DNA from: Lepidodermella squamata
Lineage: Eukaryota > Animalia > Gastrotricha
Length of the DNA stretch: 64,000 nucleotides
Direction: 5' to 3'
Assembly: GCA_047495785.1 (NCBI GenBank)
Contig: JBLDXI010000064.1
Coordinates: 124,001 to 188,000, forward strand
The notes beneath the pieces were generated by a model. It saw only the letters and a program-made list of their open reading frames with translations. It was not told the DNA's origin and searched no databases. Each line of letters starts with the position of its first letter. The first letter of the stretch is position 1. Positions 1 through 64,000 of this stretch are shown here, one piece after another. Made by a program: the position numbers and the translations under genes.

Positions 1-448
1 AAACCCCGATTGATCCATCCCAACCCATGATTCCAAATATTTAAAATCACGGTTCGGGGTATTTGAAGCCTCTCTCCGTTGTATCAGCTTGACAAAGTGG
101 GAAACTCGTGACTATCTCACTCGAGGATAAGCAATCGATCAGATAGTTTCGATAGTCGCACATTTCAGCCATCATTTACAATTTACAAGCAAAGATTACT
201 CAAATCCCCTCATAAAATTAGGGTGACTGGATTCATCGAAGAGATTCTCATACTGGGGGCTCGGGAACGGGCCCAGAATAAGTCTCGCTTTTCAAAGTGA
301 TCATTGAGGCATGGATTTATTTATCATTAGAAGGTAAGACCTGACTTCATTTAAATAGGTTTCATTAACGCATCAGATTCACTTCATAACACTCTTTTAC
401 ATTGCCATTCAACTCACTTCACAACGAGGTTTTCTCGAGATATAACAA

Positions 449-2817
449 TCACGAATGGTCCTCGCACAAGACCTTATTTGCTTTGCTACTACAATCATAT
501 TGTAAAAACATGGGTGGGTTTTGTTCGTCGAAACTGCTGATAACAGCACAGCCATCGTTCTTTCCAATCCACTTCGAAGCAGCAAACGGAGCATCGGTGC
601 CATCGTCCCATCTGAGGGCACCTTTTTGCCGCACGAGACCGACCCAGGTGTTCAAGGTCGAGTCAAGCACTTGTGAGGCGGCTGTAAGCTCAGCGTCTGA
701 CCTAATTTTTGCAATCGAAGCATTCCGTTCAACGCATTTCAACGTTGCGGTCCATTTGTCGCCTCCGTCATCGCCCAGGTCGTCAACCGAGTATCGTTTG
801 ACAACAGCCTTGCAACTCTCCTCGTCTTTATAGGCGACATCAGCCGGGATTCGAAATTGCGTAGGCGCCTGGCAGCCTGTCGACTCGGTTACGCAATGAC
901 CCGACCCGTCACTTATGTCGACGCAGCGGAAGTAAACAGACTGCAAATAATTTAACAGTTCCTTTATTTTCTAACTTTTTGTAAGCAATTTAACTAATTT
1001 TTTAAATTAAACCTGCCGCGAAAATAATCCGCCTTTTTGCGATTGAATCAAAGAAAAAATGGAATTTTTCCCGGAGGGAACCCGAAATAGCCCATTAGTG
1101 GCGGCTGCTTCGGTATTTTTTGGTATTTTACCCGGTTAGAACCCCCTTCACGCGCATCATCCAGCGCTGGAACGACCTGCCCAAGACCGTGTTTCCAGAC
1201 ATTATTGATCCTCATTTATTCAAAAAATCTGTGAACGACCTATGCCTAGTTTTTTAACATCCGAAAACTGACCGAAAATTCTTCGTAAATAAAAAAAAGA
1301 ACAAATTTATACATCCTTTTTCAATCCCAAAAGTGATAATACTCCCGAAGTGTCTACGTTTTGAAGTTTCGGAACCATTTTCAGTGAATATTCTTTGCTT
1401 GCATTACTTATGGGAGTGCTGTCTACGTTGGTATAAGTATATTTAACAGACACACAGAAGGAACTAACGAACTTACAGGGGGCGTTATATCCTTGAGGCA
1501 ATTGTTAAAATTAAGCGTAAACGTCTGCGAGCCGGAGTACAACTTCACCTGCAATAGAAAAAATGAGTTGATAGTTGAAAAACCGATCATTCGTTTAGGT
1601 TTACCTCCGATAGACCTTTAGGACAAACAGCGCGGCAAGACAGGCGGTTAGATGAATCCTTGCACGAATAGGCGTTCTGTCAAAAACCACATTAATTGCT
1701 GAAATAGAAAGGATTATTACAACTTACTCCGCGCATGCAAGTTGCACGGTTGATGTAAACCTGGGTCGATGACGGCAGAGTTTCATTGCTGGCGAAACAG
1801 CCCGGGCTTTGCGGTCGGCAGTCGTTGAATTTGCCAGTGTTTGAATCGAAACAGCGGACGTGAGGCTTTTCGCTAACCGGAACTGTAACTGAAATTCATA
1901 AAAAAAATACCCGGCATTGAATCGCAACCGAATTTCCACTACGAATAACGCACTCATTCCGTTGGTACAAGACGCGAGATTTGGATACAAATCTGAATTT
2001 ACGGGGGTCTGTTGGAACAAATAAAATTCTCACAAATAAAACTGAGTAAACCAACTAGGAAGTGGCTCACCCAGTTTTTGGGGCATTTGTACGGGTCAGG
2101 GACGCAAGTTTTGATGACGCCATTCGACATGCAGCGCCTGAATTTTAGAGTCTGAAAATGACAAAGGTTAAATCTAACTTTAGTTCAGCTAGTTTCTGAA
2201 TTATTACCTCGAAGTCAGCCACCTTTTTCAAGCATTCGTTAAAGTTGAATTTCAAGCTCAACAACGGCCCAGGATCGTTAAACAGAAACGTCTGAAACAT
2301 TGATTTTCCATAAAATTACCAGTTTTGAAAGGTATGGGTAGCGATCTTCATTCGCTCGCATTGTAATTTTACGAAATTTCTAGCAATTGAATGTGGCTTA
2401 CCGGCATTTCACCCGGGTTGTTACAGCCGACGTTTCCAGGTACGCAGAACGGGGTGAGAGCCTCGTATTTGTAGCACATTCGAGCAAGCTACAGACAAAT
2501 TTAAAGGAGTGACACATAACTGAGCGAATGGCATGTGACTACACAGACCCCTGCGTTGCAACTGGTGGATCGTAGGAAAGGCGCGCCCAGCTATAGAGAT
2601 AGAAAACGCTTTAAATGTCTATATTTCAAGAGAAATTTAATTCTGAGCAAACCTGATAATCTTTGGATAGATCACATCCACTGGCAACCGGTTCGCAGCC
2701 GGTGAATCGGTTGGTGAACTGAGAAAAGCATCGAACCCAAAGCGGCTGGCGCAATGCCCCGTTGCTAGATGCCAGCAGAAGTGCCAGAAGCAAAGCGTTC
2801 AAGCAATAACTGGCCAT
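449..2817 (-). CDS. Copy A: secreted 6x(4-Cys module) + C-type lectin protein, 10 exons, ~436 aa
   Basis: Exons 2817-2653, 2590-2549, 2488-2402, 2291-2208, 2151-2071, 2008-1954, 1888-1728, 1676-1605, 1548-1477, 940-449; all GT-AG and phase-consistent. Signal peptide MASYCLNALLLALLLASSNG; CTLD motifs C..A.I..., WVGL, W.DG, terminal LCE. Confidence 0.88.
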
Positions 2818-4587
2818 TATAGTAGATCGAAAAAAGCTTTTAATTCAACTAAAATCAAGAATATTACGTGTTCCGACTTGAGAAAATACAACCACTAAAA
2901 ATCGTCACTTCAGTTCAGTTCAAATTCAGTTCAATTGGACAATTTTATTGTCCACATCAATAATTATCGAAAAGGCGAGCATCAAATAATCGCGTGTCTA
3001 TTCATCCATAGCGTTTCGGCAATACAATAATCTGAAACATTGTCTTTTTAAAATATTTTCTCAGTTCTCTTCAAAACGGTTCCTGATGATGACCTGATTA
3101 GCGCAAAAATCGTCTTGTGAGAATAAGGTCATTTCCATAAATATCCCATTCCACTCGAAATAAAAGGCTAAAACAGAATTGCGAATCTGTCATGAGGCTC
3201 ATTCGATCGAAGAAATTTCGCAGCATGAAGTTAGACCAAGAAATAACTGCGTGATCGGAGGGAAGGAAATAGGCTTTTCGCCGAAAGGGGGATGCCCTTC
3301 AAAATTGGCCTATTTCTCTGGCGATGCTTTTCTAGTCGATTCACTCCAGTGCGAGATGTAGGATCCTCGAACTAGGAGGTATTTTCGGGACCAAATGTTA
3401 TAACCTAAAACCTAAGGGTTCCCCTTTAGAAGCAACACCGCGAGCGAAGTGGGCTACAGCTGCCCCGTTGACTGAGCTGCCGCTGAAAGTGATTCGAATT
3501 AAAAAATCGTGGTTGAATTTTGGATCTTAACATTTTGGATAACCCCACACAAACTCCCGTCAAGGCTAGAGGATTCCCAACATTTGAAGCAGTGTTGTTA
3601 CTAGAGATTTTTTGGTACATACCTAGCTCGACGATTGACAGATTTGTCCTTCATTGGTGACAATGGCATGAAATTTGAACCAATAATCGAAGCGAGGGAA
3701 TTTTTCGGATTTACCTCCAGATTCTCTTGATATAATGACGATACAACGAGCTTTCCCTGACGTGACTAAGACATGACATCAACTATGACCTTGGTTGTTA
3801 CTCGTTACTCTAGGTCCGATTGGTTGTTGTAGCATGATTAACATGCGTTTGAAGTCTGTCCCTTCTCACGTAAGGATTTACCAACCAAGATCATATAGCA
3901 TGTAGATTCAATTGGAATCAATTGGAAGAGCGAAGTAGGACGGCCGAACTGGTTGGCATAAGGAAAATCGGCCTAAGGGCCCCCCTTTGGTCTTCCGTCT
4001 TCCACTTAGTTCACCTTGCGGACCGATTGAGGTAGTAGGGATGATCCCTGCCATCCCTAGCGGTACCTCGCTCTCTGCTCTACCGATGCGACCATTCACA
4101 TAGCGCGGATCGCGAAAAATGCGACTTTACCAATACTTATTTGTCTTGTTCATGCTTTATAAGTGCAGCTACGCGAAAAGTTGCTGTGCATCTTGGATCC
4201 CGATCTGGGATGCTTACAGATTACAGCAGGCTTGATTCAGGCCCTATGCCCAGTTGTGTACAAGTAGAACTATCATTATTGTTCTCATCAGTTTCAAAGG
4301 TTCCCCCAGCGCTACTGCGGCAGCTTTGCTGCTGCCGTTGCCAATATCGTTAACGTCGCTGAATAACTTGGATTAAAGCTGGCTTACATCCCTTTCCAGG
4401 TGATGCGAGAAAGCGGCTTTTGCAACGAGACTGAAGAGGCGAAAATGAAAGAAATTTAACAAAGGAATGACATTATTTTGCAAGTCTGGTTTATTCTAAT
4501 ATTATTCTGATGCAGCAGCTCTCAACACTAAACACATCTTCTGCATGTAGTAAACTTTCAACAGCCTATTCAGAGATGACTTATCAT

Positions 4588-7500
4588 TCATTCAACATAG
4601 GTTTCGCATACTGCGTATGCTATACCATTGCTGCAATCATCTAAATACATGGAAGGAGTGATACCCCAATTGGGAGTCTTTATGTTCGCACATCCATTAG
4701 CATAGAACGAGGAAGCAAACATAGCTTGATCGAATGTGAAAGCCGAACCGTCCGACCATTTGAGAACACCGGCCTCTGGAGCAAGACCCACCCAACCAAT
4801 GGGTGGGTAATGCGTTAAAACGTTGACAACGGCGACTGCATCGCTAGCCGTTTTAACAATTGCCAGGATGCTATCCATTTGCGAACACTTTGCAGCTGCA
4901 GCTGGATGACTGAAAGGTAAGCCGGAGCTTTCAATTTTGAACAGAATCCTCCTAGCGTTTCGACACTGCGACTCGCCGCTGAACGAAACATTTGCAGGGA
5001 AGCGTCTTTCAGTGTTGGCGTCACAGCCGCTTGAGCTCGATCGGCAGGTTACTGAACCGTCTGCAGTTCGCAGGCATCGATGGAAAGTGATCTATCAAAA
5101 AATAATATGTTATCAATCATGTCACTATATATGTCGTATCGTATAAGGCAATCCCTCCAGTTGCCGATAGAGCAATGCGAAAGTTGCTTTTTGCCTGTTT
5201 CTTTTGCCATCGGTCTTCAGGTCATTGAATTATAATCTAACAAATATTAAAGAGCCCGAATAGCCATATCGATTGGTCTGCTAACATATATATATATTAT
5301 ATATGGTGTGGCGCTGTAAAATGAAAATACTCTAGGGTAAACAAATTTGAAAAAATTATGAGTTATTCAATAACGGTAACGGTACGCCTTTCCCAAGGGA
5401 TGTTATACTAAAATTATTGGATCTGGCAATAGTCCTTCCTACTTCCTAAGAACTATTAGTAGGGGGTGGAAGAGAATATGATTAGATTGGGAAGTTTCAA
5501 GGAATAAGGGGATACTCTATGGCTAGCCATGTGGAAATATAATTTCCCAACGATCTGGAACCTCGAGCTCTTTTGACTTTTGACGCAGCCAAACGAATCA
5601 AGAGGTTTCATTTTCCAATGGAATTAGCGCCTTATTAGCGAGCAAATTGTGAAAGAAAATGTCGAAGATTTTCTGGACACTAAAATTGCAAATTTCGGAT
5701 CCGCGCTGTTTTGACAGTATACTGCTAACAATGACGAATTTTCCTATTCTTTTGCAACGAGATTCGAGATGGATGTTTCGGAGAATACAATTTATCGATG
5801 TTTTCGCCATCCATTTCATTTTCACATAACAGGGCTAAATCTTCAGCATTTGTTATCTGTAGGCAGGGTTCCGACTGGGTCCAGCATCCAGCACTGAGGG
5901 GGTAAATTGAGTATTTTGAGATCAAAATTTGCAAATCAAAGGGGGGACCCTTGCGTTTTCCAAATATTTTCGAACGCCAAGGGGGTTTCTTTACCCCCCT
6001 TACCCCCCGTACTCGGACCACTGTCTGTAGGCACCAACATTTCTACCTGCAGGCTGCAGGAAGAATCCGAAATTCAGGGCTACACATTGATACAAGGTTT
6101 GTTAACAAAATTCTACAGAGTAAGAACAATGTGGCCAAGATGTAAGTTGGACAAAAATTGGAAGTTTGAAAATTCGCTGAGCCACTTGTTAACAAGCAAG
6201 TACGTAGGAATTGGAAAATGAGGTTAAATCTGAACTCACCACCGGGGTTGTGTCCGCGATACATTTATCGTGATTCAGCTTGAAGGTGCCCAAGTCCGAG
6301 AACAGCTTATCCTGTTATAGAAAACATTTGATACCGCGAAACCATGCTCTTTGGTTGAGCGTTACCTGAGTTTGGTCTAGAGGACAAGCAGCGTAGCAAG
6401 ACGTTCGGTTAGATGAATCCTTGCACGAAACGGCATTCTGTCAAAACAAGAATTTGCAAGCTGCGAAATCAGGTTTGTTAACTCACTCCAAGCAGGCAAG
6501 TTGCACGGTTGATGTAGACCTTGTTCGAGTATTGCTGAGTTTCATTGCTAGCGAAACAGCCAGGGCTTTGCGGACGGCAGTCGTTAAATTTGCGAGATGT
6601 CGTGTCGAAACAGCGGATGTGAGGCCTTTCGTTTATCGGAACTGTGACTGAAATTCAGAATGTGAGCTTTTTACGGTAATTTCTCTTAAAATATTTCTCT
6701 TTATTTATCTTGAAATATGGCTAACCAGAAAAATCATCGTCGCCCTAGCAACTAAGAAAAAACTTAGCGAAGCACTTATGATTCATCGCTAGCACCAGCC
6801 CTCTCTAACTACAACCCTCCGTAAATGCAAACACGTGTTTCTCCAACCTTAGCGTTTGTGGAGGTCGCACTGTAATTTTTCTAAATAACTTTCGATGTTC
6901 AATTACTTGGACCAAAATGATTGCTGTTATAACAGATATCAAAATAACGCACTCAATCCGTTGGTACAAGACGTAAGATTCGGATACAAAGTCGAATTAG
7001 TTGACTCCTGAGAAAAAATCACAAATCAAGTTGATCAAATAATTTTAAAAATAGCTCACCCAGTTTTCAGGGCATCTGTACGGGTCAGGGACGCAAGTTT
7101 TGATGACGCCATTCGACATGCAGCGCCGGAATTTTAACGTCTGAAATGACAAAGGTTAAATCGAATGTCTGATCGGAATCCTAAATTGCTACCTCGAATG
7201 CTGCTTTCTTTTTCTCGCATTCGTTGAGGTTGTATTTCAAGCTCAACGTCGCATTCTGATCACCAAACCAAAACGTCTGAAAAAAATCAGAACAATTCAA
7301 GAATGAGCAAGAAGTATGATCTTCCTTCATCTCCCTTCACACCGATTACATTTTTTTAAGAATTTTTTTGAAGCTTACATTCATATCGCCCGGGTTGTTA
7401 CAGCCGACGTTTCCGGGTACGCAAAACGGGGTGAGAGCCTCGTATTTGTAGCACATTCGACCATTCTATAGACAAATTAAAAGTTAAATTGAACACCAAA

Positions 7501-7800
7501 TAGGAGAAGAATAAACGGACCCCGGTGTTGCAACTGCCGGCTGTTCGGAAAATCGAGCCCCACTAGATGAAACAAAAACATTGTATTGTCTAGATCTCGA
7601 GTGAATTAAATTTGAAGAAATCAGAAAACCTGATATTCGGTTAGTGGATTACAGCCATTGGCAGCTGGATTGCAGTTGGTGAATCGATTGCTGAACTGCG
7701 AGAAGCATCGAACACAGTTAACCGGTTGCGCACTCCATGCTACGTCGCAATAAGCTAGTATCAGTGCCAAAAGTGCAACATTGAAGCAATAACCAGCCAT
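4588..7800 (-). CDS. Copy B: Cys-module/C-type lectin paralog, 10 exons, apparently intact
   Basis: Exon 1 MAGYCFNVALL...TEYQ from 7800; exons 2-9 between ~7562 and ~6239 are homologous to copy A; terminal exon ~5092-4588 (ITFHRCLRTADG...WVGL...WSDG...VCETYVE). Confidence 0.86.
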
Positions 7801-8319
7801 TTTGTTGAGCAAATCTTGGTGAAAAAGGTCGAAAATATTTTCAAATCGAACGAAAATCAGTCAAACTAAGTGTGGCAACCTGAGAAAATAAAACTCTTTC
7901 AAATGATATTCGGATTAAACAACACTCGTCCTATTTCACTGTGGACAAAGATTATGTCCTCCTCGTCCAATTATCAAACAGGCAGTTTAGAAATAATCGC
8001 GTGGTTCTAAAACCAGAGCGTTTCGACAATTTGATAATTGTCTTGTCCTATTTCTCTCATTGTCAAAAGGCACGCTTTGCTACAAAAATCGTCCTCTCTT
8101 GCTTATTAGCGAATAAATTGGAATTTCGGACTCCCGAGGACAAGGTCATTTTCCATTTTCAATCGACATGAAATTTTACTAATAAAGTACGATTGATAAT
8201 TATTTTGCCTCGCATTTTTTCAATATAACTCCGTAGCCGTGATGAATTCCTAAGAGCGGGTTTCACCAGTCAATCTTTGCAACTCACAATTTTCATTTAT
8301 TCAGTAAATCGGTACTTGA

Positions 8320-11300
8320 TCACTTTATCAGCGATATGTAGTAAGCAGATAGGCACAAATAGATCGCCAGTGTCAAAGAGCACATGACAAGATCGCCAGC
8401 TCGAAGCACCGTCATCCTGCCCCATTTGCCGCATAAATAAATGCGACTTTTCAGCCGTCTAGCCATCACTTTGTCCTTAATCAAGTTCGCAGTCACGAAA
8501 TAGTATATCGTAACCACAGCAGTGAGAAAGCTTTTAAGCAGCAGAAAATCGACAAAATTAATGCGTTGCGGGGTGTGTGGTACTCGCCGAGCTACGTCCA
8601 CCTGGGCAAAAACAAAAGCGAGTAGGATTGTCGCTGCGAACTCAGGTCTCTCCTTTTTGCTAGGCGGAATTACGAAACTCCCGATGACAATAGCCATTAA
8701 AATTTGGCACGGCGCCAAAATTGAAGTGACGTAATAATTTGGATTTCTCGCAAATTCCAGCCGGAACATTGCGTAGCCTGATCTTCCATATTTCAGCGTT
8801 GGCGATTCGGTAATTCCTGATTCGTTATAAGTCCTGACCAGCATCCAAATGCTGTTATCGTTGATGTTAGGCTGGAGCAGTGTCGTGAATAGAAATGTGA
8901 CAAAAGCTTCAGGTTCTCGAAGTGCAAAGTAGAAATCACACCATTGCCGGTCGAATGGGAAATTTGTTAGGTCTATAGTGCATTTCGAGTGGATGGAGTG
9001 CTGCCGGTTCCAGTAGAAGTACATGGTTCGGTTCGGTTCGGTGGGGTAGTACTGGATTTGGATATCACTGCCGATTTGTAGCGATTTGTTGCTCATGTAA
9101 ATGTCGCTCGTGCTATTCATCATCAGGAGCTAAAAATGAAGTAAAAATAAAATCAATTGAACGAATTTGTAATATTTTGATTTCGTATTATCATTAAATT
9201 TCATCAAAAATGGAATTTTCTCCATTTTGTCAACCAAATGTTCGTAGTTTTTAGTAATTCTCCATTTTCCTATGAGTTTTGGGATTTTTTTGTAAATTTA
9301 TGGACATTTTCGCAATGCTAATGTTTTCACTTTCCGAAATACAAACTTTTGACTAGCATTCGTCTGATTTTTGGAAATTTTTTAATTTTCGATAATTTTA
9401 GTTATAGTGGTATATTTCTCACATAAGGGTGCCAAACTAGGGAAGCATCAGTGACGATAACTCGCTCAGCTTGCATCGCACCTGGGACCGTGGTATCACT
9501 CGGGCACACCGTGCTTTTCCACAGCAAATTCGTAGTCGCAGTAATGGAGATAGTTTGCTTCAAATCGTCGACATCCAAGATTCTGTCAACTGAAAACGTG
9601 AAAATGACCTTTGAAGTCGCTGAACCTTGCGATGATCTAGAATCGGGTTGAATATACGGGCATTCCAACAGCTCTTCCAGAACTACAGTCGGAATTGCGC
9701 TGCCCAGTTGAAGGTTCGGGGTGTAGCTATAATTCTGCGTCAATCCGTTGACAAGAGACGCGAAAACTTCATCGCCATCAAAATCCGAACTTAACGCTTG
9801 TGATTGGCTGGTTGACCCATCAGTTGATGATATAGCTTGGATACTCGTTATAGAGCCTTGTTGGTGAATTGTCACAGGCAGAGATTGGACTGGCGAAGTT
9901 CCAGGTGCCAGGCTGTAACCAACCGTGGAATTTAAGATCTGAGTGGCTGTAGTGACTGAACCTGCGCTTGAAGCAACACTGATACTTCCGGAACTAGTAG
10001 AACCTAGAAGAAAGCTCGAGGTTATTGACTGTTGAGATGAGCTCCCCGCATTAGTTCCAACGCTCGAGGAACCAATCGATTGAACCAACGTTGAGCCTTG
10101 ATTGCTCGAACTTTGAGTTGAAGATTGGACAACTGAACTAGGTACAACAATCGAGCTCAACGAAGCTGCCATTGAGCTCAAGGAGCTGCTCGTAGTTGGG
10201 CTAGAACTTCCTACTGAGCTGGATAATGCTGTCGAGGTATCCGAAGCTATCGAACTTGAAGATGACGGACCTTCCGAGCTGGAGCTTGTAAAAATCGAAT
10301 TTTGGCTTGAAGAATCAGCAGTAGAGGAAGATTCGATTTGGCTAGAAGAATACGTTGAACCAGGGTCTTGAGTTGCCGGATTCAGAAATGGAACAGAGAC
10401 TGTTTCCGAAGTGGGAGACGTAGACTGAAGAGCTGAAATCGAAGAGATCGAAGGGCTTGTTGCTTGGGTTGACGAACTGCCTGCAACAAGACTTGTTTGT
10501 TGGCTCGATAATGAAGTCATCAATGATGAGGTTGAGATGCTCAGGCTAGAAGACGTCGCAGCTCCGGTGGAAAGGCTCGAAGGTGTTGAACCGAGGCTTG
10601 AAGTTGTTAAACTCGATGATGAAACAGACTGGGTTGTAATTACAGTTGTCGATTGAGTCGTAGTCGAAGTTGTAGAAGTCGGGCAAACTATTGCTGAAGA
10701 ATTACTCGATAAAGCATCGATTTGAAACACCGAAAGCTGCGAAACAGTGACGGCGTAGTTGTTGTTCTGCCGAGTCACGTGACTCATTTGAAAATCTAGC
10801 CCAGCGACCAGTGAGCTCCCGAACCACGGAACAGGCCAATTGTTGAAGCAAACAACCGGCGTCGATGTGTTTGATGTCGCGAATGTGACAAGCAGGTCAT
10901 CGTTAACGATTTGTATCGTGAATATTGCCCCGCTTTGAAGTTGAGTGACTGAAGCAGTGCATCGAGCGCAGGATATTTGATAGGGCGGTGGGTACAGTGG
11001 GGTTGAGGTTGCGCTAACCGAATAAACTGGGTAAATATCGACTGATGTTGTGCCTCTTGCTGCAAGGACTAGAAACAGGCCGGAACCAATGATCATGTCG
11101 GAATTCGAGGATCCAACTGGTTAATTTATAAATTATATTAAATTATATTGAAAATTGAAGAAAAATAGTACAAATGTGATTTGTTGTATAGAAACTCAAT
11201 CCAAGAAATTTTACTGAAAATTTAATACAAAATTGGTAAAAATAAATAATTTGCTCGAATTTTCATAATTTATAACTAATATTAATTTATTAGCTTTGAA

Positions 11301-14300
11301 TTTTTACTTTTTGATTTTAAGAAATTTTCAGAAAAAGTTTGAAATAAATGAGAAAATGTTCCATCAACCAACTTATTGAGACGGGTGAATTTCGTGGTGT
11401 TACACCAACTGCGAATCTCGAACCATCAGGTGTCGCAGCGTTGATAGACGTCCCCGATTCCCATTTGATGGTGAACTCAAATCTCACATTCGGTCCAGTT
11501 GCAGGTACGACTGAATAAATAGCGCGGCTTTCAATGAAATTAACGTTGCTGAAACCGAATTTAGGTCCGCCTGAACTCGTCCAATCAACATCTCCAGTCG
11601 ACGTCCATCTCGCAGCTTGGCAAATGCTGTTGCCCGAGGTGAAAGAAAAATTTGCCATGTAATCGACAGTTCTCGTCTGAAGGTCTGGCAACGCTGCCAG
11701 GTAGTAATTCGGCTGATTTGGCGGGGTTGCGGGTAAACTAGCTGTTGCATTCATGCCGAAGATGTTGAGCTTAATGACTTTCAAACTCGCCAACTGGTTG
11801 CGAAATGCAGCAAAGTTGAACGATGGCATTGGAATCGACGAAGACATGGCTGTGGCGAGCCCTGTCACAGGTTCATTCGACAAACAATGCGAAACGGTAG
11901 TTACGCCATTTGAATCAGTTGTAGCCAGTGCAACCTTATGAATAAAATGAAAATTAAGCTCGGAGGATCCTCGAGCTAAGGGGCTCTCGGCCCGAGTTTA
12001 TCGGACCAAAGGACCTAAGTGGTTTTTGGGGTTTTCTCTCCTAGACCTCTCGGTCTGGGGTGTACATGGTACGGTACACGGTACTTCCGTAGCCCCTGAC
12101 CTTCTCACACTGGACTAGTTTTCTAATCATATCTCAGCAGCGTTTTTCGAGAAAATCCTGGACCTTTGTTGTTCCACTTGGAGTTCACGTGGATGCTTAA
12201 TGGTAAGCTTTTCGCATCAATCCGCTAATCTAATCTACTAAGAAAATACTTCCCTTTCGAAAAACGCTTCTTACCCCCGATTTACGAAAATAAAATTTTT
12301 TTATTAAATAATTTTATTTAAATATTTTTGTTTTTGGTAAAATTAAAATTTATTTAAACATGTGTTAAAAACTGAAAAGTTTAAATTTTGATTTTGGCGG
12401 CAGCGGCCGTTGAGCCGCCGGCGTTTGTAGAGCGTCCGTTTGTTACGCGTTACCTCAAGAAGGAACCTCGATGTGTTCTGTTTCTTTTCTCGATGTCCTC
12501 GGGCCTCTTACACGACTTCTTTATGTTGCGAAAATGGCCCTCGCACACTTTTCCATAGCTCAACTTTACTTGCAGAGGACTAAAACCTTCTACTGTGTTT
12601 CTGGTTTCTGCCTCTATGCACTATGGGTAGAATTTAGAGTAGAGCTCTATTAGAGTAGAACATAATACTAAACACCTTAATTCATTAGCCTATTTTATGT
12701 TTTATAAGGTAATAAGTTAAACCTTACAATCTACAAGTATTGTAGTAAGCAGTAAGCAAGTACCTAATTATAGATAATTAGTGTTGAGCTTATGAGCTAC
12801 GAAGTTTGATCTTTGCAACTGCAGTCTGCAATCGACTCTTTGATAATGATTAATAAGTTCTTCTTGCTTAACAAAAAACTCGCCTCATCAACATGTTACA
12901 TTGACGACATTTGACGAAGAATAAGGATTAGGAAGAACAAGGATCAAGATTAGACTAAGACTAAGATTTGATTGAACTTAGATTAGAGGATTAGGAATTA
13001 AGGAGTAAGGAGGCATCACAGTTTCTTTTCAACTTGAGTAAAACTATGTTTGACTATCCCTATCCACTTAAAGATTTGCAGTAGATTGAGATATTTTTAT
13101 CTCATGTATAACTTATGCTTATATCTATGTTCTTTGAACTAGGAACGTCCGCGGATCACGTTATTCTTGCTATTTACTACATTTTAAATACTTAATAACT
13201 CAAATCTGGAATGGTCTGGCTTTTGAAATTTCCCGTCGCAATATTTATACATACTTATTATCTCTGCTCTAGGAAACTGTCTCATCCTTTTCGCTATCTA
13301 TCTATCTAATTATTTTGATTGCTGCCATCCTCCACGTCAGACAATCGCCGGCCAGCAACTGCCGACGTTGCGAGGGCTGCTGTAGATGCCGGGTTGCCTC
13401 CAGATATTTATTTAAGTATGCAAATAAGTGAATTGTCTTGCTTAATTGAAGAACACCTAAGTAACCACTTCTGTATCAATAATTCAGTATTATTAATTAG
13501 TCTTATTAAGTAGTGAATTATACTTATCGCCAACTAATTCGAATGGCTTTAATATTAAATCTTACTATAATCTCACGTATTGATCCTCATTTTCTTGCCC
13601 CAAGGAAGAGTGAAGAATGCATGTGTTCTAAACTCTATTGGATCTTAGATCCTTATTTAAAGAATTTATGTCAAACGCAATGAAGCAGGAGCGTGTTGCC
13701 TGAGAAATGTGAACAGATATCTCATCTTTGGGAACAATCGCTCATTTCTGCTGCATACTGCAATCGAAGATCTTTTATTAACCATGATGAGCACTTCCGT
13801 TGGTGGGAGATGAGAAGGCCCTGCCTCGGTAAGAGCAGTGAAGCAAGCGCCCATTGCAACAATCAAAGAATGCTCACAAGAAACGTTATGGGCATTCGGG
13901 AAAGCTTGATACTTTTCGACTATCAATCGTATACACGCTTACTGCTTACAGGCGATTGGAGAAAATATGATTTATTTATCATGGAGATATCGGAAGAAGA
14001 GGAGAAAGAAGGCAAGACACTGAAGACCATAGCTAATTGACTTTGCATGTGGCGCATTGAATTTTTACTACATTTGTCATATATTTTTCACAATTGTGTC
14101 TGCAAAGTTGTGTGAAATGAAGAATTTCTAATAAAAAAATGCTGAAGTGATGACTTTGTTAATTAGACTTAAACGAAACGAAGCTTCTGTCATCTTTTAT
14201 TTTTCCCGAGGATCATAAAATGCTCATTTGACATATCGAGCAATATGCTGTAAAGAAGGGTGAGAACTAAGAACAGCAACCGTGAGAATGATGCATTCAT

Positions 14301-15526
14301 AGTCCTATATCCATTCATCGATGTAACGCGTAACGTGCGGACGCCTTCACTGATAGATACCATGGCGCCCGCGAAGCGGGCGTCTGTTATACTAGTGTTA
14401 CTTCTAACATCATCGGTACTTCTTGATACCCAATCGAAATTTGAGACTAATTTCCGTCCTTTCTTTCCTTAGCTGCAATCACTAACGCTCTTCAAAATGT
14501 AAATTGGAATCTTCAAATTAGATTCAAGCTAGATTCTGATTATTGGCAAGCTCACCGGTGCTCGGGTTCCAAGCGTTAGTAAACAGCTACTTCTGCTATG
14601 CCCCAAAAGCCTTAATGTCGATAATAGAGATGATAATGTGAATGGGTCGGTTTCTCAGATTGACGACACTCGACTTATCATTTATTCAGTGGAACCTTAT
14701 TGATTTATACGTGAGTCTCTGAAATGGCGATTTTGAAGAGCGGCGATAGCTAATGCGCAGTCGAAAAAAGCGAAAATTCCAGAAACTCTAGCCAAAAAAT
14801 CTTACCGATAGCAAATCCGGGATGACTTGAACAATGAAGTAGTACTGATAGGTTCCATTCGTGGGTAAGGCCTGGTTGCAGCTCGAACAGGTCGGCCACA
14901 AACCGGTTACATTAGGCGGGAAAAAGCCGGTGTAAACAGATGATGAGAAAATACCAGACATTTTAGAGGCCTGGTTATTGGGGCAGAATTGATTCCACAG
15001 CGACATGCCCTTCAAATTTTTGACTGTGTCATTCGCTGTTCGGTAGAAAAAGTTCAAATGAATCAGAGACAAATTTAAAGTTCACTTACTGTTGACTGTG
15101 AGCACGGATATAGGATTAGTCACAAGCATTGCGAAAGTTGCGCATTTCGATGAAGCAGACACGTTGGCAACATTTCCGAACTCTATCAAAGCTTCGACCC
15201 GAAAATTTGTGGTAATACCAAACCCCTTTTATATTTATAAAATCTATCTATCGAAAATTGGCTTGATTCACAAAACAAACCGTTTGAATCCATGTGCTGT
15301 TCGATGTGAAAAGGGGCGAAGCCATTTGGTAGCCGTTAGACATGTTTTGACCGGGCAGCCATTGAATCCAGTTAGCGATGGCTCCAGTTGAGTAGTCGAA
15401 GGAGAACTGCGGGATGTGATAGCAAGTCGGATGTGTGATGGGGAGCGGTAGCAAATCAGGGCGAGGCGTTGAGCCCCTGCCAAACGGGTAAAAACAAAGC
15501 AAAACGGCGAAAATCAGCGAATTCAT
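8320..15526 (-). CDS. Cys-loop (pentameric) ligand-gated ion channel subunit with long N-terminal extension, 6 exons, ~1225 aa
   Basis: Exons 15526-15281, 15225-15090, 15035-14806, 11934-11373, 11116-9423, 9129-8320 join in frame with GT-AG. Features: signal peptide, Cys-loop CTIDLTNFPFDRQWC, VWHPY|LLMMNS, pre-M1 R-NPNYY, four TM segments. Exons 5-6 are secure; the join across the 2.9 kb intron is supported by phase and by internal repeat alignment. Confidence 0.8.
12229..14395 (+). mobile_element. Non-autonomous Helitron in intron 3 of the channel gene
   Basis: 3' hairpin CGCCCGC-GAA-GCGGGCG (14366-14382), then CTAG (14392-14395) followed by T. The 5' end is tentative (A|TC at 12229 or 12234). 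Confidence 0.6.
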
Positions 15527-15860
15527 AGTTTGCTATTTGAGAATGTTCAAAACACAGTCTGTCGCGATTTGTTTCGCTGAACATGTCTACTCAGATATTA
15601 CGAGGGCGTTTCGCCGTGGTCAGCGTGAATTATTAATGATTTGAAGCTTCACGCCATCCTTCGCTTGATGAGTAGTCGACTCATTCATTCTAAAATATGT
15701 TTTTCATGTTCGAAAATTGATCTTTACCCCTTTTCGAGGGCAAACATGTCTTACTTTCTAGTTCTTTAACGCTATTTTATTTGTACTAGAAACTCGCGAA
15801 CCTTCAAGAGAGCCGCTCCGATGAGTTTGCGATGTGAATCACAAATTTAATGGGAATTAG

Positions 15861-16040
15861 TCATTTAGGGAGGTTCTGATTGTTAGACCTCTTCAAAATA
15901 TGCATCTTCATACATCGGGTCTTGTCCGGATAGATGGCATAAGCGGGAATTCGAAGCTGGCTAGCAGCATCGCAGCCAGTTGTATTCGCAACACATCGAA
16001 CTGTTTCATCATTGTTGTCAACGCAACGAAAATAGGCCGC
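15861..16040 (-). pseudogene. Orphan truncated terminal exon of the lectin family (module 6 only, CTLD missing)
   Basis: ttgcag|AAYFRCVDNNDETVRCVANTTGCDAASQLRIPAYAIYPDKTRC closely matches exon 10 of copy F; homology stops at ~15912. Confidence 0.75.
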
Positions 16041-17494
16041 CTGCAAATAAAAAAGCACTATAACACGCTTCAATTCAGAATCTAAAGAAGAGCAACCCCT
16101 GACGTTGCTCAAGTTTGATTGGCGAGGATGAGCGAAAAATCAGTGGTCCGACATGGTCCCGCTCTAATTCCTCTGGTAAATGGAGGATTTTTGAGGTCAA
16201 AGCTCCTTTTCCCCATCCACGGAGCCTCAGCCCAAAGCGAAGGTGGGTGCTACGGCGTCGAGTTCAGCCCTAATTTAGGAAAACATCTACAGAAATTTGA
16301 TCCTTGCCTCGCATGTCTGTCTGTGTATTTTCAACCGTCTGGCGATATCGATTTCAGTCCGCTGTCTTACTCGCCAATAAACAAAACTTATTTCGCAAAA
16401 CGTTGTATCTCATCACGTTGCAAATAAAAAAATGGCTTTAAATGTATACCTTATTATAGTGTTAAACACTTTGATCCTTTCAACAGCATGCCTAAGTAAG
16501 TTTTTTGGCGGAATTTTTTAACAAATTTTACATTATATTTCATTAAGAATCAGCTCGAGAAACATTCACGGCTGATATGATATGCAAAATAGCTGGCAAA
16601 AGGCTCGGTTGCCGCTTGCCCCAAATGAACCACCTCGAATTCCGAACTGCAATGACGAATATTGTCAACCGCATGGACGCGGCGAAAGCTAGAGCCGACG
16701 CCTTCGCGAAGTGCGTCATATCGGCGGTTTCCAGCGACCGCGTCATGCGGCTGGCCTACCACCAGGACGTTTGCGTTCGCCGCATTCTAGGCGAAGAAAT
16801 GCGCTCACCGCGCTCATCAGCTTCTGCTAGAGTTGTGGCTTTTAAAAATCTATTCAATCAAGCTTAACATAACAATAAACTTAAACATAATAGCAAGCCT
16901 GAAATCTTGGATTTGGCAGTGATAATCGAATAACAGATTTCAGGGTTGGAACTCATGGAGGACTTATATGTCAAAAAAGATGAATTAGGATGTTTGGATC
17001 GCCCGGGCCTACAGTGCGCAGTAAGATCCTCGAGCAAGGGGGTATTTTCGGGCCCGAATTTTATGACCAAAGGGTCCACCCTGTGGTTTTTTGGGGGATT
17101 TTCCACTTTGGCCTTGTGAGCTGGGGGGTACTATACCCCACATTCCCCCCGTACTTCGCGCACTGCGGGCCCAGACCGGCATCTACAAAGCCGAACAAAG
17201 GGGTGAAATCGATTTCATGTTTTTAACAGCCGAAAAACGTCGAAAACTTATAGAAAATTTATAAGCGAAAAATCTGCTCGCCACGTGGTTAAATGCACGT
17301 AGCCTAAATTTTATTACCGGAACGTGGAAGAAAGAAAGATCATGCAGCATCATCACGGGAACATCACGGGAAAAAACAGGAGTATAGAATTAGAACTTGT
17401 TTATTCTCAAGGCAATGAGGTTAATTTTACTTCACTTTACAGCAGCTCATCTTGAACCATCAACTTGAAGAAAGAATTAGTTCAATGATCATTA

Positions 17495-20302
17495 TCATTC
17501 AACGTAGGTTTCGCAAAATCCGTACTTAGCAGTAACAGCGCAAGAAGTTGGAACCAAACGTAATACCGATGCTAGACTATTATAGATTATACAATTGTTA
17601 TTATTAGGTTCAGCATAAAACAGAGCTGGATCGTATGTGAAAGCCGACCCGTCCGACCACTTAAGGACTCCTCCGGACTCATCTGCAGCAAGACCAACCC
17701 AGCCATTAATGGAGTAGCTTGCAATCACAGCTAGGTCGGCAGCCGTTTTAACAGTTGCCAAGATGCCATCCAGTTGCGAGCACTTTGCGGCTGCAGCCGA
17801 ATGATTCAAAGTACCGCTGGGGTTATTAACATAAAACACTGTCTTTCGCGCGTTTTGACACTGCGATTCGCCACTGAACGTGACATTTGCAGGGAAGCGT
17901 CTCTCAGTGTTGGCGTCACAGCCGCTCGAGCTCAGTCGGCAGGTTACTGAACCATCAGCAGTTCGCAGGCATCGATGGTAAGAGATCTACAAACATAAAT
18001 CAATCATGTTTAGCGTTGATCGCGAACTAATTAGCGATAATATGTTACTAAAATGATTCACGCAAAATAGCAGCGTTGATTACTACCAAATACCAAACCC
18101 TGAAATATTTAAGGAAATAAACTCACAGGAGGCGATATATCATTGATGCATCTGTCGTGATTCAGGTGGAAGGTCCCCAAGTCAGAGAACAGCTTAACCT
18201 GTTATAGAAAAACTGTTGATTCCGGAAAAAGACGTGCTTTTGGTTGAGCATTACCTGAGTTTGATCTTGGAGGCAAGCGGCGTAGCAAGACGTTCGGTTG
18301 GATGAATCCTTGCACGAAACGGCATTCTGTTCAAAATATTAATGTGATTACCAAAAAGATAATTCTTTAGATCAAAACTTACTCCAAGCAGGCAGCTGTC
18401 TTTATTGATGTACACTCTGGTCGAGTACTGCCGAGTTTCGTTGCTTGCGAAGCAGCCGGAGCTTTGCAGTCGGCAGTCGTTGAACCTTTCGGTCGCAGAA
18501 TCGAAGCACCGAATGTGCGGCTTTTCGCTATCCGGAACAGTGACTATCATAAACAAAAATTTTAGCAGTTTTTTATCCGAATTCTTTAGTTTTTAGTTCA
18601 AGCACTAGGAACAAATTTGGAATTAACAAACATCCAGGAAATTAGGATTGGCTTTATGTCTCCACCAAGACAAAATTAATCCTACCTTCACTTCGGAAAA
18701 TCGATATTACAGATGAATTAAAGAGGCAAAATGGTTATAGGGTTTTTTAAATCGCGCCTAGGGCCCAGCTTCATCCTTGAATAAGAAAATCACGAACCTG
18801 CTCCATTTGTACAAGCTGCGAGATTTGGATAGATCGTCGATTCAGTTACCTGTTGGCAAGAAATGATAATAAGTTGGTCAGTCCTAAGTTCATGTCTATA
18901 TTCTTGAAGCCCATGACTTCCCCTTTCCGACAATTTATTAATTTCTAAATTTCGCTGGTTACGTAACATTCATGACGCTAAAATCGATCGATTTAGCTAA
19001 TGTTTGATCAGCTGCTGGCAACCACCTGTTACGTACCCCCAACAAATCCCTTAATTATGAGAGTTCCTTGTTACTAGATGATCATTTCCTGTAATTTGCT
19101 ACTCGAAATAGAAAACTGCGAAAATATTAGGGTTTTCGCAGCGTGAAATCGAAATTTCAAATCGCTAACCCAATTCTGCGGACATAAGTACGAGTTCGGA
19201 ACACAGCTCATAGTGGCATTGTTTGAGGTGCATCGTTTGAATTGCAGGTTCTGAATAAATAGATAATAGACAAGGCTGTAACAGATGGGAAACCATCTCT
19301 CCATACTGTGTCACGTGACCACATTTTAAACAAACGAACACCCAATTCGACCATAATAATTTTATATAATTCCAAAATCAACAACAAAAAAGGGTCACAT
19401 ATGGTTCAATCATTTCCATTTCCTGCTAAATCTGATTTTTTTTAATTTGGAAAAATCAGTTTATCCATGTTGAAAATTTTCTCTATTGTACGATATACAA
19501 TTTGTCTGCTAAATAACATTGATTTTTAGATTGATTTTTATTTTTAGATTGATTAGATTGATTTCGGCCGAGCAAATTGACTTCGAATTATCTCACTGAG
19601 TTGCTTTGTTTAGAGAAAAACAAAAAATAGTTAAGGTCAGGAAAAATTCACTATGGAGAGATGGTTATTTTCCTCTCTGTTACTGTGTTTTCTATGTAAT
19701 TCATATAGAACTTAATAGAACATCACGTTTATAGAGTTTCTCCAATATTAACCTCAAATACGGCTTTGTACTTCTCGCATTCGTTGAGGTTGAACCGCAA
19801 GTTCATCACTGGGTTTGACTTGGCGAACCAGAACAACTGAAAATAAATTCAAACCAAAGCTTCATCAATGAGCAAATTGGCACTAAATATTACAGGTAAG
19901 TGACCCGGGTTATTACAACCGATGTTGGCAGGCACGCAAAATGGAGTTAGCTTCTCGTATTTGTAGCACATCCGGGCATTCTGTAATTGAGAGATATAAT
20001 ACTATGAACGGTTAGAGGTTAGATACCAATCTCACCCCACGATTGCACACTCCGGCTCTGCGGAAAACTGGACCGAGCTAGATAATGAGAAATTCCAAGT
20101 CAAAGTGGTCGCGGATTGACAATAAAAATAAACCTACGCGGTATTCCCGTAGTCGATCGCAGCCGTCGGCAGCTGGTACGCAGTTGGTGAATCGGTTGCT
20201 AAACTGCGAGAAGCACCGAACCCAGTTTAGCGGCTTCCCCGAAGCAATGTCGCATGACGCCAGCACGAGTGCTAGCATTAGAGCACAGTGATACGAAACC
20301 AT
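17495..20302 (-). CDS. Copy C: Cys-module/C-type lectin paralog, 10 exons, apparently intact
   Basis: Exon 1 MVSYHCALML...REYR; exons at ~20077, 19980, 19837, 19250, 18849, 18544, 18328, 18198; terminal exon ~17987-17495. The only copy with an EPN motif (YAEPNNNNC). Confidence 0.86.
19265..19696. mobile_element. Degenerate MITE of the CATAG-ended MULE family (intron 4 of copy C)
   Basis: Inverted ends aaccatctctccata / tatggagagatggtt...ctatg; interior resembles 30130-30340. Confidence 0.55.
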
Positions 20303-21185
20303 GTGAGGCGCGTTTTACTAATTGCTAATAATTCTCGTGATTGATTGCAAGCCGATTGAAATAAAAATACAATAAAATAAATTTAGTTTGAATGAGAATT
20401 AGGAGCAGAATCACGTTCGAAATTGGTGAAAGTTTCAACGAATGAAATGTGAATGACACAGCGCGTGCGATTTTTCGAGGAGCCACGCGCCACTCCTGTT
20501 TCTGTAAGCAGGCCCGTGAAGTTTAATCAACATTAAAAATGGCTCAAACACGGCTCTTGTTTTTGGCGACGATCAACTGCACAGTGGCTGCTCGCGCGTC
20601 GGAGAGTCCATGTCGGAATTGTATCAGCTATATCATGAAATTTAGTTAACTTTAAAATATTGTGAAATTTCTCTAAATTAAAGTTTGAATTTCATTGCTC
20701 TCTTCTATCTCCTCTTTTGAGTTATTTTGGTCATCAGGGCTATTCGGAATAATGTTTATGCGAGCAGTAGAGTGAGGCTTCGGCCGGATTCTAGATTAAC
20801 ACGACAATGCCATTGATCTAATCAGAAATTCGCGAAAATTCACTGATGAGATTGCAATTCACGATGGAAAACATTTGAAATTGAAGTTGAGCAATTATAG
20901 TCACTCGTTGAGTTTTCTGACCTTCTAATCTTAAGCCGTTGATAGCAAGACAATGGGCGATGTCTTAAAAACAACAGTCGAGAGTCTTCTTTCGAAAGGA
21001 TTTAAGCTGATGAATTTGAGACATTGATGGCTTAAAAAATTAGTGAACTGGCCACTTTTGGTTAAATGCAGTCGAAATCGAACTTAATTGGTAGCTCCGT
21101 GATGTCAAATAGGCTCAAGAGCTTGGCATAGATCGATCGCATAAAGCTTGTTCAACAGTCGCACCACAACCGACCGCAAAATATA

Positions 21186-22067
21186 GTATGGGGCATAAAT
21201 ATTGAGCCGACTTTAATTACTGACAGCGCAGTCATTTCGGCTCCGATTCTCACATACCGTTGGAAAGCCCGTGAATTCTAGTTTATTTCGCTTAAGGAAT
21301 CCGTACCGAATCCAAGTTACAGCAAGTTATAACTGAGTGAGTTTTGAGCTCCACTGAGCTCTAAAATTCCCTATTTCAACTGGGCTAGCTGTAAGCTGTA
21401 AAATGACCCTAAAATGACCCAAATAGCCATGAATATGCCGACAAAGGTCATTTTCGCCTCATTTTGTGGCAGAAGAGACTTGCGCAAGCATGCTACGGAT
21501 AACAAGCTTTGGCTTTTTCACTTGCTGGCGAGCTTGCTACGTGTGTTCGTGGCATTATTTCATCCTAAGGTTGTCTAATTCATTTTTGAAGTTGACTTCT
21601 AACCCTCTGAGTTAAAAATGATATGTCAGCTCCTCATCACTGGACTGGAGTCTCGCTTATTTTGCTAATATTTGGATATGTGTGCCTATATGGTATACCT
21701 TCTTTTTCTCGCATCATGGTGTCGCAATGGAGCATATATCAATGTCCCAAATCATTGCCAGAGATGCCTAGAGCATGCCGGGATAGTGATGTGCCAATTT
21801 GTTAGGGTCTGGGAGCGTCCATAGTTTGCCTTTGATGTGTACGAAAACTATTAGAATTTAAATGTTTGAAAGATGGGGATTTTTGTGCGATCAACGCGGC
21901 TTCTTTAATTTGCTATAACTTGGATTCGGTCAGTATCCCTTGGGCGAAATTTTAAGGTAATAAACTATTTTTTATGGGCTTTCCAACGGTATAGGGAGAA
22001 TGAGATACGGAGCCGGAATTACTGCGCTGTGAATAATTGAAGTCGGCTCAATATTTATGCCCCATAC
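21186..22067. mobile_element. Non-autonomous TIR element abutting the MULE left end
   Basis: ~34-bp TIRs gtatggggcataaatattgagccgactttaatta / taattgaagtcggctcaatatttatgccccatac; no coding content. Confidence 0.7.
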
Positions 22068-23972
22068 CATAGACAACTTTATACAGATCGGAAACTAGCG
22101 ATCTTCCTATAGTAAATAAATTCACACCAAAACATGAATAAGAGGGCACGCGACCTTCATTTTTATTCACTCATCGCCCTATCCGCCCATTGTAATTTTT
22201 CCGATTTTTAATTATTTTCTAAAATTCCCAGTGTTTCATTTCCCGCAAATTTCCAACAAATTTACCGGAAAACTAGAAGCGCTCCTCTATCGAAATACCC
22301 AGCTGTTCAAAGTACACTATATCGTGTTCGAGGAAGACATGTTCCGAAAAACCCAACCTCGGTCGCCGACTTCATATCGAACATGGAAAGTGCCTATAGC
22401 GAAGAATTTGAACCGCTCCTCGGTCGTTTCATCAAAACCCTAGACGATCAAGAATTCCTTATCGACATCGTTGTCGCGGAAGACGGCGGCGTGGCGGCAA
22501 TTTTCGGTTCAGAGCGGGGTCTTCAGCGTCTCGAATCGGCCGATCGAATTTACGCCGATGGCACGTTCAAAATTGTCCCGCGAATTTTTCAGCAGTTATT
22601 CGTGATACACTCGGCCATCGAAACCAGCGAGGACGAACAGCTTCTCCTGCCGGGCGTCTTCGCTTTTCTGACGTCAAAGTCGGAAAAAACCTATGAAAAG
22701 TTGTTCCAGACGATTCAGAGCCGAGTCGATCTGAGCGAAAAAAGCGCGACAGTTGACTTCGAAACTGGCTTCATACCGGTTATCCGGAAATTTTTCAAGG
22801 ATATGATCGGATGTAAGTCAGCTAGTTTTGTTTCGATATTCGACCAACGACTGTTGTTGTTTTGTTTCTAGGTTTTTTTCACTATTGCAAAGCCATTCTT
22901 TCCTGGGTGCGCGAAAATGGGCTCTGGCGACACTACGTCAAACTGCCGAATGTTCGGCGCTTTATTCGACGATTTATGGCGCTCGCCCTACTCCCCCTCG
23001 ACGTTGTTGAAAATTATTACCCAATGCTACTTGCCGACTGCCCTCCTTCTCTTGCGCGATTCAAAAAATACTGGGTCAAGCAATGGACTGGAACAGTCAA
23101 ACTGGCCGAGTGGAACGTTTACGGCCTCGACACCCGCACAAACAACGCTGCTGAAGGCTGGAACGCGAAGGCGAACCGGCGGGCCAAGTCATATCACATC
23201 AACGTGTGGCGATTGATCGAGCTGTTGCGGGAGGAGGAGTCGGAGGCGGCGGCCAAGGTCACCATGGCTGCCGAACCGGGCTTGATGGCCAAACGGTCAA
23301 AGAAATACCAAAAGATTAATGAAAAAATTGCTAAAATTGTTGACGTTTTCGTTGCCAAACCCAACAAAGACAAACAGCTCGTTTACGCGACGCTGGACAA
23401 ACTGTCGGTTAACATGCTCTCTTTGTCAAAACTATATAAATAAGACTTGTTGTTTTCTCTTACATATTAAACGTTAATTAGCGCGTGTGCTTATAATAAA
23501 GCTGATAATCGTTGCGCAAGTGAGAGTTGCTCAAGTGAGAGTTGCTGAAAGCCGTCTCATGAGACGGTTTTTTTTAAGTTTTTTAAAGAAATTTTAAAGT
23601 TGATGACTTTGACGAAAAATCGCCATTTTAAGAGTCTTTCAGGACGGTAAAAATGTTTAATTTTGAGACGAAAAATTCCGAAAAAATTACTATGATCTTA
23701 TTTGATTTTTGCTCTATCCAACGATATAAAGCTTGAGAGAATCAGAATTCTTCGTAAGACGGGATTCATTCGTTCGATCCTAGTGTTCCGGAATAGTTTT
23801 CTGAAATTTGTGGGAAATGAAAGATTTTCTCTGGGAATTTTAGTAAATAATAAATATATGAAAAATCCCAATGGGCGGATAGGGCGATGAGTGAATAAAA
23901 AGGTCGCGTTTCCACGTGTTGGTGTGAATTTAGGAAGATGGTTACCTTCCGATGTTTATTGAGTTGTCCATG
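22068..23972 (+). mobile_element. Mutator-like (MULE) DNA transposon
   Basis: Long imperfect TIRs from catagacaac to gttgtccatg, sharing tttattcactcatcgccctatccgcccatt; encloses a MULE transposase. Confidence 0.85.
22383..23443 (+). CDS. MULE transposase, 2 exons, N-terminus apparently deleted
   Basis: YADGTFK..P..F.QL..IH, P..F..L..K....Y, VDFE, GC|FFHY across intron 22813-22871, RTNNAAEGWN. The frame is open back to ~22290, where it meets the TIR. Confidence 0.85.
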
Positions 23973-24246
23973 CTAAAAAGAGTTAATTGTTACCTGGTCT
24001 GCTGTGCAGCCTATGGTTTAGGATCGATATTAAACCATAAATTTGTGATGATAATTCATTTTCATTCATAGTTTGTGCCAGATTACGTCCATTTTTTGTT
24101 TATTTTTTTCTTCACAAATGATAATATAATGGAAAATGCTTCAAAACTGCACTCAATCGAGAGCAACACGGACTTGAACTCTTCAGCACGCGCCGAAAAA
24201 AAACGGGCACGTGACACGTTCCATATCGCACCACAAGGAGTGGCGC

Positions 24247-24304
24247 CATAAAAAATATCGAACATAACAAAAACAAAAACGCACCGTCATTCACGATTCA
24301 TTCG
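24247..24304 (+). promoter_or_regulatory. Candidate core promoter of lectin paralogs (CATAAAAA + TCATTC Inr-like)
   Basis: GTCATTC-n-TTCATTCG-like motif upstream of the ATG in C, D, E, F and G; CATAAAAA lies ~31-40 nt upstream in D, E and G. Confidence 0.4.
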
Positions 24305-24949
24305 ATACAATTTAAAAAAAATTCATATCGTAAATTTGTCACTGATTTTTTTCCAAGGCTCATTCGATCAATGGTTTCTTATCACTGTGCTCTGCTGCTA
24401 AGCCTATTGCTGGCGTCAAGTGACCCGGCTTCGGGTAAAGAATTGAACTGGGTCCGCTGCTTCTCGCAGTTCAGCAACCGATTCACCAACTGCGCAACAG
24501 CTGCCGATGGCTGTAATCCACTCACTGAATTCCAGGTTTGCCACAATTTACTTGTAACCTGATGATTGTTGAATTTTTCACCAACTAGTGGGGCGGCATT
24601 TTTCGAACGACTGGCGTCTGCAACATAAAACATAAAATAAAAATCTTTTATTGTGTCCCCGTTAGCATCTTCAATAACTCAGCAGCAATAAACAACAACA
24701 ACAAAATAAAGTAGAAGGAGAAAAATACTAACAAGGCACGGGCCAGCTATGGAGAGCCGCGCTCGTCGACGACGGTGCGCGCAAATACACAGATGGGTGA
24801 GCAGAGGAGAGAGGGAGAGGAAAGGCGGGGTAGTTATCAAAAGCATGGGAGTCAAGGTAGAAGCAGCGGTAAAGTATGAGGGAGAAGGAGGAGGCAACAA
24901 ACAAAGACGGAGAAATTGGAAGAAGAAAGGGGGAGAAGGTGAGGTAGGG

Positions 24950-27810
24950 CTAACCAAGAAAGGTAGGAAGAGGACCAAGAGGAAGCCGGCTATTAAGCAG
25001 TACGAAGGGTGAACGGGGTGGGGGCTGAGGCGACAGGCGGACGCTCTCGAGGTCCTCGCGCAGAGGCAGGACAAACTGGGCAGCATTGGTAGCATATCGC
25101 CGTTGGCACTGCGCAAAGAAGGCCGCCACACCTGGAACACGGCAGCGGCTTTCCAGCTCGGAGACACTAACGCGATCGTCGCGGCGGACGCTGAGGATCG
25201 CCCGAAGACAGTCATTCTGGAGGACAGAGAGCCGCCGCAGCTGCTGCTTCGACGCGGTGGAGAGGCAGATGTTGCCGAACGACCAGATCGAACGGATCAG
25301 CGTGAGGTACAACATCCGCCGCCAATGACGAGAAAGACCAGGGGCGTGCAGGGCACGCCGGAAAAAACCCATGTTCTCGTGGCAGCGAGAGACTACGTGA
25401 TCGATATGAGCTTTCCAGGTGAGCTTGGGGTCCAAACGTACGCCGAGCACGCGCATCGAGGAAACTTGCGGAATGCGCGAACCGTTGAGACGGAGATCTA
25501 GCGGAGCCTGGCCGAAAGGCATGGCCTCGCTTTTCGCAGGGTTGAAGTGCTGGCGCCACTTTGACGCCCATGACGAGATACGGATAAGTTCAAGCTGCGT
25601 ACAGCGTTGCGCCGCGTTGAAAGACCGCCCTTCGCCCACGACGGTAAGATCGTCGGCGTAAGCCTGAAGCAGGGCACCATCGACACTGGGCGCCGAGAGA
25701 AGGTCGGCAGTGTACAGAATATACAAAAGCGGAGAGAGCGGGGAACCCTGTGGGACACCGCAGTTAACCGTGACCTGTCGACTGAGGGATCCGGCGACAC
25801 GGGCCTGGAGGCGGCGATCGCGTAAGTAGTCGGCCATCCAGCCAACAAGGTTTCGCGGCAGCGGCAGCAGGGAGAGCTTGTGGATCAGACCCGCATGCCA
25901 CACAGAATCATATGCGGCCTGCACGTCGAGCCCAGCGAGGACAGTCTTCCGGCGACGAGACCGACTGTGAAAGACACGGTGAACAATCTTAAGGGGCACG
26001 TCGGGGGCTGAACGATGGGAGCGAAACGCATACTGCTCTTCCGGCAACAGATGACGATCATCGAGGAAAGTCGTCGTCCAGCGGGCGACGACGGCCTCAA
26101 GCAGCTTCGCATCAGTGGGAAGCAGAGAGATGGGGCGCTGAGATGAGACCAAGTCACGGGGCTTTCCGGCCTTAGGGATGGGGACGACGATGGCTTCTTT
26201 CCAGGCAGCAGGCACGTAGCGACTGCAAAGAGACATATTGTACAGGCGGCGAAGATGCGACTGCAGCACAGAACCTCCCCACTGGATGAAAATGTTCTGC
26301 ACACCGTCCGCCCCCGGGGCCTTGAAGGGTCGAAGACGACCGACAGCGTCAGCGAGCAGCCGTTGACTGACACTGAATTCTCCAGGGCCAGGCAGACGAA
26401 TCGTAGCGGAGCAGTGTAGATTGCTGTCGGCAGTGGAGTCAGCCTCCAACTGATGCCACCAATGGCGTGTGGCAGCGTCAGCAGCGGGATCGGAGTATGG
26501 GGACATCGGTCGCACAAAGTGGTCGAGCAGCGCGTCGGCGAGGGCCGTCGAAGGTGGCAAGAGCCGCCCATCGTCGAGCTTCATGTAGGCGATAGACTGA
26601 GGCTGGTGACGTTTGTCGAGGCGACGCAGGCGAGCATACGCCTCGCGGTAACGAGCTGAGCAGACAGGGCTTCCACGTAGCGCAGGTTTGAGACATCACG
26701 CCGCAGTTGATGAGCAGCCTTGGCAGCACGAAATTCAGCGTCAACTACCCGCAGCCGCTCGCGGAGGACAGGATCCACGTGACCGCCAAGTGCTCGTTCG
26801 AGGACTCGTTTCTTCTTCAGACAGAAACGCATCTCCGCAGACATGGCGATTTTCTTTAGCTGGGACTTATCGGCGAGAGGAACGTGTTGGCGACGAGCTT
26901 CGACGATTGCGGCGTTGATGGCGGCGCGATAGACAGCGATGAGACTAGTAGGCTCGCCAACAGCAGGAAGCGGGATTGCGCCAAGCAGACGGCGAAGAGT
27001 GCGGAAGTAGCCGAAACGATCAGCGCGCGAAACATCAAAGCGAGGCGCCGGATCCGTGAGCTCGAAAAGGCGGGACGGGCCGCCAACCGGCGCCACGTTC
27101 AGTGTGATTGACGTGCAGAAATGGTCACTGGTGAGACGGTCGCCAACAGAGACACCGCCGGCGAGGAGTCGCAGAGCGGAATCATTGAGAATCCAAATGT
27201 CGAGCGTCGACAGCGAGCCAGTTGCAATGTGCAGATGAGTGGGCTTCGGCGACCGGAGCACAGACAGACCAAGGCGGTTAGCGAGTTGCTGCACGGAAAA
27301 ACCATTGGAATTCCATAGATCACGACCCCACAAAGGCGACTTAGCATTCAGATAGCCACTGAAGAAACACGGCATACCGGCCGCAGTGGCCTCGGTAAAC
27401 TCGGACTCTAAGAAGCGAAGGTCCAGGGAGGACGACGGAGGGCAGTAACCAGTGACAAACCGCACCACAGGGCCGTGGGGTGACGGAACGAGATCCAAGC
27501 GAAGCCATTCGCTGAGCTTGCTGCCGGTCAGAGCCAGCCGCCGCTCGGCGACCACGAGAGCGCCCTCCTGAACTAGAATTGCCGAACCACCACGAGCACC
27601 ACTGAGCAGGAGGTCCTCTGGATCCTGTTCGCGATCACACCTAAACACTGCATATTTGCTAAAGACAACACTGGAGAGAGAGTAAAGAAAAGTTTCATTG
27701 AGAAAAAAAGCAAGAGGATTATAGGTGTCTAGTTGCAAGTTAAGTTCAAAGTCCTTATCATTGATACCGCGAGGGTTCCACTGGACGACGACGTGGGACG
27801 TACTAGCCAT
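24950..27810 (-). pseudogene. LINE ORF2 (apurinic-like endonuclease + reverse transcriptase), frameshifted near 26600
   Basis: Endonuclease: VVQWNPRGI, NET, GYLNA (canonical GDxN altered), TSDH. RT: KAPGADG, RPISLL, Q.AFR, GVPQGSPLSP, YADD. Confidence 0.88.
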
Positions 27811-29118
27811 TGGACGACGTGGTGGCTGGGGCGAGCGAGCAGAGCTTGACAAAAATGCGGTCGACAGCGTGTTCAACCAAGGAGAGACGATGAACAAACG
27901 ACTCGTCGAACCGCTGAAGACGATCCTCCATATACCCGAAGAGTCAAGCACCATCCGGAGACAAAAATTGATGACGCAAAGCAGGGGCAGCAGGCGGGAG
28001 CTGGAGCGTGGGAGGCGTCCCGGGTTGGCGGGTGGGCCGCGGGCCAGCAAATTCGCGAGTATTCAACAGATGCGTCGGTCCACCCTGGAGATGGGGCGGT
28101 TTCACGTGGCGTCGTTGCTCACGCTCAGCAACTTTCACTTCCTTGGCTTCACTGACGGCGCGACGGCGGGCGGTCTCCTTAGCCTGGGCTGCCTTGAAAA
28201 CAGGGCACCCGCGCCAGGCGCCTGAGTGGCGGGGCTCACCGCCGTCGGGACAGTTGGGGCAGTAGCGATCCTCATGTTCAACTTGACAGTCCGCAGTAAC
28301 ATGGTCCTCCGAGGCGCAGCGACTACAGCAGACATCACGGTCGGAACAGTCAATAGCGACGTGGCCGTAACAGGAGCAGCGCTGACACTTCAACGGTAGA
28401 ATCTTGTCCTTCAGTTTGTAGACCTTAACTCGGCGGCTAATAAACTTCATACCGTTCTCCAGAGCATCTTCACACTGCTCACGCGTGACGAAAACGATAA
28501 CGCGCGGAGGTGACTTTGACTCGGACTTCGGGGGCAGATCGCGTATTTCTTCAACGTACGACGACGGTAGGAGCTGACGCAGATCATCGGCGGAGTAAAA
28601 GCCTGGCAGGCGATACGAGATAACACTGCGCTTGTCGCGGGCGATATGAGGGGACACGGGCTGCCGAGGATCGGACTCGCCCGGACGGTGAATACGAAAC
28701 TCGGACTTGGCGAAAGCATCGGCAGGAAAGCCATCCCTTTTAAGCAAACGGTCAGCGTCAGTCGCAGTCGCACACTTTACACGGAGACCGCCACTCTTCT
28801 CATGACGTCGACGGCAACGGGCGCAAGCCAATCCGCAACTCGGGCGAGGTCAGGCTCAAGCTGGCGACGATTCATAGTCGTGATGTTATCGATGATAACG
28901 ACGCGGTATTTGTTAGGGCTGGGAGCGGCGCCTGGCGGACCACCGAAGTCAGGCTGGCCAGACGGCGGCACAGCGGAGCGAGCCGTACGCGCGGCCCGGA
29001 TGGTGACGAGGAGCTGCATGACCGCCTCGAGTTCGTCGAGAGCGAGATCGGCAACGTTCAACTTCTTAGCTCGTTCCTCTTGAGTTATCCCAAACGGCCG
29101 CTTCTGTGGCAAGGCCAT
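27803..29118 (-). pseudogene. LINE ORF1 (gag-like, three zinc knuckles), with frameshift and premature stop
   Basis: CQRCSCYGHVAIDC, CSRCASEDHVTADC, CPNC..H...C. Frameshift near 28830; an in-frame TGA at 27944-27946 is followed by more open frame to a TAG overlapping the ORF2 start (AATGGCTAG). Confidence 0.8.
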
Positions 29119-29798
29119 TCGTGACGGTTTGTAAGCTGTCTCAGAGCAGTGGCGCAAAGAGATCAGCAGATATAAATTGTGTCGCTGGTTAGCACAGACG
29201 AACACCAACAATTGTAACGTAAAAGCACAACCTCAGAAAATTTAATATTCAATCGCAGATTCAATCGCAACACTGGGGTTAGTTTTACTCTTCAGTTTAT
29301 TGTTTGTTAATTAAATCCTCTGTTTTGTCTATAGAATGCCCGAATGTGCTACAAATACGAGGCTCTTACTCCGTTTTGTGTACCTGGTAACATTGGCTGT
29401 AACAACCCGGGTGATATGAATGTAAGCCTCGTTTCATTTTTTTGAAGTCTCTAAACTCTAAATAAACATCTTATTTTTCTACTTTTCTCACATCAGTCTT
29501 CAAACACAAAAAAAAACAAAAAGTCAAAATAATTCTTTTGATTCTTGGCAAATTTTAAGATGAGGTCTCCTGAATTCTGAATAATGACTAGCATTTAATT
29601 CTGATTTTAATTTGTTAAAACAGCAAAATCTCATTTTCGATTTTTGATGTACATATTACTTATAGAAAATTATGGACAGAACGCAACAATACTTGAGAAT
29701 TGCGAAATTCTCCTGGATCGGGTAAATACAAAAACTAGCCTAGTTTTCAGGGCAAGTGTACGGATCCGGAACACATGTTTTGATGATATTGTTCGACA

Positions 29799-30644
29799 CA
29801 TAGTCAACACTGTAACAGAAAGGAAACTAACGATCTTTCCATAGTGAATTTATTCGAGCTGTTATTGCAAAAAGGGCGGCACACGACCACTTTTTATGAC
29901 ACCCAACACCCCATCCGCCCATTATAATTTTAATAACTTTCAAAAAAAACCTGAAGTACCTCTTTTGAAAATTTGATTTTCACATATAAATACTAAAAGC
30001 AGCCTTCTATCTATTGATGCCAGGCACACCTAGTGTTCCCCTATGGTTAATTTTCTAAAATTCGCCAAAAAGGGCTATATTTGGTGGTTTCGGGCGAAAT
30101 TGCCATTCTTCTGCGGCGGCTGGCTCTTACGGAAATTTTTTTTTAAATTTGGATAAATTAGTTTATCCATATTGAGATCAAATTTTCTCTATCCGGCGAT
30201 ATAAAATTTGTAGGGTAAATAATCTATTTCGATTTTCCGATTTTTTTCCGGCCGGGCATATTGGACTTTGAATTCTCTCACAGCGTTGCTTTATTCAGAA
30301 ATATTCTAGCAAATAAAAAATTTTCGAGGTCGGAAAAAATCGGAAAATGGAAATAAAATTATTTACCCTTCACATTTTATATCGTCGGATAGAGAAATTT
30401 CTCAATATGGATAAACTAATTTTTCCAAATTTTACAAAAAATACCGGACGAGCCAACCTGAGCAGAAAATAGAAATTTTCAAAAGAGCTTTTTCATTTTT
30501 TGAAAGTTATTAAAATTATAATGGGCGGATAGGGCGTTGGGTGTCATAAAAAGTGGTCGCGTGCCGCCCTTTTTGCAATAACAGCTCGAATAAATTCACT
30601 ATGGAAAGATCGTTAGTTTCCTATCTGCTACAGTGTTGTCTATG
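29799..30644. mobile_element. MULE-family MITE with ~150-bp TIRs and 8-bp TSD
   Basis: catagtcaacactgt... / ...acagtgttgtctatg; TSD GTTCGACA at 29791-29798 and 30645-30652; TIR related to 22068-23972. Confidence 0.85.
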
Positions 30645-31192
30645 GTTCGACACAATACGAATAGGCGTACAAATAAGAGGCCCTTACTCCGTTTACCGAA
30701 CCTTGTAACATTGGCTGTACAACCTGGGTGATTTGAATGTGAGCCTCGATTCATTCACCAATCAAACATCAAATTTTTTTGCTTTATTGTTATTACATTG
30801 TTTTGTTTTACTTTTTACCGCAGACGTTCTGGTTTAACGATCAGAATGCGACGTTGAGCTTGAAATTTAACCTCAACGAATGCGAGAAAAAGAAAGCTAC
30901 ATTCGAGGTAAGATTTTAGAAAACTTGGTCATTACGCATCGTTCTTTATAATTGCATCATTCCAGACTTTGAAATTTCGGCGCTGTACGTCGAACAACGT
31001 ATTCAAGACTTGTGTTCCAGATCCGTATTCCTGCCCCAACAACTGGGTGTGTCCTTTCCGCAATCATGGGCGCCGTATTTTTGATTCTCGGTTTTGATTC
31101 GTCTACAGGTTACTGAATCACTTTTGTATCCCGATCTCGCGTCTTGCACCAATGGAACAGGTTTGTGAAATTGATTTATTTTATCAATGTTA

Positions 31193-31641
31193 CCGTCGTT
31201 TGGGGTGAAATGGGCACTTGGGGCGATTTGGCCGAAAATTGATGCCATCACATTACTTTTAATAGCTCATAGACTATTAGTCAGATCTCTGAAAAAATTT
31301 TTTGAACATTTTATTGATAAATAATTAATAAATTATTAAAAAATTACGTAGAAAAAAGCAAATAAAAATGTTGCATCCGGGAGTCGAACCATCACCCTCC
31401 ACAGACATGCGGCGCATTATAACCACTCGATCACTCAACAATCTCAAATTACTGTTGTTCAATATCCATTTATAATGATCAAGCTGCACAATTCGCCCCA
31501 AAACACCTGCCCAATTTGCCCCATACCTGGGGCGAATTGAGATACATGAATTTTCGGAATCAGGACCCTTGAAAACGTGTAAATAAGCAATAAAATCAGG
31601 GGGTAATTTTTTTTCACTGCCCAACTCGCCCCAATTGACGG
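31193..31641. mobile_element. TA-flanked (Tc1/mariner/pogo-type) MITE
   Basis: TA|ccgtcgtttggggtgaaatgggca ... tgcccaactcgccccaattgacgg|TA; absent from the paralogous intron of copy G. Confidence 0.7.
31370..31439 (-). pseudogene. tRNA-derived sequence inside the MITE
   Basis: Minus strand has an A-box-like TGATCGAGTGG, a B-box GGTTCGACTCC, partial acceptor pairing GTTG/CAAC and a downstream T-run; the stems are degenerate. Confidence 0.45.
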
Positions 31642-31680
31642 TATGTGGCATGAGAAGTAAATCGCATATTCATCAGAATA

Positions 31681-32145
31681 TCGTAGTTACCGAAATACTA
31701 ACCCGGGCTTATACAAAAATGACAGCTCGAAAAATGGGGAAAAGTAGGCTACTATTCAAGACTAGGCTTCTATTTGAGATTTGGCTTATCCAACTAAGCC
31801 CCGACTTTATTTTGCGTCTTTCAATCTCATAACTCATCAAATTGTTCATTATTAGCTTTTTGCAAGGTGGTCTAATGTCTAATAGCTGAAAATTAAGAAT
31901 AATAAGGAACGCTAAAACAGGAAAAATCGTAAAAAAACGCAGCAGATTATCATATATATTCAGGCATTTTCGTTATTAAATACCGTTCAGCGCCGCCAGA
32001 GCACATGTTTCGAACGTACCGTAGTAGCCTAGGCTACTATTCGAGATAGGATTATGCATCGACGATTTTCAATTTACCTAGGCTTCTAAACGAGACAGGC
32101 TTTTAAACGAGTGGGAAGTGGGGGCTTATATTTCGGTAACTACGG
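31681..32145. mobile_element. TA-flanked MITE
   Basis: TA|tcgtagttaccgaaata ... tatttcggtaactacgg|TA; absent in the copy G intron. Confidence 0.7.
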
Positions 32146-32662
32146 TAATTAAAAAAAAGTTTTACTGTGAGAGAGGAAACCATGGCTTATGGGTTAAGAA
32201 AATCAGGAAATTTAATCATCAAACATTAGCCACGGCAATTGTTTTTCTCCGCACTCGAAAAAATCGGGCTTTTATTCGAGGCTTTTATTATCTTGGAGAT
32301 AATTTTATTCCAAGAAATTCGGTATTACAAAAGTTTGAAATATAAGCCAGTGAGATTTCCAGATTACCAATGAAGGCAGTGCACCGGGAAGGATCCTCTA
32401 GTTAGGGCTATGCTACTAATTTTTCAAATCAAAAGCGGAATTTCTTGTTATCTCTCCTAGGCCTCTCGAGCTGGTTTCTTGACAGTTTCACATTTCCCCT
32501 TGCTTGAAACAATTGTTGAAGACAAGGATCAAGTTAGATATAGGGTGGTTAATTTTGGACTTCTCGCTAGCATCTAGTTAGCGACGCGCCGAAACAATCA
32601 ATATACTAGTTATAGATTATTCTTATTAAGTACGCTCGGCCATTGAACGTAAATGTAAATTA

Positions 32663-32995
32663 CCGTATTTCATCGATTTATAGCCTCCCTCGAATAATAG
32701 CCACACCTTGCCTTGTCCGAAGCAGGTGGCGCGCTGAGGATGGACAACGCTGTCCTAATTTCATCGCCTAAGCGGATTAGAGGTGGTGGACGTAAGCCGC
32801 TGTTTGTGGATGTCGAGGAAAGAATAGCAGCGTGGGTCAGACGACAGAAAAGTCAACCACGGAGACGACTTGCGATGGTGTAATTTGCCAGTTGCTAATA
32901 AATAATAGCCCCCCTCGAATAATTGCCTCTTTCTTTGACCATTTTCGGAGTTTCGGAAAAATAGTAGCCATGGCTATTTATTTGATGAAATACGT
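32663..32995. mobile_element. TA-flanked pogo-like MITE
   Basis: TA|ccgtatttcatc ... gatgaaatacgt|TA; a related mini-element lies at 39061-39175. Confidence 0.6.
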
Positions 32996-34043
32996 TATCA
33001 TCAGTACGATCAACGCTAAAAAAGCCGAACGTACTACCTCATTCGTCATTATGGTTATCATGCATGGTTATTATGAAAAGCACAGACGTTTCGCTTTCGT
33101 CAAGAGTCGAGATTTGAAATTCAAGCAATATTTAAATTATTTTCGAATGGGAATTAGGGAGTCTCAAACAGTGACTTGTGTTATTTAATTTATTTAATTT
33201 AACGCTTCAATCAGCGACCTTCTTGAATCGATCATAGTCAATTATTGTCCCATTTGTCATGTTTCGTGTTCTATTTCAATTTTCTTTTTCCCCAAAATAA
33301 TACGATTGTTTATCGCGAAGTAGGTCTGTCGGTTTATGTTATTCGCTAAAAATCGGGTATATTTCGCAATTCGGCGCCCCTAATGACCTCGGTACCGGGC
33401 TAACCGGGCTTGGAATACAGGCTCACTGGTAAGCCTCGCAGGCTTACCAGTTCTAAACACGTAACGTGATTTTTTACGCAAATCCGGATAACGGGAGGTT
33501 CGAAGCCGCTGCGTCCTGGTACGTCTCATGAATTAAGGCGCTATGTTATCGTGTTTTTCAGTCACGGTCCCTGTGAGCGAGAAGCCGCATATCCGATGTT
33601 TCGACTCGACAACTGGCAAATTCAACGGCTGCCGACCACGAAGCACTGGCTGCTTGGCTAACAATGAAACTCAGCAATATTCGACTAATGTGTTCATCAA
33701 CTTTCAAAGCTGCCTACTCGGAGTAAGTCTTTTCTAATTTACTTGTATTTGAGGCCTAAGTTTGTATTTTAACAGAACGCGGTTTCATGCAAAGATTCGT
33801 CTAACCGAAGTTCATGCTACGCAGCCTGCCCTCGAGACCTATCACAGGTGAAACTTGTTATTAAAACTCAGGAATAAATTTTCCCATGGGCATGATTCTA
33901 AAACAGGTTAAGCTCTTCTCGGACTCGCAATCTTTTCAACTGAACCACGGCAAGTGCAACGATGAGATAACGCCCAAGGTGAGCTCGCATTAACTCGAAA
34001 TCCCAAATTTCGCTAGCTTGTCGCAAGTTCAACTGAAATTACA

Positions 34044-34238
34044 TATCGTTAGCGACGTTGAATAACTCGGATTTAGGCTTGTTTACTTCCGTTTCAAGGT
34101 GATAGGTGACAAGTAAAAAGTCTTTTGTTTTTTTGCCTCTTCATTCAAGTTAAAAAGCCGCTTTTTACTTGTCACCTATCACCTTGAAACGGAAGTAAAC
34201 AAGCCTAAATCCGAGTTATTCAACGTCGTTAACGATAT
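34044..34238. repeat. Near-perfect inverted repeat (~78-bp arms), probable foldback MITE
   Basis: atatcgttagcgacgttgaataactcgg...caagtaaaaag and its reverse complement; a diverged single arm lies at ~4345-4410. Confidence 0.75.
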
Positions 34239-34522
34239 CATGGCATAGGGCCTAGTTTGAGCTTGTGGTTTGATGGTATAGCAATAAGGCAATCAGTTTA
34301 GCTTCAAGATTTCCCGGCTTCAATCGGACAACCCGATAAAAGGAAAGCCATATTCCATGCCTATCGTTGATGTTAATATAGCTTTTAAATTTTCAATTCC
34401 TAAGATCTGTACTGTAACGCAGTCCTTTTTCGGACAGGGTAATTTCGGACACTTTTGGCTTTGAGCGCAAGTTTCTCCAAAACCCCGGTAAATAGAAATA
34501 CCGTTCAAAATGCAGGAGATAG

Positions 34523-34690
34523 CAGGGGCGTAACTAAGGGGGGGCCAGGGGGGGCACCGGCCCCACCAGCTGGAAAAATACCCTCAGGGTACCACAGGGG
34601 GGACCCTTTGGTCTGAAAAATTCGGGGCTACAAATACGTAGAAAAAAATGTGCTGGCCCCAACAGTTTGGTAGACCTAGTTACGCCACTG
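34523..34690. mobile_element. Small hAT-like MITE
   Basis: caggggcgtaactaag ... ctagttacgccactg; TSD imperfect. Confidence 0.55.
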
Positions 34691-35910
34691 GGAGAGCTTG
34701 TCTTTCAGCCCAGAGTCTTGTCTTTCAAATGACACCTGAAATATGAGAAACGGATTACGAAGAATGGCTGCACTTCTACGCAGGTGAGCGCCGAGGTAAA
34801 AATTGCTAACTTTTTCAAATGGCAGTATTTTTTGCCGGATAGAAGCGCAAAAGAAAGAGCGCATCGACTTCAGTTAGGCTGGCATGTTAGGAACAAATTT
34901 ATATGAGACATTTTGCCTGAAATTCCGCCAGAAAAACCGATATCCCCCGGCTTATTTCGGACAGCCCCTAACTGCAGAGAATTCAATCGACCTTGACCGT
35001 TTTTAAACTTTAATATTTTAGTGAGAATAGCACTGAACTGCGTTGAGAGCACCAATTCACTAACGGGGGTTCAAATCCCTCAACATGCAATTCATTTTTA
35101 TTTTATGCAATTCATTTCCCCTGGGACATCATTTCAAAGATTCACAAAATTACGGCAATTGAATAGAAATATTATTATTTTTTGATTTATTGAAATCAGC
35201 AGCAAAAAAGCACTCTATATTATCACCTGGCTTTATTACTATCATTTTAAGCAAAAAATCGAGATAACAAAAATATGTGACTAACTGTGTCCCCCCCATG
35301 CAAATTTTAGCCGGCTGCGTATTTCCGCTGCGTCGACAACAGCGATGGCGCTGTTCATTGCGTCGCCGAGTCGGCAGGCTGCAATGCGGCAACTCAGCTT
35401 CGAATTCCGGCTAATTTGGTCTATCCGGACGAGAACACTTGCAAAAGTGCGACCAAGAAGTACACGGCGGTGGGTCTTTATGGACGCAGAGCTAGGCTCC
35501 TGCCCAAATGCGCCGAGATAAATGCTACATTGGCCACGATTAGGTCTGACGATGAGCTAGCTGCCGCTAGGCTTGCGCTCCAGCAGGCTAGCTCTGCACA
35601 AGGTTCCACGGTTTATACGGCATTGGTCGCTCTCACCCGGGAAAACGGCGTATTCAAATGGGATGACGGATCGAGCTTCACTTTCGTCGAAACGCAATGG
35701 CCTGTGGCTCCATCTGGTGATGGGTGCGCACGCTTAGCTTACTGTTCTAAAGGTTCATATAACGTTCCATCAGACGGTTATTACTATTTGTTAGATCCTT
35801 GTGATACTACCTATTCACACGGTATCTTGTGCGAGTATTTTTAGTGGAGCTATTGAGTATTGAGCATTTTCGCTGAGATGTTTCGCGACGAAGTGAAGGT
35901 GAATAATTGT

Positions 35911-36333
35911 CAGAGCTTTGGATTTGATTTGATTTGATTTACGGCTTAAATCACGGACCTCCTTCAATCAATCAAAATCGATCATTGTCCCAATTTTCCA
36001 GGACTAAAGCAATCAAATCAAATCATCGACAACCATGAATCACAATAAATCGCGAAACATCGGGATTTTCATGAAGTTGGGGGCTTCGAAATGTCAAGAA
36101 ATTGATAAAATAACGCGAATTTCAAGTAACTATCTCTTTCCACTTTCCATAGCAAATTTTCATTAAAAAGGTTTGTACTTGGTTTCGCGGTATGTATCAA
36201 GTTTTTCGATTGCATCACCAAGGCTAAATCGAAATCAATCAAATCAAAATGCTTCCCCGCGTAAATCAATCATTTTAAATCTAAATCAGTCAAAATAGGG
36301 TCTAAATCAAATCAAATCTAATCCAAAGCACTG
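35911..36333. mobile_element. hAT-like MITE in the 3' UTR region of copy D
   Basis: cagagctttggatt / aatccaaagcactg TIRs, GATTT subterminal repeats, perfect 8-bp TSD ATAATTGT. Confidence 0.8.
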
Positions 36334-36640
36334 ATAATTGTATGTGATAGAAAGAAGAGATAACTGATCTGACTAATAGATAATTCCGCCGTGCATTTAG
36401 AAATAAAGTTTGTGTGAAGTAATAGTGAAGCATGTATGCTCTTCTACGGGGCACTCTGATGACTCTGATTACGCTCAGTAATTGTGATGATTATGGTAAC
36501 GCTGTGGTACACCTTTCTTCTGAACAATGCCTTGTGAGATTGTTGTTAGAAGCCGAAGTAAAATAATACTTTTTGAGGAGATTATATTCTTCTGGCACTT
36601 GAACAATTGCTTCACCGAGCATATAAAATTAACCGTTTAC

Positions 36641-37017
36641 AGGCCAACGTTCCCATTTGGGAACATGATGTTTGAAGCTTGACAGATTTGTTACTAAAGC
36701 TCCTATAGTCGTAAAAAAAGTTGCAAAATGATCACCAAATCGTAAACTGTCAATGAGAATCTTTCCGGATTTTTATCCCTTATCGAAAAAATGGCCAATC
36801 GCCAATCGATATCGATTTTTGGTCATTTTCGATTTTTCGATTTTTTTTTAGATTTACTCGAAAACAAGACTCGCATAACAATTTATTATTTCGTTTCTAA
36901 GTAGAGTTAAGCGTCAGCTGTAAAAAAACTGATTATTTATGTCATCCCATGCGTGACCATTAATGGCAGATGGCAGCGTTACGCAATGAGCATGTTCCCA
37001 TTTGGGAACGTTGGGAC
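36641..37017. mobile_element. MITE-like inverted repeat element
   Basis: ccaacgttcccatttgggaacatg / catgttcccatttgggaacgttgg. Confidence 0.5.
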
Positions 37018-40014
37018 TTACATGGCACATCAACATGGTATATCGGTGATAACATTTTACTACGTATTTATCACCAAAACATTGCGTAATTCGTTGAAAT
37101 TCGATCGCGTGCGGGTATTATCGCGTCGAGTAGCGTGTGGAAACAAAAAATAAAGCGCGGTGAGGGTTTTTTATCATCACAACAACACACCGTTCTGGCC
37201 GTAATGACGCGACAAAAGCGCGTGGAATGCGCAATTTTTGGAATAGTTTCGTCGTTGGAAGATAGGAATATGAAGTTCCATGTTCATAAAGGATATTTGC
37301 GACGTCTTACTGTCCCTAAGTTAATCCAAGATTTACGTTTCCTCTTTTACGTGTCCTCATCAAATTGGAAAAATCTTTACCGTAGTCGTGAATGTACATT
37401 TTCCGTAGTGCTGCCGTACTTCTACTGAAAAACTACGGTAGCATTCGTAATAAGGAACTAAACGACCTCAATGTAATACATTTAATACATTCTCAATTTA
37501 ATGTAAGATATTTTCAAAGTTTTGATTTCGCAATTAATTCATTCGTAGTCCAGCGCAACACATCCCAACGGGATTGGATCACATTCTTTACCACTACGGC
37601 AGTAGCAGAAAAGATGTCTACCGTAGGCTCTACGCTCTACGGTATACTAGTGGTAAATTTTGTTCAGAAATTTTTTAAGGATTTAAAAAAAGGCGGAACT
37701 CAATTTTGCATAATTTTTTAGTATGGAAATGGGATTCCTGCGGGCACAATCATCTACCCGGAACGGGTAAAACAGTTTCTCATCCCCCGCTCTCACGAGC
37801 CGCCTAGTGGCAATATCGTCGAAGGTCGAAGGTTACCATGTTACATCTGAGCAAATGCTCTCTGCCAGGTGGCCGGACCCCAACTGTAAATTATGTCGCT
37901 AAATAATTAAAATAACAATCAATCTAGGTGAAGATGTGAGTAAAGGATAAGAGATTTGGGTTAATTTATTAATTCGAGGTTGAGGTTTGTAAAACATGCC
38001 AACAAGTTTAGCATTTTGCTTGGAAGAGGCTGTTGATGAAGTAGGGCGGAGGAAGACCAGATCGACAGTTGACGATGAAAATGACTTCATTGCCGACCCG
38101 AAGCCGACAGCAAACACAAGCTAAACACTGTTATTTAACAATGGAGTAATTACCATCATTTACCATTCGAATAGCGGGATTAACGGGTACTCTCAGCAGC
38201 TCTTGGTATTGCGAAGAGACTTTTAAAGGCGCGCGCACTAATGCTTTATTCTTAATTCATTTTCGCGTTAGATGCGCGCACTAATTCCTGTATTTGACTT
38301 CACCCTTGCAAGTAAAAATATTGTACTGTACGTCCTAACGCAGAAAGTGGAAGTTGATTGGGAGCGCTGCGTCAAAACGGTGATTTTTCGAAGCATGCAC
38401 CTTATTTGCTATTGATAAGTACTTACATGAGATTCTTCGTACATAATTCACTCTTGCAGGCTCCTTTCACGCTAAAGTAACTCCGGTTTCTTGCCGTGAG
38501 AAGCAATGAAAACTCTCAGAACAACGCTCAGGTGACGTAAACATGTTTTAAAACATTGGACGTTGTCAAATTTGAATGAAATGAGGCAAATAATAGTTGT
38601 TGTTGCTTGAAATAGCCAGAAATACTTCACGGCTATGAACTCAAGCGACTGATTTTAATGAAATCATAGCATTAATTGATAATGACTTTATACATATGTA
38701 TAAAGTGCCCGGACTTTATACTGTTTAAACATGTGTTTAAACACGTGTGTTTAAACATCCTGTTTATACAAGTGCAACCCTGCAATTTTTTGAAGTTTTT
38801 CGGTGGGAAACAGCATTACTTTTGTCGCCCTTGTCGCTTGTCGCCCAAAAATTTAATTTTTTAATAGATAAGTTGTCGCGGGGCTATCTAGTCGGTGATA
38901 ACTTGTCGGGACTATTCTGTCTTGGGCTACCTTGTCGTAACAACCTTCCTAGGTGCATACTTACAAAAATTAGGACGATCTGAAAATTATCCAATTTCTT
39001 CACGCTAACTTCACGCGCATCTTTTTAGTACGTTTTAGTAAAATCACGTGAAATCATGGATACCGTATTTCGCGAAAATATACGACACACCTGACCCCCG
39101 CCCCCTAATACAACCCGAATCAAAAATCATTTGTTCATAAATCTGGCCCGTGGTAAATTTTCGAGAAATACGGTAACCGCAAGTTGTATGGGGTAGTCAT
39201 TCATCTGAAGTCGGCTCGAATCAAGTAACAGCAATATTAAGCAAAACACAACATCCCAACTTCATTGTCTTCGTCACTAGAGGTTGATATTGTCAAGAAA
39301 TATCGTGAAACATTAAATGTTTAAGAATAATTTATGCGCTAATTATTTTCAGTAATTTTGAGCGTTGAATATTATTTATTCTCCATACCACATCAACGAT
39401 AAAAACTCAAATTCAAAATCGAACTATTTCAATTTTTATTATGTCTGTGTCTGAGATCTGAGTCACGGCCAAGTGAAACATCACTATTTACGCTACGTAA
39501 AATGCCGAAAAATCAGAGGATAGAGCAACAAAATCTCACATTCAGATCTCATGAAAACATCAAATTTATGTCGCCTGCTGAGTTTCATGGGTTTGAAAGG
39601 TGAATTCACGCACCATTTCTGTCTGTGTGTACTTAACTACTTAACCCATTTTGAAATATTATATCAAAAATCTGTTGATGAAGCTTTTTCAAGCTCGGTT
39701 CATTCTACTGGTATTTTGTTTGCAGCAGTTTATAAGTTATCATCGTCATAGATGCCTAACAGCAATTTAAAAAGCCAACAGTCGCCTTGATGCATATTGA
39801 AGGACGCGGGGTACTAACAAGACAAATGAATGGCATAATTACCGCTTTATTGATATACTAAATCGCCTACATTATCGGGAAGTAGCACTAGCAACTTCAA
39901 CACACGTCACACGTGGCGACCAAGACTAGAATCGCCTGCGGCAATAATAATATAATGTACACCAAGGTCGAATAGTAATAATAGAATGGCCTAGAGCCAT
40001 TACACATAGGTCAC

Positions 40015-43000
40015 TCATTCAGCATAGGTTTCGCAGATTCCACTGCTTTTAGTTTTGTTGCAAGGATAGAAATGCATCAGACCAAAAGCCTGAATGACAC
40101 TCCCACATTTAGAAACATCTGGCGTAATATCTGGCATAAACAGTTCTCCAATGAATGTGAAAGTGGAACCGTCCGACCACTTAAGAGCGCCGGCGTCTGG
40201 AGCAAGACCGACCCATCCAGAGGATGATTGTGGCATAAAGTCGACAATCCACTGCAGTTCACCCTCCGTTTTAACAATTACTAACATGCCATCCTGTTCC
40301 GAGCATAATGTGGCTGCAGCTGAATAAGTTAGACCCTGCAGAGGCTCAACCACAAACAGAGTCTTTCGAGCGTTTTGGCATTGCAATTCACCGCTGAACG
40401 AAACATTTGCAGGGAAGCGTCTCTCAGTGATGGCGTCACAGCCGCTCAAGCTTGGTCGGCAGGTTACTGAGCCGTCAGCAGTTCGCAAGCATCGATGGTA
40501 AGTGGTCTATAACAGATATAAAAGTATTATCAATTAAACATCGTAATTGATTATTAATTACGATGTATTCACCAATAATAGCTTTACACGGATTTTATTG
40601 TAATTCGAACTAGTTTAGGCCGTAAATATGCGTTTTTTCCAATAAATACAACATTAACTTCTCCTCTGAGGCAAATTTTTGCCTCGCTTTTTTTGAATAA
40701 CTTTTCAACCATAAATGAAGTAGTTTTCAGCATATTAAAGTGCAGATGTGGTCTGATAACTCCCTAAACGCTTGTTTGAAACAGATGTACCTTCAAGAAG
40801 TTAAGCAAGAAATGCGCTTTGCCATTTTACACAATTTTTCCATTTTTGAAAAATGATGGTCCGTGATGGATCCAAGTCACCCATGCTAGAAAAGAAATTG
40901 CAAAACTATCCGAAACTCAAGGTTTCATAAAATTGGCACAGATCAATCAAAAATTCCGCAAAATCATTTTCCGATCGCGGTTGGTGAATGAGCCCTTTTC
41001 TGTGGCTGCTAAGGCGAATTTCCCTGTTGACGGCGCGTTACTGACCCAATTCCCAGGTAAGAAAATTTTCCAATGAAGCCTATTCACAGGATGATTCCAT
41101 TCAGCCTCAAATCCTGTAAAATGCCATTTTTCAAAAAGTCGCGGACAGCATTTTCCTCATCAATTTTATCTCCCGAACTTCATTCTAACGGTGGAAAGTT
41201 GTGGAAAGTTCACCCCAGATTAGATCTATCGACTGGCGAAAACCGCATTGAAAAATTCCTCATGGTTACGAAGTTATTCAAAAAACGCGAGGCAAAAAAA
41301 GTTTGCGCATACTTTACTAGGCAGGGCAACATAGAATTGTAAACCTTAAGTATTACCCAACAACAGAATTTCACCCCTAATTTTATACATTGCGTATCCT
41401 ATTTTGGTAAGCGAAATAGCGATGCTACGTACGAAATTGGTTTACTGCTCATTCCATCAGAGAACCTGAAATTTGAAAAATTGTGTGAGATGAATCCGGG
41501 ATATTTTTTAAATGATGAAAGACTAGCCTTGTGAAGTAACGTAAAAAATCCATTCATTACTATCATTACCAAAGAAGTGGAATACGATGACGAAGAAGAC
41601 GCAAAAAAATAATGACCATCATTCTTGTCAACAAGTTCATGCTAAAAATAGATCGGCAAACACTAATGGTGCCGTGGCAAATTGCTCCGGGAAAAGGTGT
41701 ATAAAAATAAAATTGCCATCGATAATAAAAATTTAACTTGAAAGCAAATTAGCTGATCCTTTCGGGAACACGTCGTTTTCTCCAGTTCGAGATCTTTAAA
41801 ACACCCCCCAAAAATTTCAGAAAGTGGTTACCAACTAGGAAACTAAAAACTACAAGTTTCCTTTGAATCCTCCAACCTTTAATTCATTTAAGCCCACTTT
41901 GAGCTTGGAAATGCCCAAAAAGCGTAAGAAGCGAGTCGATCGAATCGGCCCCATAATTTTCTGTACCCGAGGGTATAACCGTATCACCTTCCAACAAAAT
42001 CCTGGTTTGTATACCCCCCACTTTCCACCAGTCAAGTCAAATTTCTCAAGCTCGTGTGATCTGCCAGTTGGTAGAAGTTGATCGATCGCGAAAACATGTT
42101 AAAAGCCGGTAAAATTAATGGAAGAAAGCTTCTGCTTCTTTCAAACTATGTCTGATGGGCGAAACGCGAAACATTTTAAATTCTCAGTTCCGCGAAGCCG
42201 CGTTGCGTACACGAATTTACGATTTACGCAAACCTGAAATCTTGAAAGAGATAAACTCACAGGAGGCGATATATCCTGGATGCATTTGTCGTGATTCAGC
42301 TGGAAGGTGCCCATATCCGAGAACAGCTTAACCTGTTATAGAAAAACTGTAAATAACGGGGAAAACCGGGCCTTTGTCTGAGCGTTACCTGAGTTTGATC
42401 TTGGGGACAAGCTGCGTAGCAAGACGTTCGGTTGGTTGAATCCTTGCACGAAACGGCATTCTGTCAAACAAGCGTAACTGTTAGGATGCAAAAGCTATTT
42501 GAGATCTCACTCCTAGTAGACAAGATGCGCGGTTGATGTAGACTTTGCTGGAATATTGCTGAGTTTCATTGTTAGCAAGGCAGCCAGAGCTTTGAGGTCG
42601 GCAGTCGGTAAATTTGCTTGTTGTCGAATCGAAACAGCGGATGTGTGGCTGTTCGGTGATCGGAACAGAGACTGCGATTAAAAAACACAACTTGTGTTAT
42701 TTTTTTATTTCCCCGTTGCGAAATTCCTCAGCCCATTTTTTATGTCCCAATAATTGATCAAATTTTGTAATGCAGGAATGACACCCGGAATTTTCATTCA
42801 ATCATTGATAAATTTGTTTTGAACGAAATACCTGAATTCACCAACCATTAAATTTGTCGAAAAATCAAGGTCCCTTATTCCTTATTTAGATTGAGGATTT
42901 ATCATAGCCATTTCAAATAACCGATTTAAATATTTGACTCACCCGAGGCGTTGATGCACGACATTAAATCTGGGTAAATCGTCGATTCCGTGATCTAGAA

Positions 43001-43865
43001 GAGGAATAATACAGAATATTAGCAGTAACTATATAATTTACCTCTTGAACTGAGAATTTTCACGATTTACCATAATTGAGTAATTTAGTTGAGGATTTGA
43101 ATTCAAATAGGAAGAAAATTCGACAAAACTAACCCAGTTTTCAGGGCAAGTGAACGGATCGGGAACGCAGGTTTTGATGACGTTATTCGAGGTGCAGCGC
43201 CGGAATTTCGACAATTTCTGCGAAGGGATGAATGAAAAGCTAATCGATTGAGCTAAGACAACAGTTGAAAGCTCTCACATCGAAAACAGCGCGTTGTTTC
43301 TCGCATTCATTGAGGTTGTATTTCAAACTCAACGTCGCACTCTGATCGTTGAACCAGAACGTCTGGAATAGAAAAGTCATATCACTTCAACGATGTGAAA
43401 CAAGCAGAAAAATAAGATTGAGAGACTTCGAAAAATGAAACGAGGCTTACATTCATATCGCCAGGGTTGTTACAGCCAATGTTACCAGGTACGCAAAACG
43501 GAGTAAGAGCCTCGTATTTGTAACACATTCGGGCATTCTATAGACAAAATAGGCGAATTAATTAACAAACAAAAAACTGAAGAGTAAAACTAACGCCAGT
43601 GTTGCAGACGCCAGTTGTTCGAAAAATGCCGCCCCACTAGTTGGTGAGCAATTCAACAATGGTAAAGTTACAGCATGCCTGCAAGTAAATCGTGGCAAAC
43701 CTGGTATTCGGTGAGTCGATTACAGCCGTCGGCAGCTGGTACGCAGTTGGTGAATCGGTTGCTAAACTGCGAGAAGCAACGAACCCAGTTCAACTCTTTA
43801 CCCGAAGCCGAGTCACTTGACGCCAGCAATAGGCTTAGCAGCAGAGCACAGTGATAAGAAACCAT
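40015..43865 (-). CDS. Copy E: Cys-module/C-type lectin paralog, 10 exons, apparently intact
   Basis: Exon 1 43865-43701; exons at ~43637, 43538, 43362, 43217, 42995, 42672, 42460, 42332; terminal exon ~40506-40015 (TTYHRCLRTADG...ICETYAE). Confidence 0.86.
40675..41303. mobile_element. MITE-like element in intron 9 of copy E
   Basis: ttttttgcctcgctttttttgaataactt / aagttattcaaaaaacgcgaggcaaaaaa. Confidence 0.5.
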
Positions 43866-45639
43866 TTGATCGAATGAGCCTTGGAAAAAAAATCAGTTAA
43901 AAATTTACGATATGAATTTGTAAAAATTGTATCGAATGAATCGTGAATGACGGTGCGTTGTTGTTGTTGTTTTTGCTATTTTTTTATGGCGACACTCCAT
44001 GTGGTGCGATGGAACGTGTCACGTGTTTGTTTCTTGTGCTGCGCGTGTTGAAGAGTTCAAGTCCGTTTTTCTCTCGGCTGAGTGCATTTTCAAAGAATTT
44101 TCAATTTATTATGATTTGTAGAAAATAATAAACCCAAAATGGACGCAATTAGGCACGAGCTACAAAAGAAACATTAAAAAATTATGGTTCAAATCGATCC
44201 TACAGCATAGTCTGCACAAGTCGCTAGGCAAATTGAGCATTATCACTGAGTTTCTTGATTGCTCCGATTTCTTGCAAGAATTTTCTTCGCAATAAAGCAA
44301 TTACCCTAAATTATTCAGCGTTTTCTAATTCAGCTAAAAAAAATAAAAGGGGAAGCTTGGTTCAAAAAAATCAATCTACGCTGCGCGAACAGCCACATAG
44401 TTTTAACTACGTTGCCGGTCGCTACTTGAACGAAGGCTAATAAACCAAAGTCGGCTGTAAATATGAACCACTAGCTAAAAGTCAAATAGCTCGATTAACC
44501 CAGCGGGATTATTATCCTCACCAAATTTAGAATATTTAGCTAGATAATTAATAACCTGTTTTCTTTTATTTGTTTCATTTGAGTCATTTCATTTCAAATG
44601 TTTGAGCAATTTTGCTAATATTAGTTCGATTAACTGCTTGATTATTAATGTAAACCGGGTTCGCTGCTTCAGGAACAAATTTACCAGCTGCCGTTGACTG
44701 GGATCCTCTTGAACACCGTGTAGATAATATTGTAAGAATTTTCGAGTTGGTAGACATTCAATCTCTGATTATTTATTCCGAATCTATCAATTTACTTTGG
44801 TAAGAATGGCAACTTTGTTGTCCGTTGTCTGGGTCGACTTGAAAAACAGCAGAATTGAGCTTAAAATAGGTTATAACGTCACCACCGCAAATGACCTCAA
44901 TACCACACGCCCAAAGTTGTTTTCCTGTAACTGGACAGTGGACAGGCCCACTGGAAAATTCGCGTGCCGGTGTGCGCAATGAAAAACATGAGTGGCGTCA
45001 TGAAAAATGAACGGGCAACCGTGCGAGCTCATAAAATGAAATCGCCGTTTTTTTTCAAAATTTGTCCAATCAAATGATTTACTAAGCCTTGCTGTTCGCC
45101 TAGCTTCCGGCTGTGGTTGTTGGGTTGAAAAGGTTTGTTTTTTTTAACCAAAATCTGGTCTGCATTGTTTTTATTGTCACAGTTGGGTCCGATATTTCGC
45201 CGAGCCGAGAAATAAAATGGAAATAAATTGGTCGTTCATTGATATTCATCGTTTGTTTGTTTGTTGTTTGTTTTCACGTTTCTATTCATTTTCTTTATAA
45301 AATGGCGTAAATAAAGCACGCGTTTTATCGCGAATTGCAAGGAAAACGGGGGTGAGCAGTTTTGGTCTTATTATATTACAACTATGCAAATATGCAAATT
45401 GAAATCGGCTGCCGGCCACAAAAGAACTGGTTGACAATGCTTGGTTGACAATGAAACTAGCCGAGCTGGCTGCTGCGAATCAAGCGGTGACGGCGGCGTA
45501 TTCTCTTAATAATCGCTCCAACCCTGCAAAGCTGCGCAGTGGGATGATGAAGTGCTGAGAGTTTCACTTTCGACGCAGCGCAGTGGGTTGCTGGTGTTAA
45601 TTTTGACAGCTGAGTTTCTCTCGACTACTTCTACGCCGA

Positions 45640-46029
45640 TAACCTTTCGAACTGAGAATTTTCACGATTTACCATAACTGAGTAATTTAATTGAGGATTT
45701 GAATTCAAAAAGGAAGAAAATTCGACAAAACTAACCCAGTTATCAGGGCAAGTGAACGGATCGGGAACACACGTTTCGATGACGTTATTCGAGGTGCAGC
45801 TAACCTGTTTTCGACTAACCCAGTTTTCAGGGCAAGTGAACGGATCGGGAACGCAGGTTTTGATGACGTTATTCGAGGTGCAGCGCCGGAATTTCGACAA
45901 TTTCTGCGAAGGGATGAATGAAAAGCTAATCGATTGAGCTAAGACAACAGTTGAAAGCTCTCACATCGAATACAGCGAGTTGTTTCTCGCATTTAGCAGC
46001 AGAGCACAGTGACAGTGATACGAAACCAT
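45640..46029 (-). pseudogene. Rearranged partial duplicate of copy E
   Basis: The start of exon 1 is fused out of frame to the end of exon 4, followed by exon 5 and a tandem partial exon 5. Upstream 46030-46880 duplicates 43866-44710. Confidence 0.8.
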
Positions 46030-47045
46030 CTGATCGAATGATCCTTTGAAAAAAAATCAGTTAAAAATTCACGATATGAATTTTGTAAAAATTGTATCGA
46101 ATGAATCGTGAATGACGGTGCGTTGTTGTTGTTGCTTTTAATATTTTTTATGACGACACTCCTTGTGGTGCGATATGGAACGTGTCACGTGTCCGTTTTT
46201 TTCGGCGCGTGTTGAAGAGTTCAAGTCCGTGTTTCTCTCGATTGAGTTCAGTTTTGAAGCATTTTCCATTTTATTATGATTTGAAGTTTGAAGAAAATAA
46301 TTTAAAAAGAAAATCTCCGCAATTGGGCACGAATTACAGGAGAAAAATAAAAAATGTGGTTCCAATCGATCCTACAGCACAATCGATCTGTACACGATCT
46401 GTACACGTCACTGGGAATACTGACCAAAATCACTGCGAATCTCGATTGCTCCGACTTCTTGCAGGAATTTTCTTCGCAATCACCATTAATTCATCCGCCA
46501 TTTCAAATTCAGCTCATAGAATAGAAAATGGGTTCGAAAAATCAATCTGATCGTTGCGTAAACTGCCACAGGTGGTTTTAATACTGCGATGCCGGTCCCT
46601 TTGCGAACGAAGGCTAAAACACCAAAGCCAGCTATAAACCATTTGCTAAAAAACCAAAATATCAAGATAAACCAGTGCCAGCGGGTTTCTTATCCTCGTC
46701 AAAATGTAGAATATTTACCTAGAAAATTACCATTTTTCTTTTTTTTTGTTCTTAATAATTCTTGTTTGAGCGGTTTTCAGTGTAATTGTGCTATACTTGG
46801 TTCGATAATTGCTGATCATTGAGGTGAACTGGGTTCGCTGCTTCATCAAAAAATTTAGCAGTTGCCGTTGGCTGGGATCCTCGCCAGCCAACCGTCATAA
46901 GCCCAGGGGCCGCCAGAGGGTTAATCCGGCCCTGTCCGGGACTTCAACCTAGAGGTAGGCTGCAACAAGCACAGGGGCGTGGACACTTTGGTTTCTTCGA
47001 CTGGGTGCTTGAATACCTTAGCTCCCGAATCAAACTTCGCTCACT

Positions 47046-47290
47046 GAGCCACACATCCGTGGCTTCGACTTGACAACTGGCAAATTCAACGGCAGAAGCT
47101 CTGGCTGCCCCAAAATGAAACTCAACAACACTCGACTAATGCGATCATCAACTATGAACATTGCATGCTTGGAGTAAGTGTTATCAGCAATTTAATGGCC
47201 GTTGATGCCCAATTTTATATTTTAACAAAACGCAAAGAGTCGTCTAACCAAGTTCATGATACGCAGCCCGCCTCGAGATCTCTCGCAGTT
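47046..47290 (+). pseudogene. Degenerate exon 7-8 fragment of the lectin family
   Basis: gagccacacatccgtggcttcgacttgacaactggcaaattcaacggc ... cttgga|gtaag, with deletions relative to D and G. Confidence 0.7.
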
Positions 47291-47881
47291 GGAAACTTGG
47301 TTCAAAACTCACAGATCATTTTTCTGCATTGCGATCACTAACTAATATGCCAGATATTCATAAAGAATGCTATTTGTATTTTATACCACACTTTTTTCAT
47401 CATTTTTAAGAATAGCCGGCATCTTAGTTAGTGAACTGCTAAAACAGGTTGGCTAATCATGTTAGATTACTGTTAGCGTTACAAGATCTGATATCTGACA
47501 ACTGTCGCTATTACTTACATTTCAACTTTACTACGCTTTGTTTAAAACGCTTTTTAGTAAATGAGCTTCATTTGTCACATCCGACTTTTTTTACTTGAGA
47601 CGACATAGCAATATTTTCTAGTAATGGTTAAAATAGCTAGGGTTTAGCTATTTCGAACGCCTAAGCATTTTATGTGAATTTGGAAACCGGATACCCATCC
47701 GGGCTTTATTTTATATTTATTCTATGAGATTACGATTGAAAAAAACCTTTCATATTAGGTCGAATTTTATTTATAACTTCAACTCACGAATCAAATTAAC
47801 TCATCAATGCATTTCACCGCACGGCTCTTCCACTTCTGTCACATTATCTCATGAATCATTTTGAAAAGCTCGGAATTGTCA

Positions 47882-50247
47882 CTAAAATGACTCGCATAAA
47901 GCGTATTGAAATGCAGCACCACAATATGCTATTACATAGCGAGAGCTGCCAGACATTGGCGTTATAAAGACGCAGCCATCAATTACTTGGCCTGTCCATT
48001 GATTAACGACAAATGCGAAATTGGAGCCATCATCCCACTTGAATACGCCATTCGACCGAGTCAAGGCGATCCAGGCCGGCGCATCAAGCTGAGGCGAATT
48101 TGATACTATCTGCGCTGCCGCCAGTTCCGTATCTGACCTGATCGTGGCCAAGCTCCCACCCTGATTGGCGCATGCCGCTGCTGCTGTACTTTTAGAGGTC
48201 GGTTGAGTGAAATGCACCGAGAAGTAAGTCTTGACCACAGACGTACAGCTGGGTTTGTCCGGATAGGTGGCATTAGCTGGAATTCGAAGCTGGCTAGCCG
48301 CATCGCAGCCAGTTGTACTCGCTACACATCGAACTGTGCCGTCGCTGTTGTCAACGCAACGGAAATAGGCCGACTGCAAACAAAAACAGCAAGATAAAAA
48401 TAAAACCGAAATTACGTATCAAGATTCAAATTAACAATAGAGAATAGAGCAAACCCTCTTTTTCTTGAGACGCGATTTCGATGTTCCAGTGCTTAAAACC
48501 CTCTTTGACCGGCAATAACACCGGTGTTATGTTTGCAAAGAAAATTGCAGCTAGATGAATTCAAGGCCAAAATTGATGCTGTTTCACGGACATGATGCTT
48601 ATCAGCAACAATAAACAAATCAGGAAACAAGACAAATTTGCCTGCAAAAGTTTCGAGGAGAAAATCTTGTTTCTTGTTTTTCAAAATTTTGCTACGGGAA
48701 GGTTCAATTCGGGAAATTTGATCAAAATGACTCATTTACTAGATTCGTGATTTGATGGCAAAAAAGTCTGGATTGTTGAGAACATGGTCTTCAAAGTTGC
48801 TAAGAATTTGAAACTCAAAATGTAGCGGCACATACCATAGTTTTAAAGGTTTGAATGTGAACTCACCACTGGGGTTATGTCCGTGATACATTTTCCGTGG
48901 TTCAACTGGAAGTTGCCCAAGTCTGAGAACAGCTTAACCTGTTGAGGAAAAACAGTTGATACCGGAAAATTAGAGCTTTTGGCTGAGCGTTACCTGAGTT
49001 TGATCTTGGGGACAAATGGCGTAGCACGATGTTCGATTAGATGAATCCTTGCACGAAACGGCATTCTGTTGAAAAGAGATTAACTGCATCAATTGCTAAA
49101 GCAGAAAGGAAAACTTACTCCGAGCAAGCAAGCTGCACGGTTGATGTAGACCTTGGTCGAGTATTGCTGAGTTTCGTTGCTAGCGAAGCAGCCCGAGCTT
49201 TGCGGTCGGCAGTCGTCGAACTTTTTGGTCGTAGCATCAAAGCAACGAATGTGTGGCTTTTCGCTGACTGGAACTGCGACTGAGATGAGAAACGGAAAAT
49301 TCAGTATTTTTTCGCCGAAGTTTGTACCAAATTTTTTACTGGGAAAATAATTCGAAATTCGGTTTTTAGTTATTGACAAAAATCGAGGCAAAAAGTACAA
49401 TACAAAGTTATTGACAAAAAGTAAATCACGAACCTGACCCATTGATACATGACGCAAGAGTGGAATACAGAGTCGATCCAGTGGCCTAGAAAAAACAAGA
49501 ATCAGCGTCAAACAGGAACACATCAAATCGCTAACCCAGTTGTTGGGGCAAGAATACGGGTCCGGTACACAAGTCATGATGACGTTGCTCGAGGTGCAGC
49601 GCCTGAATTTTGAAGTCTGGAATGATAAATGATAGAAACATAAAGCATAATACGAAATGGCCAAGTTTCTTGAATTTCTCACCTCGAATGCTGCTTTCTG
49701 TTTCTCGCATTCGTTGAGGTTGAATTTCAAACTCAACGTCGGCCTCTGATCGTCGAACCAGAACGTCTGAGGCATAAATTATGACAATATACTCAATTCC
49801 AATTAATTGGTTGACGGGGCTCACATTCATATCACCAGGATTGTTGCAACCAACGTTACCGGGTACGCAAAACGGGGTAAGGGCGGCGTATTTGTAGCAC
49901 ATTCGGGCATTCTATAGTAGAGTAAAAACGGAGCAAAATTAAAAATAGATTTAGCAGAAAAGTTAACAGACCCCGGTGTTGCAACTGCCGGTTGTTCGTA
50001 AGCTTGAGCCGATCTATCGATAGAGAAATATTTTTATTAATCAGCTCGTCGAAGAAATTTGATTGAGAAGAAGAACCTGATAATCGGCGAGTGGATCACA
50101 GCCATCGGCGGCTGGTACGCAGTTGGTGAATCGGTTGCTGAACTGCGAGAAGCAACGAACCCAGTTCAACGGCTGCGCGCCCCAAGCCACGTCGCTTGAC
50201 GCCAGAATTACGACGGCTAGTAACAGAGCACAGTGATTTAAAGCCAT
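47882..50247 (-). CDS. Copy F: Cys-module/C-type lectin paralog, 10 exons, apparently intact
   Basis: Exon 1 MALNHCALLL...ADYQ; exons at ~50012, 49911, 49766, 49616, 49486, 49280, 49066, 48938; terminal exon 48373-47882. Confidence 0.87.
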
Positions 50248-50871
50248 AGCTCATCGGATAAACGTTGACAGAGAATGAGGAAATAAATCACTTTAGAAAT
50301 TTGTGACAATTTTAAACGAATGAATTTGGAATGACGGCGCGGTTCATCGCGCGTGCTGTTTCTTTTTTGTGTGGCGCCAATCGTTGTTGTGTTTCGATTA
50401 ACCAGGCTCATCCTCAAGTTATTGTAGTCACGCATTAAAAAGTGCTGAAATGCTATTCTGAGCTGCCCTGGTTCACTGTTTTGGCGACGACCTACTTCTT
50501 CGTAGCTGGTCGCGTGTCATTTGGTTCACTGTCGAGTCCAATTCGGCGTTCTACATACGGTGGTCAAGAAATAATATCTATTTTAATCTTAGAATGAACT
50601 TTAACCAGACAGCATCCGTAAACAATTTTCAAATTTTGTAAAAAAAAATGACGGCGAGTAGCTCGAGTTTTTGGAATTTAGAATGGTTCAAAAATAAGTC
50701 TTTCTACAATACTTCCGCGCCCATGTTCAGTCATTTTAGGGACAAAGTATAAAAACACTCGAACCTGAAAAATTGAAGTTAATTATTGCTATTCATATTT
50801 TTTCGAAAAATATGATGGTACAAAATTCGAGGAAACAGAAGGGCACCCAGGCTACTAACACTGAACCGTAG

Positions 50872-51307
50872 CGCAAAATTTCAGATGCGGTTAACACTTT
50901 TTTATTTTATATTTTCAGCGCGTACCTAGTCGAGTTCTATCAGTTACAAGCGAGGCTCTGGAGAGAGGCACTGGTTTAGGCTGGTTTAGTAAGTTCTGTA
51001 CGTAAAGCTAGATTCAAGATAGAGGTCAGCCATGAGCACAGATGTTATGATGAATCAGCATGGAGTGGTTGGAAAAGGTAAACAAATCAGGTGGATTTCG
51101 ATCGCTCCTTTTTCTTTAAAACGATTGGTCACAATCAGTAATAGCCGGCAGTTTCGAAAATAAAATAAAATTGATGAATGAATGGTAAATTTCAGCCTAA
51201 ACCGGTGCCTCTCGCCAGAGCCTCGCTTGTGACTGATAAAACTCGACTGCGCGCTGAAGAATTAAAATAAAGCAGTATTAATGTTAACCGCATCTGAAAT
51301 TTTGTGC
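50872..51307. repeat. Foldback element with ~110-bp imperfect arms
   Basis: aaaatttcagatgcggttaaca...caagcgaggctctgg / ccagagcctcgcttg...tgttaaccgcatctgaaatttt. Confidence 0.65.
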
Positions 51308-51793
51308 TCTGAACCAGAATCCTAACTTAGCTTGTGACTTGATAAACATTTGATAATAAATTAGTTATGCGTTCGCTCTAGTTACTTATTTCTCTATGAT
51401 ATTTAAGGCCATGAACGGCAGATCATCAATGTTCGATTCATTCTCAACAAAGCAGTATACAATAGTGCCTGGCCTAGTCTTGATGATTCCCAGCAAACTA
51501 TTCTGAATATTCATGAGCAAAAACGTGAAGACGTCTTTTTGTCAGCCGGCATGCTCTTCGAGTTCGGCGTCTTATCTACGTCACACACAGAGAAAATTAC
51601 CCGCCCAGACGACTCATTTATTGAGCCGATAGTTTTATTTCAAAAATGAAAACTACTTTGATCGGAAACAATAACGCGTAGAATTTTACAATGCTCTTTA
51701 TTATTTACATACGATGCAACGTTTCGACGCAGAATATTAGCGTCACCATCATGCATCTAGGAACTAACAATTGAAATGTTCCTATATCGACAG

Positions 51794-52102
51794 TTGGGCT
51801 CCGTCTTCCGTACAACAGGCGTCTGCCGTCTGCAATGCTGGGGTCTCTTCCTCGTACATGTTTGTAAAATTCATGTTTATTTTGGTCTTTTTCATCAATA
51901 GAATGCCAGGATGTGTTACAAACGCGCGGCTCTTACCCCGTTTTGCGTACCCGGAAACGTTGGCTGCAACAATCCTGGTGACATGAATGCAAGCCTCGTT
52001 TCGTTAACCAATAAATTACAATCCCGCATCGAACTAAAAGTGAACCGATTCACTAACTGCATCCCAGCTGCCGATGGCTGTAATACACTCACCGAATACC
52101 AG
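51794..52102 (+). pseudogene. Scrambled lectin-gene fragment (exon 2, exon 3, then the 3' half of exon 1)
   Basis: Exon 2-like ...CNAG; NARMCYKRAALTPFCVPGNVGCNNPGDMN with the donor mutated to GC; then NRFTNCIPAADGCNTLTEYQ. Confidence 0.72.
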
Positions 52103-52429
52103 GTTTACCACGATTTAAGCGACGCTTAGGCCAGACACTTGAGTTCGTTGCTGCTTCACCAAGTAAATACAACAGCGGTTCGCAACTGTTGTTTTCCTTG
52201 CAACCGTGCACTTGCAAGTGTCCTTGCAAGCGCATTTCGAAAAATCGGATTCATGAACGCATGGCCATTTCACCACTTTGATAGGCATTTCATAAGCTGC
52301 AGGCTGGACACATTTGCTCGGGCATTTATTGGCGACCATATGAAACTTGAGCATTTTTTGCGTCATTTTAGCGTGATAATACTCTTTACGAGCTAAAAAT
52401 AGCTACATAAAAGCTAAATTGCATGCAAA

Positions 52430-52901
52430 ATGCTGTTTCTAAAAGGGTATCATCACGCGAACATGACAATTTCGCAAAATTCCAAAAAAGTCTGATTTGC
52501 TCAAGTTTTATATCATTAGATACAGCAAAAATCAAACAAGATCATATAATTTGTTCTGAATTTTTTGGCGTAAAATAAAAAGTTTTACCGGCCTAAAAGA
52601 CTAAAAATGGCGATTTCTCGTGAAAGTGGCCAACTAAGGGACAATTTAAAAAAAGTTGGAAAATAACCATATTGTAAGACGGGACTCATTCGATAGAGTA
52701 GCGCTCGGCGCTCTTAGTATTCCGGAATATTTTTCTGAAATTTGTGGGAAATGAAAGATTTTCTCTGGGAATTTTAGAAAATAATAAAAAAAACAGAAAA
52801 CTTCCAATGGGCGGATAGGGCGATGAGTGAATAAAAATGAAAGCCACGTGAAAGCCAAAATGAAAGATCGTTACCTTCCGATATTTATTCGGTTTTGTAT
52901 G
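52430..52901. mobile_element. MULE right-end remnant upstream of copy G
   Basis: Matches 23690-23972, including aatgggcggatagggcgatgagtgaataaaaa and the same downstream flank as copy D. Confidence 0.7.
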
Positions 52902-52948
52902 CTGAAAAAGGGTGAATTGTTTCCTGGTGTGCTGTGCAGCCTATGGTG

Positions 52949-53230
52949 AAGAAAAAATGACCAGAGTAAGCACTCAAGCTAAAATATTGATATCCAATAT
53001 TATTGAAGTGCGTTCTCAAAAATTTTCTACCAAATTTTGCATGCTTATAGACCGCGAGCTACTCTTTCACGTGGTATAAGATTTGAGGTGGGCAGTTGGT
53101 GCTCAATCTACAGGCATGCAAAATTTGGTAGAAAACGGAGATATCCGTTTTGAGAAAGTCAACTTTGAATTAAAATGAAGATTTAGAAATTTTAGCTTGA
53201 GTGCTTACTCTGGTCATTTTTTTCTCTATG
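52949..53230. mobile_element. MITE in the copy G upstream region
   Basis: aaaaaatgaccagagtaagcactcaagctaaaat / attttagcttgagtgcttactctggtcattttt; absent at the paralogous site 24016. Confidence 0.7.
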
Positions 53231-53570
53231 GGTGTAGGATCGATTAAAACCATGAATTTTTTATATTATTTCATTTTCATTAATAGTTTGTGCCCGATTG
53301 CGTCAATTTTTTGTTTATTGTTTTCTTCACAAATCATAATACAATCAAAAATGCTTTAAAACTGTACTAAACCAGGAGAAAAACGGACTTGAACTCTTCC
53401 AGACGCGTCGAAGGAGAAACAGACACGCGACACGTTCCATCGCATCACATGGAGTTTCGCCATAAAAAATATCAAAAACAACAACGCAACGTCATTCACG
53501 ATTGATTCGATACAATTTTTACAAAATTCATATCGTGAATTTTTAATTTATTTTTTCCAAGGCTCATTCG

Positions 53571-56500
53571 ATGGTTTCGTATCACTTGGCTCTGCTGCTA
53601 ACCCTATTGCTGGCGTCAAGTGACCCGGTTTCGAGTAAAGAATTGAACTGGGTCCGCTGCTTCTCACAGGTCAGCAACCGATTCACCAACTGCGGACCAG
53701 CCGCCGATGGCTGTAATCCACTCACCGAATACCAGGTTTGCAAGGATTTACTTTTATGCAGTAACCTGATGATTGTTGAATTTTTCACCAACTAGTGGGG
53801 CGGCATTTTTCGAACAACTGGCGTCTGCAACACTGGGGTTAGTTCTATTCTTCTGTTTATTCTTGTTAATTAATTCCTCTGTTTTGCCGATAGAATGCCC
53901 GAATGTGTTACAAATACGAGGCTCTTACTCCGTTTTGTGTACCTGGTAACATTGGCTGTAACAACCCGGGTGATATGAATGTAAGTCTCGTTTCATTTTC
54001 TGAAGTCTCAAAAATGAAAATAGTCTCTAGATATTTCTCTGCTTTTCTCACATCTGTCTTCAAAGGGGCAATGAAAAGACGAAAATTGAACATAATTCTT
54101 TTGATCCCTAGCAAATTTCAAGATGAGGTTCCGAGAATTCTGAATAATGACCAGCATTAAATTCTGATCTGTAAATTGGTTGTAATTCGTTGAACCAACC
54201 ATAGATAAATAAGTGAGAAAAGACAGGAAAGTCATGCATGAGCATTGTACCGAAATGGTTGAACGCTCGTCCATTTTCGTTTTATCAAAATGTTGGCACT
54301 TTTTCAAGCCTCACTTCTCACTCGTATTGCATAGCCCACCTGGCATACGCTGCGCAAGGCTTCAGTCTTAATGGTCGGGCATCTTACCCAGATTCCGTAC
54401 TTTTTCGAATTTTATTCATAGCGTCGAAATTTGCTGCTCAGCCGCATGGAAGCGTTGTTGAAAAAATCTAAAAAATTGTTTAACTTTGGAATTTTTTAGC
54501 CAAAATGGTAAGTCGTATTTTGGCGTTTCCTTTTGGCTATAGGTACATCTACCTATGCCTATAATACCAGCCAAAAGAGCAACTTTGGCTTATGCAAGTG
54601 AGACGAGCGATAGAGTGGAATTGGAAGTGTGTTTGAGCCAAGTCTGAAACTTTTACAGGATGTAGACGAAGGTGTGATAGCATCATGGGCCGTCGTGCGG
54701 CGGAAAATTCGACTTACCATTTTGGCCAAAAAATTCTTAAGTTGGTAAATTTGTTTATAGAAATTTTTTATAGACAATCCCGCGCGGCTGAGCAACAAAT
54801 TTCGACGCTATGAATAAAATTCAAAAAAGTACGGTATCTGGGCAAGATGCCCTTGAATATAGACTGAGGTCTCGTGCAGCGTTCGCCAGGTGGGCTGTGC
54901 AATACGAGTGAGAAGTGAGGCTTGAAAAAGTGCCAAAATTTTGATTAAACGAAAATGGACGAGCGTTCAACCATTGGTCACAGCTGACGCCGAATTTCGG
55001 AACAATGCTCATGCATGAGTTTCCTATCTTTTCTCACTTATTTATCTATGGAACCAACAAAATCTCATTCTTTTTTCTATTTTATTTTTTTATTGTTTTA
55101 ATATTTGCCGCAGACGTTCTGGTTCAACGATCAGAATGCGACGTTGAGCTTGAAATACAACCTCAACGAATGTGAGAAACAGAAAGCTGCATTCGGGGTA
55201 AGAATTCGGGAAACTTGGTCATTACGCATTGTTCTTTATAATATTGTATCATTCCAGACTTTGAAATTCCGGCGCTGTACGTCGAACAACGTAATCAAGA
55301 CGTGTGTGCCAGATCCTTATTCCTGCCCCGACAACTGGGTGCGTCCTTTCCGCAATCATGGGCGCGGTAGTTGTTGATTCTCGGTTTCGTTTCGTCTACA
55401 GGTTACTGGATCACTTTTGTATCCCGATCTCGCGTCTTGCATCAGTGGAACAGGTTTGTGAAATTGATTTATTTTATCGGAGTTAAGTGACATGAGATAA
55501 TATAAATATAATTTAAAAAAATATTTTTTTTACTGTGAGAGAGGAAACCATGGCTTATAGGGGGTTATTCGAGGGAGTTATTATTGGAGATAATATTATT
55601 CGAAGAAAATCGGTATTACAAAAGTTTGAAATATTAGCCAGTGAGATTTCCTGATTACCAATGAAGGCAGTGCACCGGAAAGGATCATCTAGTTAGGGCT
55701 ATTGTGTGCTCATACTTTTTCAAATCAAAAGCGGAATTTCCAGTTATTTCTCCTAGACTGTACTTCCTCATTCGTCATTACGCTAGGTTCCTTAAAGTAC
55801 GATCGAATGAGTCAGCAATCTGGTTGCTTTGGCGCGTCGCTATCGATATGCATAGTTATTTTGAAAAGCACAGACATTTCTTTTTCGTCAAAAGTCGAGA
55901 TTTAAAATGTAAGCAATATTTAAATTATTTTTGACTGGGAATTAGGATGTCTCAAACAGTGAATTTTATTTATTTAATTTACCGCTTGAATCAGGGACCT
56001 TCTTTAATCGATCATCGTCAATTATTGTCCCATTTCTCATGTTTCGTGTTCTATTTCAATTGTCTTTTTCCCTAAAATAACACGATTGTTTATCGCCAAG
56101 TAGTTCTGTCGGTTTATATTATTCGCTAAAAATCGGTTTTATTTCGGCGCCCTTAATAACCTCGGTACCGGGCTAACCGGGCTTAGAAAAAATATAAGCC
56201 TTCACAGGCTTACCAGTTCTAAACACGTGATTTTTTACGCAAACCCGGATAACGGGAGCTTCGAAGCCCCTGCGTCCTGGTACGTCTCATGGATTAAGGC
56301 GCTTTGTTTTCGTCTTCTTCAGTCACGGTCCCTGTGCATACAAGTCCGGGTTTTGCAGAGTGACCTAGATGATTCATGTGCAATTATTATTGCTATATAT
56401 CATGTGTGTAGTAGTCTTATGTTTAGCTATGCGCGCTGGTGGTGCGGTGGTGAGGTCGTGCAGTCGTTCACTTGTTATTTTTATCAGTCGTAAAGCCATT

Positions 56501-59500
56501 CGTTTTTCGAGCTATTTGCGAAATTCATCTGAATAAAATGAGTGAAACTGCGAAATCGCGATCACGCAATCGGCGAAAAAGGCAGCGCAGGAGTGAGCGC
56601 AGAGCTGCTCATCATCAGCAACAACAGCACAATCGCTTTGAAAAACAGGCCGATATTCGATCAATGTTCGCCAAATCGAAAAATAATCAGCAGTCTGAAA
56701 CCGGTTTATCGGAAAATGAAGGCGATGAATCGTTTCTTCATGAGGAATTTGGACAGCAGGAACAAGCAGGCGCGCATCAAGCCGAGCAAATCGAGCCCAT
56801 CGAAATCAGCGATACAACGCTCGACTCTTCGGTTTCTACGGCAAGTTATGGCTCTTGGAACTACATCAGGGCGGTGTCAAAGCGGTTTGACAAAGGTTAG
56901 TATCTGGAAATGCTTGACACTGAGAGTCCTAAATAGTCCGAATTTATATAGTTCATGCCGCGAATTCACGCGTTGAGTGGACCTTTAGCGACCGGAATCG
57001 ATTGCGACATGTGTTCGCCTTCTACACGAAACGCGGTAAATTGGCGACTGCTCCCAAAAGCTTATTAAAATTCTGGATGCGGATTACTCTGTCCGATAAA
57101 AACCTTGATGCTGAACTTGGGAGAAGCCAAAACGCAATCTGCCGGCAAATTTCGAAACTCGATGAGCTCTGCCGAGCCGGGCTTTTTTCTTTCGTCTGGT
57201 CCGCACAAGATAAATATGAATTGCATTTCGATCGAGCTCGAGATGAGTATGTGTACACGAAAAGATGATATTTTGCCGTGTTATCTGATGATGATGAGTT
57301 CAAGAGTAGAGGCTGAATAAAAAACATTCTTTCTACATTTTCGAATTTTACTTTTAAAAATTAAAACTTGAAATGAGAAGTAAAGCTGACAAAATTGAAG
57401 TATCAAATTTTCAGATTGTCTTTCATGTTCTGAATTCTCATGAGCTGAGAAGACAACGGCCAGAAATTAGAAGTTTGACTGCTAACTGTTGCGCGCAGCT
57501 CTTTGATGAGTAGTTCGATGCTTTCAGCGGACAAAGCGGCCAGATTAATATTTCGTTTCAACAGCTCGTATGTGTGGCTCGAAAGGAGATGTGCGTATGA
57601 CGTGACAGGACCAACATGCGTCTTCCAGAGCGATGCATAACGCGGCATGAAGAACTTGCCCTTTCCTTTTTTCCGATTTTCCTTGATATCGTCAAACGCG
57701 GCACATGATGCGATGCAAAGCTTCCGAAGACCGGCTAAAGAAGTAAGAAAGTCGTTTTCTTTGATTCGGGCAGATGACTTCACTTTTCCGAAAACTTTCT
57801 TTCTCTGCCAATTTTTTGGCAAGAAAAACGCATCAGTCAACGAATTTTGGCTCATATGTTCAGTAAATCGCTTGAATGCCTGAAATTTTAAATCCAAAAT
57901 TAAGTTTTATTTTCACTCTACCACAATTCTACCTGAACAACGCCGTAGTGATTCGAATTTTTAATGCTGACTTTGACTTTCCCCTTCAAAGTTCGGCGGA
58001 CGTCAATAGACAGCTTCGAGTTTTTCGGAGTTCGCTTGATCCGTCTTGAAGAAGCCGCTGATGATTTGTATTTCGACCCAATCTTCAAGAATTCGATGAC
58101 TTTTTTTATTGCTTCGCGTTGACTGAACGCTCTCAACTTTCCGAGAACCTAAAGTTATTTTTCGGATGAAATGTCTTTTCGAAGAGTTTTCCGCTTGCTA
58201 TGCTAACCTGGGTAATCAGTGGTTTCGCAATATTGACTTGAAGATGGAAGAAGTCCGGTATTATCAGCAATTTGTCCTCGCTTAGCCGAATCATAGGCCC
58301 GAAATCTTCCGACCACCCCAGCTTCCCAGCCATTTCGGCCGAATATTCATCGAACTTGCGTCTTTTAGCTGGCAAAGTTGGGTTTCGGACGCTCATCTCG
58401 CAAATAACACAACGATTTTCACTCGACTGATGACCACAGCCAAATATTTTTACCAGCGCCGGGTAATCACAGCAGGTCAGCAGTCTGAAACTGTAGCTTT
58501 TTCCGTCGACTGTTATGCCTTGCTCGACCAGTTTTACAAGCTCGTCGACAGGGGGTTGTAAATATTCTCGAAAATTTCTCGCTGACTCGTTATCATTATA
58601 GACAGCCAATTGGTCTTCATTATCGATCCCGGCTTTCCTTTTCCTGCTCGCCACACAGACATAGGCGGTGACAAGGGGGTCAGCGTAATTCGTCCGGCTC
58701 GCCATCCCATCCACCTTAAACAGTTACTTATAAAGTTTCAATTCTACCTCGAATTTTAATTTATTTATACCTGGAGTCGAATGTCGTTAGTGACCGACGG
58801 TTTCAACTCACCTTTACGGGCCCAAGTACTGGCAAGCGAAAATACCGATCGGAAAGCCGCCTTTCCGTCGCTTATCGTGCTTATAGGGTGCAAAACAGCC
58901 AGCTCGTTCCTAACTTTATAGAATAAATCTTTTGACACTGACTCGAAACCAATGGAACGACGCATTGCTAGCAACTTGCTGGCGTTAATTCCGTAACGCA
59001 ATCCCAGAATCACGAGACTAGTGTAAAAAATATTTAATAAAATTCGATAACTTGACAATTTCTATAACCTTTTAGCACGATTGTTTGCGCTTTCCCTAGA
59101 TTTAGCTGGCTTTTCGCTGGGTACTTCGATTTCCACAACCCCAATGTCATCATACTCGATGGTTAATTTGGCCGATTTCATAATGGCCCCATTCATTATC
59201 TGCGAAAATGGCCATGTAGAAGGTAGCGTCTTCAAAGCAAGTGTCTGCGCCAATTCAGCTCGCGCTCTACGAGTACGAACCTGCACATCAGTAATCGAAG
59301 CTGGCATCCGCTCCAAACGGTGCTTTATCGAGTCCAAGTCAACGCTCACCTCAAAACTGTAAGCAGCGGGCATTTTACAAAACGAAAACACACAGTTTAC
59401 CCATTTTATATCATATATATCGTATTCCTGTCGTCGCAACTGCTTTTTGTGTCACATCAGGGGTAATTAGAAGGCGCGACTTGCGTTGTTTTGATTATAA

Positions 59501-60967
59501 AAGCCCATTATCATTTGCGATAGCTCAGGTCAGTATGAATGTGGGGCGGACTTTTATGGTACACATACGGCAAGGCGCGATTATTATTGTGCATAAATGG
59601 GGTAAATCATTTGACAACAGTGAGGCAAGAGTACAAAAAAATACCATCTCGCCACCTCACGACCGCACCACCAGTGGCACATTATATAAACGATAAAAAC
59701 ACACGTGATGAATAAAATGGACTTTGACCCTGCAAAGCCGGACTACAATGATAACCTCGGTACCGGGCTAACCGGGCTTAGAAAAAATATAAGCCTTCAC
59801 AGGCTTACCAGTTCTAAACACGTGATTTTTTACGCAAACCCGGATAACGGGAGCTTCGAAGCCCCTGCGTCCTGGTACGTCTCATGGATTAAGGCGCTTT
59901 GTTTTCGTCTTCTTCAGTCACGGTCCCTGTGAGCGAGAAGCCGCACATCCGCTGTTTCGACTCGACAACTGGCAAATTCAACGGCTGCCGGCCACAAAGC
60001 ACTGGCTGCTTGGCTAACAATGAGACTCAGCAATATTCGACTAATGTGTTCATCAACTATCAAAGCTGCCTACTCGGAGTAAGTCTTTTCTAATTTACTC
60101 GCATTTGATGCCTAAGCTTGTATATGAACAGAACGCGGTTTCATGCAAAGATTCGTCGAACCGAAGTTCATGCTACGCAGCCTGCCCTCGAGACCTAACG
60201 CAGGTGAAACTTGGCTATTGAAAGATCAAAGTTTCTATGAGTGATTCTAAAACAGGTTAAGCTCTTCTCGGATTCGCAATCTTTTCAGCTGAACCACGGC
60301 AAGTGCATCGATGAAATATCGCCCACGGTGAGTTCGAGCATCCTACTTCGCGAACTGGCGTGGCGTGAGGAAGCACTGCATTATCACCTGACTTTATTAC
60401 TATCATTTTAAAAAATCGAGAGAACATACAATTTTACTTTCTGTCCTGTGACATTTTTAGCCGGCTGCGTATTTCCGTTGCGTTGACAACAGCGATGGCG
60501 CCGTTCACTGCGTCACCGAGTCGACAGGATGCAATGCTGCATCTCAGCTTCGAATTCCGGCTAATGTGGTCTATCCGGACGAGATCACGTGCAAGAACGC
60601 GACCAAGAAGTACACGGCGGTGGGTTATGCGGGTCCCAGAGCCAACAGCACGGCTAAATGCGTCGATGTCAATGCTACGTTGGCGACGATTAGGTCTGAC
60701 GCGGAGCTGGTTGCTGCTAAACAAGCGCTGACGGCGAGGGGGGCTGTTAGCGGTTGGATCGCTCTCACTCGCCAAAACGGTGAATTCAGATGGGATGATG
60801 GATCCAGTTTCACTTACGTCGATACGCAATGGAATGCTGGTGATGGCGACTGCGTTAAACTTGTATTTATAAATGCCAATGGAAGTGATGTCCAAGTCGG
60901 TGATTACTACTATGAGCTCAGTGGTTGTGAGAGCTATACACGCAGTGTCTTATGCGAGTCGTTTTAA
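53571..60967 (+). CDS. Copy G: Cys-module/C-type lectin paralog; complete ORF if the downstream exon-7 acceptor (59918) is used
   Basis: Exons at 53571, ~53796, 53894, 55114, 55258, 55401, 59918, 60132, 60256, and 60461-60967; a decoy duplicate acceptor lies at 56323. Confidence 0.75.
54200..55050. mobile_element. Foldback/MULE-type element with ~300-bp TIRs and 8-bp TSD
   Basis: catagataaataagtgagaaaaga / tcttttctcacttatttatctatg; TSD GAACCAAC at 54192-54199 and 55051-55058. Confidence 0.85.
56156..56336 (+). repeat. 181-bp direct repeat, left copy (intron 6 end + first 14 nt of exon 7)
   Basis: Identical by eye to 59751-59931; single-copy in paralog D (~33383-33575). Confidence 0.92.
56538..57268 (+). 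CDS. Transposon accessory protein, 2 exons, ~224 aa: basic NLS-like N-terminus, acidic region, Myb/SANT-like C-terminal domain
   Basis: Exons 56538-56895 and 56952-57268 (56-nt GT-AG intron, phase 1). EWTFSDRNRLRHVF...ELGRSQNAICRQISKL resembles Myb/SANT helices 1 and 3. AATAAA at ~57316. Confidence 0.62.
57403..59373 (-). CDS. RAG1-core/Transib-like DDE transposase, 5 exons, ~583 aa, intact
   Basis: Exons 59373-59069, 59017-58771, 58714-58208, 58148-57933, 57879-57403 (introns 51-59 nt, GT-AG, no stops). Motifs VDGM, DYPALVKIFG-x9-CVIC, DFFH, TSYAHLLSSHTYELLKR...ESIE. Confidence 0.85.
59751..59931 (+). repeat. 181-bp direct repeat, right copy (restores the exon 7 acceptor)
   Basis: Continues seamlessly into the rest of exon 7 (VSEKPHIRCF...). 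Confidence 0.92.
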
Positions 60968-61147
60968 TGAAACACTTTTATTCTGAACATATCCTGGTGA
61001 GATCGTGAAAAGCCGAAGTAAAACAATCAGATTTGGGGAGATAATATGCATCTGACACGTTACAAGTTGATTGATTTTCAGCAATGGCCAAGATCGACGG
61101 CGTATAACTCGCGAATAAAGTATGTGGCATAATCGAACGATGAATTT

Positions 61148-61560
61148 TTGATTAATCTGGAAAAATGTCTGGTAAACAGATTTCGATTCCTACCTATAAC
61201 TATTGAAATTGCAAGATTGTGCCTCAACGAGTTATCCCGTACGAAGCCAACTACAGCAGCCGATGGTGTACCGGAATGTGTGCTTAAAGCAACTGCCGGG
61301 ATATTAGCCCCTCACGTCGGTGTAATTTTCAACAAAATACTAGCAGAAAATCGAATTCCCGAAATTTGGAAAGTCGCCACCGTAAAGCCGCTCTTCAAAG
61401 ACGGGGACAAGGAACTGATTAGCAATTACCAGCCTATATCCATTCTTTCCCCGCTTTTCGGAAGCTGCGAACGCTGTCTAGCCATCCAAATTAAGCAATG
61501 CCTCCACGAATCGAAGTTTCTCTCCTCAGCTCAATTCGGATTCCGCCGCTATCATTCAAT
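61148..61560 (+). pseudogene. Non-LTR reverse transcriptase fragment
   Basis: A.DG.P...LK, IP..WK.A.VKPL.K.GD.....NYQPISIL, QFGFR; truncated. Confidence 0.8.
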
Positions 61561-61704
61561 TTGCTTTTCGCTTTTCGCTTTTCGCTGAATATTTTATAGA
61601 AGAGTGACATAAATTTGTTACAAGTCGGCCAAAACTGGGTGGAGGGTGATTTTGCACATTCGTATTGCACATATAACAGTTGTATAATTAGTATCGGCGT
61701 AGAA

Positions 61705-62507
61705 GTAGTCGAGAGAAACTCAGCCGTCAAATTTAACATCAGCAACCCACTGCGCTGCCTCGAAAGTGAAACTGGATTCATCATGCCATTTGAATGCGCA
61801 GTTTTGCCGGGTTTGAGAGATCAATAAATTATTTGTGTGCTTCTTTGTTAGGCCACTTTTTAGGCAGAGTTACCAGTAATTTATTCGAAGCTATTTTCGA
61901 AGCCGTTTTTATCGATGAAGTCGGCTTATCGCCTTAACCCATTCAGCCAAGGAAAAAAAATCGAATTTTTGGAATTTCCAGCAAATTAAGGAAGAAATCG
62001 GAAAATCGACAACCACATGCTATTCTAAGGCCCGATGCGCATATTTCCCATCAGTTACTGATTTCAGTGAAATTTTCAATTTCGCTATTTTTTTAAATAT
62101 AGTATTGTCGTCAAAAATATAGGTCGAGTCGCTATGACAATTCGATATTTTACGGTATAACATATCGTTTCCGACTTTCAAAGTTTGTGAAGTTGTAGCA
62201 GCCGTTGTAGCCGCATCTCTACAACGGCTGATCTACAACGCGAGGTGAAATACTTTCGGACGAAGAGCTTATAGGAAGGGGCGCATTTTCCGAGCCGATA
62301 TCAATGCTTTTATCGATGAAAATGGCTTCGAAAATAGCCTCGAATAAATTACTGGTAATTCTGCCTAACAAGTAGCCTAACAAAAAAAAATTAATTAATT
62401 AATCTCTCAAACTCAGCAAAACTGCCCATTTACATGGCATGATGAATCGAGTTTCACTTTCGACGCAGCGCAGTGATGTTAAATTTGACGGCTGAGTTTC
62501 TATCGAC
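61705..62507. repeat. Foldback element with ~230-bp arms; partial copy at ~45540-45640
   Basis: gaaactcagccgtcaaatttaacatc...cgaagctattttcgaagcc and its reverse complement. Confidence 0.7.
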
Positions 62508-62575
62508 AAGTGAATTTGCTTGCTGTCGAATCGAAACATCGGATGTGCGGCTGCTCGGTGATCGGAACAGTAACT
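62508..62575 (-). pseudogene. Exon 7 fragment of a further lectin paralog, cut by the foldback element
   Basis: cgcag|..TVPITEQPHIRCFDSTASKFT, nearly identical to copy E exon 7. Confidence 0.7.
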
Positions 62576-63269
62576 GCGAGTTGCAAAGTTGCGAGTTGCA
62601 AAATGCGAGTTGTGTATAAAGTGCTCCCTCGTTTGTAGACCACGATGATTACGACGATTTCGATGTTGAATCGAGCGAAATTACATGTTCTAGACGCTAC
62701 CATCCAGATGGTGAAGAAATTTTAAAGATACTTACGACGACCTCTGGAATGATACCAATAAGCGAAGCGCGACAAAAGAAACTCGCCACTACAGTGCTCC
62801 CTCGATTAGTGCACGGGGTCGGGGCTGTGGGTCTTGCACTTATCCAGGGTTGCAGCTAACGAGGGCTGTTAAAGAGCTAGTGATGAATCATAAGTGCGTA
62901 ACTACGTTTTTTTCTTAGTTGCTAAGGAGACGTTGTTTTTAGTGGTTAGCCATATCTGAAACCAAGCCCGGGATCAATTTTTAAGGATCCGTATTTTTTT
63001 TCTTAAAAGTATCTGTTGCCAGTAATGGATTGAAAATGATCGTTGGTCCACTGGGGTCATTCGGATTATGTTTCGGATCAATGGCCTTTGGCCTTTTGTA
63101 GCAATCATGGTAATTAGGTTGCTTTTCTCATGATTTAATCAATACCAAAATAATTTTTTAAATCGGGCTGGTAGTTATTACCATGTCAACATTTAAAGCA
63201 GAATGAGGATTTTGGGGTCAATCAAAAAAGGGCAAAATTTTTCCTTTCAATACTCATTTCGTAAAACAG

Positions 63270-64000
63270 CTCTGCCGAATACCCGCTGCGGCGAGGGACG
63301 AGCTCGTGAAACGAGAATTCTATCTAGATCCTCCAAGCCTGATCCTCACTAAAACAGCTATTCGTCACTTTCTTAAACTAAAATTCGAGGACAACCATAT
63401 TCTGCTGAAGACTGCTTTCGAAATAATTGATTCTAACAAAAATCTATATAAACACATCTTCAAAAATTTACCAGAAGATGTTGAAAAATTAGGCGGAAAA
63501 GAAATTTTTAACGCTACATCTAAATTTGAGGGCCTAGCCCTGCTTGAGAGATGGTACGAGAAATGGGTCGAAAATGATAAATTTTCGACGGCCTCTTCTC
63601 TGAAATCGCTCTACCAAAATCCTGTCTACTCTGAAGAGAAATTCGACAAACTATTAATATACTCTAGTACGCGGCAAGCTTTCTGGTCAATTAAAAATAT
63701 TCAAACTCTAGCGATGATCAGAACTAATTCCGTACACAAACCGTTTTGCTACATAAATAACTTCGGCCTTAGATGTATCTTCTGCTTGAAAAATAGTAAT
63801 AATCCCGCCCTATCTCTAAATAGCTTCTCGGACTCTGTCGAATTGCTAACACACCTATATGTAGAATGTAACCACTTGCCATTGCTATATAATATTAATA
63901 ACGCCGAAATAAAACCCGATAAACGCGACATTATCAATTCTATAATTCGTTGCGAATCCAGCGGCTCTGCCCATCTTTCAAAAATACTATCTCTCGCCTA
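63270..64000 (+). mobile_element. 3' portion of a non-LTR retrotransposon ORF2 (runs off the window)
   Basis: Stop-free frame of ~240 codons absent from the ORF track; contains RCIFC...ELLTHLYVECNHL, the C-terminal CCHC finger pattern of LINE ORF2. Confidence 0.55.

What the first reader, a model, noticed from the sequence alone, without database searches (positions are those of the whole stretch)
56337..59750. Intact RAG1-core-like transposon with a convergent Myb/SANT-like partner gene instead of RAG2
Seen: a 3414-bp TIR element with two tail-to-tail spliced genes, both with open frames. Against vertebrate RAG1 as I recall it, the 583-aa protein aligns without gaps at key blocks: VDGM vs CDGM (D600); DYPALVKIFGCGHQSSENRCVIC vs [23 protein letters not shown] (D708, C727/C730); DFFH vs DALH (H795); VTSYAHLLSSHTYELLKRNINLAALSAESIELLIKELR vs [38 protein letters not shown] (H937/H942, E962); also VRNELAVLHP vs LRNAEKVLLP. 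Known: Transib elements carry one gene, ProtoRAG/RAG-like elements carry convergent RAG1L and kelch RAG2L, and a Myb/SANT partner is the hallmark of PIF/Harbinger. Inference: this is a RAG1/Transib-family element that independently recruited a Myb-like co-factor in the RAG2 position, an architecture I do not recognise. It lacks an N-terminal RING region.
Basis: partly seen in the sequence, partly recalled or inferred. Interest (0 to 1): 0.9.

Follow-up and report, generated by a model that had tools for sequence, protein, structure and literature searches.

The report
Intact two-gene CMCT (RAG1-fold) transposon
This is an intact, recently inserted cut-and-paste transposon; its transposase belongs to the broad enzyme clade that also produced RAG1, and it carries a conserved second gene for a small probable DNA-binding partner, so it is a rare undescribed lineage but not demonstrably a RAG1/Transib element, and the partner is not shown to be Myb-like.

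Summary
Window 56337-59750 is a 3414-bp TIR element with two convergent, spliced, open genes: a 583-aa transposase on the minus strand and a 224-aa protein on the plus strand.

The transposase has D186/D267/E544, C(2)C, H341 and H(4)H. These motifs are the published hallmark of the whole CMCT clade (EnSpm/CACTA, Mirage, Chapaev, Transib, RAG1), not of RAG1 alone.

- **Fold:** a model of a family member matches only RAG1, Transib and RAGL among solved structures. It matches predicted Transposase_21 (EnSpm) models equally well.
- **Sequence profiles:** HMMs find only a sub-threshold Transposase_21 match and no RAG1.
- **Ends:** a relative has a 3-bp TSD, and the termini are CAT..ATG. Transib has a 5-bp TSD and a CAC heptamer-like end.

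The second gene is an integral part of the element. Two 40%-identical relatives carry its homologue in the same convergent position, and an RNA-type run shows its intron spliced out. No HMM supports a Myb/SANT identity; it looks like an HTH.

This copy is flanked by a perfect 181-bp target duplication. The same scan noted that duplication separately on this same stretch of DNA (s1-374287).

Verdict: a new two-gene lineage or variant inside a known clade. Interest is moderate.

The parts
56156..56336 (.). Left copy of the 181-bp target duplication (host intron end plus exon start)
   Evidence: 100% identical to 59751-59931. The paralogous empty site at 33320-33644 holds a single copy.
56337..56365 (+). 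Left terminal inverted repeat (5'-CATACAAGTCCGG...)
   Evidence: An X1 contig joins this exact base to a different flank.
56436..56456 (.). Left subterminal G/T-rich repeat, inverted copy of 59654-59674; candidate binding site for the partner protein (inferred)
   Evidence: pair I2: 21 nt, 95% complementary.
56538..56895 (+). Gene 2 exon 1: basic NLS-like N-terminus followed by an acidic, Ser/Gln-rich region
   Evidence: Covered by RNA-type run X2.
56952..57268 (+). Gene 2 exon 2 (includes the stop codon): conserved HTH-like domain of about 100 aa
   Evidence: The 56896-56951 intron is spliced out in X2. Homologues in L004 and L007.
57403..57879 (-). Transposase exon 5 (includes the stop codon): H522, H527 (H(4)H), E544 and the C-terminal tail
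   Evidence: Feature search returns RAG1_ZnH2.
57933..58148 (-). Transposase exon 4: poorly conserved basic linker
58208..58714 (-). Transposase exon 3: D186, D267, C286/C289 (C(2)C) and H341
58771..59017 (-). Transposase exon 2: region before the RNase H fold
   Evidence: This region is contiguous with the exon-3 equivalent in P0002, P0004 and P0016.
59069..59373 (-). Transposase exon 1: N-terminal region, conserved in L004 and L007
59654..59674 (.). Right subterminal G/T-rich repeat
   Evidence: pair I2.
59722..59750 (-). Right terminal inverted repeat (...CCGGACTACAATG-3')
   Evidence: An X1 contig ends exactly at 59750.
59751..59931 (.). Right copy of the 181-bp target duplication

Best explanation
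This is an autonomous cut-and-paste DNA transposon of the CMCT clade (EnSpm/CACTA-Mirage-Chapaev-Transib/RAG1). It belongs to a rare, so far unnamed lineage that leans towards the CMC side. The 583-aa transposase uses a DDE triad (D186, D267, E544) on an RNase H fold. A RAG1-type zinc module (C286, C289, H522, H527, plus H341) supports that fold. The enzyme acts on imperfect TIRs of about 30-45 bp that end 5'-CAT...ATG-3'. Normal insertions of the family make a 3-bp target duplication. The convergent second gene encodes a 224-aa accessory protein with a basic NLS-like N-terminus, an acidic/Ser-rich linker and a conserved HTH-like domain of about 100 aa. I infer that this protein binds the element's G/T-rich subterminal repeats, and that it helps to recruit, assemble or regulate the transposase. 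That would make it work like TnpA of En/Spm or the Myb-like protein of PIF/Harbinger, without being shown to be homologous to either. Shown here: element boundaries, gene structures, catalytic motifs and their conservation, fold class, conservation of the two-gene layout, splicing of gene 2, several insertion sites, and a very recent insertion. Inferred: the chemistry (hairpin-type excision, as in Transib/RAG), the DNA-binding role and targets of the partner, and present-day activity.
For: Boundaries, TIRs and the empty site. Open spliced CDSs. Family conservation of DG..RT, CCDYxAL..GCGH....RCxIC, PDxFH and YAHLLxxH...SAE. Residue positions. The definition of the CMCT clade (DDE, 2C + 3H, CA..TG termini, 2-5 bp TSD) comes from PMC12730594. 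Pfam Transposase_21 is the only match (E=1.4e-4, 21.6 bits). A distant sister family shows the same weak match and is linked to this family by hhalign at 95% probability, E=2.6e-8. Foldseek against the PDB returns RAG1, Transib or RAGL for ranks 1-47. The atlas shape search gives TM 0.52-0.61 to RAG1 and Transposase_21 clusters alike. The L004 relative has a homologous TIR and a 3-bp TSD (ATG). L005 holds the same element in another flank. Gene-2 homologues lie convergent to the transposase in L004 (E=5e-8) and L007 (E=3e-10). The gene-2 intron is spliced in RNA-type run X2. Element depth in X1 is about 300-480 against about 107-125 for the flanks, with a different flank at the left end.
Against: Lineage inside CMCT is unresolved, because I could not fetch reference Transib, Chapaev, Mirage or EnSpm sequences and so built no phylogeny. 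The Transposase_21 match is below Pfam's cut-off and is absent for P0016. The 3-bp TSD rests on one complete relative. This copy itself has a 181-bp duplication, not 2-5 bp. The structural model is of a 40%-identical homologue, lacks the E-bearing C-terminal part, and is only moderately confident (pLDDT 64.5). No family assignment for gene 2 was obtained: Pfam and PDB searches were negative and the single-sequence AlphaFold model failed (pLDDT 45). No transposase RNA was seen in X2. Transposition activity and the partner's role are untested.
Confidence: 0.7

Rival explanations
1. One reading: a true Transib/RAG1-like lineage element that recruited a Myb/SANT cofactor in the position RAG2 holds in ProtoRAG.
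For: All top solved-structure matches are RAG1, HzTransib or BbRAGL. The feature search returns RAG1_RNase_H/ZnC2 for exon 3 and RAG1_ZnH2 for exon 5, the latter being the only named family for exon 5. The distance from D267 to C286 is 19 residues, the same as D708 to C727 in RAG1 (for this protein; RAG1 numbering from my own knowledge). The gene layout is convergent as in ProtoRAG. The feature search puts Rap1 Myb first for gene 2, and the W-T-x-x-D-R-x-x-L and G-R-S-x3-I-x2-Q patterns resemble Myb helices 1 and 3.
Against: No CMC structure has been solved, so RAG1 and Transib are the only clade members the PDB search could return. Predicted Transposase_21 models match equally well. There is no RAG1 HMM match and no RAG1 or Transib sequence match. 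The relative's TSD is 3 bp, and the termini are CAT.., not the CAC heptamer-like end. No HMM supports Myb.
Confidence: 0.15
2. Gene 2 is not a transposition cofactor. It would instead be an element-encoded regulator, for example a repressor or copy-number control factor, or a factor aimed at the host.
For: In RNA-type run X2, gene 2 is covered and spliced while the transposase gene has almost no coverage. That pattern fits a constitutively expressed regulator. Its conservation across relatives shows selection at the element level but does not say for what function.
Against: The best-studied small DNA-binding partners of two-gene DNA transposons (En/Spm TnpA, the Harbinger Myb-like protein) are needed for transposition (my own knowledge of those systems). 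Inverted subterminal repeats at both ends fit an assembly role. X2 is a single run, and Logan contigs are a poor measure of expression.
Confidence: 0.12
3. The locus is not a mobile element: it is a domesticated gene pair, or an assembly artefact that produced the flanking duplication.
For: A 181-bp 'TSD' is abnormal for any DDE transposon. Only one copy lies in this window.
Against: X1 shows a different flank at the same left end, and element depth is several-fold above the flanks. The L004 and L005 relatives sit in different flanks with precise TIR boundaries. The paralogous empty site is precise.
Confidence: 0.03

Closest known systems
CMCT clade of DDE transposons as defined by Kojima 2025 (PMC12730594): EnSpm/CACTA, Mirage, Chapaev, Transib, Plavaka, ESTA, Lanisha, plus RAG1
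   Same: [quoted passage not shown]
   Different: Not assignable to any named lineage with the tools used here. Only 7 representatives matched among 1.84 billion proteins. It carries a conserved convergent HTH-like partner gene.
Chapaev (CMC)
   Same: 3-bp TSD (in the relative); C(2)C and H(4)H motifs; compact 2-3.5 kb element; transposase of about 550-600 aa with few exons (PMC4079192).
   Different: Termini are CAT..ATG, not the invariable CAC..GTG. The 'LH' motif reads FH. The one Chapaev element whose coding content I read is described with a transposase only; that Chapaev elements in general carry a single gene is my own knowledge.
En/Spm (CACTA) with TnpD transposase and TnpA DNA-binding protein
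   Same: The only Pfam similarity is to Transposase_21. Both are two-protein systems with a transposase and a small DNA-binding factor, and both have subterminal repeats inside the TIRs. The family TSD is 3 bp.
   Different: No CACTA termini. The partner is a separate convergent gene, not an alternative splice product. No similarity to TnpA was detected. The element is much smaller, and there are no DUF4218 or DUF4216 domains.
Transib / ProtoRAG / RAG1-RAG2
   Same: RAG1-type RNase H + ZnC2 + ZnH2 core by fold and features. Convergent two-gene layout as in ProtoRAG and the vertebrate RAG locus.
   Different: No RAG1 HMM or sequence match. 3-bp rather than 5-bp TSD. No heptamer-like CAC end. 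The partner is a small HTH-like protein, not a kelch/PHD RAG2-like protein.
PIF/Harbinger with Myb/SANT-like partner
   Same: A two-gene DNA transposon whose second protein is small, probably binds DNA and carries an NLS-like stretch; 3-bp TSD.
   Different: The transposase is unrelated: no significant DDE_Tnp_4 match (one distant relative, P0008, scored E=0.078, 13 bits). The partner has no detectable Myb/SANT/MADF HMM match.

Membership tests
CMCT clade (PMC12730594) | Catalytic D, D, E on an RNase H fold | tested here: met
   D186, D267 and E544, conserved in relatives. The model of a family member has an RNase H-type beta-sheet and matches RAG1 and Transib.
CMCT clade (PMC12730594) | [quoted passage not shown] | tested here: met
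   C286/C289, H341 and H522/H527, conserved in the family.
CMCT clade (PMC12730594) | 5'-CA..TG-3' termini | tested here: met
   The window element ends CAT...ATG, and so does the L004 element.
CMCT clade (PMC12730594) | TSD of 2-5 bp | tested here: inconclusive
   The relative L004 has a 3-bp ATG. The window copy has a 181-bp duplication instead.
Transib / RAG1-like | Significant sequence or HMM similarity to RAG1 or Transib transposases | tested here: not met
   No RAG1 Pfam match at E<=1 or E<=10. No RAG1 or Transib chain at E<=10 with the family profile or with exon 5.
Transib / RAG1-like | 5-bp TSD and heptamer-like CAC(A/T)(A/G)TG termini (own knowledge) | tested here: not met
   3-bp TSD in L004. 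Termini are CATACAA / CATTGTA / CATTATA.
Transib / RAG1-like | Phylogenetic placement within the Transib+RAG1 clade | not testable with these tools
   No reference Transib, RAG1, Chapaev, Mirage or EnSpm sequences could be obtained. Fold similarity does not discriminate within CMCT.
Chapaev (PMC4079192) | 3-4 bp TSD | tested here: met
   3 bp in L004, a single case.
Chapaev (PMC4079192) | Invariable 5'-CAC...GTG-3' termini | tested here: not met
   Termini are CAT...ATG in the window, L004, L005 and L006.
EnSpm/CACTA | Pfam Transposase_21 above the gathering score; CACTA termini | tested here: not met
   21.6 bits against a cut-off of 28.6. No match for P0016. Termini are not CACTA.
ProtoRAG | Convergent RAG2-like (kelch) partner gene | tested here: not met
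   The partner is convergent but is a 224-aa protein with no kelch match.
Myb/SANT-like domain (gene 2) | Match to Myb/SANT/MADF/trihelix profiles or structures | tested here: not met
   No Pfam match in 3 homologues at E<=10. The best PDB profile match is a Fis-type HTH at E=0.17. phmmer searches were negative.
Myb/SANT-like domain (gene 2) | Three-helix fold with spaced aromatic residues | tested here: inconclusive
   The AlphaFold single-sequence model failed (pLDDT 45). The feature search puts Rap1 Myb first at 0.87 with 163 shared features, which is only a lead. The W..DR..L and GRS...I..Q patterns are suggestive.
PIF/Harbinger | DDE_Tnp_4 / Harbinger-type transposase | tested here: not met
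   No such match for any exon.

The most novel reading that the evidence does not exclude
This is a previously undescribed, deep lineage of the CMCT clade. In it a RAG1-fold transposase is obligately paired with a convergent small HTH (possibly Myb/trihelix-like) DNA-binding subunit. That would be an independent, third instance of a two-subunit system in this clade, after TnpA/TnpD and RAG1L/RAG2L. It would also be experimentally tractable, because the element looks active.
Probability: 0.35. Interest if true: 0.7.

Novelty: new variant of a known kind. Interest (0 to 1): 0.5.

Why it matters
RAG1 arose from a transposase of this clade, and how such enzymes come to depend on a partner subunit is still debated. 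This is a compact element of about 3.4 kb that appears active. It has a RAG1-fold transposase and a conserved, unrelated partner gene in the same convergent position. That gives a second natural system for asking what a partner contributes: nuclear import, end recognition, synapsis or regulation. It also adds a rare lineage to the CMCT clade, which helps classification. It may be a candidate genetic tool. The 181-bp duplication at this copy is a separate oddity that bears on how such elements integrate or are repaired.

Tried and rejected
(1) Scan of metagenome contigs with a degenerate TIR pattern: 95 loci were returned, but none has transposase, gene-2 or DNA similarity, so all are chance matches.

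(2) The search for homologous proteins with the gene-2 domain: nothing. With the family profile: only 3 fragments.

(3) AlphaFold on the gene-2 domain alone: pLDDT 45, unusable. I did not run a fold search on it.

(4) PDB sequence and profile searches for RAG1 or Transib and for Myb: negative.

(5) Rfam scan of the window: no match.

(6) Earlier-findings look-ups for other copies in this genome: none usable.

(7) Full-length spliced proteins could not be given to the search or structure tools, because they have no contiguous reference and I did not type them. All searches therefore used single exons or homologues. The structural model is of P0016, not of the window protein.

(8) I considered and rejected hAT, Mutator, PIF and piggyBac identities. 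None matches by Pfam, and Foldseek gives no such hits above the generic RNase H matches.

Full report
**1. Anatomy**

The stretch 56337-59750 (3414 bp) is bounded by imperfect terminal inverted repeats. The left end reads CATACAAGTCCGGGTTTTGCAG and the reverse complement of the right end reads CATTGTAGTCCGGCTTTGCAG. Inside the ends lies a 21-nt G/T-rich repeat, inverted between the two ends and 95% complementary (56436-56456 / 59654-59674).

On the minus strand, five exons joined by GT..AG introns of 51-59 nt give an open 1752-nt CDS of 583 aa. The exons are 59373-59069, 59017-58771, 58714-58208, 58148-57933 and 57879-57403.

On the plus strand, two exons (56538-56895 and 56952-57268) give 224 aa. 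The two genes are tail to tail. No other copy lies in the window.

**2. Boundaries and mobility**

The element is flanked by a perfect 181-bp direct duplication: 56156-56336 equals 59751-59931. A paralogous copy of the flanking host sequence at 33320-33644 runs straight through with a single copy of those 181 bp. It therefore serves as an empty site and fixes both junctions to the base.

In public run X1, which holds 90% of the sampled words, one contig joins base 56337 to a different flank. Another contig ends exactly at 59750. Element depth is about 300-480, against about 107-125 for the flanks. The element therefore sits at more than one site in that organism.

A perfect duplication and two open genes point to a very recent insertion.

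**3. The transposase**

Searching exon 3 against 1.84 billion representative proteins gave only 7 hits. All are fragments from metagenomes, so the family is rare.

The family alignment conserves DG..RT, CCDYxAL.K..GCGH....RCxIC and PDxFH. The C-terminal block conserves YAHLLxxH and SAExIE. In the window protein these correspond to D186, D267, E544, C286/C289, H341 and H522/H527.

[quoted passage not shown] He calls this the 'CMCT' clade, and adds 5'-CA..TG-3' termini and TSDs of 2-5 bp. They diagnose the clade, not RAG1/Transib.

**4. RAG1/Transib or CMC?**

Sequence profiles:
- The only Pfam match for any exon is Transposase_21 (EnSpm tnp2), E=1.4e-4 and 21.6 bits, below the 28.6-bit cut-off. 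No RAG1 model matches, even at permissive thresholds.
- A profile of the family, and exon 5 alone, find no RAG1, Transib or RAGL chain in the PDB at E<=10.
- The most distant hit, P0007, belongs to an insect-rich family of uncharacterised proteins with the same weak Transposase_21 and DUF1258 matches. That family is linked to ours by hhalign at 95% probability, E=2.6e-8.

Language-model features:
- Exon 3 sits next to Transposase_21 (0.97), RAG1_RNase_H/ZnC2 (0.96) and Plavaka (0.91) clusters.
- Exon 5 sits next to RAG1_ZnH2 (0.92).

Structure:
- The spliced window protein has no contiguous reference, so I modelled P0016. It is a 294-aa uninterrupted homologue, about 40% identical, covering the equivalents of exons 2-3. 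The model has pLDDT 64.5 and pTM 0.61, with the core at 70-91.
- Foldseek against the PDB returns RAG1, HzTransib or BbRAGL for ranks 1-47 (E from 5e-5). Generic RNase H folds appear only after that.
- No CMC transposase structure has been solved (own knowledge). Against predicted structures the model matches RAG1 clusters (TM 0.55-0.61) and Transposase_21 clusters (0.52-0.61) equally well. It also matches many uncharacterised eukaryotic proteins with better E-values (2e-9).

The fold is RAG1-like, as expected for the whole clade. It does not place the family within the clade.

**5. Relatives, termini and TSD**

Contig L004 (3708 bp) holds a complete relative at 264-3511. Its TIR (CATTATAACTCGGTTTTGCCGAGGGCAAAG..CATCACGTG) is recognisably homologous to the window's right TIR. 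It is flanked by a 3-bp duplication, ATG.

L005 has the same element next to a different flank, and L006 starts exactly at the TIR.

A 3-bp TSD and non-CAC termini fit CMC-type elements better than Transib. Chapaev has 3-4 bp TSDs but invariable CAC..GTG termini (PMC4079192). Transib has a 5-bp TSD (own knowledge). This rests on one complete relative.

**6. The second gene**

tblastn with the window's gene-2 protein finds homologues of its C-terminal domain on the opposite strand, immediately downstream of the transposase. In L007 the match is at 7125-6877 (34% identity, E=3e-10). In L004 it is at 3010-2708 (30% identity, E=5e-8), inside that element's TIRs. The convergent two-gene layout is therefore conserved among members whose transposases are only about 40% identical. 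The gene is an integral part of the element.

In the RNA-type run X2, a contig skips 56 nt with GT..AG ends between 56893 and 56950 (cut +2), which is the predicted intron. Coverage lies on gene 2 and hardly at all on the transposase gene.

The protein has three parts: a basic N-terminus (an RNRRKRQRR-type stretch), an acidic, Ser/Gln-rich middle, and a conserved domain of about 100 aa. That domain carries W-T-x2-D-R-x2-L, APKS..K.W and LG(R/K)(S/T)x3Ix2Q...AGL(F/Y)xF.

Myb/SANT identity is not established:
- No Pfam match in any of the three homologues at E<=10.
- The best PDB profile match is the Fis-type HTH of NtrC-family regulators, at a non-significant E=0.17.
- Single-sequence searches were negative.
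- No homologues were found by the word-indexed protein search.
- The single-sequence AlphaFold model failed.
- Only the feature search puts Myb first (Rap1 Myb, 0.87, 163 shared features), and that tool rates such a hit as a lead only.

I call it an HTH-like, probably DNA-binding domain. A Myb/trihelix type is possible, at roughly even odds.

**7. Mechanism**

The most likely reading is an autonomous two-component cut-and-paste transposon. The DDE/zinc-module transposase cleaves and joins at the CAT..ATG ends. The small partner binds the subterminal G/T-rich repeats and supports import, end recognition, synapsis or regulation. Such repeats are present in inverted orientation at both ends of the window element. 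In L004 they appear as an array of GAGTGTCG-like units.

This is how En/Spm TnpA and the Harbinger Myb-like protein work (own knowledge). The partner's function here is inferred, not shown.

**8. The 181-bp duplication**

The duplication is real and atypical for the family. Three mechanisms are possible:
- an aberrant integration with widely staggered joining, followed by fill-in;
- end-joining capture of an excised element between filled-in staggered breaks;
- unequal exchange between two same-orientation insertions 181 bp apart.

I cannot tell these apart. The scan holds a separate note on this duplication on the same stretch (s1-374287). That note reads it as regenerating the interrupted host exon. 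I confirmed the duplication and the empty site. I also saw that it spans an apparent acceptor (..ttcttcag) and the exon start. I did not test the splicing consequence.

**9. Verdict**

The element, the convergent partner and the RAG1-type core are real. The core is a clade-wide feature, a specific Transib/RAG1 assignment fails the tests I could run, and the Myb label is unproven.

Two-protein systems already exist in this clade (TnpA/TnpD, RAG1L/RAG2L). This is therefore best filed as a new two-gene variant or lineage of a known kind. It is rare in the databases and apparently active. A phylogeny with reference sequences and a transposition assay with and without the partner are the decisive steps.

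Noticed in passing
window 56156-56336 and 59751-59931; empty-site paralogue at 33320-33644: A perfect 181-bp target duplication flanks the element, far longer than the 3-bp TSD seen in a relative. It spans an apparent intron acceptor and exon start of a host gene, so the downstream copy could keep the host exon usable.
   Followed up: partly
window 24950-28831 (minus strand): A GC-rich (52-58%) non-LTR retrotransposon. Its ORFs match RVT_1 (E=1e-30) and Exo_endo_phos_2 (E=4e-9), and an upstream gag-like ORF has CCHC-type cysteines.
   Followed up: partly
window 59913-60000, with similar stretches near 1806-1893, 6565-6652, 18461-18545, 33576-33644, 42589-42674, 47047-47093 and 62511-62576: The host exon next to the insertion belongs to a multi-copy, cysteine-rich family (..RCFDS.TG.F..C....GC..) repeated across the window. 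It has no Pfam match.
   Followed up: no
window 56511/56623, 56827/56987, 57082/57187 and 59555/59654 in run X2: RNA-type contigs fold back on the opposite strand at several places within gene 2 and near the right end. This could be a cDNA artefact, or a sign of antisense or double-stranded RNA from the element.
   Followed up: no
L004 320-395: The relative carries a subterminal array of about eight GAGTGTCG-like units just inside its left TIR. Both of its ends have CACGTG palindromes about 35-45 bp in. These are candidate protein-binding sites.
   Followed up: no
L007 1233-3167 (minus strand): A 644-aa ORF lies upstream of the relative's transposase and has no Pfam match. It is not known whether it is host sequence or part of a larger element.
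   Followed up: no
run X3 (biofilm metagenome), window 58309-58624: Two 151-nt contigs are nearly identical (1-2 differences) to transposase exon 3. The host organism, or the same element, is therefore present in an environmental biofilm sample.
   Followed up: no
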